The notes beneath the pieces are model-generated. The model was not told the DNA's origin and searched no databases. It saw only the letters and a program-made list of their open reading frames with translations. Position numbers and translations under genes: made by a program. From assembly GCA_031278455.1 (NCBI GenBank), contig JAITKJ010000006.1, forward strand, positions 5,704-69,703: a stretch of 64,000 nt of DNA, given 5' to 3'. The DNA is from Puniceicoccales bacterium. GTDB lineage: Bacteria; Verrucomicrobiota; Verrucomicrobiia; Opitutales; JAIRLM01. This document shows positions 1-64,000 of this stretch, one piece after another. Positions within the stretch are counted from its first letter, which is position 1. The number at the start of each line of letters is the position of its first letter.

Positions 1-574
1 AAGGAATAAGTTCCAAATTCCGAAAGTATTCTCGCAAGTAATTCGCCTAAAATTAAACGTTTACCGCCAATTCATTTTATAAATGGCTTCGCGCTGTCGA
101 CACTTTTCATTGTGCGAGATATTTTCGTTAAGAGAGATAAGTTTTTCAATAAAAACATACAACACGCGGCAAATCTGTTAACTCGCATCGCCGCACGTTA
201 TTTCTTTCGCGTGAAGAGCGCCGACCTCGTTGAAGGCCTCCCGTCGTTGGCTTTATCTGGATGAGCCATGTGTTTCGCCGATTCCTGGTGCGAAACACAT
301 TGATTCTGCATTATCAGTGGCTTCACGGCCGAATATATCCCCAAAAGTCACACAACTGGACGTATTTTAGAGCTTTCGCGGGGGGAATTTTGGGGATTTT
401 AGTACCCCAAAAATTATTCCGTTGCTGGAGCGGCCTGACGGGTTCGTCATAAAAAATCCATCCCTAAAATTCAAAAAAAATGATCTGAAGGGATTTTGGC
501 AACGCATTTCCGTGTCTGGGCGGCGCCTGAAAATTTTGGCTTTTTTGCCGCAGGACGGGAAGCCGCTCCAGCAG

Positions 575-650
575 TGGCGGGGGAGGAGGGACTCGAACCC
601 TCGACCTTTGGCTTAGAAGGCCACTGCTCTATCCGCTGAGCTACTCCCCC
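575..650 (-). tRNA. tRNA-Arg (anticodon UCU), 3' CCA encoded
   Basis: Manual cloverleaf of the reverse complement: acceptor GGGGGAG/CTCCCCC, D-arm GCTC-AGCGGATA-GAGC, anticodon arm GTGGC-CTTCTAA-GCCAA, T-arm GAGGG-TTCGAGT-CCCTC, discriminator G plus CCA; 76 nt. Confidence 0.9.
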
Positions 651-963
651 TCATCTCGCATCAAGTGTTTTGCATGAAAATTTGCAAGCTAACTTGCGCC
701 AACCAGTTTTAGATGGCGCAAAGTCTGTTTTGCATAAAAATTTTCGAGGTACCCATTTTTTGCTTTTGGCGATTATCCCATCGAATGTCCACCAAAAAGC
801 CTATCGCTTACAATGGCTAATTTGAATCTCTGCCAAATAGACACCGCAATTCTCGCATTTGTGAAAATTTATTATTTTTTTGCTTGAATTGCAGCGCCAC
901 ACAAAATCATCATGCGGGAATGACAGATGGATTTACGCACGAATCCGCGGCGGGCGCGTGGAT

Positions 964-1032
964 GGGCTCCTGAACAAAATCATCTATCCTTTTTCAAGTC
1001 TAGTTGATTTTGTTCAGGAGTCCATTTTTTTT
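964..1032 (+). terminator. Intrinsic-terminator-like hairpin (19-bp stem, 22-nt loop, T8 tract) with no CDS upstream on this strand
   Basis: 964-982 (GGGCTCCTGAACAAAATCA) pairs with 1005-1023 (TGATTTTGTTCAGGAGTCC) with one G:U pair. It is followed directly by A-TTTTTTTT (1024-1032). Confidence 0.6.
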
Positions 1033-1143
1033 GTAAAAATCAGATTACTTCGAAAAGTTTTTCATTAATAAACTAAAAAGCCCTGCTGTTCAAGAGACAA
1101 AAATCTTCTCATTTGCGGCAAAAGCGTGTAGGGAACCTAGACC

Positions 1144-2355
1144 GTGCGAGGGGTTGGGCTCAAAGGCTGGGAACGAGACTGGATCAATCCAGTTTGCATA
1201 GTCCTGTTAGTATTCATGGGCGTGATGTCCATTCGATCGGCGCAGCTCGCGATTCACGGCAGCCAATGGCGTGGGCAGCTGATTTGGTTCCTGCTAGGGG
1301 CCGCGTGCTATTTGCTATGCGCCCGGTGGCATTATTCGGTTTTTTTACGCTACGCACACTGGATTTACCTCCTCGGGATTTTTTCCCTGTTGATGCTTTG
1401 GTCGCCATTTGGCCTGCGCCGCTATGGTGCGTTGCGGTGGATTGGGCTGTTTGGTCTCTGCGTTCAACCGGCGGAGTTTGCGAAGTTTTCAACGCTGATT
1501 ATGCTGGCGGGAACGCTGACGGGGGCCAAAATGGGGCCCATTCGCGAATCGAAGTCACCGCTCATACAAGCATTTGTGATTTTCGCCATTCCGTGGTTTC
1601 TTATTTTCCTGCAGCCGGATCTAGGCTCTGCGCTCATCCTGCCGCCCATTCTTTTGGCCATGCTCTACGTTTCCGACCTATCCAGTCGCTTTTTTTTGGT
1701 CATTTTTGCCCTCGGAATCCTCGCGCTCAGTGCGGTTACCTGGGATCTTTATCGCTACCGCAACTTTTTAGACGCAAATGACCTTTCCCCGGGCGAGCAT
1801 GCGGGACTTTATCAAAAACACTCCTGGTTCCCGCTGAAGGACTATCAGCGAAATCGCATCATCGGATTCATTGCCCCGGAGCTGGTGGATCCGCAGGGAA
1901 CGGGAATTAGCTGGAACCTGCGCCAGTCACTTATCTCCATCGGATCCGGTGGATTTTGGGGCAAGGGGTACGGAAACGGCATGCAGGCGCAACTGGGCTA
2001 TTTGCCAAAGGCGGTATCGACAAATGATTTCCTGTTTTCCGTGCTCGGCGAGGAACGGGGGTTTCTTGGGGCATCGGCAGTGCTGTTGCTTCTGAGCACG
2101 CTCGTAGGAAATACCTTTCGCATCGCCGGCCTGGCCCACGACCGCTTTGGCCGCTATTTGGCCGTGGGCATTGGGGTGTTTTTTCTCATGCACATGCTGA
2201 TTAACACGGGAATGACCCTTGGCCTCATGCCGATTACCGGCGTGCCCCTGCCATTTTTGAGTTACGGCGGGAGTTTCCTTATCGTATGTTGCATTTTGCA
2301 AGGAATCGTGCAGAGCGTCTATCGGCGGCGGCGTAACGTGGACCGCGAGGGATAG
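1144..2355 (+). CDS. rodA: SEDS-family peptidoglycan glycosyltransferase (RodA/FtsW/SpoVE)
   Basis: 403-aa polytopic ORF with GTG start. Motifs QPDLGSALIL and SIGSGGFWGKGYGNGMQAQLGYLP...NDFLFSVLGEERGF are typical of RodA/FtsW; the IGSGG..GKG form is closer to RodA. Confidence 0.8.
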   Translation: MRGVGLKGWERDWINPVCIVLLVFMGVMSIRSAQLAIHGSQWRGQLIWFLLGAACYLLCARWHYSVFLRYAHWIYLLGIFSLLMLWSPFGLRRYGALRWIGLFGLCVQPAEFAKFSTLIMLAGTLTGAKMGPIRESKSPLIQAFVIFAIPWFLIFLQPDLGSALILPPILLAMLYVSDLSSRFFLVIFALGILALSAVTWDLYRYRNFLDANDLSPGEHAGLYQKHSWFPLKDYQRNRIIGFIAPELVDPQGTGISWNLRQSLISIGSGGFWGKGYGNGMQAQLGYLPKAVSTNDFLFSVLGEERGFLGASAVLLLLSTLVGNTFRIAGLAHDRFGRYLAVGIGVFFLMHMLINTGMTLGLMPITGVPLPFLSYGGSFLIVCCILQGIVQSVYRRRRNVDREG

Positions 2356-2381
2356 GGTGGAAATGAAAATTTTTGGTATTT

Positions 2382-4046
2382 ATGAAAAACTCTAACAATT
2401 CACCGTGCCAAGATTCAGGATCGTGCGGAGAAAAAATTGACGAACGGGAGCTCAAGGACGGCTCGAAGGAACGGGCAAAGGACCAGTCGCTCCTCCAGCG
2501 CATCATAAAAGGTTTAACCCGCAGTGACCGGAAATTTCGCGAAATCGTCATTAGCCGCCAGCTGGGCATAACCCGCGTCGCCGTGCTCATCGACGGCATA
2601 ATGGAAAATTTTGAAACGGATGCGTACCGGGGCGCGGACCTGGTCGGAGCCATTTTCAAAGGACGCATCCAAAAGCTGGAGGATGGGCTGAAAGCGGCTT
2701 TTGTCATCACTGGGCAGGAGAAAAATGCATTTCTTCATTACTGGGACATGCTCCCGGCGGCCAATGATAGCTTTGAAGTTATCACTAAAGACCCGGCAAA
2801 ATCTAAAATTACCCCGGATGACATTCCCCGCATGTATCCGGTTGGTACGGAAGTTTTGGTACAAGTTTCAAAAGCCCAAATGGGAACCAAGGGTGCCCGG
2901 GTCACCACGAATATCACTATCACCGGCCGCTATCTCATACTCACCCCATTCAATGGACAGTGTGGCATATCGCGAAAGATCGAGGATGAAAAGGAACGGG
3001 AGCGGCTCAAGGGCATTTTGGAAAAATTAGCCGTCCCCAGTGGCATGGGAATCGTCATCCGTTCCTCTGGAGCAGAAAAGAAGCTGAAGTTTTTCATGCG
3101 CGACCTGTCCATCTTACTTTCCCGATGGAAGGCCATTTCAAAAAAATCGAGTGAAATGGAAAACATGGGATTGGTCTATCGGGAGCCGGGACTCATTGGC
3201 CGGTCTGTTCGGGATTTTCTGACCGATGACGTGGACCACATCGTGACCGATTCGCCGCAGGTTTTTGACGAAATCGTTTCCGAAATCAATGAAATCGCGC
3301 CGCAGCTGCGGGGAAAGGTGGAACTCTATGAAGGTGATGCGCCGATTTTGGAACATTTTAATGTCGAGATGCAGATACAGCGCACATTCAGCCGGCGCCT
3401 ACCCCTGCCGTCCGGTGGAGAAATTGTTTTGGAGGAAACGGAGGCGCTCATCGCCATAGATGTAAACACAAGCTCGCACAAGGCCGCAAAGGATGATGGG
3501 AAAAATCTCATCCTACAGGTTAACCTGGAAGCCACGAGGGAAATCGTTCGTCAAATGCGGCTGCGAAACCTGGGCGGGCTTATCATCATCGACTTCATCG
3601 ACATGAAAAACAAGGCCGACCAGAAACAAGTTTTTGATGCCATGCAGGAGTTGATGGCCCAGGACAGCGCCAGGTTTCAAATTTTACCCATTTCGCCCAT
3701 GGGAATCATGCAAATTACCCGACAGCGCCATTCCCAAAGTATGAGCCGGGAGATGCGCATTTGCTGCCCCTATTGTTCTGGTCGGGGGACTGTCCAGTCC
3801 CCACAGGCCACGGCCATGGTCCTTCAACTGGAAATTTTACGCACCCTCGGCAAATTGCGCAAGGATGGTAACGACGGTCGCACGCGTACGTTGAAAATTT
3901 TTCTCCATCCGCACGTATTAGAGGTTCTCCGGCAGCAAGGGCGGCAAATTCTCGAAAATTTGGAGGATGCCTACGGTGCCAGACTTTTTTTCCAGGGGGA
4001 CGAAACTTCTCATCTGGAGAGTTATAAAATTCTCAAAGAAGTTTAA
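2382..4046 (+). CDS. rng: Rne/Rng-family ribonuclease (RNase G-like)
   Basis: Has an S1-like N-terminal region and the catalytic core LIAIDVNT...GLIIIDFIDM characteristic of RNase E/G. The ATG at 2382 is preferred to the TTG at 2373. Confidence 0.85.
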   Translation: MKNSNNSPCQDSGSCGEKIDERELKDGSKERAKDQSLLQRIIKGLTRSDRKFREIVISRQLGITRVAVLIDGIMENFETDAYRGADLVGAIFKGRIQKLEDGLKAAFVITGQEKNAFLHYWDMLPAANDSFEVITKDPAKSKITPDDIPRMYPVGTEVLVQVSKAQMGTKGARVTTNITITGRYLILTPFNGQCGISRKIEDEKERERLKGILEKLAVPSGMGIVIRSSGAEKKLKFFMRDLSILLSRWKAISKKSSEMENMGLVYREPGLIGRSVRDFLTDDVDHIVTDSPQVFDEIVSEINEIAPQLRGKVELYEGDAPILEHFNVEMQIQRTFSRRLPLPSGGEIVLEETEALIAIDVNTSSHKAAKDDGKNLILQVNLEATREIVRQMRLRNLGGLIIIDFIDMKNKADQKQVFDAMQELMAQDSARFQILPISPMGIMQITRQRHSQSMSREMRICCPYCSGRGTVQSPQATAMVLQLEILRTLGKLRKDGNDGRTRTLKIFLHPHVLEVLRQQGRQILENLEDAYGARLFFQGDETSHLESYKILKEV

Positions 4047-4135
4047 AGATCTTGGACAACTGCAATTGCTTTCATGCTCTTTTTGCCAAACAACATTGCA
4101 GAAAAATTTCACATTGACAAAGTTCTTCTAATGTT

Positions 4136-5254
4136 TTGAAATTTCCGTTCATGCCAGGAACAATTGGAGCCGTGCGAAGTTCGCCACTTGCACCTCCGAA
4201 GCACCAATTAGCACCAACTAATAGCGTAACGACCGCCAGGATTGTTGCTTCGGTCATAGGCGCCATACCCATTGCCATCATTGGCATACCAATCCGCTTG
4301 GTTTGGCTGGTTGTTATTTTAGTGAAAAGTCTTTATTTATTTGCCATTGGGCGCGCTATGGAGGCTTCCAATTCCTTGGAATGTTATTGGAAAAACACGG
4401 TCACTTTAATTTTGCTGCCATATAGGATTTATTCGTTCCTTTCCCCAGTCCGCCGCAATGTTACGAACTCGCCGAATTTCGTTAATCTTGCCGCCGCTGG
4501 CGGCAAGGGCAAACCAGAGATTCCCAAAGAGTTTAACCCCACGAGGGTAAGGGTCATCGGCACGGCTGCAAAATTTTCTGAGGATATATGGAATTTTACA
4601 GGTGATACGAGCCAAACAACGTGGCCCAACATGAACGGTGCCACGTGCAGAGAAATGGATCACAACTTTACCAAAGAAGAAGCCGAGGCGGCTGGAATCA
4701 TTGATCCGCACCCTAACGATCCTCGTCCAATTCGCCCGCTATTTATTGGTATTCGGGGGACGTGTAATCGATTAGAAGTGCTCGAATGCGTGTACAATTT
4801 TTTCGGCGGCCGCGCAGAAAATTTTGCCCCGATCGAAGCCTTTGTGGCAAAAGCACAGGAAGAAATTAACAGAAAAAATGCCACCCAGACCGCATATCGT
4901 TATGTGCCCGTCCTGGTTGGCCATTCAATGGGTGGCGCATTTGCATCTGCCATCGCAGTCAAAGAGGGTATATCTTCAATTACTTTTAACTCAATGGGAT
5001 GGGGTTCAGAATTGTACGAAAATGTCGGAGATTCTGCGATTCGCAAGGCTGCAACGGCCGGCAATCCAGGTAATATCGAAATAAGCGTCGCTGGCTGCCA
5101 TGTATCTGATCCAAACGCATTTATTTTTCAAAAGATGCCCGTGAAAACCTTCCATTTGCCAAATTGTACAGAGTCGGCACATATACACATGTGCGTTGGC
5201 CATACATGGAGGACTTATTGCCAACATGCAGGACTGATTCCAGCGAATCACTAG
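4136..5254 (+). CDS. Membrane-anchored alpha/beta-hydrolase, class-3-lipase-like
   Basis: Paired hydrophobic segments IVASVIGAIPIAIIGIPI-R-LVWLVVILVKSLYLFAIG near the N-terminus. The C-terminal domain has the nucleophile elbow VLVGHSMGGAFA, plus later Asp (VSDPNAF) and His (ESAHIHM) candidates. Confidence 0.65.
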   Translation: MKFPFMPGTIGAVRSSPLAPPKHQLAPTNSVTTARIVASVIGAIPIAIIGIPIRLVWLVVILVKSLYLFAIGRAMEASNSLECYWKNTVTLILLPYRIYSFLSPVRRNVTNSPNFVNLAAAGGKGKPEIPKEFNPTRVRVIGTAAKFSEDIWNFTGDTSQTTWPNMNGATCREMDHNFTKEEAEAAGIIDPHPNDPRPIRPLFIGIRGTCNRLEVLECVYNFFGGRAENFAPIEAFVAKAQEEINRKNATQTAYRYVPVLVGHSMGGAFASAIAVKEGISSITFNSMGWGSELYENVGDSAIRKAATAGNPGNIEISVAGCHVSDPNAFIFQKMPVKTFHLPNCTESAHIHMCVGHTWRTYCQHAGLIPANH

Positions 5255-5264
5255 CAAAAGTCGG

Positions 5265-5912
5265 TTATTTTATTCCAATCGATGGTTTTTCCGTTGGTGG
5301 CGGAGGAACGAGGGCACCACCGGAAATGATAGCTTTCATGGCATCGGAGATAGACATGTGCAGCGGCCTACAGCTGCTTCGTTTGACAAAAATAAGAAAC
5401 CCGGAGGTTGGGTTCGGCGTCGTCGGAACAAATACGCATAGGCTGTCTTTTCCGCAAAAACCAGCTAATTCCCCTTCCGCGTTGCTCGTCACAAAGCCTA
5501 TGGCGCTGGACCCGCTTGCCGGAAATTCCACCAGAACAACCTCTTGAAAAAGGACGCCTTTTCCATTGGAAAAAGTTCCAACAATTTGCTTGGAAGTGTT
5601 ATATAAGGTGCGGATAAACGGCAATCGATCGATGATTTTTTCCGTTCCACGAATGAAGAGCCTTCCCAGAAAATACCGTGAAACATGCCCAATTAGCGCA
5701 ATGAACACTAGCACCAAAAGCGTTGCGAAAAAATTAATCAGGGAAACCATGAAGGTTTTCGACGGAACGAATTGCGGGAAGGCGTGAAAAAAAACCTGAC
5801 TTGCCGGCGCACCAACCTTATCCACTAGAAATTTTACCAAAAATATGGTTATCCCAAGGGGCAGAAATGTTAAAAGCCCCGCGAGGAACGCATTTCTAAA
5901 TGATCGAAACAC
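5265..5912 (-). CDS. DUF502-family integral membrane protein
   Basis: The N-terminus FLAGLLTFLPLGITIFLVKFLVDKV and overall size and topology resemble DUF502 proteins. Confidence 0.65.
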   Translation of the reverse strand: MFRSFRNAFLAGLLTFLPLGITIFLVKFLVDKVGAPASQVFFHAFPQFVPSKTFMVSLINFFATLLVLVFIALIGHVSRYFLGRLFIRGTEKIIDRLPFIRTLYNTSKQIVGTFSNGKGVLFQEVVLVEFPASGSSAIGFVTSNAEGELAGFCGKDSLCVFVPTTPNPTSGFLIFVKRSSCRPLHMSISDAMKAIISGGALVPPPPTEKPSIGIK

Positions 5913-5957
5913 AACATATCCCAGATAAATGTATGATCTATACGGCGCAATTCATTT

Positions 5958-7997
5958 TTAATGACCGGAAAGCGCGACCACCTGCTCTTCGTCAAGTGTG
6001 AGAATGCCAAGCCGTTCCGCATCAGCCAACTTACTTCCTGGACTTTCTCCTACGAGAACCGCGTGGGTTTTGGCCGAAACGCTTCCCTTGACGTTCCCGC
6101 CCGCCCGTTCAATTCGCTGCTTCAATTCTTCCCGCGTGTAGGCACGAAAGGTTCCGGTGATGACAAAATTTTTTCCGGCAAAAAACGAGGCCTTATCGGC
6201 GGAATTCGACTCTTTAATCGAGTCTTCCATGGAAAGGCCTAATGCCGCCAGTTCGCCAATGAGTTGGCGATTCGCTGGGTCGCCAAAAAAAGAACAAATA
6301 CTGCTGGCGACGATATTGCCGACCCCTTCGCAGGATTGCAATTCATCCAATTTAGCCGCCATGAGTGCCTCCATGGAACTCCACCTCCGGGTTAGGAGTT
6401 TTGCCGTTTGCGCGCCCACGTGGGGAATTCCCAATCCGTGCAATAAACGCCAGAGTTGTCGATGTTTACCCAATTCGATGGCTTCTAGAAGTGCATTCGC
6501 GGATTTTTCCTTTGTGTTTGGCAGCTGCAAAAGCGCTGCTTTTGTCAACCGAAAGATATCACTAAACCGCTCCAGCAACCTCGCATCACGCAATTGTTCA
6601 ATACGTTGGGGGCCGAGGGTATCGATATCCAGCGCCTGCTTGGAGGCAAAATGCTCCAAACGCCGGGCAATTTGCGGCGGGCAATTGGGATTCAGGCAGC
6701 GATAGGCCACTTCGCCATCCAATCGTTTTAGCGAATCATTGCACGCTGGACAAAATTCCGGATAAATAAAGGGTCTAGCATCAATCGGGCGACGGCCGGG
6801 GACAATGCCAACAATGGCCGGAATAACCTCACCGGCTTTTTCCAGGACAACAAAATCTCCCACACGTATGTCCTTGCGAGCAATTTCATTGGCGTTGTGT
6901 AGGGTGGCATGGCGGACGATCGTACCACAAATTGGAATCGGCTCCAGATGGGCGACCGGGGCAACAATTCCCGTCCTACCTACGCTAAGTTCAATGGATA
7001 ACAACCGTGTGACGACCCGCTCGGGGCAATACTTATAAGCCATTGCCCACCGCGGTGCCGACGAAATGGCCCCCAACTTATCACGTAGCGCGCGCTCATT
7101 TACTTTGATAACAGCACCATCGGTGGCAAATTTGTAAGATCTCCGCTCGCGGTCGTAGTATTCCACCGCCGACCAAATGTCTGCAAAATTCTGAGCAACC
7201 CGATGCACATTGGTCGGAATTCCGCAATGTTCCAGAAAGTAAAGGACTTCCTCATGCTTAGGAAATTCCCTGGAACAGGAACCAATTTCATAGGCAACAA
7301 ATCGTAAACGCCGCTGGTGCGTTAACTTTGGATCCAATAATTTAAGACTTCCAGCGGCCAAATTCCGCGCATTGGCAAACACGTCTAGTCCTTCCCGCTG
7401 ACGCTGATCATTGATTTCTTCAAAATCTGCCAGCGTGATGTAGACTTCCCCGCGAACTTCCAACAATGCAGGGAAATCTTTCCTTTCAATGGAATGCGGA
7501 AGCCCGATGATGGTTTTCGCGTTATGAGTAACGTCGTCACCCTCACTTCCATTACCCCTGGTAACTCCGCAGACAAGCGCGCCGTTTTCAAAAATAAGAC
7601 TCAGCGCCGCGCCATCGATTTTGGGTTCAACGACGAAGGAAACCTCCGCGCCACAAGAGTCGCAAACCCGATCCACAAAGGCCCGTAACTCGTCCGCATT
7701 GTAGGTATTTCCGAGACTGAGCATGGGAATGCGGTGGGGAACTTTCCGGAAGCCCTTCCTTCTATCATCACCAACATCGGCTGCCGACGCCTGTGTCCGC
7801 AGAAAAGGATACTCTTTTAGTAATTCCCGGTGCTTTTTTTTGAGCTGATCATATTCCCAGTCGGAAATTTCCGGTGATGATTTTCCGTAATAAAGTCCAT
7901 CATGGCGGGTAATCGCGGCTTCCAGATTGCGAAATCCTTGCCAAATATCATCCTGCTCCAATCCAAGCGGCAATTCATTATCCATTGCGAAAATCAT
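5958..7997 (-). CDS. ligA: NAD-dependent DNA ligase
   Basis: 679 aa. Has the adenylation motif EPKIDGAA, a Zn-finger CPACNDSLKRLDGEVAYRCLNPNCP, HhH repeats and a C-terminal BRCT (FVITGTF...). Confidence 0.95.
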   Translation of the reverse strand: MIFAMDNELPLGLEQDDIWQGFRNLEAAITRHDGLYYGKSSPEISDWEYDQLKKKHRELLKEYPFLRTQASAADVGDDRRKGFRKVPHRIPMLSLGNTYNADELRAFVDRVCDSCGAEVSFVVEPKIDGAALSLIFENGALVCGVTRGNGSEGDDVTHNAKTIIGLPHSIERKDFPALLEVRGEVYITLADFEEINDQRQREGLDVFANARNLAAGSLKLLDPKLTHQRRLRFVAYEIGSCSREFPKHEEVLYFLEHCGIPTNVHRVAQNFADIWSAVEYYDRERRSYKFATDGAVIKVNERALRDKLGAISSAPRWAMAYKYCPERVVTRLLSIELSVGRTGIVAPVAHLEPIPICGTIVRHATLHNANEIARKDIRVGDFVVLEKAGEVIPAIVGIVPGRRPIDARPFIYPEFCPACNDSLKRLDGEVAYRCLNPNCPPQIARRLEHFASKQALDIDTLGPQRIEQLRDARLLERFSDIFRLTKAALLQLPNTKEKSANALLEAIELGKHRQLWRLLHGLGIPHVGAQTAKLLTRRWSSMEALMAAKLDELQSCEGVGNIVASSICSFFGDPANRQLIGELAALGLSMEDSIKESNSADKASFFAGKNFVITGTFRAYTREELKQRIERAGGNVKGSVSAKTHAVLVGESPGSKLADAERLGILTLDEEQVVALSGH

Positions 7998-8036
7998 TGG
8001 CCCAGACGGTTTGGCCGCAACGTGTGACAGTTTTCA

Positions 8037-9554
8037 CTAAAAATGACAAGCCATCATCGAGCTTTTTAGTTCATGCTTTCCCTCTGAATCGCAAATGGCC
8101 GATGTGAAAGCCATCCCATATGCATGGGCGCAGTGTGGAGCCGTAATTCTTGCTGGATTTTTTTTCGCATAATCATCTATGAATTTTTCAGAGATCATGA
8201 GTCCAGCATTAATTTCCATGGTCCCATTTCCGCTTATGTCAAAGTTGAGTGTGCTTGTGCGCACAGCGTGACCTTTGATATTATTGCTATAAGCTCCCGC
8301 CACCGCAGCATTTCCGTCGTCCAATAGTTCCATGTGATATGCTGACATTGGACGGCTACATTCCCCTTGCATGTAATGAAATCGGCATACTGCCTTAAAT
8401 GCATTTAAGGCCTGTTCTGGGCTGAGACCGGAATCTTTCAACTTGCATAAGATAAATTTTGCGGCGGTTTTCCCATCACTCCTCTTATCTTTTATATACT
8501 CATCCATATTTATAGGGATTCCATTGATTTTTATAATGATATGCTTGGACATGCGGTTAATGTCGCTAAAAAGCATATGTGTCCCAATCTTGTCGCTTAT
8601 TTCTTCCAAATAGCTGTTGAAAATTTCGGTGTTTTCAAAAAATTTTGCCCCACCAGGCATGGGATCCGCTGTTAAAGCCGCGATGGCAGATTCGCCCACA
8701 AGAGCATCATTACTTTTGCGGGACACGCGGTCGGAAAAGCTTCTTACTGAATACTCAGAATGTTGTAAATAGTCATTCATGTTTAAATTGGTAAACTTCG
8801 TTCCACCGACGGTATTAGCGCATAAATCCTCGAAAAACTCCGACTCAAGCTCCATGCCAATCTTGCACGCGCCAAGAAGTGCCGCCATGGCTATGTCTCC
8901 ATTTTTTGATGCCAAGGCGCGAAGAATAATTATCTGGGCATCGGGGGCTTGTTTTTTAATAAACTCGACCATTCCGGAGTTTGGGTCCAAAAATTGCTGC
9001 CGAATCTCTTTGTGGCCATTTGGTATTTTTTCTCCGGCACTTTCACGTGCCCTACTGCCCAAATTCGCAATAGCAATAAGCGCATCCTGAGGAGATTGCA
9101 TAGTGGCGACTGTTTTTGCCCCATTGAAACATTCAATTGCAGTATCGCGGAGCTCATCATTCCGGCAAATTTCAGCATTAACCGCTTGCTCGTGAACTGC
9201 GCGGCTTTCTGGAAACAGACGCGATATTTTTTGCGCCCATGGACCCTTGGTATGGTCAATTGTTAACATGTCCGTAATTGAAGAGGTAATAGATGGCATT
9301 ATTTTGCTGAAAAATTTTTCTACGCACTGCGGCATGATGCATGAACACCATTCTTTAAAGCAATTGACTATCTTCTGAAAAATCTCTTTTCTTGTTGACG
9401 TTTGCGGCGAACTACACTTTGTTTCCACATGCTGCGTCGAATTGTTAGAGGTTATTGTGCGCGAATTGTCAACTACCGCTTTAGGCTGAGACGCCTCAGC
9501 GGTAGCGACAGGTGGACTGAATCCAGTCCCAACATACGGAGGCATTTTTATCAC
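8037..9554 (-). CDS. Hypothetical protein (505 aa), no recognisable domain; candidate secreted effector, co-oriented downstream of the USP-like gene
   Basis: Long uninterrupted ORF with a Ser/Thr/Pro-rich, probably disordered N-terminus and no TM segments. It lies about 150 bp downstream of 9706-11337 on the same strand. Confidence 0.6.
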   Translation of the reverse strand: MIKMPPYVGTGFSPPVATAEASQPKAVVDNSRTITSNNSTQHVETKCSSPQTSTRKEIFQKIVNCFKEWCSCIMPQCVEKFFSKIMPSITSSITDMLTIDHTKGPWAQKISRLFPESRAVHEQAVNAEICRNDELRDTAIECFNGAKTVATMQSPQDALIAIANLGSRARESAGEKIPNGHKEIRQQFLDPNSGMVEFIKKQAPDAQIIILRALASKNGDIAMAALLGACKIGMELESEFFEDLCANTVGGTKFTNLNMNDYLQHSEYSVRSFSDRVSRKSNDALVGESAIAALTADPMPGGAKFFENTEIFNSYLEEISDKIGTHMLFSDINRMSKHIIIKINGIPINMDEYIKDKRSDGKTAAKFILCKLKDSGLSPEQALNAFKAVCRFHYMQGECSRPMSAYHMELLDDGNAAVAGAYSNNIKGHAVRTSTLNFDISGNGTMEINAGLMISEKFIDDYAKKNPARITAPHCAHAYGMAFTSAICDSEGKHELKSSMMACHF

Positions 9555-9705
9555 GATGTAGATTTTATACGTTCCTTGATCTAGCGTAAAGCAAATTATG
9601 CAAAAGTCTTGCCTCGCACTAGATTTATTCCAGACTTTCTGATATGTTATCTACTAGATCTTCAATAAAAAATTTTGCATTTCGAGACTTGCCGCGTTGA
9701 TGATG

Positions 9706-11337
9706 TTAACTCGAGTCTGCTTTACTTTTTGAGTAAATTAACATATATGCATTCATTTTATGAGTTCCGTCACCGCATAAATCAGATATTTCAGCATCTG
9801 TACACCATCGAACGTAACTGTCGTTCATTGCTTGCATCTCGCCACCGACGACTTGAAAACACTCATAATGCCCAGAGTCAGGCCCTCCATGATGGCTGAC
9901 AACACTCCTTAACTCATAGGGCACATCTCCTTCTATTGTTGGTATGTCGAGATTCCTGCCGAAATCAAATTGGTTGTTATCTTTTTGCCCACTTTTGCTG
10001 AATCTATTTATAAGAAATATCAGATAATTCGGACAGCCAAAAATTTTTATTTCCTTCAGGACCTGACCATATTGATTGTCTTCAAGCCGGTAGTCGACCG
10101 TCGTACGAGACCATGCGCCAATGCCATTGGGAAGATCTTTCGCCTCTACATCAACGGGTATACAGTTTGATCTGTCGTCAGAACCCATGACAAATTGTTC
10201 TCCACATGGCCGCCCATCAGCAAGTCGGCACCCAAGCACTTGGTAGGCAACCGTAAATCCATGATTGACTTTAACCGGACAGGCTAGATCCCCTTTCGGC
10301 AAATAGACTTCCGCATCAGCAAGCACCGCCACTTCGTCATTCGTTATGTCGCCGTTGGCTAGTGCTTCATCCACTCGATTATTAGCATCTTTTTGGGACA
10401 TTGCGGCACAACATTCTTCAATATGCCTTAAAAGCGTAATCGTAAATTCATGAGCATCGCACTGCATGCTCGACGGCTTGTTCCATACATTGCGCTCAGC
10501 CAATATGGCTAAAAAAGCTTGCATCAAATCCTCCGAATGCTCTACCGGCCTAGTTCCATAAATGTGTCCAAAAATCTCGCCCAGGAGACGGATAACATAA
10601 AATTTGTTGTCTCCATGAAACACTTTTGCCAAAACTTTAACAATGGCGTGAAAGCGAGGGCAGTTGGCAAGGGCTTGTAGGGTCGCGTTCATGTAACACG
10701 TTGCGCCGAGATTTCGGAGCCCATACACTGGACGCGGATTTGGTGTTGGGTCTGGTGTGGGATTTGGTTGTGGGTCTGGTGTGGGATTTGGTTTTGGGTC
10801 TGGTGTGGGATTTGGTTTTGGGTCTGGTGTGGGATTTGGTTTTGGGTCTGGTGTCGGATTTGGTGTTGGGTCTGGGGTTGGATTTGGTTTTGGGTCTGGT
10901 GTCGGATTTGGTGTTGGGTCTGGGGTCGGTTCGGGTACTGGTTTTGCCTCTTGCTGCGGAATAATAGTCGACGCTTGTTTCTCCTGCTTTACCGTCAAAT
11001 TTTTCGTATGTCTAGCCCGTCCCAGAAACGAAAAAAAGATTTGCGACAGCGGGATCTTATTAATTTTGCAGTAAATGCCGAATACACAAAGATAAATAAA
11101 TCCGACGGCAAAAACAATGGCTAAAATTGTGGTTGCGCCGTTACATGCCGCAAAAGCGCTCCATTCGCACTTGGTAACGCAAATACGGCATAAATTCGAA
11201 ATCTCAGAAACGGCCCGACTTGACAGCCCGAAATAGCTCAATGGGGATATAACGCATGCCATACAAAACGAAGCGGACATTATACAACACTCCACCAGAC
11301 CATCCAAAGGCCATTTGCCGATTAGAGGGCTGGACAC
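9706..11337 (-). CDS. Membrane-anchored USP-family (peptidase C19) ubiquitin-specific protease-like protein
   Basis: Cys box [16 protein letters not shown] (Cys214), His box [18 protein letters not shown] (His490) and the downstream MNDSYV element. N-terminal hydrophobic segments (residues ~20-40, ~66-105) and a ~70-aa PxPxPx spacer (residues 132-202). Confidence 0.85.
10732..10944. repeat. Imperfect tandem repeat, 24-bp unit (about 8-9 copies), in-frame within the USP-like CDS, encoding (PNPTPDPK)n
   Basis: The plus strand reads GGGTCTGGTGTGGGATTTGGTTTT iterated with point variants. The repeat also creates the three spurious + strand ORFs at 10701-11124. Confidence 0.9.
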
Positions 11338-11476
11338 AATTGGGCAATTCTAGTACTTGGAGCACAAATTTTTGCAAGTCGCATTTTTGCTATCGCCATC
11401 ACATTTAGTGTTTTTGCCATTGGCGTTTGCAAACACCAATCTTGCAAAGTTGTCCCAACGATGGAAAATATCTTCC

Positions 11477-12952
11477 ATGCTTAGGCCAAAATTAAAGATC
11501 CTCATGGTCGCTTCGGAAGCGGTTCCATTCGCCAAGGCGGGTGGGCTTGGCGACGCGGTTTCTTCTCTGGCCAACAGCCTTGTCGCCCTTGGTCATGACG
11601 TACGCGTGTTACTGCCACTTTATTCCATCATTCCGCAGAATCTACGGCAAAATTTTCAGCCACTGCCTGGAGTTTTTTCCGTCCACTTGGAATGGGAACA
11701 TTGGGCTAGATTATGGGAATTTACGCCACCCAATGGCCCGCGTTATTATTTCGTCGAATATGACCACTTTTTTTCCCGCGATCGGCTCTATGACGGTCCC
11801 TATGGGGGATTTGAAGACAACCCCAAGCGCTTTGCATTTTTATGCCGTGCGGCTATCGATTTACCAGAATTTCTCCAATGGATACCAAATGTTTACCATG
11901 CACACGACTGGATGGCTGCATTGGTTCCCGTCTATTTAGAAACAGTGGCACGGAAGGGGGCATTGGTACACACTGGCAGTGTTTTAACCATCCATAACCT
12001 GCAACATCAGGGCTATGCGCACCGATCCATCATTAACTATGCGGGGCTCCCAGATGACCTCTGGCGGTCGGATAAATTGGAAGCCTGTGGGGGTGTGAAT
12101 TTTCTTAAAGGCGGCATTTATTTCGCCAACAAATTGACCACGGTAAGCCCAACCTACGCCGAAGAAATCCGCACGCCCGCCTTCGGTTGTGGATTGGAAG
12201 ATGTTTTCCGATTTCGCGGTGGAGACATGGTTGGAATTTTAAACGGTATCGACGAAAATCTCTGGAATCCAGCCACAGATGCGGCCTTGCCGGCAAACTA
12301 TGATATCGAGAATTTGGAGGGTAAGGAACTCTGCAAAATTGATTTTTGTCGCGAACAATTTGGCGACAGGACAACAGACAAGCGTCCACTCTTGGTTGCC
12401 ATTTCACGACTGTACGCACAAAAGGGTTTGGATGTGTTGGGAGATATTCTTCCATGGGTTGTCGAAACCATGGCCGTACGCTTTGCAATTCTCGGCTGCG
12501 GCGACTGGCTTTTAGAAGAGCATTTGGCCTCGGTTGCGCATCGTTTTTCTAATTGTATTTGGTTTTATCGGGGTCATGACGAGACGTTGGCGCGTCGTAT
12601 GACTGCGGCGGCGGATTTTTTTATCATGCCTAGCCGTTTTGAGCCCTGTGGCCTAACTCAGCTTTACTCCATGCGCTATGGGACCTTACCAATCGTGCGC
12701 GCCACGGGCGGGCTGAGAGATAGCGTTGTTTCTCGCGCGCAGGGAGTAGAGCACGCCACGGGATTTGCCTTCAACGATTTAACCCATCAGGCCCTTTACG
12801 ACGTTATTGGGTGGGCCTGCGCCACTTACTATGACCATCCCTATGACGCACTTATCATGCGCCAAAACGGCATGCGCAAGGACTTTTCATGGAATCAATC
12901 CTCCAAGCGGTACTTGGATTGCTATCACTGGGCAATGGATAAAAAATCATAG
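11477..12952 (+). CDS. glgA: Glycogen synthase (ADP-glucose type)
   Basis: MLRPKLKILMVASEAVPFAKAGGLGDAV (KxGGL motif) and a GT5/GT1 C-terminal core (MPSRFEPCGLTQLY). The ATG at 11477 fits family N-termini better than the ORF-track start at 11357. Confidence 0.9.
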   Translation: MLRPKLKILMVASEAVPFAKAGGLGDAVSSLANSLVALGHDVRVLLPLYSIIPQNLRQNFQPLPGVFSVHLEWEHWARLWEFTPPNGPRYYFVEYDHFFSRDRLYDGPYGGFEDNPKRFAFLCRAAIDLPEFLQWIPNVYHAHDWMAALVPVYLETVARKGALVHTGSVLTIHNLQHQGYAHRSIINYAGLPDDLWRSDKLEACGGVNFLKGGIYFANKLTTVSPTYAEEIRTPAFGCGLEDVFRFRGGDMVGILNGIDENLWNPATDAALPANYDIENLEGKELCKIDFCREQFGDRTTDKRPLLVAISRLYAQKGLDVLGDILPWVVETMAVRFAILGCGDWLLEEHLASVAHRFSNCIWFYRGHDETLARRMTAAADFFIMPSRFEPCGLTQLYSMRYGTLPIVRATGGLRDSVVSRAQGVEHATGFAFNDLTHQALYDVIGWACATYYDHPYDALIMRQNGMRKDFSWNQSSKRYLDCYHWAMDKKS

Positions 12953-12958
12953 ACTTTT

Positions 12959-14701
12959 TTATCGCTTGCGCGGGAGAGGTTTTTGGGACATCGATTTTCG
13001 GCCAACGTATTCTGCCACCTTTTTATTATGCGCTTCAATTAATTCTCGATTACGTTTCTGTGCAGCCACCTCTTCTTTTTGACTTTCTCGTAGCGATTTT
13101 CCGACAGCCATCTCGCAGAGTGCAGCCCCGGTCCCAACCGGATTAGTTGGATCATACTTAACCCATTCACTTGTCCGAACCAAATGGTCGTCCTCTGTCC
13201 CGGCTAATGCAAACCAAATGTTGCCGTTCGTGTCAGACATACTGATTGTTGGCAGTGCAATCCCGCATGTGTTTTCGCCAAACTGCACGGGCAGGAAAAT
13301 CCATCCAGTTAGAACGGAAAATATTTTTTCATGCATTTCGCGCAAACTGTCTTGCGGCAAATTCTTAAAAAATTTTAAAAAAACATCCACAGCTTGACGA
13401 TCGGCTTTTATGACCGCCCAAACCGATCGATCTACATCCACGTTGTCTCCTGGAAGTGCGATGCCACGCGACATCTCCGTTTCGTTCTTTGTGCCTGAAG
13501 TGATACCGCTAACAACTTTGTCAATATATGGATTCGTTTTAAGAATTTCTTGAATTTCTTCTGGAATCGGCAACCCTCCGATTGTTTGGTCTTGTTCCTT
13601 AATTGTGATGCGATCTACGCATCCGTATCGTCGAAGTAGATCCATGCCAGTTTGCGGTGAAACGGGCACTGGATGTTCTCGAAGCTCAGCTGTGGCCGCA
13701 TGTCTACATGCTTCGACCTGAGCTTTCACCTTTCCAATATTTTCTTTTTTGCCTTCACTATCTTTGAATGTTTCTAGATCTATCATAGCCAATGGGTCTA
13801 CGGGAAAAGGAAACATTCCAGCAACCTGCTGCGCTTGATCTGCTGTTTTGACGGTCTCTTCGCGCAAAATTTTCAGCGAAGCGTCTTTGTACTGGACGTT
13901 TCGATCAACTGCCGAACCGTCGGTTATTTTCAGAATGGTTTGCGTAACTCCGCTTACAGGAGGTATCGGTTCCATGTGAATGACATCATCAAATTTGCCG
14001 AAGAGATAATCTTTGACGTTCTGAATTGTAGCCAAGATGAGATCAAAAAATGCGAGAACTTCAAAATTGAGGCACTCCTGTCTTTTCAAACGCATGATAG
14101 CGTCTGCGGCACGAATAGCAGCGCCAACAAGTTGCGGCACCTCCTTTATTGACAGAAGCTTCTCCAGGTACTTTGTGACCGCATTGCCATATTTTTTTTC
14201 GTCTGCCGCTCGAGTGGCAAGAGCACTGGTTAAATCGAATACAATTTGTTTTATATTGCTTCCTGCCTCACCAAGTTGCAGGCAATTTAAATCAATTTGT
14301 TTAAGAAGCTCTATCGCGACACCGCAACGCGTGATCGTTTTTAATCCATTTATTACTATAGATGGAAACGTCCAAATATCCCTTTTTTTGACATAAGTAA
14401 AAACAACTGGTGTTGCAAATGCTAGCATCGCGAGCAATGCCCCAAAAGATCCGATTCCAGTAGAAAAAGTAAGGATATATCCAACGATTGGAATCGATCC
14501 AATGGGAAGGACGGTAAAGACAATTCCAAGAGATGAGAAAAACCCAAGGGCAAGAATGGCGATAACAAAACAACGCCCAGCATTTGTTTGGGTGGCAAAA
14601 TTCCAACAGAAATCTAAAAAAGTCGGCCTATTCAGTGCAACAACTGCTGACTTTGTTAGATCATTCGTCAAATCTTGAGGATATGCCGGCTTGAAAACCA
14701 C
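12959..14701 (-). CDS. Hypothetical membrane protein (580 aa) with an N-proximal cluster of hydrophobic helices and a large unknown soluble domain
   Basis: Hydrophobic block CFVIAILALGFFSSLGIVFTVLPIGSIPIVGYILTFSTGIGSFGALLAMLAFATPVVFTYV, followed by ~450 aa without recognisable motifs and a basic C-terminal tail. Confidence 0.65.
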   Translation of the reverse strand: MVFKPAYPQDLTNDLTKSAVVALNRPTFLDFCWNFATQTNAGRCFVIAILALGFFSSLGIVFTVLPIGSIPIVGYILTFSTGIGSFGALLAMLAFATPVVFTYVKKRDIWTFPSIVINGLKTITRCGVAIELLKQIDLNCLQLGEAGSNIKQIVFDLTSALATRAADEKKYGNAVTKYLEKLLSIKEVPQLVGAAIRAADAIMRLKRQECLNFEVLAFFDLILATIQNVKDYLFGKFDDVIHMEPIPPVSGVTQTILKITDGSAVDRNVQYKDASLKILREETVKTADQAQQVAGMFPFPVDPLAMIDLETFKDSEGKKENIGKVKAQVEACRHAATAELREHPVPVSPQTGMDLLRRYGCVDRITIKEQDQTIGGLPIPEEIQEILKTNPYIDKVVSGITSGTKNETEMSRGIALPGDNVDVDRSVWAVIKADRQAVDVFLKFFKNLPQDSLREMHEKIFSVLTGWIFLPVQFGENTCGIALPTISMSDTNGNIWFALAGTEDDHLVRTSEWVKYDPTNPVGTGAALCEMAVGKSLRESQKEEVAAQKRNRELIEAHNKKVAEYVGRKSMSQKPLPRKR

Positions 14702-14811
14702 TAGTTTTTAATACATTAGATTCTAACATTTTGTCAAACTGTATCTGTGCGGAGTGTGCTCGAATTCCATCCACTGGATAAAATTAACTTATGGGCATGT
14801 GCTAAGTTTTT

Positions 14812-16707
14812 TTAAAAAAATAGCGAGGCCGCCCTGGATATGATAGCTGCCGCAAGAAGCGCACCAAGAAAATAGTAGGCAAGGAGTCGCAGGGTCCATG
14901 CGTAGGAACGTATCTCGTGGGCGGTAACGGCGATGGCGGCGCAGCAGGGCGGACTTAGAAAAAATGCACACAAAAAGGCCAAAGCTCCCTGGGGTGATAC
15001 GGATTTGACCAACGACGTTCCGATTGATGCCCACTGCAAATTTTGTGCCAGCATACCATCGGCGGCGGACAGGATGTAACTTGTTTCACCGAATAGAACT
15101 GCAATGCCTCCCAGTGCGGATTCGCGGTTAATTAGTGAGAGCGCGAGTGCCACAAAAAGCTTCCAATGAAGTCCGAAAATGGCGGAGAATCTTGCCAATT
15201 GATTCGTGAAGACATCTGTCTGCATGGAGTTAAATTGGCGCAAAAATGACCACAATAAAAATGCGGTTAACAGAATGGCCGGAATGGATTTAAAAAGCAG
15301 CTGGCCCATTTGGCGAAACACTATCCCAAAAATATTTCTCCAATGGGGCCGGTGGTAATGTGGTAAATCCATGAGCATTTCCGCTGGCATCGACCGGCAC
15401 CCGTTTCGAAAAATGCGGGTGGTGAGAATAATGTGCAGTATCATCAGTAAAAATAAGCCGAGGATAACCCAAACGGCGCGGGAACCGAAAAAGAGTACGG
15501 CGACAAATCCAACCGTTCCCCAGGTGCCGGAGCAGGGAACGACCCAGCAGGCGGCAATGGTAAGCCGACGTTGGTGCGGACAATCGATGACGCGAGCACC
15601 ACAAACGCCTGCGACAGTGCATCCAAATCCGGAAATAAACGGAATGACGCACTTTCCCTGGAGACCAATGCGGCCCATTAGTCCGTCAAAAAGGTAGGCA
15701 ATACGTGCCACGTAGCCAACGTCCTCCATAATTCCGATGACTAAGGTCAACACACCGACAAAAATGAGCAGATACGCGGCAATCGTCAGCCCGGGGAAAA
15801 TCGCACCGTTCAGTATTTCCGCCAGCAATGGAGGAATCCCCGACGCCCCCCCCGCTTTCACTCCAAAATTTGCTATTTTTTGGAGAAAATGCTGCAGCCT
15901 TCCGGCAACGACGGCACTTATGGCAAATCCCGAAAATAGAAAGAAGAAGGCCAAAATTATCCCCCAAACGGGATGCAGTGCCACGTGGTCGAATTTATTC
16001 AACGGCCGATGCTGTAGTGGGCACGCGCATATCTCCATCAGGCGGTCGCGAATCCATTTGTGTCGGTAGCCAGCGATTCGGAGTGCGTCACTACCTTCCC
16101 CAGTAATTTTTTTGCATGCAGCTGTAAATTCCTCGCAACACAGCAATGGGCGTTTGCCCATAAGCCGTTCCAGACCCGCAATGATTTTCGCCCGGCTGCG
16201 GCGGTGCGTTCCAATAACAGGAATCACTGGCACGCCGAGAATGATTTCCAATTTTTGAAAATCGACATCTCGCCTCTGAAATTTCAGGATGTCGATCATC
16301 GTGACAACGATCACAATGGGGATGTTCAATCCCATAAAATCAGTGAGCAGGTACATGCTCCGGCTGAGTTGGGATCCGTCCAGGACCAAAACAATTCCAA
16401 TAGGATTTTCTTTTTGAAGATATGCACAAGCCACCCGCTCCCGGTCCGAGTGTGGACTGAGGCTAAAGACCCCCGGAAGGTCAACAACTGTGTAGGTTTC
16501 TCCGGAACTAGAGCGGCAGACACCCTCCTGAGGCTCAACAGTTTTTCCTGACCAGTTAGCCGTGTGTTGTTTACCGTGGGTAAGTAAATTAAAAATTGTC
16601 GATTTTCCAGTATTAGGTTGCCCGACGATGGCGATATGTGGGGCAGTTTGTGCGTGGTCGGAACACTTGCGGCGGCCCCTAGCGGTCATTTCCATCTTCC
16701 TCCACAA
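14812..16707 (-). CDS. feoB: Ferrous iron transporter FeoB
   Basis: N-terminal G-domain IAIVGQPNTGKSTIFN...DLPG followed by a polytopic membrane domain. It overlaps feoA by 29 nt. Confidence 0.9.
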   Translation of the reverse strand: MWRKMEMTARGRRKCSDHAQTAPHIAIVGQPNTGKSTIFNLLTHGKQHTANWSGKTVEPQEGVCRSSSGETYTVVDLPGVFSLSPHSDRERVACAYLQKENPIGIVLVLDGSQLSRSMYLLTDFMGLNIPIVIVVTMIDILKFQRRDVDFQKLEIILGVPVIPVIGTHRRSRAKIIAGLERLMGKRPLLCCEEFTAACKKITGEGSDALRIAGYRHKWIRDRLMEICACPLQHRPLNKFDHVALHPVWGIILAFFFLFSGFAISAVVAGRLQHFLQKIANFGVKAGGASGIPPLLAEILNGAIFPGLTIAAYLLIFVGVLTLVIGIMEDVGYVARIAYLFDGLMGRIGLQGKCVIPFISGFGCTVAGVCGARVIDCPHQRRLTIAACWVVPCSGTWGTVGFVAVLFFGSRAVWVILGLFLLMILHIILTTRIFRNGCRSMPAEMLMDLPHYHRPHWRNIFGIVFRQMGQLLFKSIPAILLTAFLLWSFLRQFNSMQTDVFTNQLARFSAIFGLHWKLFVALALSLINRESALGGIAVLFGETSYILSAADGMLAQNLQWASIGTSLVKSVSPQGALAFLCAFFLSPPCCAAIAVTAHEIRSYAWTLRLLAYYFLGALLAAAIISRAASLFF

Positions 16708-16984
16708 AGATTGTCTGCGCCTTTCGCCGACTTACGGCAATAAAGCTGTCGCCAATGCTGAGCAGGATGGGAATAAACCGGCGGTTGTATACCACCTCAA
16801 TATGATTCCCAACAGAGATACCTAAGGGCAATAATTTGCCGAGAGAAATTCCATCGCCTTCGATATAGCGGATGCAACAGCATTTATTCTCTTCAACCTC
16901 GTCCAAACGTACCATACGGAAATTAACCCTATATGAAGTGCATGCTGCACACGTGGAAAAGTCAAGCAATTCTAGCATCGGCAC
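16679..16984 (-). CDS. feoA: FeoA-domain protein
   Basis: About 100 aa, immediately upstream of and overlapping feoB. Has the SH3-like FeoA pattern ...LGKLLPLGISVGNHIEVV...IAVSRRKAQTIFV. Confidence 0.75.
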   Translation of the reverse strand: MPMLELLDFSTCAACTSYRVNFRMVRLDEVEENKCCCIRYIEGDGISLGKLLPLGISVGNHIEVVYNRRFIPILLSIGDSFIAVSRRKAQTIFVEEDGNDR

Positions 16985-17003
16985 CGAATCTGCCCCAAAA
17001 AAT

Positions 17004-18227
17004 TCACGTCGCGATTACTTCGCCGGCGGTAGGCACATTGGATTCATCATTGGAGAGTATGGCGCTTACGACGTCATGCATATTCGCGCACGGAGGATCA
17101 GGCAATTTAAAACGCTGCCCAAAAACGCCTGGATTCTGATAGCCCGTAAGAAACGTCAGCGGGAGGTCGGCAACATTTGCAAATTTTTGCAGACGGGTTT
17201 GCAGCTTTGGCATGATGAAACTATAAACCTGGGTAGCGTTTTTTGCCATCCGCGCCTGGCCAATGATTTGCTGGTGGACAGGACCTATTCCATAGGGGTT
17301 GTAGCAAAATGCTTTGCATCCGTATTTTAGCCCAAGAAATTGAGCGAACATGCCTTCAATGTAGCTTCCAGCTGGAATGACGTCGTCTCCATAAGCCATC
17401 AACACATTTTGAAACGCCGCATCGAAAGCTTCTGTGCGCGCATCTTGCCATGGGCATGCGGCGCAGGCCAAAGCAGCCAGCCGTTCCGAACGGTTTGTGT
17501 CAAGCGTGGGAAGGAAGTACGTGGCACCATTTTGCTCAACGGCGATTGCAAAACCAATGCCCAAAGCGGCGTTTTCGAATCGATGAACGGCGATATCCTG
17601 GCCGTTGTCGAGTGTGACCGCGCTTGAGCCGCCAACAAACTCGAACCCAGCCTTTTGAAGAGCAATTTGCTGATTGGCAAGTTGATTTGGCCAGGTGCGA
17701 TTTTGTGATACGGGCTGGCTTTTCCCATGGGCCAATTTTTCACAAAGTTCGCTCGTAAATCGAATGTGTTTCTTATCCTCTGCGGAAAAGTTGCTGGCAT
17801 GAAACGGTATTGGGTCAAGCTGATAACCTGTTTTTTTGAAGGCCGCTTCCGGATCTCTGCTGGCAATTTTGTAGGCAATAAGTGAGAGCACGACAGATAA
17901 GGCCAACAATCCCGCGCTGATGATCCAGCCGATTGGCCCAGAAAGAATTGCAACACCGATTCCCAAAAATTTGAGAACCAAAAAAATCATATTGCTAGCG
18001 ACGGAAATGCCTGTGAGTACCCAGTTCAAAGTATTCCGCACCGTGCTCGATAAGCTTTTTTCGCTTTGTAATAAATTCATGACTGGGATATATCCCGTGA
18101 TACCGCGTGCGTCCGTTGCGCCTAACTCGAGTTTTGTGCTTTTATTTTGCGGTGCCGCGCCAATAGTATAGGGCGTGTCTGTGGAGCGTGCAATCATTGG
18201 TTGCGTGAATTTTAATGAGGCAGGCAA
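17004..18227 (-). CDS. Hypothetical membrane protein; apparent paralogue of the 4136-5254 lipase-like protein with a degenerate nucleophile motif
   Basis: Paired hydrophobic helices LNWVLTGISVASNMIFLVLKFLGIGVAILSGPIGWIISAGLLALSVVLSLIAYKI. The C-terminal AGSYIEGMFAQFLGLKYGCKAFCYNPYGIG aligns by eye with VGHSMGGAFASAIAVKEGISSITFNSMGWG, and FKLPDPPCANMHD with FHLPNCTESAHIH. Confidence 0.6.
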   Translation of the reverse strand: MPASLKFTQPMIARSTDTPYTIGAAPQNKSTKLELGATDARGITGYIPVMNLLQSEKSLSSTVRNTLNWVLTGISVASNMIFLVLKFLGIGVAILSGPIGWIISAGLLALSVVLSLIAYKIASRDPEAAFKKTGYQLDPIPFHASNFSAEDKKHIRFTSELCEKLAHGKSQPVSQNRTWPNQLANQQIALQKAGFEFVGGSSAVTLDNGQDIAVHRFENAALGIGFAIAVEQNGATYFLPTLDTNRSERLAALACAACPWQDARTEAFDAAFQNVLMAYGDDVIPAGSYIEGMFAQFLGLKYGCKAFCYNPYGIGPVHQQIIGQARMAKNATQVYSFIMPKLQTRLQKFANVADLPLTFLTGYQNPGVFGQRFKLPDPPCANMHDVVSAILSNDESNVPTAGEVIAT

Positions 18228-18284
18228 TTTTGTAAAACAAATTGCTGGTTTCGGTACCGAAGCGGTTTTATGGCATCGGTCGAC

Positions 18285-21029
18285 TCACTGGACCCATCGA
18301 AAAGATCGCATTTGGAGTTTCCCGTCGGCCATGCGTTGGACGATGGCTTCGCAGACGGCTTTGGTAAATACGGTGCCGTCAACCGAATTTACAGAATCTC
18401 CGTACCCGCGAATGGAAAAAGTATCCGAGCGGACGACAAACTGATTGCCAAAAAATTGCAAAAAATCCGCCTGTGTGACAAAGGCCGGTGCTTGTGCATT
18501 TGTTGGACCATTTGCCGAGAGAGAGTCAAACCACGCTCCTTCGCGTAGATCCGTCGATTGGGCGGAAAAATTTTCCAAGTCTTCATTTATTTTGGATTTA
18601 TCAATGGCCCGCTGAATCAGTCCCGCTTGTGCCGCTTCGCCAAGGGATAGTTCCCGATTGATAAAGGCGCTCAAAGTCGGGAACGGTCCACATTTTTGGA
18701 TCTCTCCAACAATACATTCGGCTAATCGATCTAGGTCGTCTTCGGATAAAAAATGCTGCCGCTGGAATCGAGACCCCAGCGTGCTTTGGCTGTTAAAACG
18801 CGGCAAATAGTAAGCCCGCCGTCCGGAATCATATGGCATGCATCGGAGGAGCAGCTTCCACGTTTCCACGGAGGTGCAGTTGACGTTGAAGGCGCCTTCA
18901 AGGACGAGATCGCGAGCGATTTGAGTGCAATCGTAAAAATTGCCTCCAGGTCCCCATGGCCGACATGTGGTAAAAAATTGAGGCACATCTGCATCAAATC
19001 CGCTGAAACCGCTGACAAAATAATGGTCGTAAAGGGCTTCGTTGAGGAGATGTGAATAATCGAAGAGCATGGATTGGCGGAAATAGGCGTGGTTTTTCCA
19101 AAGATCCACTGTCGATGCGTAATGGTGAAAAATCTCATCGAGTGGCATGAACGGGCAGGCAAGGCTATTACCTACGGCATATGCCGGATGATAGGAAAAT
19201 GGCGCCAGCGACACATGTTGGAGAAAACCAATGGAAAGCAATTCGCGGGGCAGGTCGAATAAAACGGCCGACGCGGAACCGTCTCCGAAAAACCCAGGAA
19301 ATTGAACCGCAGGTGCTAAATTGTAAAATTGTGCCGTCCAAGGAGCGAAGTAGCGGCGAAAAGGTCCTGATAAACCAAGCAACGACGTATGTTCAAAGGT
19401 ACTGCGTCGGAGTTGCGGTGCCCGCGGATCGTAATGGGCCAGCCACTGATTGGTACCAGTCCCGAGATTGGCCCAGGCCAAGAAAGAAAATAGCTCATGA
19501 GGTTTGCCGTCCCGCGGAACCTCGTAGGACTGGGTTTCATCCCAATCAACAAAATCGCTGATTTCCTGCAGTAAATTTCCATCAGCATCCAAAAGTCGCA
19601 TGGAAAGATTAAACCAAGAGACTGCGCCAGTCATGGAATTGACCCGTTGAATGGTAATCGCCGGCACCTCTTTCAATAAATTGAGCGTAACGGCCGCCGT
19701 CAGATTTGGGTCGTCAATGGTAAAGGTACGCACTTCGCCGGCGTTTAATCCGGTTCGTATTTCACTCTGGAAAATAATTTTTGCGCTATTGTCACCAAAT
19801 CGGATGAGTGTTTTGTTGCCAGCCGCCGTTTCCACCAGGAAGCCGGGCAGCGTTCCAGCCGAGTTAGTTGGAGACGCAGAAAGCAGCTGAAACACGTACG
19901 TGCTTGGCAGAAATGGTACGTTGTATGGATTCCAAATGGAGACCGTCGGCGACAGGCGGATAATCGCCTGATTGGCACCAACTTCGGCAGAAACGGTTAT
20001 GAATAGGGCAACGGGAATGGGATAAATGCCGCTTTGGATCGGAATGTTAAGTCCAAAATCCGGCTTAGACAAATCTCCCAATTCGTAATTAAGCGCATTG
20101 GTTGCCGGATAAACGATGCGGTAAACAGGGCCGCCGGCACACGGGTAAATGCCAGATAGGGACATGGATTTTGTTGCATGGAAGAACGATGCCACCTGAT
20201 TGAAGGTCGGCGGTGGTTCCGGATAGAACGGATCTCCGGGAAAGATATACTCCACATTTGAGGATGGAAATTTTTGCAATTTCAGCGTCAGGTCCCGCAG
20301 CCATTCGCCGGCGGTATTTTTCAGCAAGCAGCGGCCGCACAGCGTCAAATTATGGAAAAAGCTGTCAAATTCTCTGCCGAGATTCCGTTGCAACGATGAA
20401 AATGAAAGGCAGTTTTCCAGCGACTGCATCTTTTCGAAATTAAGACTAAGTGAATTGGGGTAAAATTGCTGTAAGATGCGATCTTGTGGTAGGGGTGAAA
20501 AGGGAAGATTGATACGCAGTTTGTCGCATTCGTCCTCCACCCAATAAGCAAAGTGTCCTACGGTTTTCCCGCTAAAATTTATGGGCAACCGCGGGCATTT
20601 GTCAACGAGCTCAAGGTCATCGAAAATGGCCACCTCATCCCCAGCAATGTCCCGTGGAGCATCTTTTTGAAAGCGTATATCTCCCGAAAGCGATACCAAC
20701 CAACGGTTAAAGACCGGTTTGCCGGCGACGATAGTCCAAACTCCCGTCCAGTGGGCATGGGCTTCGGAAATTTCTTCACCACCACTTCTCGCACGCGCGG
20801 TGACGCAACATCCTTCATTGTAGATTTCATTTAGTTCAAGCATTGCGGCTCGAAGAGCCGTCCAAGCGTTTTGCCGGGCGATGTCTCGATGCAGTTGATT
20901 TTGCGTCCTCAAGGTTTGAATGCGGACGAACCGTTCCGCGGTCATCATCAGTGCGCCAAGTACCGCTAGTGCCCCTAACACCAATAACAGCGCAAAACCA
21001 TCCGAACGTATACTCCGCACGATGCGCAA
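18285..21029 (-). CDS. Large (914 aa) GspK-like minor-pseudopilin-related protein, no adjacent secretion or pilus genes
   Basis: N-terminal short basic leader plus hydrophobic helix SDGFALLLVLGALAVLGALMM, a GspK-like YWVEDECDKLRINL element, and C-terminal FVVRSDTFSIRGYG...AVCEAIVQR resembling the GspK C-terminus. The functional call is tentative. Confidence 0.55.
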   Translation of the reverse strand: MRIVRSIRSDGFALLLVLGALAVLGALMMTAERFVRIQTLRTQNQLHRDIARQNAWTALRAAMLELNEIYNEGCCVTARARSGGEEISEAHAHWTGVWTIVAGKPVFNRWLVSLSGDIRFQKDAPRDIAGDEVAIFDDLELVDKCPRLPINFSGKTVGHFAYWVEDECDKLRINLPFSPLPQDRILQQFYPNSLSLNFEKMQSLENCLSFSSLQRNLGREFDSFFHNLTLCGRCLLKNTAGEWLRDLTLKLQKFPSSNVEYIFPGDPFYPEPPPTFNQVASFFHATKSMSLSGIYPCAGGPVYRIVYPATNALNYELGDLSKPDFGLNIPIQSGIYPIPVALFITVSAEVGANQAIIRLSPTVSIWNPYNVPFLPSTYVFQLLSASPTNSAGTLPGFLVETAAGNKTLIRFGDNSAKIIFQSEIRTGLNAGEVRTFTIDDPNLTAAVTLNLLKEVPAITIQRVNSMTGAVSWFNLSMRLLDADGNLLQEISDFVDWDETQSYEVPRDGKPHELFSFLAWANLGTGTNQWLAHYDPRAPQLRRSTFEHTSLLGLSGPFRRYFAPWTAQFYNLAPAVQFPGFFGDGSASAVLFDLPRELLSIGFLQHVSLAPFSYHPAYAVGNSLACPFMPLDEIFHHYASTVDLWKNHAYFRQSMLFDYSHLLNEALYDHYFVSGFSGFDADVPQFFTTCRPWGPGGNFYDCTQIARDLVLEGAFNVNCTSVETWKLLLRCMPYDSGRRAYYLPRFNSQSTLGSRFQRQHFLSEDDLDRLAECIVGEIQKCGPFPTLSAFINRELSLGEAAQAGLIQRAIDKSKINEDLENFSAQSTDLREGAWFDSLSANGPTNAQAPAFVTQADFLQFFGNQFVVRSDTFSIRGYGDSVNSVDGTVFTKAVCEAIVQRMADGKLQMRSFRWVQ

Positions 21030-21176
21030 TTCAACAAGCTTTGCCAGGGCTGGTCAAGAATGCGACTATTACCAGCCAAGGCAAAGCCTCCATTATTAAC
21101 TATTTGATATTAACCAACTTAATAAATTGAAAAATTTTTCTTGCCGTTATAAAAATTTACCATAAACTATGCAGCC

Positions 21177-21539
21177 ATGGATGCAATGAGGAATTTCGCG
21201 GAAAAAGTTGCGACAAAATTTGGCGCCTCTGCCGACAGCGTGCAATACATCACGCGCCTAGTTACTAATAAGATTATGCTTATAAGTGTTGCGACGATAG
21301 CTCTTAGCAGCATATTATTTTCTCCGTTTTTTCCACTCTATTGGCTCACACTTGCTGGGTCCGTTGTCGGAATCGTGACATCCGTTCACCAAACGGATAA
21401 GGCAATCGAAGCGGAAAAAGCGCATCCAAACCCTGAAAAAACATCGACCGCAAGCAGCGCGGGGGTGGCTAGTTCTGAAAATACATGGGATTGGTCGAAT
21501 ATTTCCTTGTCCAAGATTCTCTCATCGATATTGTCATGA
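21177..21539 (+). CDS. Small (120 aa) membrane protein with paired hydrophobic helices
   Basis: IMLISVATIALSSILFSPFFPLYWLTLAGSVVGIVTSV, followed by a Ser/Ala-rich tail. It overlaps the psd stop convergently by 6 nt. Confidence 0.5.
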   Translation: MDAMRNFAEKVATKFGASADSVQYITRLVTNKIMLISVATIALSSILFSPFFPLYWLTLAGSVVGIVTSVHQTDKAIEAEKAHPNPEKTSTASSAGVASSENTWDWSNISLSKILSSILS

Positions 21540-22457
21540 TATGCTTTGTTCGCGCTGGCGGCAGGCCGGGATGAAATTCCCCACATGATCACCCATACGA
21601 ATATAGGTTTCCAGATCCCTTCCGCTGAGTTGCTGAATGTCGCCGCATGGGGTGAATGCATTCGGCGCAAAAATGAGAATAACCGTCGAACCGCCAAAGG
21701 AAAAAAATCCCTTTTCCGCGCCTTTTTTAACGTGCCGATGTGGAGTATAGGTTTGGTAGATGCTTCCAATGAACATGGCGCCTACTTCAAATATAAGCAT
21801 TTCTCCGGCAAAAGTCACCACGCGCGTCAGCATGCGCTTATTTTTTCCAAAAACGGATATGTGTTGCAGGGCCAATGGATGCACCGAATGCAGCCAATCG
21901 CCATCGTGTTTTGCCTTGCTCGGAATCCCGTCGCACGGGAAGTGGAACCGATGGTAGTCCATAGGGCATAGCCGGCCAATGAGGGCGCTGCCGCCGTAGA
22001 ATTTTTCTGCAAGTTCTTCATCGCCAACGAGTCTTTTGAGACAAATTTGCCGACCTTTTATGGAAATTTTTCGCCGTGCGTCCAGATTCGGAATAAAAAA
22101 ATATCGGCCATCACAGGGGGCTACGACCTTGTTTCTTCCTGGAGCAATTTGTCGCACGCCGGGTTTAAGTTGGCGGCAAAAAAACTCGTTAAATGACTCA
22201 AAGTGAGAGATATCCGACAGGATTTCATCGATCGAAATTGCATAGCGTTCGACAAAAGGCTGGATTTTTTTCGCGCTTGTCGGCCGATTTGCGTACCAAC
22301 CAGCAATGCGTGAAAAAAAGGGTCGGCCAAAAATAAGACGCTGCAATAGACGGCCCAAAAATGTTCCATAGGCTAGACGAATGAACCATTCGCCACATAT
22401 GGGTTCCGTTTCGATTTTACCTGTGTATCGATTGTAGAATTGAATTCCCCTGCCCAT
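21534..22457 (-). CDS. psd: Phosphatidylserine decarboxylase proenzyme
   Basis: 307 aa with the self-cleavage motif FGGSTV (GST) near the C-terminus and the PSD core FFCRQLKPG...RLCPMDYHRFHFP. Confidence 0.85.
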   Translation of the reverse strand: MGRGIQFYNRYTGKIETEPICGEWFIRLAYGTFLGRLLQRLIFGRPFFSRIAGWYANRPTSAKKIQPFVERYAISIDEILSDISHFESFNEFFCRQLKPGVRQIAPGRNKVVAPCDGRYFFIPNLDARRKISIKGRQICLKRLVGDEELAEKFYGGSALIGRLCPMDYHRFHFPCDGIPSKAKHDGDWLHSVHPLALQHISVFGKNKRMLTRVVTFAGEMLIFEVGAMFIGSIYQTYTPHRHVKKGAEKGFFSFGGSTVILIFAPNAFTPCGDIQQLSGRDLETYIRMGDHVGNFIPACRQREQSIS

Positions 22458-22500
22458 GCGCGCAACAGGGTAAATTACTTAACGGAACTTTACCAAAAAT

Positions 22501-23883
22501 TCAATACAATTCATGGCGCGTTTGTGTCGTGTAGAGGAATAATTTGGCCATCGGATTTTTCCAGGCATCTTCAGGAACGCCCTGTTTGCGACATAGAGCA
22601 CAGAGAAAGTCTTTGGGCTCTGGAATTTGTTCCCAGACCTCCGGCAGAAAGGTAGATGTGCGGCCTCCAATTTCTAAAATGATTCCAGGTTTTGGATTTA
22701 CGCCGGATAGGTGCTCAATCCATCTGTCGCAAGGAAGTTGCAGTTCCGTCGGGAATGATAAAATGGACACATGGGCTTCCAGTTGGCGAAGTTCTTCGGA
22801 TGTCACGGGGGGGAATCGCGAATCCCGAAATGCCGCATCAATGGCCCGCCGTTGGACGCCATCGAGAACCGTTTGCGAAAAGTCTCCTAGCCCGCCAATG
22901 CAACCTCGCAGACGGCCATTTTTCATCAGCGTTACAAAGACGCTTTGCCGAACCAAAAATTGCGGAAATTGTTTCAACAATTGATCCATATCCGGTGGCG
23001 GTACCTGCGTGAGGGCACATTCGATGCATCGCATGGCTAATTTCTCCAGGGCAATAAATGCATCGTCTGGAAATCGAATCGCTTCACGTGTCCAAGCAAG
23101 GGCGCCGTAACCAACCACGCGAGCTGCTGCAGATGAATTTACCCCCGAATGGGTGTAATCGATGAAGTTGCAAATCCATCGGCGTCGGGAGGCAATATGT
23201 TGGGCGCATGACAGTGCCTCCCTGCCACAAAGGCAATTTTCTCCAAGCGGAATTCTTTCGCTCAGTAATGCCGCCAATGTTTCATGATCTCTTGCCTCCG
23301 CCGATTGTGCTGGCAGGTAATGTGACAGATCGCTGCTTATGATAATGAGATCGCCGTCTGTCCAGCGAGAATGCAGGTACTCTGCAAGCATCCGTCGCTC
23401 TTCTTCAATCGTCCCCTGAAAAACAAGAGGCACTAGTGATATGGTGGAATTTTCCATGAAATGCAGGAGCATGGGCAGGTGCACCTCAATCACATGCCCG
23501 TTGTAAGCCTTTTCCGTTGAATGGAAAATGTTTGGGAATTTTTCCAAAAGATCTGCGCAAAAGGTCCGATCCACCGAGATTTGATGGTCAAAAATTTGAA
23601 AAGCATCGAAATTTGGGACAGCAACTCCGCGGGTCGCCCACTCGCGTTGGTGATTATCGGCAAGCATGAAAACCCGGCGGGAGGGTCCATTGGCCAGCTG
23701 CTTGTAAGCGCGTGCAGCCACTTGCCCAGAATAGACATACCCCGCGTGTGGAACAAAAAGCATATTCGCGCCAGCCAAATAGCAGGGAAAGTGTTCCGTC
23801 CATTGCCGCAATTGCAATCCAACAACGGAGGGGTTCAAATCATAGAAAACGCCACAAACCTCAGCACCACGAATTCGCCGCAT
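22501..23883 (-). CDS. Fusion protein: Memo-like (AmmeMemoRadiSam system protein B) N-domain plus AMMECR1 (protein A) C-domain
   Basis: N-terminal half has VPHAGYVYSG (Memo/dioxygenase-like). C-terminal half has LRGCIGGLG...RDSRFPPV...LEAHVSILS (AMMECR1). Confidence 0.85.
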   Translation of the reverse strand: MRRIRGAEVCGVFYDLNPSVVGLQLRQWTEHFPCYLAGANMLFVPHAGYVYSGQVAARAYKQLANGPSRRVFMLADNHQREWATRGVAVPNFDAFQIFDHQISVDRTFCADLLEKFPNIFHSTEKAYNGHVIEVHLPMLLHFMENSTISLVPLVFQGTIEEERRMLAEYLHSRWTDGDLIIISSDLSHYLPAQSAEARDHETLAALLSERIPLGENCLCGREALSCAQHIASRRRWICNFIDYTHSGVNSSAAARVVGYGALAWTREAIRFPDDAFIALEKLAMRCIECALTQVPPPDMDQLLKQFPQFLVRQSVFVTLMKNGRLRGCIGGLGDFSQTVLDGVQRRAIDAAFRDSRFPPVTSEELRQLEAHVSILSFPTELQLPCDRWIEHLSGVNPKPGIILEIGGRTSTFLPEVWEQIPEPKDFLCALCRKQGVPEDAWKNPMAKLFLYTTQTRHELY

Positions 23884-23964
23884 CGAGAAACGCTAAAGGA
23901 AATACGACCCGAGCGCGAGGGAAAACAGTCCAAGCGAACCTATAACAGTCTGTTATTATGCAGC

Positions 23965-25068
23965 TTAACTAGGGTTGGGAGGCGGCGGTGCATCAGATGC
24001 CGGAGCAAACTTGCCAGCTTCGGCCACTGCTTGCTTTATCGCATTGCGTATGTTATCCTGTTTAATAGCCCATTTTACAACTGCATTCGGGTCTTCATGT
24101 GATGCACCATCTGGGTCTTCCTTTTTATAGGCATCCTGCCACTCTGGCAGTTTTTGATTAATCGCGGTCACAAATATCTCTTGTTGCGGTTGCGACAACC
24201 TAGCAACACCATCATAAGCTTTAAGCGAATCGGGTAAATTATCAAAATCTTTAAACGACACAGGCAGATTGACCAAGACCGGTGGCAGCGAACCTCCTCT
24301 CCAATCATGCGCAAAAGCCGTACTGCTCCTCCACCTTGGCTTTCCATCGGCCTCGCTCTTCGGCGCCGGGACACCGCCAAAACCCCAAAGTGAATTCTGA
24401 AGTATTACCTCGACGAAGGTAACTTTCCCAGTTTTTGGGTCCCCATAAAAGCCAATTACCTGACGGCCCCCTTTTAACGCTTTCCTCGCGTTTTCCATGG
24501 AATCTGGCTCTGCATTGATCCCAGCAAGTTGCATTTTAAGCTTAGCCAGCTCTCCGCCAAATTCACGCACGTGCCTCGGGACTGAATCCATGGTAGCCGA
24601 TGGGAGGTCCTTGCCAAGCAGTGAGTTTGGTTTTGCACAAGCAGATGAAATTATGCATACGACTTTTACAGCTGCGGACACAAATCGCACCCGGTCAGCG
24701 ATGGCTATTTTCGACTTTAAATTGTCGAGTTTCGCTACAACCTCCCCCAAAATGCCAACTATGAATTGCATCAGCTGCACAGCCGTACCGCGATCTATAG
24801 TGCCTGTGTCAAGCCAGTTATTCTTTATCGCATTTAAGTTATCAATCTTGGTCTTAATATCGGGATTATCCGCAAAAGAAGAATCTGATAAAATCTTTAA
24901 TACGTCAAAATCATCGCATAGGCGGATCACCCGCCCCGCGTCGTCTTGCGATATGTCAATGGCCTTTGTCAATTGTTCTCGAGCCGCAAACCGCTTTGCG
25001 TGGGCGTCGCCGGTAAAGGTATTAGCGAAAGCACTGTGAGACTGTGTAAGCGGACCGGAAGTACCCAT
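23965..25068 (-). CDS. Hypothetical protein (367 aa), no recognisable domain
   Basis: Long ORF with no TM segment or signal peptide, and a Pro-rich C-terminus (APASDAPPPPNPS). Confidence 0.6.
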   Translation of the reverse strand: MGTSGPLTQSHSAFANTFTGDAHAKRFAAREQLTKAIDISQDDAGRVIRLCDDFDVLKILSDSSFADNPDIKTKIDNLNAIKNNWLDTGTIDRGTAVQLMQFIVGILGEVVAKLDNLKSKIAIADRVRFVSAAVKVVCIISSACAKPNSLLGKDLPSATMDSVPRHVREFGGELAKLKMQLAGINAEPDSMENARKALKGGRQVIGFYGDPKTGKVTFVEVILQNSLWGFGGVPAPKSEADGKPRWRSSTAFAHDWRGGSLPPVLVNLPVSFKDFDNLPDSLKAYDGVARLSQPQQEIFVTAINQKLPEWQDAYKKEDPDGASHEDPNAVVKWAIKQDNIRNAIKQAVAEAGKFAPASDAPPPPNPS

Positions 25069-25167
25069 ACTTAAGATGGAAGTTTGCGAACAATTAACCG
25101 CACGTAAAGAAAAAAATACATTGGGACGAAAATTTTTAGGGAAATGAACGACTTTGGCAGTATCAAG

Positions 25168-25770
25168 TCACGGCGCGGAAAACAGCCATCGATATTTAAC
25201 CGTGTAGCGGATTCCCGATTCGATGGAACATACGGTGCCGACGACGAATAGCGTGTATCCGAAGTAATAAAATGCCGCAGCCAAGTAGGGTACGCAAATG
25301 AGCCAGGTGTTCGGCAGAAACAAATGGAGATCAAATGCAATGGCCTCAGAGCAGATGAATGCGCCCACGGAAACCATTTGAAAGATGGTTTTAATTTTGC
25401 CCGACTTTTCGGCAGCGATGACCACGTTGCGACTTATGGCAACCAGACGTATGCCTGTCACAAAAAATTCCCGGCCGAAAATGAGTAGCACCGGAAAGAG
25501 GTAGTATGCCGGAACAATTTTAAGTGTTAAAAATGTGACAAGGAGTCCCAGCACCAATATTTTATCGGAAAGCGCATCCATGAACTTGCCGAAATTTGAT
25601 ACCAATCCACTTCGCCGGGCGATGTACCCGTCCAACCAGTCAGAAAACCCGCTGACTAAGTAGAGAATAAAGGATAGCATCCGCGATCCGGGGAATGGCG
25701 CGTAAAGGAGCAACACGATAACGAACAAAATCGGAAAGCGTGAAAGCGTAATGGCATTGGCCAAATTCAC
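25168..25770 (-). CDS. pgsA: CDP-diacylglycerol--glycerol-3-phosphate 3-phosphatidyltransferase (CDP-alcohol phosphatidyltransferase family)
   Basis: Motif DWLDGYIARRSGLVSNFGKFMDALSDK matches D(x)2DG(x)2AR(x)8G(x)3D(x)3D; 200 aa, polytopic. Confidence 0.85.
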   Translation of the reverse strand: MNLANAITLSRFPILFVIVLLLYAPFPGSRMLSFILYLVSGFSDWLDGYIARRSGLVSNFGKFMDALSDKILVLGLLVTFLTLKIVPAYYLFPVLLIFGREFFVTGIRLVAISRNVVIAAEKSGKIKTIFQMVSVGAFICSEAIAFDLHLFLPNTWLICVPYLAAAFYYFGYTLFVVGTVCSIESGIRYTVKYRWLFSAP

Positions 25771-25801
25771 CGCGCAACTTTACACTTGATAGTCGAAGAT
25801 G

Positions 25802-26305
25802 CTAGAAATTTTTTTCCCCGACCGCCGATTTCCACAGTTCCTGCCGCAATTCGCCGTCTTCCCACTGGCCATGCAGCATTTTATGGGCCATTTCCTGGAC
25901 TCCGCCATCATCGCCCAAGCGCCTCAATGCCAAGCAAAGCTTTTGCCGCTCTCTCTGTGTCAACGTGCCAATGCCCAAGATTTTTGCCGCGCCCACGGCC
26001 AAGAGGAAAGCACCAGCTTTGAAAGCTTCGTTTAAAATTACACGCAGGTGAAAATCGCATGCCGGATGCATGCAGAGACCCTTAAGCGCCCATGAAAGCC
26101 GTCCTGCAGAATCCTGTGCCAGCAGCCATGGGAGGTAGAACCGCCATGGATTTTGCGAAACCCTTCTACTGGATATTTGCCGCAGTCCAACCAAAGCTTG
26201 AAAAAATAATCCAACACTTTCCGGCTCCCGGGCGACTTTTTCGCAAAGACCACACAGCACGTAACGGAACTTTCCAAGCTCCAATGCTTCTTCAAATGTA
26301 TGCAT
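25802..26305 (-). CDS. Hypothetical protein (167 aa), upstream of and co-oriented with pgsA
   Basis: ORF ending 31 bp upstream of the pgsA start. No obvious SD and no known motif. Confidence 0.4.
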   Translation of the reverse strand: MHTFEEALELGKFRYVLCGLCEKVAREPESVGLFFQALVGLRQISSRRVSQNPWRFYLPWLLAQDSAGRLSWALKGLCMHPACDFHLRVILNEAFKAGAFLLAVGAAKILGIGTLTQRERQKLCLALRRLGDDGGVQEMAHKMLHGQWEDGELRQELWKSAVGEKNF

Positions 26306-26412
26306 CTGTTGGGAATGTTAAAAAAATGCAATTCGCGGCGCAACCACGTTTATGCTTGCGTTTTCGAAAAAATCATCGAAGTACCTCAACGCGAGGAGAA
26401 TTAGTATTAATT

Positions 26413-26778
26413 ATGAGCGAAAGATCGATTAATATAGATACGTATAGAGGCATGAATGATTCCGTGGTAGATACGTCAGACAAGCATAACAAATTTCTCG
26501 CCAAACGGAACGACGTGACATCCGCGGCTTGCGTGCAGTTATGCCGTTACAGATGTTGGGACGCGCACTCACGGAATGGTACTTGTATGTTTCTGCCAGC
26601 GGGTCTGAATGCGTTGTGGCCGATCTTACAACAGAAGTCAGAAATTGAAAAGAAAAACGATGAGAATCGCTGGCCTGACGACGAGGCCCGTCTGGAGTGG
26701 ATACAAATTCCGATGTTAGCCATAACGGGGGGGTGGAACACAGGCAAGATCATAATGCTCATGCTATTTAGGAAATAG
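26413..26778 (+). CDS. Hypothetical small protein (121 aa), Cys-containing
   Basis: Internal ATG of the ORF-track entry 26092-26778, preceded by GAGGAGAA. The upstream half of that ORF is antisense to 25802-26305. Confidence 0.3.
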   Translation: MSERSINIDTYRGMNDSVVDTSDKHNKFLAKRNDVTSAACVQLCRYRCWDAHSRNGTCMFLPAGLNALWPILQQKSEIEKKNDENRWPDDEARLEWIQIPMLAITGGWNTGKIIMLMLFRK

Positions 26779-26835
26779 GCGCTTCTGGAAAAATCTTGCA
26801 CTATCAGCCGGGATTGTTTCCCCTGTTCCGCAGAT

Positions 26836-26910
26836 GGCGCGATAGCCAAGTGGTAAGGCAGGAGTCTGCAAAACTTCTATTCGTCGGTCCGATTCCGACT
26901 CGCGCCTCCA
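26836..26910 (+). tRNA. tRNA-Cys (anticodon GCA), 3' CCA encoded
   Basis: Acceptor GGCGCGA/TCGCGCC, anticodon arm GGAGT-CTGCAAA-ACTTC, T-arm GTCGG-TCCGATT-CCGAC, discriminator T plus CCA; 75 nt. Confidence 0.9.
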
Positions 26911-26955
26911 TTTAATATTTATTGATTTTGATGTATTTTATGGTTAAATGAATAA

Positions 26956-27834
26956 ATGAAGCGCTGGTTGGTGGCTGGTTTGGCGTTGTTTGCTCCGTTT
27001 TGTGCCTCTGCGTCTGTAGCAGTTGTATCGCAAATGTCAGAGGTGAATAGTGAGGTTGCCAAGATTGCCAAAACTGTTTCGCCGCGAGACATTTGGGTTG
27101 TCTACGACATTGACATGACCCTGACAAAGCCAGAACATCCAGCCGTTGAACTGGCCAATCTGCAGTGTCACCACCAGGTGTTGGGGGAGATTTTCGCTAA
27201 TACGACGCGCGAACAGAAGGAATTAGCCAAATACCTCGCAGTCGGGTTGTATCCCGGGGCAACAACGGAAAAAAAGACGGCGAAATATGTCAAGAATTTG
27301 CAAAAATTGGGCGTCGTATCCTTCGCCCTGACGTCGGCAAAGAGTGGAAATATTACGCTCAGGGACTCGACAAAACCCATCTATGAGATCCGCCCACAGG
27401 AGCTCAACGCACTTGGAATTCACTTTGGAGGAGCATTTCCATTTGAAACTTTATTTTTGAAAAAATTTCCAGCGGATGGGGGTAGCTTTCCAACTTACAA
27501 CCAGGGCGTTATTTGTTCCAATGAAAAGCCGAAAGGGGCCGTACTTTGCGCGTTTATGGACGAAATTAAAGCCACACCAAAGGTGATCGTTATGGTGGAT
27601 GACCGGCTGCATAATTTGCAAGAGACGAGAAAAGCCCTCCGCGCGCGCTACCCGAAGGTCCGCTTCGTTGCCTTCGAATATACAGGAGCCACGCGTGATC
27701 CAAAATCGATAAAAGAAATTTCCGCTGATGAATTTCGTGCTTTCTGGGAACCAATCGCCGTACAGGCCAAAAAAAATTGCCCAGCCCCACAGCCGCCGCG
27801 TCATGCCGGAAAAAGCTTCGCGCCAATTAGGTGA
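26956..27834 (+). CDS. Secreted HAD-superfamily phosphatase-like protein (DUF2608-like)
   Basis: Signal peptide MKRWLVAGLALFAPFCASASVA. HAD motif I VVYDIDMTLT (DxDxT), motif II LTSAKSG and motif IV VMVDDRLHN. Confidence 0.65.
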   Translation: MKRWLVAGLALFAPFCASASVAVVSQMSEVNSEVAKIAKTVSPRDIWVVYDIDMTLTKPEHPAVELANLQCHHQVLGEIFANTTREQKELAKYLAVGLYPGATTEKKTAKYVKNLQKLGVVSFALTSAKSGNITLRDSTKPIYEIRPQELNALGIHFGGAFPFETLFLKKFPADGGSFPTYNQGVICSNEKPKGAVLCAFMDEIKATPKVIVMVDDRLHNLQETRKALRARYPKVRFVAFEYTGATRDPKSIKEISADEFRAFWEPIAVQAKKNCPAPQPPRHAGKSFAPIR

Positions 27835-28612
27835 GGCCGTCGGCTTGTTTGCCGCAACCGGGTAGTGCCAGAAATGCGTCAGCTGAAGGTGACTGCGCGA
27901 AAAAATGAAAAACTTTCCTATCCAATGTGTACTCAAATTCAATTTCGGCGGCAAGCAACTGTAACCTATGACTTCCCGTGGCGCTGTAAAATGCTTTGTT
28001 GTAGGCGAAATCACCGTAAATTCGATCGCCGGCTATGGGTATGCCGCGCCGGGCGCACTGGAAGCGCAACTGGTGGGTACGCCCAGTTAGTGGGTGTAAT
28101 TCGAGCAAAAAGCAGGACAACTCCCCCAACTGAATTTTTTTGGCAATTTTTACTTCGGTACGCATTTCCGTTCCTTTTCCGGGGTACAGACGGACCGATT
28201 TCCCATCATTCCGTTCTGCGGCGAAATCATGCCATAACCTCGAAGGCATTGGACCACATTTGGAAAAAGCATAGTACGTTTTTCGAACGGCGTATTGCTT
28301 GAAAGATTCGCGCACGGCTCCCGCGACGCGATCCGACTGTGTCAGCAATACCAACCCCTCCGTTGGTTCATCCAAGCGGTTGAGTAAGAAAACTTCTCCA
28401 CCAAACGCCGCATAGGTACGTCGACGTGGGTCATATGGCGACAAAAGCAAAGCATTCCGTTTGGCAAAACTGGTATTGGGATGCGAAATCACACCACTTG
28501 GCTTGTTGACAGCAACGAGACCATTTCCATCCCGCCCAACAACCATGACTCTCTTGTGCAAAAGCGTAACCCAGGCACCCGAAGCGACATCGAAAGAAGC
28601 TGAACTCGCCAT
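27827..28612 (-). CDS. RluA-family pseudouridine synthase
   Basis: Has NRLDEPTEGLVLL (catalytic Asp motif) and GRTHQLRFQCARRGIPIAGDRIYG. Confidence 0.85.
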   Translation of the reverse strand: MASSASFDVASGAWVTLLHKRVMVVGRDGNGLVAVNKPSGVISHPNTSFAKRNALLLSPYDPRRRTYAAFGGEVFLLNRLDEPTEGLVLLTQSDRVAGAVRESFKQYAVRKTYYAFSKCGPMPSRLWHDFAAERNDGKSVRLYPGKGTEMRTEVKIAKKIQLGELSCFLLELHPLTGRTHQLRFQCARRGIPIAGDRIYGDFAYNKAFYSATGSHRLQLLAAEIEFEYTLDRKVFHFFAQSPSADAFLALPGCGKQADGLT

Positions 28613-28620
28613 CGGCGGCG

Positions 28621-28779
28621 TTATTCTTCGGGTTTCGTTTTCGGCAGCGCCGTAATTCGCCGGCCATCATTCCATGCACCACGCTTCCTTAGAAGCTCAA
28701 TACGTTCATAGCGCGTCAACACCGTACGTTTTTCCGTGGACCCACCACCGATTTTTTTCAAACTGGAATGCCTCGTCAT
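28621..28779 (-). CDS. Small basic protein (52 aa) of the type conserved in PVC-group bacteria
   Basis: MTRHSSLKKIGGGSTEKRTVLTRYERIELLRKRGAWNDGRRITALPKTKPEE. It starts at the internal Met of the ORF-track entry 28621-28890. The family assignment is from memory of similar ~50-aa basic proteins. Confidence 0.5.
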   Translation of the reverse strand: MTRHSSLKKIGGGSTEKRTVLTRYERIELLRKRGAWNDGRRITALPKTKPEE

Positions 28780-28994
28780 AGACTCCTCCCGGATATGAAG
28801 ACAAAAATTGAACCTCAAACCTGGGTGTGTTTCGTAAATTCTCATAAAAACTGCAACATTTTTTTGCGCTCGGTGTGAATGGCCGCACAATCAATCGGTC
28901 GCTATTTGTTTTGCGTCCGTTGAAATTGGAAAATGCGCGTTCGCAAAAATGTGCTTGTCTGGGTAATTCATTTTGAGAAACTAACGAGAAGGTC

Positions 28995-29744
28995 GTGAAA
29001 ATGATTGGAAAAATTTTCAAATTGTTTTGTTGTTGCATGGCAATTTTCAGCTGTGGTTGCGCAAAAAAAGACCCAGTCCCAGAAATGATACATTTTGCAA
29101 TTTGTGCCGATTATCCGCCATTTGAATATGTAAGCCACGGAGAGTTTATAGGGTTTGAGGTTGATTTGGCCCGCCGAATTGCAATGGAATTGGGTCGCGT
29201 TGCCATCTTTCACGATATGGCATTCGCTTCGATATTTCCAGCGCTGAAAAATGGTTTTGCCGATGCGGCCATCTCTGCGATTGCGGCCACTCGCGAAAGA
29301 CAGATTGCATACACGCTTACGCCAACTTATTTCCAGGAACGATTATTTGCCGTTTTTGACATGTCTAAACGGGTGGACGGGAAAGAATCTCTCGCGGGAC
29401 AAAAAGTTGCATGCCAATTGGGATCGACCATGGAAATTTGGGTGCGTCAAAACGTTCCCGAGGCCAAAATTATCACCTTGGATACGTCAAATCAGGGTAT
29501 AGAAATGTTAAAGGCCGGCCATGTGTATGCAGTTATTCTCGACGGCCCACAGGCTAAGGCATTTTCGGCACAAAACGCCTCGCTTCGCTATACTCATTTG
29601 GCGGATTCCGCTGAAGGATATGCCGTTGCCTTCCCGAAAGGCTCAAGGCTTGCAAGACCAGTGAGAGCACTCATAACGAGATTTGTTGGGGACGGGACAA
29701 TTGATGAATTAAAACAAAAATGGGGGTTGAATGATCCAACTTGA
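28995..29744 (+). CDS. Amino-acid ABC transporter substrate-binding lipoprotein (family 3 SBP)
   Basis: Lipoprotein-like leader ...AIFSCGCAKK, then the PBPb pattern ICADYPPFEY...GFEVDLARRIA. Confidence 0.85.
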   Translation: MKMIGKIFKLFCCCMAIFSCGCAKKDPVPEMIHFAICADYPPFEYVSHGEFIGFEVDLARRIAMELGRVAIFHDMAFASIFPALKNGFADAAISAIAATRERQIAYTLTPTYFQERLFAVFDMSKRVDGKESLAGQKVACQLGSTMEIWVRQNVPEAKIITLDTSNQGIEMLKAGHVYAVILDGPQAKAFSAQNASLRYTHLADSAEGYAVAFPKGSRLARPVRALITRFVGDGTIDELKQKWGLNDPT

Positions 29745-30372
29745 GATGTTTCGATTCATAGGTTGCGGAGTTGTGACTACTTTACAGCTTCTGGCTGGCG
29801 GGCTTTTCGGTGGGTTAGCACTTGGGGTTTTGTTGGCCATTTTGCGTCGTAATAGTTTTGGGAAGTTGTTCGTAGTGCCATACGCCTCAGTGATTCGCGG
29901 AACTCCACTGCTGCTGCAGGTAAGTATTATTTATTTTACACTGCCAAGCGTCTTGAAGATTCGGTTGGGCGTAATAACAGCAGGAATAATTGCCCTTGGA
30001 CTCAACAGTGCCGCGTATGTGGCAGAAATTTTGCGCTCTGGTATCGAAAATCTCTCCCGTGGCCAATTCGAAGCGGCAAAAACGCTGGGAATTTCTCCGT
30101 TTTATACATGGAAGGACATTATTTTGCCGCAGGTCCTGAAAAATATCTTCCCGGCGATTACCGGAGAGGTCATTGCCCTACTTAAAGAAACGGCACTTAT
30201 TTCTGTAATTGGAGGCGTAGATATTATGCGTCGAGCACAAATGGTTGCCGCCGAATCTTTTATATATTTTACTCCACTTTGCATGGCTGGTGCGTGCTAC
30301 TATCTGCTTGTACTTTCGATTGAAGTTTTGGCCCGAAAACTGGAAAAGAAGATGCGCTATGATTACTATTAA
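29731..30372 (+). CDS. Amino-acid ABC transporter permease (His/Glu/Gln/Arg family)
   Basis: Has the EAA-loop-like FEAAKTLGISPFYTWKDIILPQ; 213 aa, polytopic. Overlaps the SBP gene by 14 nt. Confidence 0.85.
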   Translation: MIQLEMFRFIGCGVVTTLQLLAGGLFGGLALGVLLAILRRNSFGKLFVVPYASVIRGTPLLLQVSIIYFTLPSVLKIRLGVITAGIIALGLNSAAYVAEILRSGIENLSRGQFEAAKTLGISPFYTWKDIILPQVLKNIFPAITGEVIALLKETALISVIGGVDIMRRAQMVAAESFIYFTPLCMAGACYYLLVLSIEVLARKLEKKMRYDYY

Positions 30373-31018
30373 AAAGGCTTCCAAATCTTTTGACGACCAT
30401 GGGGCCCTGAATGAGATTGATCTCGAGATCTCTTCTGGCGATAGTATCGGCCTCGCTGGAGCTTCAGGCAGCGGGAAATCGACGCTTCTTCGATGTATTC
30501 AAGGGCTTGAGGTTCTTGACTCGGGAACTATTTCGTGTGCAGGGCGTACGGGATTCATGTTTCAGGATTTCCAACTTTTCCCACACATGACCGTTGGAGA
30601 GAATGTTATGTATGCGCCCAAGCGGCGCAAAACACCTTTGGCGCATTTGGAGATAAAGGCAAATGAGCTCCTGCATCATTTGGGGATTGCTCAATTTAAA
30701 GATCGCTACCCGGCTAGCCTGTCTGGAGGACAGAAACAGCGCGTAGCGCTGGCACGCACTTTAATTTCCAATCCTGACATATTACTTTGCGACGAGCCCA
30801 CATCTGGACTGGACATTGCCACAACGGGAGATGTCATATCATTGTTGAAATCAATTCAAAACAGAAAAACAACCATCGTCATTGCTTCCCACGATTTGGA
30901 CTTTTTGGCACAAATCACACATCGGATAATTCTTCTTAAAAACGGCACAATCGTTAGCGATATTGAACCTCGCAAGTTGTCAAACCCAGTTGAATATTTG
31001 AGGAAACTTTATGAATAG
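30359..31018 (+). CDS. Amino-acid ABC transporter ATP-binding protein
   Basis: Walker A GASGSGKST, signature LSGGQKQRVALAR, Walker B ILLCDEPTSGLD. The ATG at 30359 overlaps the permease stop; the ORF-track start at 30245 is too early. Confidence 0.9.
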   Translation: MITIKKASKSFDDHGALNEIDLEISSGDSIGLAGASGSGKSTLLRCIQGLEVLDSGTISCAGRTGFMFQDFQLFPHMTVGENVMYAPKRRKTPLAHLEIKANELLHHLGIAQFKDRYPASLSGGQKQRVALARTLISNPDILLCDEPTSGLDIATTGDVISLLKSIQNRKTTIVIASHDLDFLAQITHRIILLKNGTIVSDIEPRKLSNPVEYLRKLYE

Positions 31019-31093
31019 ACGTTTCGCAAAAATTAAAGCAGCACCCCAACGAGAAATCAGAACCAACTCACCGCAGGAGATATAATATCGTTA

Positions 31094-31711
31094 TTAAGAT
31101 GGTACATGTTTGATTTCGGAGGAAAGCATCTGCGTGGCCACCTCGTAAATCTGTCGGCTTACCCATGCGTCCGTTGCCGCATAACGCAATTGTCCGCCAG
31201 TTAGACGGTCCCTGCCCCAGTCAGAGGTTTGCTCACGTTTGGAGATGCGAATTCCGAGCAATATAGCACACAGTTTTCTCAAACTGCGATCCTCAATCCC
31301 TAACGTGTCTGTTATGTGCGTCAGTTCAATAAAACCGCCAGGCGCAAATTCTTGAAATTTTTTCAGCCGTCGAACATCCTCTTGGACGCCAACGCAAACT
31401 TTTAGGTTTGTTTCGGATTCCAAAAGCGGGATGAGCTGATTTAGTCCTCCGCATTTGGCTAATTGAAAAATAAAAACCTCTTCGGCAGTTGCCAATTGCA
31501 CGACGGCTGGGTCATAATGCTGCCCGCGCCGAAATGATGGTCTGGTTTCTGTGTCAAATCCCAATAGGGGATAAGACAAAATGCATTCAACGGCAGAACG
31601 TGCCAGCTCCTCGGTATCGACCAAAAAGATTTTTCCGCCAAATTGCCAGAGCGGAAGCGCATTAACAGCGTCCTTCGCGAGACGTTTTGTAATCCTCGGC
31701 TGCGAATTCAT
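31094..31711 (-). CDS. 3'-5' exonuclease (DEDD, RNase D/WRN-like domain)
   Basis: ExoI LGFDTETRP, with later conserved acidic motifs (AATDAWV, Y-x3-D type); 205 aa. Confidence 0.75.
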   Translation of the reverse strand: MNSQPRITKRLAKDAVNALPLWQFGGKIFLVDTEELARSAVECILSYPLLGFDTETRPSFRRGQHYDPAVVQLATAEEVFIFQLAKCGGLNQLIPLLESETNLKVCVGVQEDVRRLKKFQEFAPGGFIELTHITDTLGIEDRSLRKLCAILLGIRISKREQTSDWGRDRLTGGQLRYAATDAWVSRQIYEVATQMLSSEIKHVPS

Positions 31712-31873
31712 GAAAAATTGCTCTTCCGAAATTTTAGTTGTTGAAATTTTTTAAAAAATCAATTCGAAAACGTTCGATTGTAATATTCCAAGACAACCAC
31801 GCCACAGCACATACGTTTTGGCTCATCACTTTTACCATCGACTCCAATACCATCGCCAAGCAACGTCATTTGC

Positions 31874-33922
31874 ATGCAGAAGCGGGGCATCCTTAGAATA
31901 TTTTGGCTTCATTTTGCAAGCCTCATGCTTCCCGTATGTGTTGCAACGGCATCAACCGTTCCGGCGCATACCTCAAAGAGTGGTCCGGCGGCTAATGCTA
32001 AAAATTGTGCCGTGACACAAATGGCTAACAATGCATACATCGTCGCTGAAAACGTACGATGCGATCTCCTTCGAGTGGAAGCAGATGACGGCGTTTGCTA
32101 CAGCGACGACGCACTTATGCTCGTTGGCGAAACGTTGCGGGGAAGCCCAGGGGATAATACCTTCGTCATTAGGGACATCCGCCTGTCAGACGGGCTCTTC
32201 TGCGCAAGGGCTAAATTCGCATTACACACGGAAAAGGGTGGAAAACGGCGAATTGTCCTCCGCCATGGAGAAATTTTTTGCGGGGAACCCGGCCCATGCA
32301 CGCCGTCTGTTTCTTCTGAACGCATTTTTGTTGACGATATGAATTACCTGCGATTTCGCGGCGCAACCTTCAAGATTGGGAACCACAGTGTATTTTACCT
32401 TCCTTATTACTCGACGTCAGTCCAGCATGTACCATTGGAAGCCCGCATACACTATGGCCGGCAAGAAAGACTTGGGTTTTTTGGGAGACATCAATTCTTA
32501 TTTCAAGCTGGTTCACACGCCAAATACGGTCTTAATGCTGACTTTTACACGCGGCGAGGAATTTTGCTCGGCCCAACTTTTGATCTGGAGTTTCCTACAT
32601 GGCAGGCACGTTTCCGCAGCGGGTTCATGCACGATGGGAATGCTTCGTTGAGTGATATTTATGCCGATGCAAAAGGGAAGTCTCGGAACTTTTTAAAGCT
32701 AAACTACAATCAAAAAATCAGGTCGAATTTTAACCTGTACGGTGCATTTGAGCACACAAGCGACGATAGAATCTTGCGTGATTTCATGCGAAAAGAGTTT
32801 CTTCAAAACCAATTCCCGGACAATTTTCTTGAGACCAGTTATACGCAGCAAAATGATGCAGCCTCAATTCTCGTGCGCTCCGATCCCAGTAGCGCCCAAA
32901 GGACCGTCGAAAGGCTCCCTCAGCTGCGATACGAAAGAGTCGCCGTACGTTTTTTGCACATTCCAGCCTATTACAGCGCCTTTTGCGAATTGGCCCATTT
33001 AAAATTGCGGCATGATAGTGTGCCGTCTGTTTTTCGAGCGGAAACGTATTGCGGTGTGGATTTCCTGCTAAAATGGCAAAATTTTCTGACATTCAAGCCG
33101 TTGCTCGGACAACGGGCAACATTTTACCATTTAATGGATGAAAAAGAAAATTATCTACAAAATCGCCTGCAAATCGGCTGGGATTTGCGCATGGATTTCT
33201 GTGGCGATTGGGGTGTTTCCCTTCCCAAATGGGAATTGTATAATATTTGCCATCGAGTAACTCCAATTCTCCAATATCGCCGCACCTGGCAAAGAAAGCG
33301 GGAATGCCCAGTTCCAATTGACATGAAAATTGCCAACAGTGCTATTCCTATTATTAATCTCGCCGAACGGAAGGATGCCGATGATAGTTTAGCCATGCAC
33401 GTTCTCCGACTGGGTGTCGAAAATCTATTTCAATCAATGAAAAACAAAACACGCAGGCACACGTTCGCAGAATTGAGTTTTTTTGAAGACCTGCATTTCC
33501 AAAATTTCAAAGGCGGAAGCCGCTGGTCTGATCTTTATACCACGCTTTCCCTGTTGCCAGGCGAATTTCTTTCCATGCAACTTTTCAGCCAAATTGACGT
33601 GATGCGTTTAATTGTCAACGATCTGCATGCTTATTTTTCCATACATGATGCCATGCTATGGCGGTTGTCACTGTCGCATAATTTCTTTAAAGGCGAATCA
33701 AATCAGTACGGATTACATTTCAATTATCGACTCAATTGCAACAACTGGATTGGATATTTCTTGCGCTACGACGTTAGTGCACATGGCCCAATTCACCAGC
33801 ATTATAAATTCCGCCACCGTGTGAACAATTCCTGGTGTTGGAATGCAGACTTAACCATTCGCTCGAAAACATTTCGCGGCGACCGCTATCAGGTAAGTGT
33901 CGGCATGAGCCTCCCGAAATAG
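31874..33922 (+). CDS. lptD: LptD/OstA-like outer-membrane LPS-assembly protein
   Basis: Signal peptide, then elements typical of LptD (FKIGNHSVFYLPYYS, ERLPQLRYE) and a beta-barrel-like alternating C-terminus; 682 aa. Confidence 0.6.
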   Translation: MQKRGILRIFWLHFASLMLPVCVATASTVPAHTSKSGPAANAKNCAVTQMANNAYIVAENVRCDLLRVEADDGVCYSDDALMLVGETLRGSPGDNTFVIRDIRLSDGLFCARAKFALHTEKGGKRRIVLRHGEIFCGEPGPCTPSVSSERIFVDDMNYLRFRGATFKIGNHSVFYLPYYSTSVQHVPLEARIHYGRQERLGFFGRHQFLFQAGSHAKYGLNADFYTRRGILLGPTFDLEFPTWQARFRSGFMHDGNASLSDIYADAKGKSRNFLKLNYNQKIRSNFNLYGAFEHTSDDRILRDFMRKEFLQNQFPDNFLETSYTQQNDAASILVRSDPSSAQRTVERLPQLRYERVAVRFLHIPAYYSAFCELAHLKLRHDSVPSVFRAETYCGVDFLLKWQNFLTFKPLLGQRATFYHLMDEKENYLQNRLQIGWDLRMDFCGDWGVSLPKWELYNICHRVTPILQYRRTWQRKRECPVPIDMKIANSAIPIINLAERKDADDSLAMHVLRLGVENLFQSMKNKTRRHTFAELSFFEDLHFQNFKGGSRWSDLYTTLSLLPGEFLSMQLFSQIDVMRLIVNDLHAYFSIHDAMLWRLSLSHNFFKGESNQYGLHFNYRLNCNNWIGYFLRYDVSAHGPIHQHYKFRHRVNNSWCWNADLTIRSKTFRGDRYQVSVGMSLPK

Positions 33923-34245
33923 CCGCTTGGTCTGCAGGCTCATCGGCGACGCAATCGGGGAAATTTAAAGACCTTTTCGGGTGCGGTCAGTGCAAGTTTG
34001 GGCCGGCAGCAACTCGGAATAATCAGTATGTCATTGGCTCCGTCTGACTTCCATTCGACGCCGGCGATGGATTGAACGTCCAGGTTTTGGATGCGAATGG
34101 CAACGTTGTTTTCGGCGGTGTGAACGTTGACGCAAGCGGAAATATCACCCTATCCTCCGCCGTCCCATACGGCCGGAACAGCCACCATCACCGGGGTAAT
34201 TAACATGGATCGTTGGACGCGGAACCATCCACTTTGAAATTTTAA

Positions 34246-34512
34246 TTAGTGGTCCTTGTAGTAACCATAGCAGGAGAGAAAAATAATAAAGTCTCCTCTA
34301 ACCGCATAAACAAGGCGGTGCTTTCCAATAATCCTGCGCGACCATACTATCTGTGGCCGGTAACCTTTAAGTTGCTCAGGGTAGCCAATCCCTTACTTTG
34401 GAGATTTCGCAATACTTTCTTCCAATTCATCAAGCTTTTGCAATGCGCACCGTTGCAGTTTCGACAATTTAATAGAGTGAAGTTTATACAGATTTGTTTT
34501 TACAAGCTTCAT
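34246..34512 (-). pseudogene. yoeB: YoeB/Txe-family toxin pseudogene (in-frame TAA at codon 40; catalytic C-terminus altered)
   Basis: Minus-strand translation: MKLVKTNLYKLHSIKLSKLQRCALQKLDELEESIAKSPK*GIGYPEQLKGYRPQIVWSRRIIGKHRLVYAVRGDFIIFLSCYGYYKDH. Compare E. coli YoeB ...[30 protein letters not shown]...CRYHY. The stop codon lies at 34393-34395. Confidence 0.8.
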
Positions 34513-34773
34513 AAACGTCCCTATGCACGCTTTCTATAAACTCTTCAACCGTATCAAAAACTTCACAATTTTCAAGGTTGTCCGCGGATTTCATTGCCGC
34601 TTTTAATGCCGCCTTTGTGACGATTGGGCAGTCATCATCTTCTTGGTCAACGCAGTGGGCCTCAACGATGTTGGCTAAAAACCGTGAAAGGACACGCGCT
34701 TCTCAAGTGCTCGACGTCTTACGCGATTGGCCACTGGAATCGGAAGCGTAACAGCAATACGATCACCTCTCAT
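34484..34773 (-). pseudogene. Ribbon-helix-helix antitoxin pseudogene (frameshifted near 34675), overlapping the yoeB remnant start
   Basis: Frame 1 reads MRGDRIAVTLPIPVANRVRRRALEKRVSFHGF*. A shifted frame continues ANIVEAHCVDQEDDDCPIVTKAALKAAMKSADNLENCEVFDTVEEFIESVH..., which is an RHH N-domain plus a RelB/DinJ-like tail. Confidence 0.6.
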
Positions 34774-35590
34774 AGTGATTCACTATCGATCCGAAAATGC
34801 CGCACATGTCAACAACAATTTTCCATAAAAATAATTTTATACTCGTTAGTTATTGGCTAAGAATGCTTTAGACTCATGGCGCACGTAAAAATTAAAACCC
34901 CCATTGACGGGGTAGATCTCACCGCGGCGCCGACGGCAAACCCGGTTAGCGGCGAAAGGACGCCGTTTTTTCTCAATGGCATTTTATGTGCCAAGAACTC
35001 AAGTGGAAACGTCGCGCCGATAAGCTCCGATACGCGGGCGGAGGTGGCCTTGGTGGCAACGGATTTCACTGATGGTGTGGCAACCATCTACGGCCGATAA
35101 AACGAAGGCCGGCGCGGCAAAACAAGCGAGTGCTGCCTACGCCAACGGCTACCGGGGAAGAGGAGGGAAGCAAAAATGATGCCCTGGATTTTTATAGCTC
35201 TTCCCGCCTTCGGCTCCTTTCTTTGCGTAAAAGGTGGCATGCTATGGTGCTGGCGCGTATGGACCGCGACCAACGTCTATTTCTTCGTCCGCGATATGTG
35301 CATCTACGAATGAGCCCAAGGAATATCCGTTTTTATCAACCTCTGCTTCTCGCGCTTTCGGTTTTTTGGCGCGGCATAGGCTACAATCGTCGCTGGCGTA
35401 CTTATGTTAAATCTAGGTGCTTAAACCAAAAAATTATTATAGAAATTAGTTTTACAAGTTGCACAACTTCATTACGCCAGATAGCATAAGGAGTTTTAGT
35501 CATTGATTTGAAAATTTTTTGACAATACATAGTGAATTTCAGAGACACAAACTAGGCCAATTGCGATGCGCCATGAATATTTTGCAATAG

Positions 35591-36565
35591 ATGAAAATGA
35601 TTGCTTTTTATGTTTTTTACAACAGACCACGCACCATGGACGTAATTGCATCGTGCAAGATCGACACTTGGCAATGCCATATTACAGCGGCAGAAGGTGC
35701 GGATGCGGCGCGGACGCTGCTGGTTGCGGGGACTGGAGTTCTAGATATTCCCGCCGCGGCCAAAGTGCGAGACTTAATTTTGGAATATGGATGTACGTCA
35801 TTTATAGTCCCGAGCGGTGTCGCCTGGCAAACTTTTTGCATCTTTGGTGTGTACGTAGTCTGCATTGTGCATGAAGACACCCCGCCCGCTTCTCTGACAG
35901 CCTTACTTTCGGTTCGGGAATCTCCAGTAGCTCAGGTATGGCCGCTATTTATTTTTTTTGCGCAAGTTAACTACGCGAAATTTGATGATGACGGCATGAT
36001 CACTTGTGATACTAAATGGATGCTTGAGGATTCTTACATTGATTATTTGACTAATATGCAGGAAAGATTCCAGAGGCTTATCAAAGCCAGAGGTACAGTC
36101 TGTTGGGGTATGCTCGCCACTGGGCGCCCTGAAATTCGGGAAATAGGTGGCATATCGACCGAACAACTTGAGAACCTTGCTCGATGTCTTTTGGCCGCAC
36201 CACAGATGATCAGTTTTCCGGACGAGGATGTGGCCTGCAGCACCTATGCTGCTTTACTTTATGGCGGAATATTCATACGCGCAAATAATCCAGGCGATCG
36301 GCGCCTTCCGTCGATTTACCAATTGCTGTGCATGCTCGACTTTATTTTTCAAAATGGAAAGCGCACGGTGGATGAGACAGGTCGGGTGGTATATGATAAA
36401 CTTCCACGACAGCTTGATTGGCCAACTGGCGGAGAATGGGGCCAATCGGATGAGGTTCTCCGAAAAGCGCAGGGCACCCTTTGCAAGCTGGAAGGGCAAC
36501 TTGTCTTGATCGGCGCATCTCGGTTTGACAGAGTAGGGTTCGCCGTCTGCGAAATTTCGGCTTGA
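35591..36565 (+). CDS. Hypothetical protein (324 aa), no recognisable domain
   Basis: Long ORF between the decayed TA module and the IS remnant, with no known motifs. Confidence 0.5.
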   Translation: MKMIAFYVFYNRPRTMDVIASCKIDTWQCHITAAEGADAARTLLVAGTGVLDIPAAAKVRDLILEYGCTSFIVPSGVAWQTFCIFGVYVVCIVHEDTPPASLTALLSVRESPVAQVWPLFIFFAQVNYAKFDDDGMITCDTKWMLEDSYIDYLTNMQERFQRLIKARGTVCWGMLATGRPEIREIGGISTEQLENLARCLLAAPQMISFPDEDVACSTYAALLYGGIFIRANNPGDRRLPSIYQLLCMLDFIFQNGKRTVDETGRVVYDKLPRQLDWPTGGEWGQSDEVLRKAQGTLCKLEGQLVLIGASRFDRVGFAVCEISA

Positions 36566-36801
36566 CATTAAACCTCCACAAGAGTTGACTTCAGGCCATC
36601 TAAAGGATTCTGCGGACGTTGGACTTCTTGCAAAAGTTGCCGAGCTGACTAGCTGCGCCGTTGGCTATTTTTTTATGCCGTAAGGCAACAAAAATTACTT
36701 CTTAAATTAACCAATCATGCAACAATTCGAAATTTCCCTTCGGATGTATGCGGGAAGATCATAATGGCATCGATCTGATATGATTTTATTGCCCCGAAGG
36801 C

Positions 36802-37490
36802 CTACTCAACTTTTACGCGTTGCCGCGCGACCATCATGTTAAATATTCCTTTGATCATGCACAGAATGGGCGAGTCAGATTTATTTTTTCGAACAATATG
36901 TATGCAGTTGGCATGAACATTGTGAATTCCCTGATATCCAGCATCAGCTATAATTCGAACATTCGGAGCCGGCATTTCTCCCTCCTTAAAAATCCTGAAA
37001 TCATACACGGAGCCCAGAACTGAACGGGACACGTGTAAAATGCAGCCGCTGGATGTAACGCGAATCTCCGTTTTAATGGTATGCTGCTTCTTTTTTACGG
37101 AGTAAAACGCCCTTTGCTCGCATTGAGGCCGTTCGATAGGCGTCTCGGGAGCATCAATCATGAGCTGTTTCACTTTTTCAGGCGTCAGATACAGGTTCTT
37201 TGAAATTCGGGTGAGCCCAGCCAAAAGTGGTTCCATCCATGTGATAATGCGACAAACTGTGGATGTGCCGACGTCAAAGAAATAGCCGACGACCTCCATG
37301 GTCATGTTGGCTCGTAAGTGCAGCAATTTTTCTTGATTCCGGCAAACGCGATCGGGGTGGTTTTTTGTATTTTCATGCCACCTTTTTCTTCCAATTTTCG
37401 ATAGAAATCACTTCTTTTTTTTGAAGATATTTTTGGCGGATCGACTTTTCCAAGAAGTCCATTGTCAGAAATTGGCGCGTATAAACTCAA
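36802..37490 (-). mobile_element. IS5-family (HTH_Tnp_4 + DDE_Tnp_4 type) transposase remnant, frameshifted and truncated
   Basis: Has LHLRANMTMEVVGYFFDVGTSTVCRI (HTH), IDAPETPIERP, FYSVKKKQHTIKTEI, SVYDFRIF, ADAGYQGI and ...RQRVKVE*. The N-terminal part is split over at least 2 frames around an A8 run, and the C-terminal ~40 aa are missing. It abuts the pgi stop. Confidence 0.75.
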
Positions 37491-38982
37491 GTAATTTAAA
37501 AATTAATTCACCGCGTTCCTCCCGGTGAAAGGCTTTGGCAATGGTTGCCGCGTGGGCATTTTCCAATGAAATGGAGTTCTGAGCCAGATAATCGCAGATT
37601 TCCTTTTTGAGCAGCAGAATTTCAACGGCTGCTTTTTTCCCGGCTTCCACGCCCGGCTGATCATAGGCATTCACGTCAACCAACTCCGCGTAGAAACCCA
37701 CCGCGCGTTCGTACAAAGCAATTAGCATGCCAAGGGAAAATGGCGTAAGCTCCCGCAATGTAATGGTTATGGACATCCGCCCGCACTCACTCAGCGCTTC
37801 TCGGGTGCCAAGTAGAAATCCCTCAAGATAATCAGCGGCCTCTGCCGCATTGACCACATTTTGTCCGTTTGCCCGGCGGTTGCGGAGGATTTCGATGAAT
37901 GTAACAAAGAAATTATCTCTACCGTCCCGCAGCTGCTGCACGTATGCGTGCTGATCCGTGGACCCCTTGTTGCCGTACACGGTGAGGCCCTGGTGCACCG
38001 CGTTGCCCTTCCGGTCGAGACGCTTTCCCAGCGACTCCATAATAAGCTGTTGCAGATATTTGGCCAAAAGTCCCAGGCCGTCCCGGTATGGAATAATAAC
38101 CATGTCTTTGGCGCCTTTGCCTTGGGAAGCCACGTACCAGCACTGGGCCAGGCGCATGGCCGGATTGTTTTCGCGCGCGCGGGTGAGCTTGTCCATCTCT
38201 GCCGCTCCCTTTAAAAATGACCCCACGTCGATTCCATATAACGCCGCCGGAAGTAAGCCGACCGCGGAGGTGACACTTGTCCGCCCGCCAACCCAATCCC
38301 ACATGGGGAAAGTGGCCAGCCAATTTTCATCCTGGGCCCGTTGGTGGAGCTTGCTCCCGTCGCAAGTAATGGCAATGGCATGGGGCGGAAAGGGAATTTT
38401 GTGTTGAGCAAAAAATCCAGTCGTTGCCACCAGTGCGTTGTTGGGCTCTGGAGTTGATCCGGATTTGGAGGTAACGATGACCAAAGTGGTTCCCAGGTTG
38501 GGCTCCAAAGATTGGAAACATCGGGCGAATCCATCGGGATCCGTATTGTCGAGAAACAAGATTTCCAGGGGTGGGTTTTCTGGCATAAGAGCGTCCGCGA
38601 TCAGCTGTGGACCGAGGGCGGAACCGCCAATGCCAATGCAAAGCAGATGGGTAAACTTTTTACCTTCGGCGGTGATTTTGCCTTCGTGAATATCTCCGGC
38701 GAAGGACATAATTCGCTTGAACGTAGATTCGATGGCGTCGCCAGTGGATTTCTCCGGAGCTAATTCCGGCGCCCGCAGCCAATAATGGCCGACCTGCCGA
38801 CCCTCCGCGGCATTGGCAATGGAGCCGTTTTCCAATTGAACCATGGCCTCTATCGCCACCGCCATCAGGGGGGAAAGTTTTTGTGCCACGTCCCCGCCAA
38901 TGGGCACCTTGCTGCTATCCAAAGCAAACCCAAGATCATCAAACTTTATGTATCCACGGAGAAAATCCGCCAATGAGCCCAT
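37465..38982 (-). CDS. pgi: Glucose-6-phosphate isomerase
   Basis: Has the SIS motifs LLCIGIGGSALGPQ, TLVIVTSKSGSTPE and GGRTSVTSAVGLLP; 505 aa. Confidence 0.9.
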   Translation of the reverse strand: MGSLADFLRGYIKFDDLGFALDSSKVPIGGDVAQKLSPLMAVAIEAMVQLENGSIANAAEGRQVGHYWLRAPELAPEKSTGDAIESTFKRIMSFAGDIHEGKITAEGKKFTHLLCIGIGGSALGPQLIADALMPENPPLEILFLDNTDPDGFARCFQSLEPNLGTTLVIVTSKSGSTPEPNNALVATTGFFAQHKIPFPPHAIAITCDGSKLHQRAQDENWLATFPMWDWVGGRTSVTSAVGLLPAALYGIDVGSFLKGAAEMDKLTRARENNPAMRLAQCWYVASQGKGAKDMVIIPYRDGLGLLAKYLQQLIMESLGKRLDRKGNAVHQGLTVYGNKGSTDQHAYVQQLRDGRDNFFVTFIEILRNRRANGQNVVNAAEAADYLEGFLLGTREALSECGRMSITITLRELTPFSLGMLIALYERAVGFYAELVDVNAYDQPGVEAGKKAAVEILLLKKEICDYLAQNSISLENAHAATIAKAFHREERGELIFKLLEFIRANF

Positions 38983-39229
38983 GTGGCCATTATTCAGTCC
39001 TGGGTGGCATTTTCAAAACCATTTCGAAACTGGGAACCAAATGTGTCAAATGACACACTCGGAGTGTGTTGCAGTGTATCAGTGAGACATATGAATGGAA
39101 TTTGGGGCGGGAAAAACTATTCGCCGATTTAATAAAACGTACTTCGCAAAGACGTTACTGGTGCGCCCTAAAAGATTTTTGATAAAAAATGGCTAAGTTT
39201 GGTCGGCAAATTGCTAATAGGATGGCGTT

Positions 39230-41206
39230 ATGGCAGCGGAGACAAAACGAACGAAAATTTTAGGAATCGATTTGGGAACGACCAATTCCTGCATGGCGGT
39301 TATGGAGGGTGGGAAAGCGGTGGTCATCCCAAACGCGGAAGGTGCGCGGACGACGCCCTCCATTGTGGCATTCACCAAAAATGGTGAGCGGCTAGTGGGA
39401 CAGGCGGCCAAACGGCAGGCGATCACAAACCCACAAAACACTATTTTTTCCATCAAGCGGCTCATCGGAAGGAAAAAGGAAGAAATCGATCGGGAATCGA
39501 GGAAGTTTCCCTACACGGTTGTTGCAGGAAAAAACGGTGATGCCTGGGTGGAGGTTAACGCAAACGGCGAAACCAAGCGTTATTCGCCGGAGGAAATTTC
39601 TTCCATGATCCTGGCCAAACTTAAGGCGGATGCGGAGAAGTACTTGGGAGAGCCCATTACGAAGGCGGTCATCACCGTTCCGGCCTATTTCAACGATTCC
39701 CAGCGGCAGGCCACCAAGGACGCGGGACAAATCGCCGGTTTGGAAGTGCTGCGCATTATCAATGAACCAACGGCGGCGTCCCTGGCCTATGGCCTGGATA
39801 AGAAAAAGGAGGAGAAAATAGCAGTCTATGACTTGGGTGGCGGCACATTTGATATTTCCATCCTTGAAATCGGCGACAGCGTTTTCGAGGTAAAGGCAAC
39901 CAATGGGGACACACAATTGGGCGGCGACGACTGGGACGAGGCCATCATCAAATGGCTGGCGGATCAATTCCAGCGGGACAACGGCATTGATTTGCGCAAG
40001 GACCCCATGGCCCTGCAGCGGCTGAAGGAAGAAGGAGAAAAAGCCAAAATTGCACTTTCATCGGCGCAAGAAACAGATATCAATCTGCCATTCATTACTG
40101 CGGACGCATCTGGACCCAAGCATTTGAACGTCAAGTTGCGCCGTTCGGAGTTGGAGCGCATTTGTGAGAGTCTGGTAAAACGCACTATACCGCCATTCGA
40201 AGCATGCCTCAAGGACGCGGGAATTAGCGCCGGTGGCGTCAATGAGTTGGTACTTGTCGGCGGCATGACCCGCAATCCGCAGGTGATCGAAACGGCGCGG
40301 ACACTCACTGGTAAAACGCCAAACCAGGGGGTCAATCCGGACGAAGTGGTTGCCATCGGAGCCGCCATACAAGGTGGTGTGCTACAGGGAGACGCTGGCG
40401 TCGGAAGCATTCTGCTATTGGATGTAACGCCGCTGACACTGGGCATCGAAACGGCGGGGGGAATTTCCACGCCCATGATCGAGCGCAATACCACCATCCC
40501 AACCAAGAAAACACAGACTTTCACCACCTATGCGGACGGGCAAACCGGTGTGGACGTGCATATTCTCCAAGGCGAACGGCCAATGGCCTGTGACAATAAA
40601 AGTCTGGGGAACTTTCGATTGGAGGGTATTCCCTTGGCTCCACGCGGGGTTCCGCAGATCGAGGTAACATTTGACATCGACGCAAACGGCATCTTGCACG
40701 TAACCGCCAGGGACAAGGGCAGCGGAAAGGAGCAGACCATTACCATTAGCGGTGGCTCTGGATTGGATAAATCAGAGGTGGAGCGGCTGCAAAAGGATGC
40801 GGAAATGTACGCGGCAGCGGATAAAGAACGCAAGGAGAAGGCTGAGGCGCGCAATCAGCTGGATTCGTCGATTTATCAAACAGGAAAACAGTTGGAAGAG
40901 CTGAAGGACAAGTTTTCCGAGGCAGACCGCAATGGAATTCAAAATGCCCTAAATGAGGCCAAGAAGGTGTTTGAAAATGCTGGAGCCTCCACCGGGGAAA
41001 TGAATTTGGCTCGGGAGGCGCTGATGAAGCAATTTCAAACGGTGGCACAAAAGATGTACGCCCAGTCACCGCCGCCGGGGGGTGAAAACGCCGCCGGAGC
41101 GCCACCGCCACCACCACCGGGAGCTGCTGGTACGACGCCTAGAGCAGCGCCCGGCGGAGAAAAGGTGGTCGATGCGGATTTCGAGGTGGTTGATGACAAG
41201 AAGTAA
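39230..41206 (+). CDS. dnaK: Molecular chaperone DnaK (Hsp70)
   Basis: [37 protein letters not shown]; 658 aa. Pro/Gly-rich C-terminus ending [11 protein letters not shown]. Confidence 0.97.
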
Positions 41207-41365
41207 CCGGACATTGGCAGGGGGTTAATTCAGAAATCGGCCGGAGAAAGTTTAAAAAAATTTGCCAAGCAAAAAAAATGGACCCATAAGGAGCCGTTAC
41301 CCTCCGAGGAGGCGGTTTCGGCCCCTGGGTTGGGCTAAGAATTTCTAACCGAAAGGAGATGTATT

Positions 41366-41680
41366 ATGAGCAAGCCAAATATTAAACCATTGGGTGATCG
41401 GGTGTTGGTCAAGCGGCGGAAGGACGCCGAACAAGTCAAAGGCGGGATCGTCATTCCGGACACGGCGAAAGAACAGTCCCAGGAGGCGGAGGTCATCGCC
41501 TTGGGCACGGGGAATGTGTGCGATTGCAAGGACGATTGCTGCAAGGACAAAAAGGTGAATTTCGAGGTCAAGGCTGGCGATCGGGTGCTTATCAATCGTT
41601 ACGGCGGCAATGAAATCAAAATAGATGGGGTGGAATATCTTATCATACGCCAGAATGACATTCTGGCGATTCTTTCCTAG
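41366..41680 (+). CDS. groES: Co-chaperonin GroES with Cys-rich roof-loop insertion
   Basis: IKPLGDRVLVKR...GGIVIPDTAK...ALGTG-NVCDCKDDCCKDKK-VNFEVKAGD; 104 aa. RBS AAAGGAG lies upstream. Confidence 0.95.
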   Translation: MSKPNIKPLGDRVLVKRRKDAEQVKGGIVIPDTAKEQSQEAEVIALGTGNVCDCKDDCCKDKKVNFEVKAGDRVLINRYGGNEIKIDGVEYLIIRQNDILAILS

Positions 41681-41697
41681 GAGAGTTTAAAGTTTAA

Positions 41698-43350
<1,653 letters not shown>

Positions 43351-43392
43351 GCCGCTAAATTCGGATTTTGGAATTGAACGAAATCCGTTATT

Positions 43393-43418
43393 CGCGCGGA
43401 CACGTCCGTGTCCGCGCG
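43393..43418 (+). terminator. GC-rich hairpin (11-bp perfect stem, 4-nt loop) 43 nt downstream of groEL; no U-tract
   Basis: CGCGCGGACAC-GTCC-GTGTCCGCGCG. Confidence 0.45.
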
Positions 43419-43830
43419 GAGGGTGAATTGGCCGATCTGTAAAAGATCCGTGGTTTGTTGGGCCTTCGCTTCTACCTCTTCTGGCGTAGACACTAGCAGA
43501 TTCAATTTGCTCGGATTTACCACGTAACAATCGGCATGCGTTCGGCCACACACACAACTGGGAGTCCACCTTAGCGGTTACGGAGAGCGATGAGTAAGTA
43601 TGTGAGAAATAATAGACTAATTCAATAGTGTGCCAGATCTCCGCGAAGTATCTGTGCATTTTTTAGGTTACCTGAAATAAAATTGCAGAAAATTCGAGAC
43701 AATGGGTTAATGATCGCTTTCATGTCATCAAAGAATCGGCGATTTGGTAGTGCGCGTGTATATATTTCCCTGAAATGAATGCGGTGGGTATTTCGTCTTT
43801 TTAAAGGAGTTGCCAAGAGGAATTTGAAAG

Positions 43831-45321
43831 ATGAAGTCTGCTAAAAACGCCATAAGCCCCACTCGCAAAGAAAACTATGCAGAGTGGTACCAGCAGGTAA
43901 TCCGCGCCGCTGACCTGGCCGAGAGTAGCCCCGTGCGGGGCTGTATGGTTATAAAACCCTGGGGGTACGCGATTTGGGAGCGGATGCAAGTCGTATTGGA
44001 TTCCATGATTAAGGAAACTGGACACGTAAACGCCTATTTCCCATTGTTTATCCCAAAAAGTTTTTTTGAAAAAGAAGCCGCGCACGTGGAGGGCTTTGCA
44101 AAGGAGTGCGCCGTGGTTACTCATTCCCGCCTGGTTCCAGATGGGAACGGCAGATTAAAGCCGGCATCGCCGCTGGAGGAGCCTCTCATCGTCCGGCCAA
44201 CCTCGGAAACTATCATCGGGGAGTCCTTTTCCCGTTGGGTTCAGTCCTACCGTGATTTGCCATTGCTCATTAATCAATGGGCCAATGTGGTCCGCTGGGA
44301 GATGCGCACACGGCTTTTCCTGCGCACCAGTGAATTCCTCTGGCAAGAAGGTCACACGGCCCATGCCTCACAGGAGGAGGCCAAAGCAGAGGCAATGCGC
44401 ATGCTGGAAGTTTATCGGGTATTTGCCGAGGAGCATATGGCCATGCCGGTTATTTGCGGGCAAAAACCGGAAAGCGAGCGCTTTCCGGGTGCCGTTGAAA
44501 CTCTGGCCATCGAGGCCATGATGCAGGATGGCAAGGCTTTGCAGGCAGGCACCTCTCATTTCCTTGGGCAGAATTTTGCCCGGGCGTGTAATATTCAGTT
44601 TGCCGACCCGGATGGCAAATTAACCCACGCCTGGACCACGTCCTGGGGGGTAAGCACCCGGCTTATGGGCGGGCTTATCATGGTTCACTCCGACGATGAC
44701 GGGCTAGTTTTGCCACCCCAATTGGCGCCCCAGCAAATTGTCATTCTTCCAATTTTGCATAATGCGGAGGAAACGCAGACAATCTTAGACTATTGTGAAA
44801 CGCTTCGCTTCCGACTACGTGCGAAAACCTATCACGGCCAAACTCTTCGCGTCTTGGTGGATACCCGTGATCGGCGCGGTGGTGAAAAATCATGGGAATG
44901 GATCAAAAAAGGCGTCCCCATTCGCGCGGAGGCAGGCGCACGTGAACTTCAAAGCGGGCATGTATCAATCGTGCGGAGAGACAACGGCCAAAAAAATTTG
45001 CTGCAAATTAACGAGTTTGTCGAAAAAGCCGAAGCATTGTTAGCTGATATTCAGGAATCATTATTCCGTCGGGCAATGGAGTTGAGAGCGCAGAAAAGCA
45101 AACGTATTGGAACCTATGCGGAGTTCAAAGAATTTTTCCAGGGTGAAGGATGCGGATTTGCTGAGACATTCTTTTCCTTTGACGGCGAAGCCGAAGAAAA
45201 AATTCGTTCCATGGGCATCACGCCGCGTTGTATACCACTCGCGAGCAATTCTCAAACGAGGCCATGCTTTGTCCATCCAGATCGACCTGGGCAGTTTGTC
45301 ATTTGGGCCAAGTCCTATTGA
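43831..45321 (+). CDS. proS: Prolyl-tRNA synthetase, archaeal/eukaryote-like architecture
   Basis: 496 aa with no bacterial INS editing insertion. Has class II motifs (FRDLPLL.., RTSEFLWQEGHT) and the C-terminal extension ending in Tyr (..WAKSY) typical of the archaeal-type enzyme. Confidence 0.9.
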   Translation: MKSAKNAISPTRKENYAEWYQQVIRAADLAESSPVRGCMVIKPWGYAIWERMQVVLDSMIKETGHVNAYFPLFIPKSFFEKEAAHVEGFAKECAVVTHSRLVPDGNGRLKPASPLEEPLIVRPTSETIIGESFSRWVQSYRDLPLLINQWANVVRWEMRTRLFLRTSEFLWQEGHTAHASQEEAKAEAMRMLEVYRVFAEEHMAMPVICGQKPESERFPGAVETLAIEAMMQDGKALQAGTSHFLGQNFARACNIQFADPDGKLTHAWTTSWGVSTRLMGGLIMVHSDDDGLVLPPQLAPQQIVILPILHNAEETQTILDYCETLRFRLRAKTYHGQTLRVLVDTRDRRGGEKSWEWIKKGVPIRAEAGARELQSGHVSIVRRDNGQKNLLQINEFVEKAEALLADIQESLFRRAMELRAQKSKRIGTYAEFKEFFQGEGCGFAETFFSFDGEAEEKIRSMGITPRCIPLASNSQTRPCFVHPDRPGQFVIWAKSY

Positions 45322-45340
45322 CCAAACCAGACCGCTACAT

Positions 45341-45604
45341 CTAGGATTTAGGCGCAGCGAGTAACGGCGTAAGCTGATTAACAGCTTGGGACTCCAGGGT
45401 GCCAGATGCGATAAGCACGCAAGGAGTTCCGTTTTTTGCTGCCAACGCAAGTAGGTTGAGGAGATTATTTGCACTTACTAATTTTTCGGCATAGAAGATT
45501 GCCACATCTGTGTTCGCAAAACTACTACTTGTTTTTTTAATCTTAAGCGCAATGGCATAATCAATGTCGCAACCAAGCGTGATGTTTGCCATGATCATAA
45601 ACAC
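45341..45604 (-). CDS. Small hypothetical protein, weakly STAS-domain-like
   Basis: ITLGCDIDYAIALKIKK...DVAIFYAEKLVSANNLLNLLALAAKNGTPCVLIASGTLESQAVNQL follows the STAS spacing pattern but lacks the DSSG Ser. It lies 80 bp downstream of folD on the same strand. Confidence 0.35.
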   Translation of the reverse strand: MFMIMANITLGCDIDYAIALKIKKTSSSFANTDVAIFYAEKLVSANNLLNLLALAAKNGTPCVLIASGTLESQAVNQLTPLLAAPKS

Positions 45605-45683
45605 ACAATATGCATCAGGGCATTAATGCTCAAGTCGAAACATAACAAGCCGGAATAAAATTATTACTTATTATGCGATAGAT

Positions 45684-46550
45684 CTATTCGTGTTCACATG
45701 CTTGAATTACATTTTCCATGAGCATGGCGACGGTCATAGGGCCAACGCCACCAGGGACAGGCGTGATATACATACATCGTGGGGCGACCGACCGGAAATC
45801 CACATCGCCACAAAGCAATCCGCTTTCATCGCGATTTTGTCCAACGTCGACAACAACAATTCCGTTTTTAACCATATCTGCCGTTACCAGTTTAGCGCGG
45901 CCCGCCGCGACAACAAGAATGTCCGCCGCACGTGTAATACTGGCCAAATTCTGGCTTCTGGAATGGCAAATGGTGACCGTGGCATTTACCGTGCGGCTCT
46001 GTAAAAGTAATCCAAGCGGCCGACCAACGATGGAACTTCTTCCAATAATGACTACGTGACGGCCTGCCAGCGGAATATCATGGGCATGCAGAAGTCGCAG
46101 TATACCCTTTGGTGTGCATGGCACAAATCCCGAGGAGTCCTCGCAGGCCAATTTGCCAACATTGACCGGATGAAAACCATCCACGTCCTTTTTCGGATCG
46201 ATTGCATTAAAAACGGATCGTTGGTACTCCGCCGATGGCAATGGCGCCTGGACCATGATGGCATCAACGGACGGGGAGTTATTCCACTGGGAAATTTTTT
46301 CTTCAACGGATTCCAACGGCGTACCAATCGGGAAAACAGATGCGGTGCATTCAATGCCTATCTTTTCTGCCACCGCGCACTTACGCCGCATGTAAAGTGC
46401 GGATGCTGGATTTTCTCCTATGCGGAGCAACGCAAGTTTTGGTTTCCTTCCCGTGCGCACTAGGAACGATTCAGCCTTGTCCCGCAATGCAACAAGCATC
46501 TCCTCACCAATCCGTTGGCCATCAAGGATTTGTGGAAATGTCAAATTCAT
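45684..46550 (-). CDS. folD: Bifunctional methylenetetrahydrofolate dehydrogenase/cyclohydrolase
   Basis: ILDGQ...LALLRIGENPASALYMRRK, PCTPKGILRLL, VVIIGRSSIVGRPL, PVPGGVGPMTVAMLM. The ATG at 46550 forms an ATGA overlap with the stop of the upstream ABC ATPase. Confidence 0.9.
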   Translation of the reverse strand: MNLTFPQILDGQRIGEEMLVALRDKAESFLVRTGRKPKLALLRIGENPASALYMRRKCAVAEKIGIECTASVFPIGTPLESVEEKISQWNNSPSVDAIMVQAPLPSAEYQRSVFNAIDPKKDVDGFHPVNVGKLACEDSSGFVPCTPKGILRLLHAHDIPLAGRHVVIIGRSSIVGRPLGLLLQSRTVNATVTICHSRSQNLASITRAADILVVAAGRAKLVTADMVKNGIVVVDVGQNRDESGLLCGDVDFRSVAPRCMYITPVPGGVGPMTVAMLMENVIQACEHE

Positions 46551-47308
46551 GAACGTGCCGACCATTTGCTCTCTCCACGAAATGTTCTTATGCGACCATC
46601 CTCAAGCATAATGATGCGATCGGAGAGAAATTCCACCGCTGGAATATCGTGGGAGATGAACAAAAGTGTCAACCCGCGGGAGGCTCGTAGGGATTGTAAT
46701 AATTCCAAAATTTCATGCCGCACACATGAGTCAAGGGCACTGATAATTTCGTCGCAAATGAGTACTCTCGGCCGTACGGCCAAGGCCCTGGCGACAGCTA
46801 TCCGCTGTTTTTGCCCGCCACTCAATTCTGCCGGCTTGCGACCCATGACATCCTTCGACAGATGGACGGCCGCAAGTAAATTTTCCACTTCATCACGCAC
46901 TCCCTCGCGAGATATTTTTCGGTGAATTTGTAATGGCTCCTTGAGCGTCTTAAACACGGTCCACATGGGATCGAGCGCCGTATGTGGCGATTGTGTGATT
47001 AATTGAACCCACCGGCAAAATTCCAGACGGCTTTTCCCGGCATCTGGTGCATACCAGATGGTCCCCGTGTGTGAAACTGGAGCTCCGACGAGAACGCGAG
47101 CGATGGTTGATTTGCCGCTTCCGCTTTCGCCAACAAGCCCAAGACATTCTCCGGCAAAGAGATCAAAGTTGACGTTTTGTAAAATTTTGTTTTCCTGGAC
47201 ACCGCTTGCGGAATAGCATGCGCACAGATTACGCACGCATATTAGGGATGCGCGATTATGGCGACACTGAAGATTCTCCGTCTTCATTGGATTTGTGGGA
47301 TTAAGCAC
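46547..47308 (-). CDS. ABC transporter ATP-binding protein, OppF/DppF-like (short form)
   Basis: Walker A GESGSGKST, LSGGQKQRIAVARAL, LICDEIISALD; 253 aa. Confidence 0.85.
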   Translation of the reverse strand: MLNPTNPMKTENLQCRHNRASLICVRNLCACYSASGVQENKILQNVNFDLFAGECLGLVGESGSGKSTIARVLVGAPVSHTGTIWYAPDAGKSRLEFCRWVQLITQSPHTALDPMWTVFKTLKEPLQIHRKISREGVRDEVENLLAAVHLSKDVMGRKPAELSGGQKQRIAVARALAVRPRVLICDEIISALDSCVRHEILELLQSLRASRGLTLLFISHDIPAVEFLSDRIIMLEDGRIRTFRGESKWSARS

Positions 47309-47321
47309 AGGATTTGTGGTT

Positions 47322-48107
47322 CTAAAAGGAAAATGTACCTAACAGTTCTTTCGTGTATTCACGATTGGGATTTGTGAAAATATCGAAAGTCTTTCCAAAT
47401 TCCACCACGCACCCCCTCCGCATTATCGCCACTCGCTGGGCCATTTCGCGGACAATACGCAAATTGTGGGCAATAAGAAGCATCGCAAAACCATCCGTCC
47501 GCTGCAGTTCTAGGAGCAAGTCTAACACAATTCGTTCCGAAATGCTGTCTAATGCCGTTGTTGGCTCATCGGCGATGAGCAATTGGGGATGGTTGCAAAT
47601 GGCCATGGCGATTCCAACCCGCTGCTGCATACCGCCGCTTAATTGATGGGCGCGTGCGCGCAGAATTTCTTCCGGATTTTTGAAGTGAAGTCGTTCCAAG
47701 GTGCGCACTGCAGCCTGGCGGACCTTTCGCCGGGGCAGGCGCGAATTATGAATTCGTATACACTCACAGATCTGAAATCCAATGGTTCTCATGGGGTTTA
47801 AACACGCCATGGGTTCCTGAAAAATATAGGCGATGCACTTGCCCCGTATTTTTTGCATTTCCTTTTCGCCCAAGTTTAGAAGCGGCACACCCGCGAACGT
47901 AATTTTACCTCCAACGCGTGCATTTTGCGGCAATAACCCGCCGATTGCCAAAGTAGTGAGCGATTTTCCGCTACCACTTTCGCCGACCAGGGCAAGAATC
48001 TCGCCGCAGGCAATTTCCAAGGAAACGTCGAAAATAGTTGGCTTTAGGCTGCCTGTTTTTGTTTCAACGAACGTGATGGAAAGATTCTGAAGCTCGAGTA
48101 ATGGCAT
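47322..48107 (-). CDS. ABC transporter ATP-binding protein, OppD/DppD-like (short form)
   Basis: GESGSGKSLTTLAI, QLSGGMQQRVGIAMA, LIADEPTTALD; 261 aa. Confidence 0.85.
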   Translation of the reverse strand: MPLLELQNLSITFVETKTGSLKPTIFDVSLEIACGEILALVGESGSGKSLTTLAIGGLLPQNARVGGKITFAGVPLLNLGEKEMQKIRGKCIAYIFQEPMACLNPMRTIGFQICECIRIHNSRLPRRKVRQAAVRTLERLHFKNPEEILRARAHQLSGGMQQRVGIAMAICNHPQLLIADEPTTALDSISERIVLDLLLELQRTDGFAMLLIAHNLRIVREMAQRVAIMRRGCVVEFGKTFDIFTNPNREYTKELLGTFSF

Positions 48108-48420
48108 GGTTTTGGAATAAAATCCGTGCCGATGATATCATTTTGAAAAACTTTACAATTCAATGAAAAACATGATCCATTATCTCGATACTTGAAGGTA
48201 GCCATCTTTCACGCAGTAATCGGTCGGATGCGTTCATTTTGGAAAACTTATCGCAGAAAAATGCTTGCTTTTTGTTTTATGAACGAGGATAGTATGGATA
48301 TCCCATTGGGATGTGGATTTCGCACTGACGGATACAAAAGGTGCGTTTGGCCCGCGCTAGAAGCGGGCAAATCTTGCAACGGGATTGCAGATATTGTCAT
48401 TTAATTAGGAGAAAGTAATA

Positions 48421-49002
48421 ATGCCTGAATTTAAGGATTCAGTCGCCGCGGAACAGGCGGAAGAACTGGTTACAACCGCAGATTTTAAGTCAAACCCACA
48501 AGTCCATCGTCGACGGAGACACCCCATTGGCCGCAGAAATGTTGGTGGCGGCGTCCGCACGTCCAGGATAGGACCATGGGATGGGGCCAGCGGCCGAGAT
48601 GCAATCCAGGAGCGCCTGGATAGGGCTAGGGCTGCAGTGGTGGACAAGCCGGTGGAACTCCCATGCACAAAATACTCAACGGAGGTTGTCGGAAAGCCTT
48701 CACCATACAGGCAGGAAGATGCCACGGAAAGAGGGCATAGACATGGCGAGTCTAACTGCTGTGGGCGCAAGGTGTATTTGTCGGGGAAAAACTGCAAATG
48801 TGGCTGTGGGAAAGGTATCATTCGAAAGATGTTTGCGGCTCTTTGGCCGTTTAAGCGCTCCAGGAAGGAACAGGTTCCCGTTGCCAGCGGAGAAGGTGAG
48901 GGTGGGACACGGCAGTCACATCGCCAACGGAGTAGCGGAGGGCGTTGTTTTCGCCCCAAAAATCGGTCGGCCAACCAACGATCTCGTTCTACGGGCGCGT
49001 GA
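48421..49002 (+). CDS. Hypothetical basic Arg/Gly/Cys-rich protein (193 aa); coding status uncertain
   Basis: A strong SD (TTAGGAGAAAGTAATAATG) precedes the ATG. The region also carries long ORFs in another + frame (48581-49024) and on the - strand (48405-49010). Confidence 0.3.
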   Translation: MPEFKDSVAAEQAEELVTTADFKSNPQVHRRRRHPIGRRNVGGGVRTSRIGPWDGASGRDAIQERLDRARAAVVDKPVELPCTKYSTEVVGKPSPYRQEDATERGHRHGESNCCGRKVYLSGKNCKCGCGKGIIRKMFAALWPFKRSRKEQVPVASGEGEGGTRQSHRQRSSGGRCFRPKNRSANQRSRSTGA

Positions 49003-49108
49003 CATTCCATTTATTTGGCGTTAGGGTATTCAATGGCTGAAACAGGCGCATATCGTTGGTTATTTTCGTTGAGCTTTTCCCGCTGGGTTTTTTAGCTCCT
49101 TGGCATAT

Positions 49109-50875
49109 ATGAAGCGCACACACTGTTGTGGAGAATTAACGATTGAGCATGCGACACTGTTGGTGGATCTCGCTGGATGGGTTCACGCCAAGAGGGATCA
49201 CGGAGGATTGCTGTTCCTCGATTTGCGCGACCGGACGGGGTTGGTTCAGCTTGTCATCAACCCCCAGCAATTTCCCGATTTGGCTAGTCTTCATCTGGAA
49301 TCCGTAATTGAGGTGGAGGGAACGGTGGTTCTCCGCCCGGCGGAAACGGTGAACGAACACCTGCCAACGGGGCAAATCGAGGTGTCCGTAGAACGTGCTA
49401 TCGTTCACAACGCCAGTGATGTGTTGCCGTTTTCCCTGGAAGAATCCCGGGCGGAGAACGTTTCTGAAGAAATGCGCTTGACCTATCGATATTTGGACCT
49501 GCGCCGACCGAGCAACTACCAGCGGCTTTTACGAAGGCACCAAATTGCCGCGGCCGCGCGTAACTACTTGAACGACAATGGCTTTCTCGAAATTGAGTTG
49601 CCCATTTTATTTAAGACGACCCCGGAGGGCGCCCGTGAATTTCTCGTGCCAAGTCGCGTCAACCCGCAGCAATTTTACGCCCTGGCCCAGTCGCCTCAGC
49701 AATACAAGCAAATGCTCATGGTGGCGGGTGTGGAGCGTTACTATTCCATCGCTCGATGTTTTCGCGACGAGGACCTACGTGCCGATCGGCAGCCGGAGTT
49801 TACTCAAATCGACCTGGAAATGTCCTTCGTCGAAGCGGAAGATATTCACAACTTAATCGAGGGCATGTTGCAGCAAGTTTGGAAGGAAGTGCTGCAGCTG
49901 GATTTGCAACTCCCCCTGAAACGCATGCCATTTCGCGAGGCCATGGACCGTTTTGGATCAGACAAGCCCGACACGCGCTTTGCCTTGGAAATCAAAGATG
50001 TTACTGGGATTTTCACCAATTCATCTTTCAAAGTTTTTGCCGATGCCATTGCGAATGGTGGCGTTATCAAAGCCGTCAACGGTAGAGGACTGGCGGATTT
50101 GACCCAAGGCGAACTGAAGGCCTTGGAAGATAGCGCCAAAGCAATGGGCGCCAGGGGCTTGGCATTCATTCGTGTGGAAGAATCCGGGTGGAAGTCTCCC
50201 GTTTCAAAGTTTTTTACCGACGAAGAAAAAACGGCGCTCACAAAAGCACTATCGATGGAGGCGGGTGACGTGGTATTTTTTGCCGCCGAAAAATGGGAGC
50301 GGGCGTGTACCATTTTAGGACGCATTCGAACGGATTGTGCCACTTTGCTCCAACGAAGGGACCGGCTATTTGTCGATGGAAATCGTTTTGATTTGCTTTG
50401 GATTGTCGACTTTCCGCTACTTACCTATGACGAGGAAACGGGACGATATGTTGCCACACATCATCCGTTTACCGCACCGGTTCCCGGTGATATCGAACTT
50501 TTGGACAGCGGACCGCACGCCGTCCGCGGGCAGCATTACGATTTGGTGATGAACGGTGTAGAATTAGGTGGTGGGAGTATCCGCATCCACAATTGCGATC
50601 TGCAGCGGAAAATATTCCACGATATTCTAAAAATTCCACATGAGGTCGTAGAGGACCGCTTTGGCTACATGCTGCGTGCATTCCGCTTTGGTACCCCTCC
50701 CCACGGGGGTATTGCCCTTGGGTTGGATCGGTTTGCGGCCATGCTTTCTGGAACCTCTTCCATCCGTGATGTGATTGCATTTCCAAAAACCCAGCGAGGC
50801 CAGGATCTCATGTGTCAGTCCCCATCCGCCGCGTCCCAGAAACAATTGCGCGAATTGCATATTGTGCTTAAGTAG
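49109..50875 (+). CDS. aspS: Aspartyl-tRNA synthetase (bacterial type)
   Basis: MKRTHCCGELT..., motif 1 FLEIELPIL, FRDEDLRADRQPEFTQID, and GGGSIRIH...GTPPHGGIALGLDR. The ATG at 49109 is preferred to the TTG at 49100. Confidence 0.95.
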   Translation: MKRTHCCGELTIEHATLLVDLAGWVHAKRDHGGLLFLDLRDRTGLVQLVINPQQFPDLASLHLESVIEVEGTVVLRPAETVNEHLPTGQIEVSVERAIVHNASDVLPFSLEESRAENVSEEMRLTYRYLDLRRPSNYQRLLRRHQIAAAARNYLNDNGFLEIELPILFKTTPEGAREFLVPSRVNPQQFYALAQSPQQYKQMLMVAGVERYYSIARCFRDEDLRADRQPEFTQIDLEMSFVEAEDIHNLIEGMLQQVWKEVLQLDLQLPLKRMPFREAMDRFGSDKPDTRFALEIKDVTGIFTNSSFKVFADAIANGGVIKAVNGRGLADLTQGELKALEDSAKAMGARGLAFIRVEESGWKSPVSKFFTDEEKTALTKALSMEAGDVVFFAAEKWERACTILGRIRTDCATLLQRRDRLFVDGNRFDLLWIVDFPLLTYDEETGRYVATHHPFTAPVPGDIELLDSGPHAVRGQHYDLVMNGVELGGGSIRIHNCDLQRKIFHDILKIPHEVVEDRFGYMLRAFRFGTPPHGGIALGLDRFAAMLSGTSSIRDVIAFPKTQRGQDLMCQSPSAASQKQLRELHIVLK

Positions 50876-51106
50876 ATCCCCTACAAATCAATTGCCGATC
50901 CGCAGCCCGTGATTTTGACTTCCGCAAGCGGCCTATTAGATCCTGAAAATGTGCAATCATATGTGTTTGGAGGAGGTGGCAGTCTCCCCACATGAAATAC
51001 TTCCAATAATCGCCGTTACTACGATGTTAAAATTTTCAACAAGCCAGTTGCCTACAGCCGAATCGGTAATAGCACACTATCTTCGATTGCCATGGGGAAT
51101 CGGCTT

Positions 51107-51325
51107 TCATAAATTTTTTCGCCCGGAAGATAACCGTCCGACCCATTGAAATTTAGCATGAGCTTTTTGTCGCTTATGTATTTCACGGACACGACAACCG
51201 ATCGTTTTCTCATCCCAAGGCAGTGCTTTTGCAATATCCCGATAGGACCAGCCAGCCAGCCTTCCTGCGTCAAAAATCTTGCAGACATTTGCGGCCCATT
51301 TCGGACCTAGGAGACGCCGCAGCAC
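51107..51325 (-). pseudogene. Isolated helix-turn-helix fragment (possible IS or phage regulator remnant)
   Basis: GRLAGWSYRDIAKALPWDEKTIGCRVREIHKR resembles LuxR/sigma-r4/transposase-type HTH. The ORF is short with overlapping alternative-frame ORFs, in a tract without intact genes. Confidence 0.3.
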
Positions 51326-51685
51326 ACATTTAGCAAAAAATTTATAAATACCGACTTAATCGAAGCTGCAATAACCACCAAAAAGGCCGAAGAAGCCAAA
51401 AAAACTAAAAGCGCAAAGAGCAGAAGAAGCTCAAAAACGTAAAATTACACCCAACGGCGAAACAACGGGCAGCCAAAAAGTTAAAGTGGCGGCAACGCCT
51501 GTATCTGTGGAGGTGGTCAATGGCGAAAAATCACAGCCGGCCTGTGACGTGTTAAACAAAAATTCCAAGCGTTAATTGATGTGACTTGCGGGATTAAAAG
51601 ACTCTGTAGCTTTGCAACAATCCTGAGGAAAAATCTTGACTTTGGCGCCAAATTTAGCAAGTGTCCTCCTCCATAGGAGAATCTT

Positions 51686-52468
51686 ATGTCAAATTCTATT
51701 AGTTTTGTTCCGACACCGGCGAGCCCTGATGCCGATTGTTTTTCTGCACAGCCAGAGCACGACGCGGATGTGGCCGTACGACACATGGCCGCCGTTGTGA
51801 ATCGGGCGCGCGTGAACGTGGCGGATGCGCAGGGGCGTTTAAATAATTTTCGTGAAACGGGAAACAGGGAAGAATTTGGCGCATTTATCGGCGATTGGGG
51901 GCGGCTCGACTTTGAGGTATTTGCGGACCTTATAGCGGGCGTATTGGCCATTTACCGTGCACTCGGGCCCCATACCTTGGATGAACGCCGATGGGTTTTG
52001 ATTGCTGTTCTAGATCAGATCCGCACGGCCGAGACTACCGAAGTAGCCATTGACCGCAAACAGATCAATGACATTCGGGCGTTAGTTGTTGAAGTTGCTG
52101 ATGGGACGCAAAATGCGCAGATTCTTGGTCTCACACACGAAATTAATGAACGGCTCCCACATCTTAAGAATGTCAATTCGGATGGAGGGCGCCAGAAATC
52201 ATTGTCATTATCACAGACTGGATTCCTGCATCAAGTTCTTGATGGCGATGGTTGGCGCGCGAATGCGAACTTGGCCCGTTCAATGTTAGCGGATGCGCAA
52301 AGGCAAAACGAGCAACAGCGCGCCGAGGGCCGAAAGCAGATTTTGGAGGATCGTCTGGAATCGGATGACCTGTATAGTCGTTTGCGCGCTGTGCAACAAA
52401 AACGGAGTGGAGATGCAGTACAAGTTGAAAAGATATATGGGGAGACCCGATCATCGGCTTCTCTTTGA
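51686..52468 (+). CDS. Hypothetical protein (260 aa), probably helical or coiled-coil
   Basis: SD AGGAGA lies 6 nt upstream of the ATG. No recognisable motifs and no TM segment. Confidence 0.55.
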   Translation: MSNSISFVPTPASPDADCFSAQPEHDADVAVRHMAAVVNRARVNVADAQGRLNNFRETGNREEFGAFIGDWGRLDFEVFADLIAGVLAIYRALGPHTLDERRWVLIAVLDQIRTAETTEVAIDRKQINDIRALVVEVADGTQNAQILGLTHEINERLPHLKNVNSDGGRQKSLSLSQTGFLHQVLDGDGWRANANLARSMLADAQRQNEQQRAEGRKQILEDRLESDDLYSRLRAVQQKRSGDAVQVEKIYGETRSSASL

Positions 52469-52504
52469 TTATGTGTCCGTTGGACAATGAAAGTCTGACG
52501 TTTT

Positions 52505-52807
52505 TTATTCCGTATTTTCGCGAGCTTTCGTGTCCCGGTTTGTTTGTGCGCACAATCGCGCTTCGACGGTTTTGACGTCGATTCCAGTAATTTTGATTCT
52601 TTTTCGGCGTGATGTTTTTCCGGCGATGATATCGAAATTTCGCTGGGGAACGGAAAGTTTTCTTGACAAAATTTTTATAAGCTCATTATTTGCCCTACCC
52701 TCGCGGGGGGACGACTTAAGTCGCACGCGCAGAGGAAATTGCGAAAATGGCATGATACGGCCTTGGGATGCATTCGGAGTCACGACGACATCGATAATCG
52801 CATCCAT
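52505..52807 (-). CDS. DUF167 (YggU-like) protein
   Basis: VVVTPNASQ...RVRLKSSPREGRANNELIKILSRKLSVPQRNFDIIAGKTSRRKRIKI matches the UPF0235/DUF167 pattern. Confidence 0.75.
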   Translation of the reverse strand: MDAIIDVVVTPNASQGRIMPFSQFPLRVRLKSSPREGRANNELIKILSRKLSVPQRNFDIIAGKTSRRKRIKITGIDVKTVEARLCAQTNRDTKARENTE

Positions 52808-52874
52808 GGCCGTATCCTGTGGCGGTAGGAAGCAAATCGAAAGCTTCTTTTATTTCACGATCGGAGTTGCTCCA

Positions 52875-53249
52875 ATGAATGGAAATTCAAACGGATACCA
52901 AAGTTGCCAGGGGGAAGTTGATACCGCCGATTGGGCATCTGCGTCGCTCCTAGACATGGTGGCCAAAACCGATCCCCGGCAGGCATGGTTTACGCCAAAG
53001 GAAGTGGGAGCCATTCTCAACCGAACGGACCAATTCGTGCGCGATCTCCTGGGAAATGGCCGTATCCTAGGGCATGCACTTCATGCCCGCGGCCGGCGGC
53101 GGAAATCATACCAAATTCATCGCATAGCGTTGGAACTATACCTGCTACAGACGGCAAATTTCACCCCGGACGAACTGGCAAAATCCATCCTCCGCCTGGT
53201 GGATTCTCTTCCGCAAAAGCAAGTGGAGGCGATTCGTCGCGTGATCTGA
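52875..53249 (+). CDS. Small DNA-binding protein, excisionase/MerR-like HTH (124 aa)
   Basis: WFTPKEVGAILNRTDQFVRDLLGNGRILG is an HTH_17/Xis-like motif. The start is taken at the internal ATG because the upstream part of ORF 52530-53249 is antisense to the DUF167 gene. Confidence 0.5.
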   Translation: MNGNSNGYQSCQGEVDTADWASASLLDMVAKTDPRQAWFTPKEVGAILNRTDQFVRDLLGNGRILGHALHARGRRRKSYQIHRIALELYLLQTANFTPDELAKSILRLVDSLPQKQVEAIRRVI

Positions 53250-53303
53250 CCCAATTTATGAAAATTCCCTGGTGAATGCGCGGCACAATTTTAATTTCTA
53301 CAC

Positions 53304-54110
53304 ATGGATGAGCACTTCCACGGCGGGAAATTTTGGTGGATGTTTGTTCAACTGCTTGTGGGATGCGCGTGCATTTTTTGCCGCAGAATTTGCAACAAAC
53401 GCCTGGAATGCGCCCCTCCATTGTACCCATGGCAAACATCTAATCTTAATTTTATTATTTTTTTGTGGGTTTCGAGTGTGTTCATTTTTGGGCTAATTCC
53501 CAAACCCACATTGGCCGGGGAGCGTGCTGCATACATCGTCGAGTGTGTTTACCAGGGCATATATTTGGTGCTGTTGATTTTTTTCGTCCGCTTTGATATC
53601 TTCAGCTATGCTATTGGAATCCAGCGCACGCCCATAACTTTTGGAAAATTGATCGGAGTTTCCGTATTTTCACATTTCTACCTCACCCCGCTCATCTTTG
53701 CCCTATCGGCCGCGTGGACTCTGCTTCTCACATTTATTAATGGCATTGGATTTCATATTTCATTGGAACAGCAGGAACTTTTGCTTCTGTTGGAAGCCAA
53801 CCCGCCTTTGGTCTGGGCAATACCGGTCATATTCACGGCGGTTGCCGTTGCGCCCGCATGCGAGGAACTTCTCTTCCGCGGGGGCATTTACCGTTTTTTA
53901 AAGGGAAAAATATCCCCCATTCCCGCCAGCCTGCTCACCGGGGCGATTTTCGCACTACTCCACTGGAATTGGAACGCCTTTCTTCCGCTGTTTTTCTTGA
54001 GTGTCTTCCTTACCCATCTCTATGAGTGCGAGGGGTCACTCCACGCGCCAATTATCGTCCACGGACTACTGAACGCGAATAGCATCGTGCTCGCATTGCT
54101 CCAGGGGTGA
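53304..54110 (+). CDS. CPBP-family intramembrane glutamic endopeptidase (CAAX protease-like)
   Basis: Motif 1 ACEELLFRGGIY, motif 2 FALLHWNW and a late HGLLN; polytopic. Confidence 0.8.
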   Translation: MDEHFHGGKFWWMFVQLLVGCACIFCRRICNKRLECAPPLYPWQTSNLNFIIFLWVSSVFIFGLIPKPTLAGERAAYIVECVYQGIYLVLLIFFVRFDIFSYAIGIQRTPITFGKLIGVSVFSHFYLTPLIFALSAAWTLLLTFINGIGFHISLEQQELLLLLEANPPLVWAIPVIFTAVAVAPACEELLFRGGIYRFLKGKISPIPASLLTGAIFALLHWNWNAFLPLFFLSVFLTHLYECEGSLHAPIIVHGLLNANSIVLALLQG

Positions 54111-54153
54111 ATTTATGCTTTGCCAGCCAAGCCGCTAATTTCAACATAGGCCC

Positions 54154-55371
54154 ATGCTCAAATGGCTGCAAACCCAGTGGCAAAGTCGGAAAAGACGCAT
54201 TGCGGCGCGAAATCTGCTTTTGCATGCGCGGCGGGTCCTAAACTACCGGCGGGGACAGATTTCCTTGGACCAGGAGGAAGCCCTATCTGCCCACGTGGAG
54301 GTCCTGAAAAAAAATTGGCGTATTATGTCCGCCGAGCGCGTGGAAAAAATCCATGAACACCTGATTACCGTTGGCGGGGATGTCTATCCCGTTCGCCATT
54401 GGACAGATACCATTGAAGCGTTTCTCATGGCAATCATCGTTGCGGTGGGCTTTCGCGCTTTTTTTACGCAGACGTTTACCATTCCAACGAATTCCATGTT
54501 GCCCTCCTTCTATGGCATGACCGCCAAGCTCGACGATGGTCGCAATCACGGATTTTTTGGAAACCTCATCCGCGGCATTACGCATTATTCCCCGCAAACG
54601 CAGAAGGGTGGCCGCGTGCTCATCCCGCTCAACGGCCGCGAGGAAGCCAATTGGAACCATTCACTAATTACCTTCAAGCGCATGAGCAAACCGTCTTGCC
54701 TTCTCATACCACAACAAATCCGCCGCTATCAAATTTTGGTTGGCGATGAGCCCATTTACATCGACGTCCCGGCGGAGTTCGACCTGGAAAGCACACTGAT
54801 GGAACGGTTTTGTCCAAAAATTCCGTCAAAAAAAATAGTGGATGCCCTTGATAAATTTCCATTGGTTCGCCGCAACGGCCGGATATTTTTGGACACGGGC
54901 GTTGACGTTGCTCCGAATTTCCCGGTGATTGCTTTCAATCTGCAGCACGGAGATGTGTTGTTCGTCGAGCGGCTGTCCCGGCATTTTCGATCGCCAAAGC
55001 GTGGCGATGCCGTCGTTTTCGCCACTTGGCAGGTTCCCGGATTGAGAAATGACGACCGCTATTACATCAAGCGTTTGGTCGGCACGCCCGGGGACGTGCT
55101 ATCGGTACGCAACGGAAAACTTTTGAGGGACGGAATTCCGGCCAAGGATTCGCCGGCAATGGAAAAAAACAACGCAAAGCAGGAACCCTACCGAGGATAC
55201 TTCTCCTACGGGGCGTTGAACGGAAAAAGCGTAACCGTTCCCGATGGTAATTTTTACGTTATGGGTGACAACTCGGCCAACAGCTATGACAGCCGCTTTT
55301 TCGGGCCAATTCCCAAAATTTCCGTCGCCGGCCGACCACTTTGGGTATTTTTCCCCCGTCGGGATGAGTAA
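54154..55371 (+). CDS. lepB: Signal peptidase I
   Basis: IPTNSMLPSF (catalytic Ser box), GDVLFVERLS, YIKRLVGTPGD (Lys box), VMGDNSANSYDSRFFGPIP. Confidence 0.85.
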   Translation: MLKWLQTQWQSRKRRIAARNLLLHARRVLNYRRGQISLDQEEALSAHVEVLKKNWRIMSAERVEKIHEHLITVGGDVYPVRHWTDTIEAFLMAIIVAVGFRAFFTQTFTIPTNSMLPSFYGMTAKLDDGRNHGFFGNLIRGITHYSPQTQKGGRVLIPLNGREEANWNHSLITFKRMSKPSCLLIPQQIRRYQILVGDEPIYIDVPAEFDLESTLMERFCPKIPSKKIVDALDKFPLVRRNGRIFLDTGVDVAPNFPVIAFNLQHGDVLFVERLSRHFRSPKRGDAVVFATWQVPGLRNDDRYYIKRLVGTPGDVLSVRNGKLLRDGIPAKDSPAMEKNNAKQEPYRGYFSYGALNGKSVTVPDGNFYVMGDNSANSYDSRFFGPIPKISVAGRPLWVFFPRRDE

Positions 55372-56621
55372 TGGACGCGGTTCAAAAACAGTTGCCGATG
55401 AAAGTCGCCATTTTGGGCTCGGGTGTGACGGGGCAAGCGATCGCCCAATTTTGCCACAAGCGGGATATCCCCTCGCGTATTTTTACCGAGGGCAATCGGC
55501 CTGATTGGGAGGACTTTACATGCCTGATTTATAGCCCAGGGGCCATTAATTCGCCGCTTTTATGCGAGGCCGGACGGGCTGGAATTCCCTGCATGAATGA
55601 TTTGGATTTTGCCCAAAAATTTTATTCCAACCGGACCATCGCCATCACGGGAACCAACGGAAAAACGTCCACGGCGGAAATGCTCCACCATATTTTTAAA
55701 AAACTCCACATCCCATCGCTGTTAACGGGAAACATTGGCATTCCGCCAATTTCCCGCGTGGAACAATTTAACAAAAACCCGAAAACCTGGAACATTTGCG
55801 AGATTAGCTCCTTTCAGGCGAGGGATTTGGCCATCTTTCGCCCGGACTATGCCCTATGGACCAATTTTGCCCCCAATCATCTAGATACGCACGAAACCCT
55901 GGAGGATTACTTTTTGTCCAAGTGGAACCTGATGCGGCGGGTCCACAAGGTCGCCGTGGTCGATTCATCCGTGTTTCAATGGCCATTCGCGAAAAATCTT
56001 CAGCGAAATCGGATTTTGGAAATTTCAACGAAAGGAGCCAATGGAACGGAATCCGTGCTTCCTTGTGTCCATCAAGCAGCTAACTTTCACCTCATCCGGG
56101 TGTTGCTTAAAAAAATTTTCCCCGCTCGGCCGATTGACTCGCACCTATTGGCGGACTTTTCACTTCCACCCCATCGGTTATGCCCCTGCGGAACAGTTGA
56201 AAATTTGGCTTTTTGGAATGATTCCAAGGCCACAAATTCCGCCGCGGTAAAGGCTGCCCTTGCTCACGTGAAAAAATTCTCCAACCACCTCATCTGGGTT
56301 ACCTGCGGAAAGTCAAAGGGAGAGGACATGGAAAACTTTCGCCCCATAGTCTCTGCTGCAGATAGAGTTTTAGTCACGGGAGAAATTGGGGAAATTTTTT
56401 TGAAACATTTTCCAGCGTCGAATGTGTATTACTGCCAAAGCGATGAATCCCTAATAGAGCAAATCCACGCTTGCGCCACCACTCTTGGAGGACAAAAGTG
56501 CGCAGTTTTACTGAGCCCCGGATTTTCGAGCTTTGACCGATTTAAAAACTACGAAGAGCGGGGCCGGTGGTTTGAATGTCTGGTTGAGCGAATTATGAAG
56601 CAAAATCATCCCCCCTTTTAA
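55371..56621 (+). CDS. murD: UDP-N-acetylmuramoylalanine--D-glutamate ligase
   Basis: AITGTNGKTSTAEM and the Mur ligase middle and C-terminal domains; 416 aa. Its start overlaps the lepB stop (TAATG). Confidence 0.9.
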   Translation: MDAVQKQLPMKVAILGSGVTGQAIAQFCHKRDIPSRIFTEGNRPDWEDFTCLIYSPGAINSPLLCEAGRAGIPCMNDLDFAQKFYSNRTIAITGTNGKTSTAEMLHHIFKKLHIPSLLTGNIGIPPISRVEQFNKNPKTWNICEISSFQARDLAIFRPDYALWTNFAPNHLDTHETLEDYFLSKWNLMRRVHKVAVVDSSVFQWPFAKNLQRNRILEISTKGANGTESVLPCVHQAANFHLIRVLLKKIFPARPIDSHLLADFSLPPHRLCPCGTVENLAFWNDSKATNSAAVKAALAHVKKFSNHLIWVTCGKSKGEDMENFRPIVSAADRVLVTGEIGEIFLKHFPASNVYYCQSDESLIEQIHACATTLGGQKCAVLLSPGFSSFDRFKNYEERGRWFECLVERIMKQNHPPF

Positions 56622-59600
56622 AGAAAGAGATTTTATCCAAAACGCGCGATTGGAAGCTGTCCATATAGAGATAAATGACCGGAGTTACAAAAAGGGTGAT
56701 GACCTGGGCGAAAACCATTCCGCCAATGATTACCAACCCCAGTGGCCGCCTGGAAGCGCCGTCCGCCCCCCAGCCGAGCGCTATAGGAACTACGCCCATT
56801 ACCGTTGCTAAGGTGGTCATGATAATGGGCCGAAAACGTTGCATGGACGCACAATGAATTGCCTCGCGCGGGGACATGCCATCCCTCTGACGCATGAGGG
56901 CGAAGTCGATGATCATAATTCCATTTTTTTCCACCAACCCCAATAGCATAAACAATCCGATATAGGCATAGAGAGAAAGTTCCTGGCGCAAAATGAGAAG
57001 TGCGCCTAATCCACCCAGCGCGGCAACGGGGAGTGCGGATAAAACGGTAATGGGGTGTAAATAGCTTTCGTAGAGGATGCCGAGGATGATAAATGTCACA
57101 AAAGCTGCGGCGAGGATGAGAATTTTGAGGCTAGCAAAGGTGGCTGTGAAGGCGGCAGCTTCCCCCTGAAATGACCCCATAAGTCCATCGGCCAGGAAAT
57201 CTTTCGCCATTGCATTTATCCGGTCTACAACGGAACCAATGGGCACACCAGGCTTCAAATCGAAGAAAATGGTAGCTGAAGGGAAATTATTGGTATGGTT
57301 GACCACGAGGGCGCCAATGCCCGTATCCCACTTGGTAACCGTGGAAGGATCTATGAAATGTCCGCCATCGCCGCGGTAGGAGAGAAGATCCAGGTCGCTC
57401 GCCTTGGACCGGAAGGAATCGGCAACTTCTAAAATGACCTGATATTGCTGCGTGGGTGACTTAATGAGATAGATATAATTCCCGGAAAATGCGCTCTGAT
57501 ACTGGGATGCGATGGCGTACGCACTAGTGCCGTAGGCGGAAATTTGGTCCCGGCACATGGATACGCGCACTTCCGGTGTCGAGAGAAATAGGTCACTGGA
57601 GACGGAAGCCAAGCAGTCATTGGCCCGGAGCCACATGAGCATTTTTTGCGCGGCTTCGTAAACGCGGGAGGGCTCAACGCCGGAAATGGTGTAAGCATAC
57701 TTACCCTGATTAATACTCGTGGCACCCGTGGAGATTTGCAAAGCTGGCATGGGTCGCAGGAAAGCCATGGTTCCGGGGATGCCAAAGAGTTGCCCTGCAA
57801 ATTCATTAGAAATGGTTTGGATTTTGGCGCGCTCGGATACTGGTTTCAAAAAGGCGGTGACCATGCCCTGGTTGCTCGGGAAAAAACCAATGCCAGATAT
57901 GGAAAACGAACAGGCCACAGATGGATGGGCGCGGATGACAGCGTCAATTTGGTGTTGATATTCCCACATGGATTTTGGCGAGGTACCCTCCTGGGTGATG
58001 AAAATCCCTCGAAGGTTGCCGCTATCGCCATCGGGCAGGAAAGTTTTTGGGAGTTTCGCGAAACAAAACACCATGCCCAAGAGACATGATCCCCAGATGG
58101 CCAGGGAAATGGTCTTGCGGTCTAAGAAAAAATGCAGCGCGCGGCCGTAAATCTTAAGAAATGCCTCCTCCATGCGCTCGGAAAAGGCTTCCAGACGAGT
58201 TTTTTCACCGGCATCCCGCCGCTTAAGCATACGTGTGCACATTAGGGGCGTGACCGTGAGCGAAATGACACCGGAGGCGATGGTTGCGATCATGATCACG
58301 GCGGCGAATTCATGAAAAACCCGGCCAATCTGCCCGCCGAGAAAAAACAGTGGGATAAAAATGGAAACTAGCGATAGGGTCATGGACACGATGGTTGAAC
58401 TGATTTCCTTGGCTCCGTTGATGGAGGCGGTTCGCGGGTCCTCGCCCAATTTTTGCATACGTCGCACCATGTTTTCTAAAAACACGATGGCATCGTCTAC
58501 CAGAAAGCCGACGGCCAAGGTGATGCCCATGAGCGAGAGGTTATCCACGCTGAACCCAAGTAAATACATGGCTACGAATAGGATAAGCAGAGACATGGGC
58601 AGGGCGATAATGGGAATAACCGTATCGCGCACACGGCCGAGAAAGAAAAATATCACTAGAACCACCAGAGCGAAGGCGATGACTACCGCCTCCTGCACGT
58701 CGTAAATGGATGCAATGATATTTTTTGATCGGTCGTAGATAGTCGTAAGGTGCACGGACTCCGGTAATTGACTACAAATCTTCGGAATGAGTTGGTGAAT
58801 TTGTTTGGCTACGGCGACCGTGTTGGCTCCGGCGGCACGGGAAACGGCGATAACAACGGCGGAATCGAACTCGCCCAATTCGCGAGTCCAAAACGAGTTG
58901 TGGAACGTCGATGATTCCAGGCTTTCGCTGCACTCGGCCACGTCGCGCAGATACACGGGCGTTCCATCGGCACTGCTGAGGATGATGTTCGCGTAATCGG
59001 CGGCGCTGCTGAGTTGCGCATCTGCTTTGATAACCCAGGACCGATGTTCGCCGTTCAACGTCCCGGCTCCGACCGTCGCCGTTGCTGACTGCACCAACTT
59101 AGCCACCTCCGGCATTGTTAGCCCACGCCGTTGCAATTTCTCCGGATCAACGGAAATACGCACGGCGCGCTTCATACCGTAAACATCAGACTTGGAAACG
59201 CCCTGGATGACATTGAATCGCTGGGCAACCTCATCGGAGGCATACTCGTAGAGTTGGCCGGATGGCACGGTTGTGCTGGTGAGGGCGATGAAAAAGATGG
59301 GTTGGCTGTTTGGATCCGTTTTTTCGAAAGTTGGTGGAACTGGCATATCCAGCGGCAAATTACGGGATGCCTTCTGAATAGCCGATTGGACGTCCAGGGC
59401 AGCGGAATCAATGTTTTTGTCCAACGAAAACTGCAAAGTTATGAACGATATGCCCTGCATGTTCTTCGACGTTGCGAGTTCCAGGCCTTGGATTTTGAGA
59501 AATTCCTTTTCCAGCGGCGTCGCCACGTTCGCAGCCATTGTTTCCGGATCCATACCCGGATAGGCGGCAGAAACCTGGATGACCGGATAGTCCACATTGG

Positions 59601-59715
59601 GCAAGTCACTGACCGGTAGGCGTGTGTAACACAAAACACCGAAAACGACCACGGCCATGGACAACAAAATGGTCATCACCGGACGGTTGATGAATGGTTC
59701 AGAAATACTTTTCAT
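56593..59715 (-). CDS. RND efflux transporter permease (AcrB/HAE1-like)
   Basis: 1040 aa. N-terminus FINRPVMTILLSMAVVVFG, 12-TM/2-loop organisation and conserved ...VDDAIVFLENM... motifs. Confidence 0.95.
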   Translation of the reverse strand: MKSISEPFINRPVMTILLSMAVVVFGVLCYTRLPVSDLPNVDYPVIQVSAAYPGMDPETMAANVATPLEKEFLKIQGLELATSKNMQGISFITLQFSLDKNIDSAALDVQSAIQKASRNLPLDMPVPPTFEKTDPNSQPIFFIALTSTTVPSGQLYEYASDEVAQRFNVIQGVSKSDVYGMKRAVRISVDPEKLQRRGLTMPEVAKLVQSATATVGAGTLNGEHRSWVIKADAQLSSAADYANIILSSADGTPVYLRDVAECSESLESSTFHNSFWTRELGEFDSAVVIAVSRAAGANTVAVAKQIHQLIPKICSQLPESVHLTTIYDRSKNIIASIYDVQEAVVIAFALVVLVIFFFLGRVRDTVIPIIALPMSLLILFVAMYLLGFSVDNLSLMGITLAVGFLVDDAIVFLENMVRRMQKLGEDPRTASINGAKEISSTIVSMTLSLVSIFIPLFFLGGQIGRVFHEFAAVIMIATIASGVISLTVTPLMCTRMLKRRDAGEKTRLEAFSERMEEAFLKIYGRALHFFLDRKTISLAIWGSCLLGMVFCFAKLPKTFLPDGDSGNLRGIFITQEGTSPKSMWEYQHQIDAVIRAHPSVACSFSISGIGFFPSNQGMVTAFLKPVSERAKIQTISNEFAGQLFGIPGTMAFLRPMPALQISTGATSINQGKYAYTISGVEPSRVYEAAQKMLMWLRANDCLASVSSDLFLSTPEVRVSMCRDQISAYGTSAYAIASQYQSAFSGNYIYLIKSPTQQYQVILEVADSFRSKASDLDLLSYRGDGGHFIDPSTVTKWDTGIGALVVNHTNNFPSATIFFDLKPGVPIGSVVDRINAMAKDFLADGLMGSFQGEAAAFTATFASLKILILAAAFVTFIILGILYESYLHPITVLSALPVAALGGLGALLILRQELSLYAYIGLFMLLGLVEKNGIMIIDFALMRQRDGMSPREAIHCASMQRFRPIIMTTLATVMGVVPIALGWGADGASRRPLGLVIIGGMVFAQVITLFVTPVIYLYMDSFQSRVLDKISFFKRGDDFAS

Positions 59716-59736
59716 GGTACATTACCCGTAATCTTA

Positions 59737-60951
59737 TTAATTTTGCACCGTCGCAGTAGATTCGTTCGAATTTTTTTCCACCACCGCAGGAAGAGTAACG
59801 GGTTTTTGCCTGTCCCCGTCCGGTACCACCGGCAAAGGTAGGCCATCGTCTGGAATGACAAGCGTATTTGGGGCAAGTAAAAATTGCCCAGCCACCACCA
59901 CACGGTCGCCGGCGTTTAGACCGCTTGTAATAACCACATCCGTTCCGTGGGCCTGGGCAAGCGTCACTGGCCGCATCTCCGCTCGATTTTCACCATTGAT
60001 TACAAACGCATACCGGCCGCGCTGATTGGTGCTCACTGCTACTTCCGGGACGAGAACCGCATTCTTGAGCGTCGAGAGAATAAGTCGCACTCGCACGGAT
60101 TCACCGGGCCAGAAGGCAAAATCGGGATTGTCGAGCATTGCCCGCAGCCGCACGTTTCCCGACTGCAACGATACCTGATTGTCTACCACCGCTAACCACG
60201 CCTTCGTCCTTACGCGCGGGTCGGCCACAAGAGAAACCTCACAGGCTAGCTGCCGCTGCCGTTTAAAGTGCGCATAGGCTTTGGGAAATTCATTTTCTGA
60301 GATGGCAAAGTCCACGTAAAGTGGGTCCAACTTTTGAACGGTGACCAAAGACCCCATGCCAGGGGCGACCACATTGCCGGCGGCATAATGGTTATATCCG
60401 GCTAAACCGGCTATGGGAGAGTGAACGGAGCAAAAATTTCTATAAATTTCCGCCTGCCTTAAATTTCCATGCGCAATTTGAACCTGGCCTTCCGACTGGG
60501 CAACCATTGCCTTGAGGGCGTCGAATTCATGAGGCGCGATGTACTGACCGTTTGCCAATTCCGTTGCCCGCGTCAGATGAAGCCGATCCAGTTCCAATTT
60601 TGCCTGAGCCGCTTGCAACTGGCCCAACGCAAGTGTTACACCGACATCATAGGTGCTCGGATCGATGGTGTAGAGCAATTGCCCCGATTTAACCATTTGC
60701 CCCTGCTGAAAATGAATATCCACAATCTCTCCGGAAACGCGGGGAACAACTTCCACCGTGTCGTGGGCAACGCACACACCCAAACAGTCCACGTACAATG
60801 GCACATCCGCCACCCTGGCAACGGCAACTTTCACCGGCACCACCCGTTCCCGTCCCTGCGCCGGCGATCCCGCCCCACCTTTCCGGCAGCCGACGACCGT
60901 AAGCAATAAAGCCGCGCCCAGGAGACTTATTTTTATCCAAGCTTTTTTCAT
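59737..60951 (-). CDS. RND efflux periplasmic adaptor (MFP) lipoprotein
   Basis: Lipobox LLLTVVGC, followed by HlyD/AcrA-like lipoyl, hairpin and beta-barrel regions. Confidence 0.85.
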   Translation of the reverse strand: MKKAWIKISLLGAALLLTVVGCRKGGAGSPAQGRERVVPVKVAVARVADVPLYVDCLGVCVAHDTVEVVPRVSGEIVDIHFQQGQMVKSGQLLYTIDPSTYDVGVTLALGQLQAAQAKLELDRLHLTRATELANGQYIAPHEFDALKAMVAQSEGQVQIAHGNLRQAEIYRNFCSVHSPIAGLAGYNHYAAGNVVAPGMGSLVTVQKLDPLYVDFAISENEFPKAYAHFKRQRQLACEVSLVADPRVRTKAWLAVVDNQVSLQSGNVRLRAMLDNPDFAFWPGESVRVRLILSTLKNAVLVPEVAVSTNQRGRYAFVINGENRAEMRPVTLAQAHGTDVVITSGLNAGDRVVVAGQFLLAPNTLVIPDDGLPLPVVPDGDRQKPVTLPAVVEKNSNESTATVQN

Positions 60952-60960
60952 GATTTTGTC

Positions 60961-62352
60961 CTAATTTGCAAAGGGCTCAATGGTGCCAGCGACGTAGGCC
61001 AGACCTGCCAGGGAAAGGAAAAAATCACTTTCCGCAGCCACCAAACTAGCCCGAGATGTTGCCAGTGCTCCCTGTGCGTGCAAAAGATCGCTCAAGCCAC
61101 ATAATCCATTGCGATAGCTCGTGTCCACCGCTTGAAATGCCTCCGTGGCTGCGGTCAACATTTCCCGGGCCGCCTCCAACCGCTGAAATGCCGACCGATA
61201 TCCATGATACTGCGACCAAACGTCCCCGGCCACCTCCAATTCCGCCGACCGATAGCCCGCCATCGCCGCCCGCCGCCGCTCCCGCTGTTCCAAAAGTTTG
61301 CAGTGTCGCCCGCCGCCGTCAAATATATCCCAGGATAAACCCAGGGAAACGTTTCCCGTTTGAGTCCTTTGCCCGTGCCCATAATCGGCTGATGTGCCCG
61401 TTGCCGATATAACGGCCTTTGGCAACAGATCTGCCCGAGCCGCCTTTTCCCCGTACTCCATCGCTGCCATCTGCGCCCTCATGGCCAGTAAATCTGGTCG
61501 CACTTGCAGCGCCTGGGAGATCATCCGTTGAACTTCCCCGTTCATGGGTGACAGCTTTTCGGGCAATTTTCCCGCCGCAACGCGTAGGTCCCTTGAAACA
61601 CGGATACCAACAACTTGAGCCAGTGCCGCCCGTTTTATTTCCACTGCCGCCCGAGCCGCCTCCAGGGCATATTGAGTCTGAAGCATGTTTGCCTTGGCCC
61701 GCAGGAACGTCTGCCGGTCACCTAATCCGGTCATAAGCCTGGCTTCGCCCATCTTAAACGTTTCCGTGGCATCTTTCAAATCTGCCTCGTTAGCTTCCGC
61801 GGCGGCGATGGCCGCATTAAGCTCGAAATAACATCGTTGCACCTGATAGAGAACGGTTTGCAACGCTCGATTGTGTTGAAAATTAGCTGCCAGAAGATTC
61901 TGGTGAGTTGCCCGCGCGTTGGCCGTATTGGCTCCAAAAGTAAAAAGCACGTAATTGAGCCCAATGGATGGGTTGCTGCGGATGGTGGAATAGTCCGTGG
62001 TCGTGCTAGAAGTTTTCGTTCGGACCCGGCTCGCGACGTCGGAAATATTTACCCGGGGAAAGAAAGCACTCTGCGCGAATTTTTCCTGGGCGCCGGCCGC
62101 TCGGCACAGATGCCAAAGCCGTCGGGTTTCCGGATTGTTTTCAAAGGCAATGTTTACAAGCGCGGATAAATCTAAATCCGACTTTCCAATAGCTTCCACG
62201 GCCCGTCCACACACAGGGCTATTTGGAGTGGTCCCTGGCTCCATTTGCGAGGAATTGAAAGAAACGGATTTTGAGCCAAATTTCCACGCCGGGAGAACAG
62301 ACTTACAACTTGTCAGTAATATAGCGCATATGGCGAAGAAAATGAACCTCAT
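60961..62352 (-). CDS. Outer-membrane efflux protein (TolC/OMF family) lipoprotein
   Basis: Lipobox ILLTSC and duplicated OEP repeats with long helical segments. It is the first gene of the OMF-MFP-RND operon. Confidence 0.8.
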   Translation of the reverse strand: MRFIFFAICAILLTSCKSVLPAWKFGSKSVSFNSSQMEPGTTPNSPVCGRAVEAIGKSDLDLSALVNIAFENNPETRRLWHLCRAAGAQEKFAQSAFFPRVNISDVASRVRTKTSSTTTDYSTIRSNPSIGLNYVLFTFGANTANARATHQNLLAANFQHNRALQTVLYQVQRCYFELNAAIAAAEANEADLKDATETFKMGEARLMTGLGDRQTFLRAKANMLQTQYALEAARAAVEIKRAALAQVVGIRVSRDLRVAAGKLPEKLSPMNGEVQRMISQALQVRPDLLAMRAQMAAMEYGEKAARADLLPKAVISATGTSADYGHGQRTQTGNVSLGLSWDIFDGGGRHCKLLEQRERRRAAMAGYRSAELEVAGDVWSQYHGYRSAFQRLEAAREMLTAATEAFQAVDTSYRNGLCGLSDLLHAQGALATSRASLVAAESDFFLSLAGLAYVAGTIEPFAN

Positions 62353-62406
62353 ATTCGCAACCTTTGGGCAAATTTAAATACATCGCCGGCTAATGCAAGT
62401 GGAATA

Positions 62407-62940
62407 ATGATGTCCTTTACCATTGCCTCTCGTTCGCGCTTGTCTAGCAATGACCAGGTGATTCGCGAAAACTTTTGGGGTCTGATCGTTCTCGTTTTAT
62501 ATCTTTTTTGTGCGCCAGCCGTTGGAAAGCCTCTTGTAATCAAAGATGTTTACCTGGAACGGCACGCGGAGGATGATTTTCGCCGGCTATCGTCTCGATT
62601 CCACGCCAACAGGCCGGACTTTCCCTTCACCATCCTCCGCACGGATCAGAACCAATGGGAGGGCGTTTATTTCATTCTGTCCCTGAGCCAGCGGGCAAAA
62701 AATCTTCCATCCAACGCCGAAATCAATCTGCGCTACCTAACTGGTGGCGACCCCGTACTGCACGAATTCCACCTGTCCACCTCTGACGCCAAGCCACGGT
62801 CCAATGAAATTTGGATCGGGCTTACCGGGGCGGAGCAACGGGTTAAGAGACCGTGTAATTTTCAAGCCTGGGCCATCGACATCCGCTGCAATGGAAAAAT
62901 TTTGGCCGCCAAGAAAAGCTTTCTCTTCCGCGAAAAATAA
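62407..62940 (+). CDS. Hypothetical secreted protein (177 aa)
   Basis: Signal-like FWGLIVLVLYLFCAPAVG. Divergent from the efflux operon, with no known motif. Confidence 0.5.
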   Translation: MMSFTIASRSRLSSNDQVIRENFWGLIVLVLYLFCAPAVGKPLVIKDVYLERHAEDDFRRLSSRFHANRPDFPFTILRTDQNQWEGVYFILSLSQRAKNLPSNAEINLRYLTGGDPVLHEFHLSTSDAKPRSNEIWIGLTGAEQRVKRPCNFQAWAIDIRCNGKILAAKKSFLFREK

Positions 62941-63215
62941 CCTAGCCTTCCATGTCATACTCGTCTTATCCTTCGAAATATATATGATCACCATTAAAAA
63001 TCGGTTTTTGTGAATTTGCCCGCTACGCGCTTATGCTAGCATCCCTCAAGGAAATGACCAAACATAATGCCATATGATGCCATCTGCACGAAGTTCGTAA
63101 AGGAGCCGACGAGGTTTCCGAGCGATCCGCTCCTCGAGTTCAAGAAACCAAACAAATAGTTAAAGGCGAGTAAAAATTCATTTACATAACGAAGTTGCGC
63201 CATACAGATATTAAT

Positions 63216-64000
63216 ATGTTGGCTATATCGCCTAACGGCCGAGCAGATGCAAATTGCCATTTTTCAACGGCAGACCAATCGCTAATATCGCCCCTACTCA
63301 ATGGGGTCGCCACGGCATCATTTCCAATTTTTAAAAAATTTCTAAGCGTACTGCTTTGGTTGACGCTCATTGTGCCAATATTAGCCTTTATTCACAAAAA
63401 GATCACCGGTAGGATGTCAGCCGTCTGGGCGTTTCTGCTCTGGCAAAACAGAACATCGTCGAAGCAACCAGCTCCGCATCCGCCAGCACCTCTGTCCACA
63501 GAACCTGTTCATACGACGTCAACATCTGGCGAATCTCCAATCACTTCCCCTGCGTCCAAACTTGATGAACCTCCGCCCATTTCTCCGGCGCAAGAACCTG
63601 ATAAAATTTTTCCAGCCACCGATGTTTCTGTCATTGACGTTAACCAGGGACCTTTTCTTGCTAAAATAGAAGCACTCCTCGATGCAACTTCGCTGGATTC
63701 GGAAACTAAGAAGGCGATACTCGCGAACGCAAAATGGATGGTTGACCACAATTGGCGATTAAATTTTATCGAAAAATTCATAACTATTTCCATCGAAATG
63801 GAAAATAACGGTCTTTTCAATAAACTACCTAGAGATCTCGCGCCGCAAAAATGGTTTTTGGTTCCAAAAGCGCACAAAAAGCAGAATAAAATATTGATAT
63901 CAAGAGGCCGTAGCATGTATGGCCTTTGGAAGAAAAGTTATCTTAAGTCAATGGAAAAGTGCAAGAACAATTATAGAAAATTTTTAGCCACCAAAAATCT
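63216..64000 (+). CDS. Hypothetical membrane-anchored protein, 3'-partial (runs off the window); absent from the ORF track
   Basis: Manual translation from the ATG at 63216 is open to position 64000: MLAISPNGRADANCHFSTADQSLISPLLNGVATASFPIFKKFLSVLLWLTLIVPILAFIHKKITGRMSAVWAFLLWQNRTSSKQPAPHPPAPLSTEPVHTTSTSGESPITSPASKLDEPPPISPAQEPDK... That gives two hydrophobic segments, a Pro/Ser/Thr linker, then a Lys-rich domain. Confidence 0.6.
   Translation, partial: MLAISPNGRADANCHFSTADQSLISPLLNGVATASFPIFKKFLSVLLWLTLIVPILAFIHKKITGRMSAVWAFLLWQNRTSSKQPAPHPPAPLSTEPVHTTSTSGESPITSPASKLDEPPPISPAQEPDKIFPATDVSVIDVNQGPFLAKIEALLDATSLDSETKKAILANAKWMVDHNWRLNFIEKFITISIEMENNGLFNKLPRDLAPQKWFLVPKAHKKQNKILISRGRSMYGLWKKSYLKSMEKCKNNYRKFLATKN

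Follow-up and report, generated by a model that had tools for sequence, protein, structure and literature searches.

Chlamydial Inc proteins, as defined in PMC6925127, combine a short leader, an N-proximal bilobed hydrophobic block of roughly 40-60 residues and a soluble C-terminal domain. They form a multi-member, fast-diverging, lineage-specific repertoire and are known as type III-secreted proteins in the membrane of the vacuole that contains the bacterium. The Tle effector of the Enterobacter cloacae type VI secretion system (T6SS; PDB 7UBZ, 9CYS) is a phospholipase A1/A2 whose fold resembles that of fungal lipases and whose triad is Ser-Glu-His (PMC11470151). Its catalytic domain sits behind an N-terminal delivery region. 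The class 3, fungal-type lipases (Lipase_3) have a GxSxG elbow and a His near the C-terminus. Among membrane enzymes, Pseudomonas aeruginosa PlaF is an inner-membrane phospholipase A1 (PLA1) that acts on membrane glycerophospholipids, and it consists of an N-terminal membrane helix, a juxtamembrane helix and an alpha/beta-hydrolase phospholipase domain. Chlamydia trachomatis Cdu1 (ChlaDub1) is a membrane-anchored deubiquitinase, a CE-clan (Ulp1-like) protease.

The gene described here lies in a 64-kb stretch of DNA, the whole of which we analysed and which we call the window. Its product has features of each of the first four systems. With the Incs it shares the order of leader, bilobed block and soluble domain, as well as membership of a large and fast-diverging repertoire; its block of 37 residues falls at the short end of the Inc-type range. 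With Tle it shares a catalytic domain behind an N-terminal region, with Lipase_3 the elbow and the C-terminal His, and with PlaF the succession of membrane helix, juxtamembrane helix and hydrolase domain. There are also differences. The organism is a verrucomicrobium of the Puniceicoccales and not a chlamydia, and no type III secretion system (T3SS) is seen in the window. Tle has no hydrophobic hairpin, and its Tli immunity gene and T6SS genes have no counterpart around our gene. PlaF has a single helix and is encoded by a conserved single-copy gene, whereas the protein studied here belongs to an expanded family.

We lean, tentatively, towards the reading that this protein is a membrane-tethered serine (phospho)lipase, and that its lineage-specific family consists of effectors probably aimed at a host. 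In the sequence, a leader that is disordered and carries positive charge precedes a conserved anchor, with a presumed central Pro/Arg turn, and a juxtamembrane helix; the anchor would hold a class-3-lipase/Tle-like alpha/beta-hydrolase domain at the membrane surface. Ser264 and His351, helped by Asp325 in place of the lost canonical acid, would then cleave acyl esters of membrane lipids, most likely as a phospholipase A or a lipase. The family would act as host-directed effectors of protist-associated bacteria, the protists probably being parabasalids. After export from the bacterium, a hairpin would make both ends of the protein, and with them the enzyme, face the host from the membrane, as for chlamydial Incs.

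The gene and its lineage-specific family

The ORF at 4136-5254 is a real gene whose features go beyond chance (Table 1). Two start codons are available, TTG at 4136 and ATG at 4151 (residue 6). The public JGI gene call (P0001) is shorter: it has 318 aa and begins at Leu55 (nt 4298), so that helix 1 is lost. Because the residues upstream of Leu55 are conserved as protein in homologues, the JGI start is unlikely and we favour the longer ORF. The leader, the 37-residue hydrophobic block, the juxtamembrane helix and GHSMGG are all kept in seven homologues at 33-68% identity, and the full-length architecture is also kept in a distant protein from a metagenome-assembled genome (MAG), P0020, to which the close-family profile aligns from position 33 on. 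Exact-sequence look-ups of P0001 and of the GroEL encoded in the window matched no record, and promoter and terminator scans around the gene gave results at chance level.

Table 1. Coordinates in the window of the anchored hydrolase, its parts and the other anchored or block-bearing ORFs.
Feature	Position	Strand	Residues	Remarks
372-aa anchored lipase-like serine hydrolase, whole gene	4136..5254	+		ORF and homologue conservation
Polar leader	4136..4240	+	1-35	4 K/R, no D/E; rich in S/T/P/A/Q
Hydrophobic lobe 1	4241..4294	+	36-53	IVASVIGAIPIAIIGIPI
Arg54 between the lobes	4295..4297	+	54	Arg in 4/7 sequences covering the region, Cys in 3/7
Hydrophobic lobe 2	4298..4351	+	55-72	LVWLVVILVKSLYLFAIG
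Juxtamembrane helices	4352..4441	+	73-102	MEAxNxLECFWKNSLTLILLPFR; strongly conserved along with the anchor
Alpha/beta-hydrolase (lipase-like) domain	4538..5251	+	~135-372	most 10-residue blocks at pLDDT 76-96
Nucleophile elbow GHSMGG	4919..4936	+	262-267	between strand E255-263 and helix H265-277
GCHVSDP	5093..5113	+	320-326	Cys321 at the canonical acid position; Asp325 nearby
His351, presumed catalytic	5186..5188	+	351	invariant in close family; at least 90% of wide family (37 sequences)
USP-type deubiquitinase	9706..11337	-		N-proximal hydrophobic block, PT-rich linker
580-aa orphan	12959..14701	-		62-66-residue hydrophobic block (residues 39-104)
Paralogue with this kind of anchor	17004..18197	-		two helices split by SGPIGW; NCBI LBD72_00440, Puniceicoccales MAG
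120-aa orphan	21177..21539	+		bilobed block (residues 28-67), SPFFP turn
Partial orphan ORF	63216..64000	+		N-proximal block: one clear helix, weaker flanks

The leader is disordered in the AlphaFold2 (AF2) model, with pLDDT below 50. Neither a Sec signal peptide nor a lipobox was found in it, and an N-terminus that is polar for 35 residues excludes a cleavable Sec signal peptide or a lipoprotein. The composition of the leader, S/T/P-rich and free of acidic residues, is compatible with a secretion signal and not diagnostic of one.

The family to which the gene belongs is lineage-specific and fast-diverging, and it includes inactive paralogues. It comprises about 150 clusters (147 representative clusters in the profile search). 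Among 30 clusters sampled, the 15 named bacterial members all come from Puniceicoccales or Opitutales MAGs. The sole eukaryotic member of that sample belongs to the parabasalid Tritrichomonas musculus and bears the UniRef label 'Fungal lipase-like domain-containing protein'. The annotation 'Puniceicoccales bacterium' is borne by the same-contig protein P0176 (LBD72_00440) and by every named homologue, and this taxonomy of the homologues speaks against a chlamydial origin. Scanned with the family alignment, GTDB representative genomes gave no relative and metagenome contigs gave one remote locus (L006); a scan of the GTDB genomes with LigA matched only a Coriobacteriia sequence at 39% identity, and nearly all matches of a search with the 37-sequence alignment were known close family.

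The family is multi-copy, with paralogues in tandem or on one contig, and the gene context of its members is non-syntenic: the window and three related contigs (L001, L003 and L004) all differ. Those members that do not have the hairpin carry instead a long soluble N-terminal domain, again with no signal peptide. N-terminal modules are interchangeable across the family. By BLASTP, the N-terminal soluble domains of bacterial and parabasalid members show no homology, and only the catalytic domains align.

Recurrence of the anchored layout in the window

According to the preliminary description, the layout of short leader, hydrophobic block and soluble domain recurs in at least five other ORFs of the window. 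To pass the filter that we used to examine this, an ORF had to contain one hydrophobic block, 36 or more residues long and beginning between residues 13 and 131, be free of any further TM-like segment, and continue for at least ~40 residues beyond the block. Of the 51 non-overlapping ORFs in the window, five did so: the hydrolase gene itself (4136) and those at 12959, 17004, 21177 and 63195/63216. The filter let through no ORF of either control, a 150-kb piece of E. coli K-12 with 119 ORFs and a Coriobacteriia locus, unrelated to the window, with 14. The window is enriched in the anchor-plus-domain layout: Fisher's test gives p = 0.002 when E. coli is the sole control and p = 0.0014 when the two controls are combined. 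Among the ORFs named earlier, the one at 9706-11337 is less cleanly bilobed, having a 33-residue block and an extra upstream hydrophobic stretch, and the one at 63216-64000 has one clear helix with weaker flanks. The GC3 of the hydrolase gene and of the other anchored orphans is 0.39-0.50, versus 0.51-0.66 for most housekeeping genes of the window.

The paralogue at 17004-18197 has an anchor homologous to that of the hydrolase, with a degenerate elbow, GSYIEG, that contains no nucleophile; its structure model is poor (pLDDT 47). The product of 9706-11337 matches the Pfam UCH family with an E-value of 9e-31, has intact Cys and His boxes, and finds only eukaryotic USPs among its PDB matches. A eukaryote-type USP deubiquitinase has no substrate in a free-living bacterium. 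Cdu1 is an analogue of this neighbour: its N-terminal hydrophobic anchor likewise precedes a deubiquitinase, which faces the host cytosol. The two differ in that Cdu1 is of the CE clan and the neighbour of the USP/UCH family, and the comparison touches the context of the hydrolase and not the hydrolase itself.

Membrane topology and the site of action

The preliminary description spoke of two hydrophobic helices separated by a single Arg. A block with Arg54 inside it is indeed present, spanning residues 36-72 (37 aa, or 43 aa counting the uncharged flanks), and lobe 1 carries a proline, central to the block, that is conserved in all hairpin-bearing subfamilies. The separation into two helices is less clear. 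AlphaFold2 models residues 33-70 as a single continuous helix with no turn at Arg54. On the Hessa scale, lobe 2 is the only segment rated as inserting autonomously, with -0.87 kcal/mol for 17 residues, and the hydrophobicity of lobe 1 is marginal (about +2.3 kcal/mol as a hand sum of Hessa-scale values). The two helices are deduced from the length of the block and its conserved central proline, and they are a predicted and not a demonstrated topology. The prediction could correspond either to a hairpin or to an ordinary signal anchor. Because AF2 gives one helix and only lobe 2 is predicted to insert, the enzyme may be periplasmic, on a type II signal anchor.

Remodelling of the bacterium's own envelope lipids is a serious rival to the host-directed reading, and we regard it as a real possibility. 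The enzyme would stay in the bacterial inner membrane, like PlaF, and its substrates would be glycerophospholipids of the same cell or acyl chains linked to lipid A. Its domain could face the cytoplasm, on a hairpin, or lie in the periplasm, on a signal anchor of N-in/C-out orientation; the single AF2 helix and the predicted insertion of lobe 2 only both fit the signal anchor, and periplasmic disulfides could be formed by Cys residues, four or five of which are conserved among close family members. A hydrophobic hairpin with neither a chaperone nor an export system enters the producer's own membrane by default, and among the ORFs scanned in the 64-kb window there are no T3SS, type IV secretion or T6SS genes. 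The only export-type match in the window is a weak one to a GspK-like pseudopilin. Near the homologue on L003, a 'FliO' Pfam match was considered as a sign of a T3SS and rejected, being a weak single-TM match.

Two related contigs also place homologues close to genes with Lip_A_acyltrans/Glyco_transf_9 matches. On L001 such a gene lies about 3 kb from the homologue. On L004 the homologue overlaps the stop codon of one, a lipid A acyltransferase/heptosyltransferase gene, and this overlap may point to work on the envelope of the bacterium itself.

Several properties of the family argue against this role. A housekeeping lipid enzyme usually has a single gene, found widely and in a conserved neighbourhood, whereas the present family is multi-copy, non-syntenic and lineage-restricted. 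Sister members have the long soluble N-termini with no signal peptide noted above, and the domain is present in a eukaryote. The clear two-helix hairpin of the nucleophile-less paralogue would put the homologous domain on the cis side of the membrane and not in the periplasm. Finally, PlaF is absent from the PDB profile matches at E-values up to 1. Should the protein prove to be an own-envelope enzyme, the finding would be a modest one, namely a new family of anchored phospholipases with a relocated catalytic acid.

A host-directed function, which we prefer, is suggested because a fast-diversifying family is shared by related bacteria and a parabasalid protist. Display on a host membrane in the manner of an Inc had been proposed in the preliminary description. 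The enriched layout, the USP neighbour and the restricted family speak for this proposal, and the absence of secretion genes from the 64-kb window speaks against it. By analogy with the Incs, such display is plausible and makes a reasonable working model, not a finding. Among known Incs, a hydrolase domain is rare. Putatively endosymbiotic Opitutales have been described (PMC11257099; PMC8204192); one of them is Ca. Nucleococcus, an intranuclear bacterium of termite-gut flagellates.

A broader version of the host-directed reading is conceivable, though we consider it somewhat doubtful. Here a Puniceicoccales/Opitutales lineage, made up of relatives of the 'Nucleococcus cluster' of protist endosymbionts, would have evolved its own Inc-like repertoire on proline-centred hairpins, comprising the lipase-like hydrolase, the inactive paralogue and the USP, all of them displayed on a host membrane, and would have exchanged the hydrolase domain with parabasalid hosts by horizontal transfer. 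If true, no Inc-style effector system would have been found before in a group other than the Chlamydiae; this one would belong to their sister phylum and possibly use another export route. The finding also raises the question of origins: Inc-like display may have arisen a second time, in that sister phylum, or be a shared strategy of the PVC superphylum. The catalytic domain common to these bacteria and a parabasalid genome may reflect gene exchange between symbiont and host. We know of almost no described molecular host-interaction factors for verrucomicrobial endosymbionts of protists (intranuclear Ca. Nucleococcus, ciliate symbionts), and the hairpin-anchored, apparently active hydrolase, its inactive paralogue and the anchored deubiquitinase are testable candidates for contact with host membranes and the ubiquitin system.

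The catalytic domain and its nearest solved relatives

The C-terminal ~240 residues are supported as an alpha/beta-hydrolase domain with an intact elbow and a conserved His. The AF2 model of the protein (pLDDT 77, pTM 0.72) shows strand-elbow-helix geometry at GHSMGG, and the nucleophile of the elbow, Ser264, is encoded at nt 4925-4927. Across 37 distant relatives the sole invariant columns are G262, S264 and G266. The modelled fold and the conservation of Ser264 and His351 thus agree with the earlier view of the domain as an alpha/beta-hydrolase with an intact GHSMGG elbow, and a structure prediction, proposed then as a check for a hydrolase fold, shows one.

The profile searches proposed at the same time, against Lipase_3 and DUF2974, turned out less favourably. 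Lipase_3 (PF01764) scored 16.0 bits against a gathering score of 22 (E = 0.012), over residues 236-274 only; six of the 37 family members match it at E-values up to 0.01. The other hydrolase models also stayed below their cut-offs, with 17.4 bits for Abhydrolase_6 (cut-off 26.3), 13.0 for Abhydrolase_1 (25.8) and 13.1 for PGAP1 (24.3), so that no Pfam hydrolase model reached threshold for this protein. DUF2974 (Mbeg1-like, PF11187) had no match in any of the eight close family members at E-values up to 10.

Tle is the best solved relative by both approaches used. By sequence profile it is 7ubz_B (E = 1.3e-3), with GHSxGG and the following TFNxxG matched. By Foldseek it is 9cys_A (E = 6.6e-5, probability 1.00), the sole match below 1e-3, although global similarity to this chain is weak (15% identity, TM 0.30/0.39, rmsd 14 A). 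When a profile of the wide family was run against the PDB, the Tle match was lost and only the elbow matched. A lipase or phospholipase identity, as first put forward, is backed by a best solved relative that is a phospholipase A1/A2 effector, while the sub-threshold Pfam scores and the replacement of an Asp by Cys321 weaken it.

That replacement concerns the third member of the presumed triad. In the wide family, as in Lipase_3, a GDxV-type motif after a strand supplies the acid. Its canonical position corresponds to the first D of GDWVSD, and 29 of the 37 sequences in the alignment have Asp there; in Tle the acid is Glu393. In the protein studied here, as in five of its seven close homologues, the position holds Cys. 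Catalytic competence is not assured, because the canonical acid is missing. Asp325, four residues on, is present in every Cys-bearing member, and the one close homologue that has no Asp325 (P0006) keeps the canonical Asp. Such covariation would be expected of a relocated acid and not of decay.

It is unlikely, in our judgement, that the protein is an impaired or repurposed pseudo-enzyme, in which the domain, having lost the Asp at position 321, now serves on its anchor as a scaffold that binds lipids or proteins. The Cys shared with most close homologues would suit such a scaffold, and the family does yield dead members, as the paralogue at 17004-18197 demonstrates. On the other side, Ser264, the entire GHSMGG and His351 are invariant in the Cys-bearing subfamily at 46-68% identity, and Asp325 is kept wherever the canonical Asp has been lost.

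We consider it very improbable that the protein is an antibacterial T6SS lipase toxin of the Tle type directed at competitors, with its N-terminal hydrophobic region serving as a transmembrane domain like that of some T6SS effectors: Tle is its sole significant solved relative by profile and fold, but that similarity is remote, no immunity gene adjoins it (the next gene, encoding DUF502, is convergent and 10 bp downstream), neither the window nor L001-L004 provides an ankyrin-repeat neighbour of the Tli type, the 64-kb window contains no VgrG, PAAR, Hcp or Eag genes, and the protein has no PAAR domain and no prePAAR motif (AARxxDxxxH) in its leader.

Precomputed weak matches to PF26363, 'Phospholipase-like', with E-values of 1e-5 to 1e-3, occur in P0001-P0004 and P0007.

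Start site, anchor and catalytic residues

We compared the target, the lipase-like hydrolase, with its closest relatives. Besides the TTG, an ATG at codon 6 could open the reading frame. The public JGI call (P0001, 318 aa) begins at Leu55 (window position 4298) and thereby loses the leader and lobe 1, the first half of the hydrophobic anchor. Seven homologues, recovered from 5.8 billion proteins at 33-68% identity, keep both lobes and a leader of conserved length, as well as the juxtamembrane segment MEAxNxLECFWKNSLTLILLPFR, which is strongly conserved. Because these elements are conserved, the long ORF is the better gene model, and the JGI start is, on this comparison, probably a miscall.

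The anchor had been described preliminarily as two adjacent helices split by an Arg. Both lobes are present, with Arg54 between them, but the AlphaFold2 model draws residues 33-70 as a single unbroken helix, so two helices are what we infer. On the Hessa biological scale, a simple sum predicts autonomous insertion for lobe 2 only (-0.87 kcal/mol); lobe 1, with its two Pro and two Gly making the sum positive, comes to about +2.3 kcal/mol (hand sum of Hessa values). In all hairpin-bearing subfamilies the apolar block of 36-48 residues has a central proline (IIGIPIRLV, WVLVPIVAI, VLFSPAIAG, ILSGPIGWI and others), and a conserved Trp-containing helix follows that block, which favours a hairpin.

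The nucleophile elbow GHSMGG is intact, as first reported: G262, S264 and G266 are invariant in all 37 aligned relatives (the wide family), and H351 is kept in at least 90% of them. Past the strand that succeeds the nucleophile helix, the wide family has the motif G-D-(W/F)-V-S-D, whose first Asp occupies the catalytic-acid position of class 3 lipases. Asp stands there in 29 of the 37 sequences. The target instead has Cys321 (GCHVSDP), and five of the seven close homologues likewise have Cys. All Cys-bearing members have Asp325; the one close homologue lacking it, P0006 (GDWVSGP), has the canonical Asp. This reciprocal pattern suggests that the acid was relocated to Asp325 rather than lost by decay.

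Features of the target, its homologue-bearing loci and neighbouring ORFs
Feature	Position	Strand	Remark
Target ORF	4136-5254	+	372 codons from TTG 4136
Target leader	residues 1-35		polar, four Lys/Arg, no acidic residues; disordered in model
Target lobe 1	residues 36-53		IVASVIGAIPIAIIGIPI
Target lobe 2	residues 55-72		LVWLVVILVKSLYLFAIG
Nucleophile elbow	residues 262-267		GHSMGG
Locus L004 (other contig)	672-4947		P0003 and P0004, tandem paralogues
Locus L001 (other contig)	3-317 and 5299-6411		second, partial paralogue at contig end
Orphan	8037-9554	-	505 aa; no N-proximal hydrophobic block
USP ORF	9706-11337	-	eukaryote-type deubiquitinase
Orphan	12959-14701	-	N-proximal hydrophobic block
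Window paralogue	17004-18197	-	two clear helices, SGPIGW between them
914-aa protein	18285-21029	-	no family match; weakly GspK-like N-terminus
Orphan	21177-21539	+	N-proximal hydrophobic block
DUF2608-family protein	26956-27834	+	Pfam E 8e-25; hydrophobic segment at N-terminus
ORF-poor stretch	33922-35591		1.7 kb, no ORF of at least 150 aa
DDE_Tnp_4 transposase	36802-37326	-	truncated
Orphan	63216-64000	+	N-proximal hydrophobic block

A divergent lipase-like family

The AlphaFold2 model of the target, built from an eight-sequence alignment (pLDDT 77, pTM 0.72), is of the alpha/beta-hydrolase type, the fold originally proposed: a strand-elbow-helix is formed at GHSMGG, strands and helices alternate in the typical way, and pLDDT is 76-96 in most 10-residue blocks of the domain. 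Neither profile suggested beforehand reached its threshold. Pfam and NCBIfam scans gave sub-threshold matches only, all centred on the elbow (Abhydrolase_6 17.4 bits, Lipase_3 16.0 bits), and DUF2974 gave none; precomputed annotation of the family lists weak matches to PF26363 'Phospholipase-like'. The catalytic domain belongs to a known superfamily, in which it is divergent, and is weakly catalogued by a recent Pfam model. Its sole significant solved relative is Tle, the Enterobacter cloacae T6SS lipase effector, matched by sequence profile (E 1.3e-3, spanning GHSxGG and the next motif, TFNxxG) and by Foldseek (E 6.6e-5, nothing else below 1e-3), with TM of only 0.30/0.39. Tle is a PLA1/PLA2 with the triad Ser341-Glu393-His448 and fungal-lipase-like neighbours (PMC11470151). 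The target domain is probably a serine hydrolase, and the chances that its substrate is a lipid are about even; the fold, the conservation of Ser and His and a tether close to the membrane make esterase action on membrane lipids, as a phospholipase A or lipase, the most likely chemistry.

When 1.84 billion cluster representatives were searched by profile, 147 clusters were recovered at E<=1e-3, 49 of them at E<=1e-10. Taxonomy was looked up for 30 of the 147, and all 15 named bacterial members in this sample were Puniceicoccales (14) or Opitutales (1) MAGs; adding the MAG of the window itself and the close homologue of the target brings the distinct locus-tag prefixes to 16. K2L13 is an Opitutales MAG bearing the family. 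One member, P0036 (KAK8841701.1, labelled 'Fungal lipase-like domain-containing'), lies on a 1.4-Mb contig of the parabasalid Tritrichomonas musculus, and P0035, P0025 and P0037, on contigs of 60-240 kb, resemble this protein along their whole length. These occurrences suggest gene exchange between family-bearing bacteria and parabasalid protists.

At least three N-terminal designs precede the catalytic domain: the proline-centred hairpin (16 of 147 representatives: P0002-P0008, P0014, P0015, P0020, P0024, P0032, P0039, P0046, P0064 and P0075), a single hydrophobic helix, and a soluble domain of 250-430 residues without signal peptide. Some paralogues stand in tandem (L004), others as a pair on one contig (L001), and single MAGs can have several; no neighbourhood is conserved across the loci compared.

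One relative lies in the window itself. The paralogue's C-terminal block GSYIEGMFAQFLGLKYGCKAFCYNPYGIGPVHQQIIG aligns to GHSMGGAFASAIAVKEGISSITFNSMGWGSELYENVG of the target, and the ORF matches the wide family both as a single sequence (hhalign probability 90.6%) and as a six-member family (96.6%, E 5e-10, 120 columns); hmmsearch gives E 3e-8. GSYIEG stands where the target has GHSMGG; in the paralogue's family Tyr or His takes the place of the nucleophile, and the preceding residue is also unconserved. Judged by these residues, the paralogue is inactive; its anchor is homologous. Five further MAG proteins conserve it, with identities of 53-70%. The protein of the longer ORF, 17004-18227, has a 100%-identical match, P0176, on a contig of 70,015 bp, which NCBI lists as LBD72_00440 of a Puniceicoccales MAG, and the stretch was also assembled from run SRR14710901.

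Anchored neighbours and a proposed host-directed function

At least five other window ORFs had been said to share the target's layout. We applied a filter calling for one hydrophobic block, 36 residues or longer and starting at residue 13-131, no second TM-like segment, and about 40 residues or more beyond the block. Of 51 non-overlapping window ORFs, five passed (those starting at 4136, 12959, 17004, 21177 and 63195/63216). No ORF passed among 119 in three 50-kb Escherichia coli K-12 stretches or among 14 from an unrelated locus (Fisher p = 0.002 with E. coli as the sole control, 0.0014 against pooled controls). The recurrence of the layout is confirmed; the USP ORF is less clean, having a 33-residue N-proximal block and a hydrophobic stretch upstream of it. 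A long PT-rich repeat linker lies behind the block. This ORF covers the entire Pfam UCH model (E 9e-31) with Cys box and His box (SGHYECF) intact, and its PDB matches are all eukaryotic (USP8, 12, 14, 15, 18, 30 and 46). It strongly hints at manipulation of a eukaryotic host by the organism.

Several features of the lipase-like family suit effectors aimed at a host better than they suit a housekeeping enzyme: its one-lineage restriction, copy number, sequence divergence and swapped N-terminal modules, together with the dead paralogue, signal-peptide-less members, a eukaryotic homologue and the anchored deubiquitinase nearby. On the hairpin model both termini of the target would lie on the same membrane side, so that the enzyme, once exported, would face the host compartment, a placement like that of chlamydial inclusion-membrane (Inc) proteins as defined in PMC6925127. 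The fold, the elbow and the layout enrichment speak for the Inc-like lipid effector originally proposed; serious weak points are the anchor topology and export, as no T3SS, T4SS or T6SS component was seen among the genes of the 64-kb window. Nearly as likely is an enzyme remodelling the bacterium's own envelope lipids, like PlaF, the inner-membrane PLA1 of Pseudomonas aeruginosa, and here the first L004 paralogue tells against an effector: it overlaps the stop codon of a Lip_A_acyltrans/Glyco_transf_9 (lipid A acyltransferase/heptosyltransferase) fusion gene. A T6SS antibacterial toxin is unlikely: no immunity gene accompanies the target, T6SS genes are absent from the window, and the target itself carries no prePAAR/PAAR module.

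Putatively endosymbiotic Opitutales have been described, among them symbionts of ciliates and Ca. Nucleococcus, which lives in the nuclei of termite-gut flagellates (PMC11257099; PMC8204192), and we found no description of Inc-like proteins in Verrucomicrobia in the literature. What appears new is the fusion of a conserved proline-centred hairpin and juxtamembrane module to a lipase-like domain, the putative relocation of the catalytic acid, and an Inc-style layout alongside a USP deubiquitinase in a verrucomicrobium. That protist-associated Verrucomicrobia hold an independent Inc-like effector repertoire, with a domain common to their parabasalid hosts, is a rather doubtful proposition.

Composition of the window

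Third-position GC (GC3) splits the window's genes into anchored or orphan ones (0.39-0.50) and most housekeeping ones (0.51-0.66; GroEL 0.66, DnaK 0.61). Among the window's housekeeping genes are also those for RNase G/E, LigA, GlgA, FeoB, phosphatidylserine decarboxylase, ProRS, AspRS, FolD, LptD, signal peptidase and an RND pump. The four orphans (GC3 0.39-0.46), for which no Pfam or NCBIfam family was found, are possible further effectors.

Over its first ~60 residues the 914-aa protein bears a weak resemblance to GspK, a minor pseudopilin of the T2SS (E 0.003), the sole secretion-related hint within the window. A DUF2608-family protein is also encoded. The ORF-poor stretch adjoins the truncated transposase and may represent gene decay or an insertion-sequence remnant.

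Follow-up and report, generated by a model that had tools for sequence, protein, structure and literature searches.

Ubiquitin-directed effectors are a hallmark of bacteria living inside eukaryotic cells, and to our knowledge nearly all of the characterised ones belong to pathogens that infect animals or amoebae, with CE-clan and OTU enzymes in the majority. The locus considered here, on a contig belonging to a MAG assigned to Puniceicoccales (Verrucomicrobiota), raises the question of what a USP-class (peptidase C19) protein would do in such a bacterium, how much of its open frame is translated, and on which modifier it would act. That the gene encodes a ubiquitin C-terminal hydrolase is already in public annotation: the NCBI gene call, named "ubiquitin carboxyl-terminal hydrolase", starts at V204 and gives 340 aa, and the JGI gene call, with the same product name, starts at M216 and gives 328 aa, which excludes the catalytic Cys214. 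Evaluating the open frame within the window (the whole stretch of 64,000 nucleotides that was analysed), we consider it probable that the gene encodes a single-pass membrane-anchored USP-class (C19) deubiquitinase, an enzyme of the flagellate-symbiont interface acting on host ubiquitin or on a close GlyGly-ended modifier.

The catalytic domain

Profile searching bore out the USP (C19) identity that a preliminary description had read from two signature boxes, with Pfam PF00443 (UCH) matching residues 206-535 at E=8.8e-31 and 107.8 bits (gathering score 23.9) over essentially the whole profile (positions 2-254 of 254). The motifs quoted there were all found in place, including the codons of Cys214 (10696-10698) and His490 (9868-9870) and Asp506 within MNDSYV. 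The open frame and its catalytic features are as follows.

9706..11337, minus strand: whole ORF, 543 aa from a GTG at 11337, stop codon at 9706-9708
9733..10722, minus strand: residues 206-535, the catalytic domain of USP (peptidase C19) type; thumb, palm and fingers predicted (Pfam UCH, AlphaFold, Foldseek)
10711..10713, minus strand: Asn209, putative oxyanion-hole residue five residues N-terminal of the catalytic Cys; invariant in a 7-sequence family alignment
10696..10698, minus strand: Cys214, predicted catalytic nucleophile; invariant in the same 7-sequence alignment and aligned with the NTCY Cys-box of USP46
10444..10464, minus strand: QCDAHEF, residues 292-298, the QDE-box; D294, A295 and F298 invariant, aligned with QQDAHEF of USP46
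9865..9870, minus strand: His490, predicted catalytic base, and Tyr491, predicted aromatic gatekeeper; G489, H490 and Y491 invariant, aligned with GHY of USP46
9820..9822, minus strand: Asp506, predicted third catalytic residue, in an NDS motif; invariant, aligned with the FDD motif of USP46

The Cys-box reads GLRN209LGATC214YMN, in which we assign Asn209 the oxyanion role because canonical USPs have that residue at this spacing from the catalytic Cys. When the family profile was run against the PDB, USP46, USP7 and USP12 were the best matches (E~4e-38, among the 60 chains listed of 108 matched), and the Cys-box, QDE-box, His-box and Asp all aligned with USP46. The QDE-box is listed among the conserved USP regions (PMC3486910), and an aromatic gatekeeper serves as a criterion for USPs (PMC10643670). 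Judged from these alignments, the USP (C19) domain of the gene product is canonical and lacks none of the catalytic residues.

The predicted structure agrees with the profile evidence. An AlphaFold model of the domain (pLDDT 87, pTM 0.86) can be superposed on complete catalytic domains of USPs, including their fingers; beta strands are modelled in the fingers region and the alignment spans the full length of fingers-containing USPs. All of the best 50 of 319 Foldseek matches in the PDB at E<=0.001 were USP domains (TMq 0.64-0.74 over ~350 columns, TMt up to 0.79), the top ones being Ubp8, USP9X, USP35, USP7, USP30, USP12/46, USP1, USP14 and USP18 at E~1e-19. The model thus places a thumb-palm-fingers fold in this protein.

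A USP fold does not by itself name the modifier, and we weighed the reading that the enzyme is a host-directed isopeptidase for a Ubl (NEDD8, SUMO-like, ISG15-like or protist-specific) or for a non-canonical ubiquitin linkage, for example one ester-linked on lipid or LPS, and not a general deubiquitinase. USP18, which acts on ISG15, is among the structural and sequence matches, and some USP-fold enzymes are Ubl-specific: USPL1 cleaves SUMO (PMC10719079), SnUSP2 of Simkania also reacts with an ISG15 probe (PMC10643670), and TssM is described as an esterase on ubiquitylated LPS (PMC10371091). However, the best profile matches (USP46, USP12 and USP7, among the 60 chains listed of 108) are ubiquitin-specific, the QDE-box and, in the model, the ubiquitin-binding fingers are present, and the sequence holds no pointer to another modifier, such that we regard this alternative as quite improbable.

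The N-terminal region

How the protein begins can be judged against its relatives. A full-length query drew procyclin-like and PT-repeat proteins through its Pro-rich repeat, so the search was run with the catalytic domain only. The family compared here has ten homologues (11 sequences together with the USP of the window), at about 30-37% identity. High-scoring giant matches (P0129, P0133, P0134 and others) were set aside: they are tandem arrays of eukaryotic USPs whose scores are inflated by summing, and no near relatives. Ahead of the catalytic domain, the open frame has these features.

11278..11280, minus strand: ATG of Met20, likeliest true start as judged from reading the sequence, with GGAG 9 nt upstream
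11140..11337, minus strand: N-terminal leader, residues 1-66, poorly conserved and predicted unstructured (pLDDT <50 in the full-length model)
11068..11136, minus strand: single predicted transmembrane (TM) helix, about residues 68-90, Kyte-Doolittle 19-residue maximum 2.63
11014..11073, minus strand: juxtamembrane family motif, residues 89-108, consensus IYCxIKxxPLxxIFFxFMR from alignments, present also in P0152 and the L020 ORF
10729..10965, minus strand: Pro-rich spacer, residues 125-203, 79 aa with 37 Pro (47%), GC3 0.278, pLDDT <50 and no secondary structure
10736..10923, no strand assigned: tandem repeat with a 24-nt period in 7.8 copies, translated as (PNPTPDPK)n (Tandem Repeats Finder: 93% matches, 0% indels, score 320)

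Plus-strand ORFs at 10701-11124 are by-products of the tandem repeat.

The membrane anchor and Pro-rich spacer that the preliminary description had placed ahead of the protease are an architecture kept across the family: nine of the ten homologues have one TM helix, the juxtamembrane motif and a Pro-rich spacer before the USP domain, the exception being P0132, which has no anchor as called. This order (TM helix, motif, Pro-rich linker, USP) is seen in P0127, P0128, P0130, P0139 and P0152 and in the extended ORFs of L004, L005 and L020. The same description had spoken of N-terminal hydrophobic helices, of which one, the strong TM helix at about residues 68-90, stands; the plural was wrong, as residues 11-33 form only a weak hydrophobic patch that is not conserved. 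An equivalent helix occurs in all five homologues scanned (Kyte-Doolittle maximum 2.0-3.1), and the segment is helical in the full-length AlphaFold model (pLDDT 70-78), while the charges flanking it are ambiguous for topology across the family. Conservation in the family alignment starts at about residue 49. An HMM of the N-terminal module matched only USP-family ORFs among the 664 ORFs of the window and the fetched loci (E=3e-19 to 4e-35, next best 0.19).

As for the spacer, its presence before the protease is real, but the idea that it holds the enzyme at a fixed distance from the membrane fails because the stretch from TM helix to Cys-box varies from 46 to 328 aa across the family (16 to 32% Pro), and AlphaFold gives it no structure (pLDDT <50).

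Whether this N-terminal region is translated at all is where the public annotation and our reading part. Taken as annotated, the product would be a soluble, cytoplasmic USP-like protein of 328-340 aa, with the upstream 200 codons an untranslated frame held open by a non-coding repeat. Two independent pipelines do start at V204 or M216, several frames run open through the repeat region on both strands, the Pro-rich segment does not score best in frame 0 by codon usage, and residues 1-66 carry no coding signal (-0.034 per codon in frame 0, codon-usage log-likelihood). Against this, the JGI start removes the catalytic cysteine, the TM helix and motif are conserved in those nine homologues and are always in frame with the USP domain, and for residues 67-124 frame 0 alone has a coding score (+0.111 vs -0.275 and -0.104 in the other frames, codon-usage log-likelihood). 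The repeat period of 24 nt is moreover a multiple of three and free of indels, so that the reading frame is never broken, and two homologous gene calls (P0131 and P0140) carry the same truncation even as their ORFs run upstream into the same N-terminal module. We therefore find the short soluble form very unlikely: because the N-terminus is conserved among homologues, both the NCBI and the JGI starts are too short, and the sequence evidence indicates that anchor and tether are translated, with the ATG of Met20 most likely the true start codon. Gene callers systematically truncate such proteins at Pro-rich repeats and so hide their anchors.

Genomic setting and relatives

A USP gene in a termite-gut assembly invites the suspicion that the DNA comes from a protist or a giant virus and reached the bacterial MAG through faulty binning or assembly, since USPs are overwhelmingly eukaryotic, giant viruses encode USPs too, and flagellate DNA is abundant in metagenomes of lower termites (PMC11257099). 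The gene also has a GC below that of its flanking genes (0.46, GC3 0.41, vs 0.508 for ligA and 0.501 for glgA), and the impression by eye that it and its downstream neighbour are more AT-rich than those two genes was confirmed once GC was computed: with the downstream 505-aa gene (0.438) and a 580-aa gene beyond glgA (0.439), it makes up the three lowest values of 27 genes measured, the others lying at 0.463-0.562. However, nothing interrupts the single ORF of the gene, and its neighbours are bacterial: the glgA ORF lies 19 bp away, NAD-dependent ligA is less than 2 kb off on the other side, and the 70-kb contig carries further bacterial housekeeping genes, among them feoB, ftsW, RNase G, dnaK and groEL. 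The same gene was recovered by independent assembly in a Logan contig from SRR14710901, which begins beside the repeat, ~70 nt ahead of the V204 start. At least five further contigs, independent of this one, carry a homologue with bacterial genes around it (priA/accD/ychF, ileS, H+-PPase, recA, tmk/pnp), and identity is only 15-24% even for the nearest USPs of eukaryotes or viruses. The gene sits in a bona fide bacterial genome, and we give contamination next to no credence.

Phylogeny had been proposed in the preliminary description as a check on horizontal acquisition. In an NJ tree the 11 sequences form their own clade at 92% bootstrap, but no eukaryotic sister to the termite-gut family is supported, and for that reason no donor can be named. 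Giant viruses were considered as donors and rejected, their USPs being no closer than the eukaryotic ones.

Each homologue has a different housekeeping context, and no neighbour proved to be shared when every ORF of the window was compared by BLASTP with the fetched loci, so the 505-aa and 580-aa orphans, which had no match in Pfam, NCBIfam, PADLOC or the PDB, are not tied to the USP gene by synteny. These contexts also bear on the reading that the protease serves an endogenous bacterial Ubl-conjugation or anti-phage system of Bil/Bub type and not host ubiquitin. Bacterial operons with E1, E2, Ubl and deubiquitinase genes do exist, some of them in phage defence (PMC10557695, PMC11601596, PMC11601603). 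Yet the genes flanking the USP include no E1, E2 or Ubl Pfam family, the neighbours being orphan or housekeeping genes in place of an operon with a DUB beside E1, E2 and Ubl genes. Called genes around five homologues likewise lack E1, E2 and Ubl, and PADLOC returned only a spurious low-complexity match in the Pro-rich spacer. A membrane anchor and restriction to a host-associated lineage suit an effector better, and we judge a role in bacterial Ubl conjugation highly improbable.

That restriction is to Puniceicoccales. Homologues, 31-36% identical, were found only in the MAGs Gsp477_bin122, Cc175_bin47 and Nm470_bin100 (two paralogues) and in two JGI metagenomes, and the source samples of the relatives are kalotermitid, flagellate-bearing lower termites. 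The termite Opitutales families LL51 and UBA9783 are putative flagellate endosymbionts with reduced genomes (PMC11257099), and the same termite Opitutales lineage includes the endonuclear Ca. Nucleococcus (source paper of the MAGs). A host-directed effector role plausibly fits this source, in that the relatives all come from Puniceicoccales MAGs of flagellate-bearing lower termites.

Proposed role and known systems

Bringing these observations together, we propose a protein that would run from a short unstructured leader through the TM helix and juxtamembrane motif and a Pro-rich tether, probably flexible, extended and of a length varying by lineage, to a complete USP domain. The bacterium, a member of Puniceicoccales/Opitutales of the lower-termite gut, is probably a symbiont of a gut flagellate, and the enzyme would be placed in a membrane at the host interface, be it the bacterium's own envelope or a host-derived membrane. 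There the USP domain would free nearby proteins or surfaces of ubiquitin, or of a close relative of it that also ends in GlyGly, and ubiquitin-dependent autophagy or other host ubiquitin signalling may be blunted as the outcome. We infer enzymatic activity, substrate, membrane topology, export route and host identity, and the stripping of host ubiquitin tags is most likely the enzyme's use. Counting against the proposal, Sec insertion in the inner membrane would leave the USP domain facing the bacterial cytoplasm or periplasm, in neither of which ubiquitin is expected. Within the 64-kb window we found no secretion system or secretion signal, and no 16S rRNA.

A more far-reaching version, which we hold to be rather unlikely, takes the anchored USPs as a lineage-specific effector family of the "Nucleococcus/termite cluster" of intranuclear or cytoplasmic flagellate symbionts, their N-terminal module (the TM helix with its juxtamembrane Cys and basic motif) a new host-membrane targeting device, and the family itself going back to a single early acquisition of a USP from a protist, with the gene later duplicated in the symbionts. 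On such a reading the module might be host-lipidated on the conserved juxtamembrane Cys and might be common to other effector domains, for example the 614-aa ORF with a similar N-terminus in locus L003. If true, no ubiquitin-directed effector system would have been described before it in Verrucomicrobiota, nor in any bacterium living in symbiosis with parabasalids or oxymonads. The L003 ORF was itself examined as a possible case of this anchor carrying another cargo: pairwise BLASTP aligned it in register with the N-terminal module (E=1e-4), but the family HMM did not detect it and its C-terminal domain had no match, such that we keep it as a lead only.

Returning to the anchored deubiquitinase that we favour, its value is partly practical. 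Termite-gut flagellate symbioses are unculturable, and in the literature examined no host-manipulation mechanism is documented for them; the anchored-USP family offers a concrete, testable marker of an intracellular lifestyle in these MAGs.

The overall layout has parallels in proteins of quite different kinds. TonB also has an N-terminal inner-membrane anchor, an extended Pro-rich spacer and a C-terminal domain reaching across a compartment. It differs in that its C-terminal domain and function are unrelated and its spacer spans the periplasm, where a deubiquitinase has no known substrate. In Cdu1 of Chlamydia trachomatis, a Pro-rich stretch likewise lies between the TM helix and the catalytic domain. 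Cdu1/ChlaDUB1 and Cdu2/ChlaDUB2 are DUB effectors with a TM helix in the N-terminal region, located at the membrane of the pathogen vacuole or inclusion, but their catalytic domain is of the CE clan (Ulp/SENP-like) and is also an acetyltransferase (PMC6717882). The catalytic domain of the termite-gut enzyme is a USP and not a CE-clan fold, and because there is no homology we regard the shared layout as convergent.

Among USPs proper, eukaryotic USP46, USP12 and USP7 are the best profile matches (among the 60 chains listed of 108) and are among the best structural matches, having the same boxes and three-subdomain fold, but they are only ~19-22% identical and lack a TM anchor. Obligate intracellular symbionts offer bacterial counterparts in CAHE_0028 of Cardinium hertigii and Aasi_0770 and Aasi_1805 of Amoebophilus asiaticus, USP domains with conserved Cys-, QDE- and His-boxes that were proposed as host-directed effectors (PMC3486910). 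These differ in belonging to Bacteroidota, in being known from annotation only and in having no reported shared anchor architecture, a comparison made from their published description. TssM of Burkholderia, likewise a DUB of the USP class, has a Cys/His/Asp triad and host ubiquitin as its substrate, but it has no fingers subdomain, a "Littlefinger" loop, an N-terminal Ig-like domain and type II secretion (PMC10719079), whereas the termite-gut USP has a full thumb-palm-fingers model (TMq 0.64-0.74 to complete USPs) and a TM anchor and Pro-rich coil at its N-terminus. With fingers modelled and an N-terminus of this kind, the termite-gut enzyme is therefore not a member of the TssM family; TssM was also absent among the 60 PDB chains listed of 108 matched by the family profile.

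The comparison with SnUSP1, SnUSP2 and SnUSP3 of Simkania negevensis (Chlamydiae) is drawn from their published description: these too are bacterial proteins with a whole canonical USP domain, its active-site residues and an aromatic gatekeeper, and they are large, with hydrophobic regions possibly mediating membrane attachment, their isolated catalytic domains being active on Ub probes, Ub-AMC and chains (PMC10643670). They come from a different phylum, and the TM-plus-motif module of the termite-gut proteins had no match outside its own family among the 664 ORFs of window and loci. The preliminary description was thus right to call a USP fold uncommon in a bacterium, but such a fold is not new, given TssM, the three active Simkania USPs with their hydrophobic regions and the USPs of Cardinium and Amoebophilus; because these bacterial USP DUBs and TM-anchored DUB effectors such as Cdu1/2 are already known, no new kind of enzyme is at hand. 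A full fingers-containing USP with a conserved tether, found in several paralogues and species, adds Verrucomicrobiota, and the symbioses of flagellates in the termite gut, to this repertoire, and we see in it a known strategy in a new phylum, with activity, secretion and host inferred, carried on an anchor that is specific to the family.

The catalytic domain and its proline-rich tether

We found that the catalytic apparatus of the window USP is intact and is fused via a proline-rich tether to a conserved single-pass anchor. The features concerned, with residues counted from the GTG, are:

9706..11337, minus strand: USP (peptidase C19) open reading frame, 543 aa from the GTG
10696-10698, minus strand: codon of the catalytic Cys214, in the Cys-box
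9868-9870, minus strand: codon of the catalytic His490, in the His-box
Asp506, minus strand: within MNDSYV
10736-10923: tandem repeat coding for the Pro-rich spacer (24-nt unit, 7.8 copies, 93% matches, no indels)

The Cys-box, His-box and MNDSYV each lie exactly where the preliminary description had placed them, and its assignment to the USPs was borne out by Pfam, in which PF00443 (UCH, USP family; cut-off 23.9 bits) aligns with residues 206-535 along positions 2-254 of its 254-position profile (E=8.8e-31, 107.8 bits). The single window sequence already retrieved USP8, USP18, USP12, USP46, USP14, USP30, USP2, USP7 and USP15 from the PDB, and a profile of the family (the window protein and ten homologues) reached USP46, USP7 and USP12 at E~4e-38, with the Cys-box, QDE-box (QCDAHEF), His-box and FDD/NDS Asp in register. 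Residues 204-543 were modelled with AlphaFold2 from a 7-sequence family alignment, giving a mean pLDDT of 87 and a pTM of 0.86. Compared with 350,542 PDB chains by Foldseek, this predicted structure superposed on USP catalytic domains in all 50 of the matches listed (best 50 of 319 at E<=0.001), including Ubp8, USP9X, USP35, USP7, USP30, USP12/46, USP1, USP14 and USP18 (E~1e-19, TMq 0.64-0.74, TMt up to 0.79). Matches that span ~350 aligned columns and are all USP domains point to a complete thumb-palm-fingers USP, as modelled.

The Pro-rich spacer noticed earlier occupies residues 125-203 (47% proline), and its 24-nt coding repeat leaves the reading frame preserved. The accompanying idea that the protease is held at a fixed distance did not survive comparison, since TM helix and Cys-box are separated by 46 to 328 aa across the family (Pro 16-32%); what the family conserves is therefore a long Pro-rich tether, extended or disordered, and not a set length. 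One paralogue carries a different spacer repeat (DTIPDVPQxPKPQPEPPPSPP, 3 copies). Three plus-strand ORFs that overlap one another (10701-11124; 87-118 aa) and encode GFG/LVL repeats were set aside as reverse-frame by-products of the Pro-codon repeat, as were terminator-like matches at 10836-10906, which are artefacts of it.

The anchor module and the public gene calls

Although an exhaustive HMMER scan of 1.84 billion representatives gave 1,271 USP matches, only a handful were close single-domain relatives. A common layout of hydrophobic helix, juxtamembrane motif (consensus IYCxIKxxPLxxIFFxFMR), low-complexity Pro-rich stretch and USP domain recurs in five homologues (P0127, P0128, P0130, P0139, P0152), the exception being P0132 (369 aa as called), in which the USP domain aligns but the anchor is not seen. 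An HMM of the anchor module (TM helix plus juxtamembrane motif), run against 664 ORFs from the window and the homologue-bearing loci, matched only family USP ORFs (E=3e-19 to 4e-35; next-best ORF, 0.19). Where several N-terminal hydrophobic helices had been proposed, we see one strong TM helix (~residues 68-90, Kyte-Doolittle maximum 2.63), and its equivalent is present in 5/5 homologues scanned. The full-length model places a helix around residues 70-100 (pLDDT 70-78) and a confident USP domain, with residues 1-66 below pLDDT 50 and residues 103-200 below 50 and devoid of secondary structure. The N-terminal anchor and tether of the family are thus real and conserved.

In the termite MAG Gsp477_bin122, a 614-aa ORF (L003, 12884-14728, plus strand) is found 4 kb away from the USP homologue. 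At its N-terminus a TM helix, YC, P-V-I-F-L-W-R-N-M-R-R and a Pro/acidic low-complexity stretch follow one another, and this part aligns in register with the P0139 anchor module (pairwise BLASTP E=1e-4). The family HMM does not detect the ORF, and its C-terminal domain is unrelated and matches nothing searched. By this N-terminal alignment the ORF may represent another cargo carried by the anchor module.

Public annotation already names the window gene "ubiquitin carboxyl-terminal hydrolase", with NCBI placing the start at V204 (MDR2340788.1, 340 aa) and JGI at M216 (328 aa), the latter losing Cys214; both starts drop the N-terminal region that the preliminary description rated most unusual. 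Taken at face value these calls describe a soluble, anchorless protein of the annotated length, which we consider unlikely: codon-usage likelihood favours frame 0 for residues 67-124 as well as 204-543 (residues 1-66 give no signal), and the anchor is missing from the public calls of at least three family members (P0001/P0122 for the window gene, P0131, P0140), whose called starts lie beyond the TM anchor, either inside the Pro-rich linker or after it. P0131 and P0140, which had looked anchorless, proved to be gene-calling truncations with ORFs that reach upstream into the anchor module. The full ORFs extending upstream in this way are:

L004, 7548..9059: 503 aa
L020 (Nm470_bin100), 155..1765: 536 aa

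With GGAG 9 nt upstream, ATG-Met20 (11280) is the most plausible start of the window protein. A Logan contig carrying the window gene begins ~70 nt upstream of the V204 start, beside the repeat, compatible with an assembly break there.

Distribution, origin and genomic setting

By exact-sequence lookup, the 70,015-bp contig that includes the window belongs to a MAG labelled Puniceicoccales bacterium (Verrucomicrobiota). When 185,579 species-representative genomes were scanned with a degenerate pattern, relatives at 31-36% identity occurred only in other Puniceicoccales MAGs (Gsp477_bin122, Cc175_bin47 and Nm470_bin100, the last with two anchored paralogues, at L005 and L020); scattered weak USP matches appeared in MAGs of a proteobacterium, Cytophagales, Poribacteria, Babeliaceae and Leptolyngbya. 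By accession range we assigned the termite MAGs to Mies and Brune, mBio 2024 (PMC11257099), and their sample codes all denote Kalotermitidae, which are flagellate-bearing lower termites: Glyptotermes sp., Cryptotermes cavifrons, Neotermes meruensis and N. castaneus. The termite Opitutales families LL51 and UBA9783 are described as putative endosymbionts of flagellates, whose genomes are reduced, lower in GC and encode nucleotide transporters (PMC11257099), and are related to the endonuclear Ca. Nucleococcus (PMC11257099; see also PMC8204192). The anchored USP belongs to a bacterial lineage tied to flagellate-bearing termites.

An NJ tree built on 298 columns with 100 bootstraps recovered the 11 family sequences (10/11 anchored) as monophyletic with 92% support and gave no supported sister among eukaryotic or other bacterial USPs. 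In a family-profile search of 5.8 billion proteins the score falls from 440 bits (family member) to 122 bits, the nearest named sequences being fungal and animal USPs (22-24% identity); giant-virus USPs share 15-21%. The housekeeping context of the family genes differs in every contig. Our reading is that a eukaryote-type USP was acquired long ago and has since diversified and been duplicated within the bacterial lineage. Two tandem divergent USP genes without the family anchor occur in the termite Puniceicoccales MAG Nc350_bin186 (L013, 8-1411 and 1723-3108, plus strand), one with Gly/Pro-rich N-terminal repeats and the other with a signal-peptide-like hydrophobic N-terminus, and fall outside the anchored cluster in the NJ tree. 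The closest USP outside the family in a word-indexed profile search was P0277 (396 aa, 24% identity), whose compact contig (L017 1-9191, Logan SRR17165185) also encodes FtsH-like AAA proteases, a P-type ATPase and several ankyrin-repeat proteins, a gene content suggestive of a further host-associated microbe that carries a USP.

The rest of the window holds ordinary bacterial housekeeping genes (ftsW, RNase G, NAD-dependent ligA, glgA, feoB, psd, pssA, lptD), along with pgi, dnaK, groEL, proS, aspS, folD, lepB and an RND efflux pump, and no rRNA genes. The AT-richness noticed by eye in the USP gene and its downstream neighbour was confirmed: with a 580-aa orphan they have the three lowest GC values of 27 genes measured (0.46, 0.438 and 0.439; USP GC3 0.41), the others spanning 0.463-0.562. 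This fits foreign origin or fast evolution without being decisive; contamination as the source of the gene is unlikely, its homologues lying among bacterial genes in at least five other contigs. The orphans are:

8037-9554, minus strand: 505-aa orphan that immediately follows the USP gene after a 151-bp gap
12959-14701, minus strand: 580-aa orphan beyond glgA, GC 0.439, GC3 0.386
17004-18227, minus strand: 407-aa orphan, N-terminal hydrophobic segments
18285-21029, minus strand: 914-aa orphan, N-terminal hydrophobic segments

The 505-aa orphan has its own promoter-like site (9590-9562), no hydrophobic segments, no match in any library searched and no counterpart beside USP homologues at other loci. 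The 580-aa orphan is without a match in Pfam, NCBIfam, PADLOC or the PDB, and the 407-aa and 914-aa orphans without one in Pfam, NCBIfam or PADLOC. Chlamydial Inc proteins carry a bilobed hydrophobic domain, of which the ~65-residue run of consecutive hydrophobic windows near the N-terminus of the 580-aa orphan (residues 40-104) is reminiscent. DUF2608 (PF11019, E=8e-25), a family chiefly of Legionella, Coxiella and intracellular bacteria of the chlamydia-like kind, occurs in a protein at 26956-27834 (plus strand).

Proposed role and precedents

We infer that the enzyme would be displayed at the bacterium-host interface, where stripping nearby targets of ubiquitin, or of a close relative, might shield the symbiont or the compartment it occupies from host responses that depend on ubiquitin. 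The charges flanking the TM helix are ambiguous as a topology cue, and the window contains no secretion system. Specificity may instead be for a Ubl or ester-linked ubiquitin; a part in an endogenous bacterial Ubl system is unlikely, the genes that flank the USP in the window containing no E1, E2 or Ubl family by Pfam.

That a USP is uncommon in a bacterium, as first remarked, stands, yet such proteins are documented: TssM was termed the only described bacterial USP in 2023 (PMC10719079), three active Simkania USPs were published the same year (PMC10643670), and Cardinium and Amoebophilus homologues have been annotated since 2012 (PMC3486910). Membrane-anchored DUB effectors are also known (PMC10643670, PMC6717882). 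What appears new is the phylum (Verrucomicrobiota), the ecological setting in putative symbionts of flagellates of the termite gut, the anchor module peculiar to the family and the truncation of family proteins by public gene calls. The protein is a solid, testable if conceptually unsurprising lead for specialists in bacterial DUBs and termite symbiosis. Burkholderia TssM is a fingerless USP variant (PMC10719079), whereas the window protein's model has fingers and so is not of that kind. In function its nearest precedents are the Simkania USPs, which are active as DUBs and have hydrophobic regions (PMC10643670), and Cdu1 and Cdu2, TM-anchored CE-clan effectors of the chlamydial inclusion membrane (PMC6717882).
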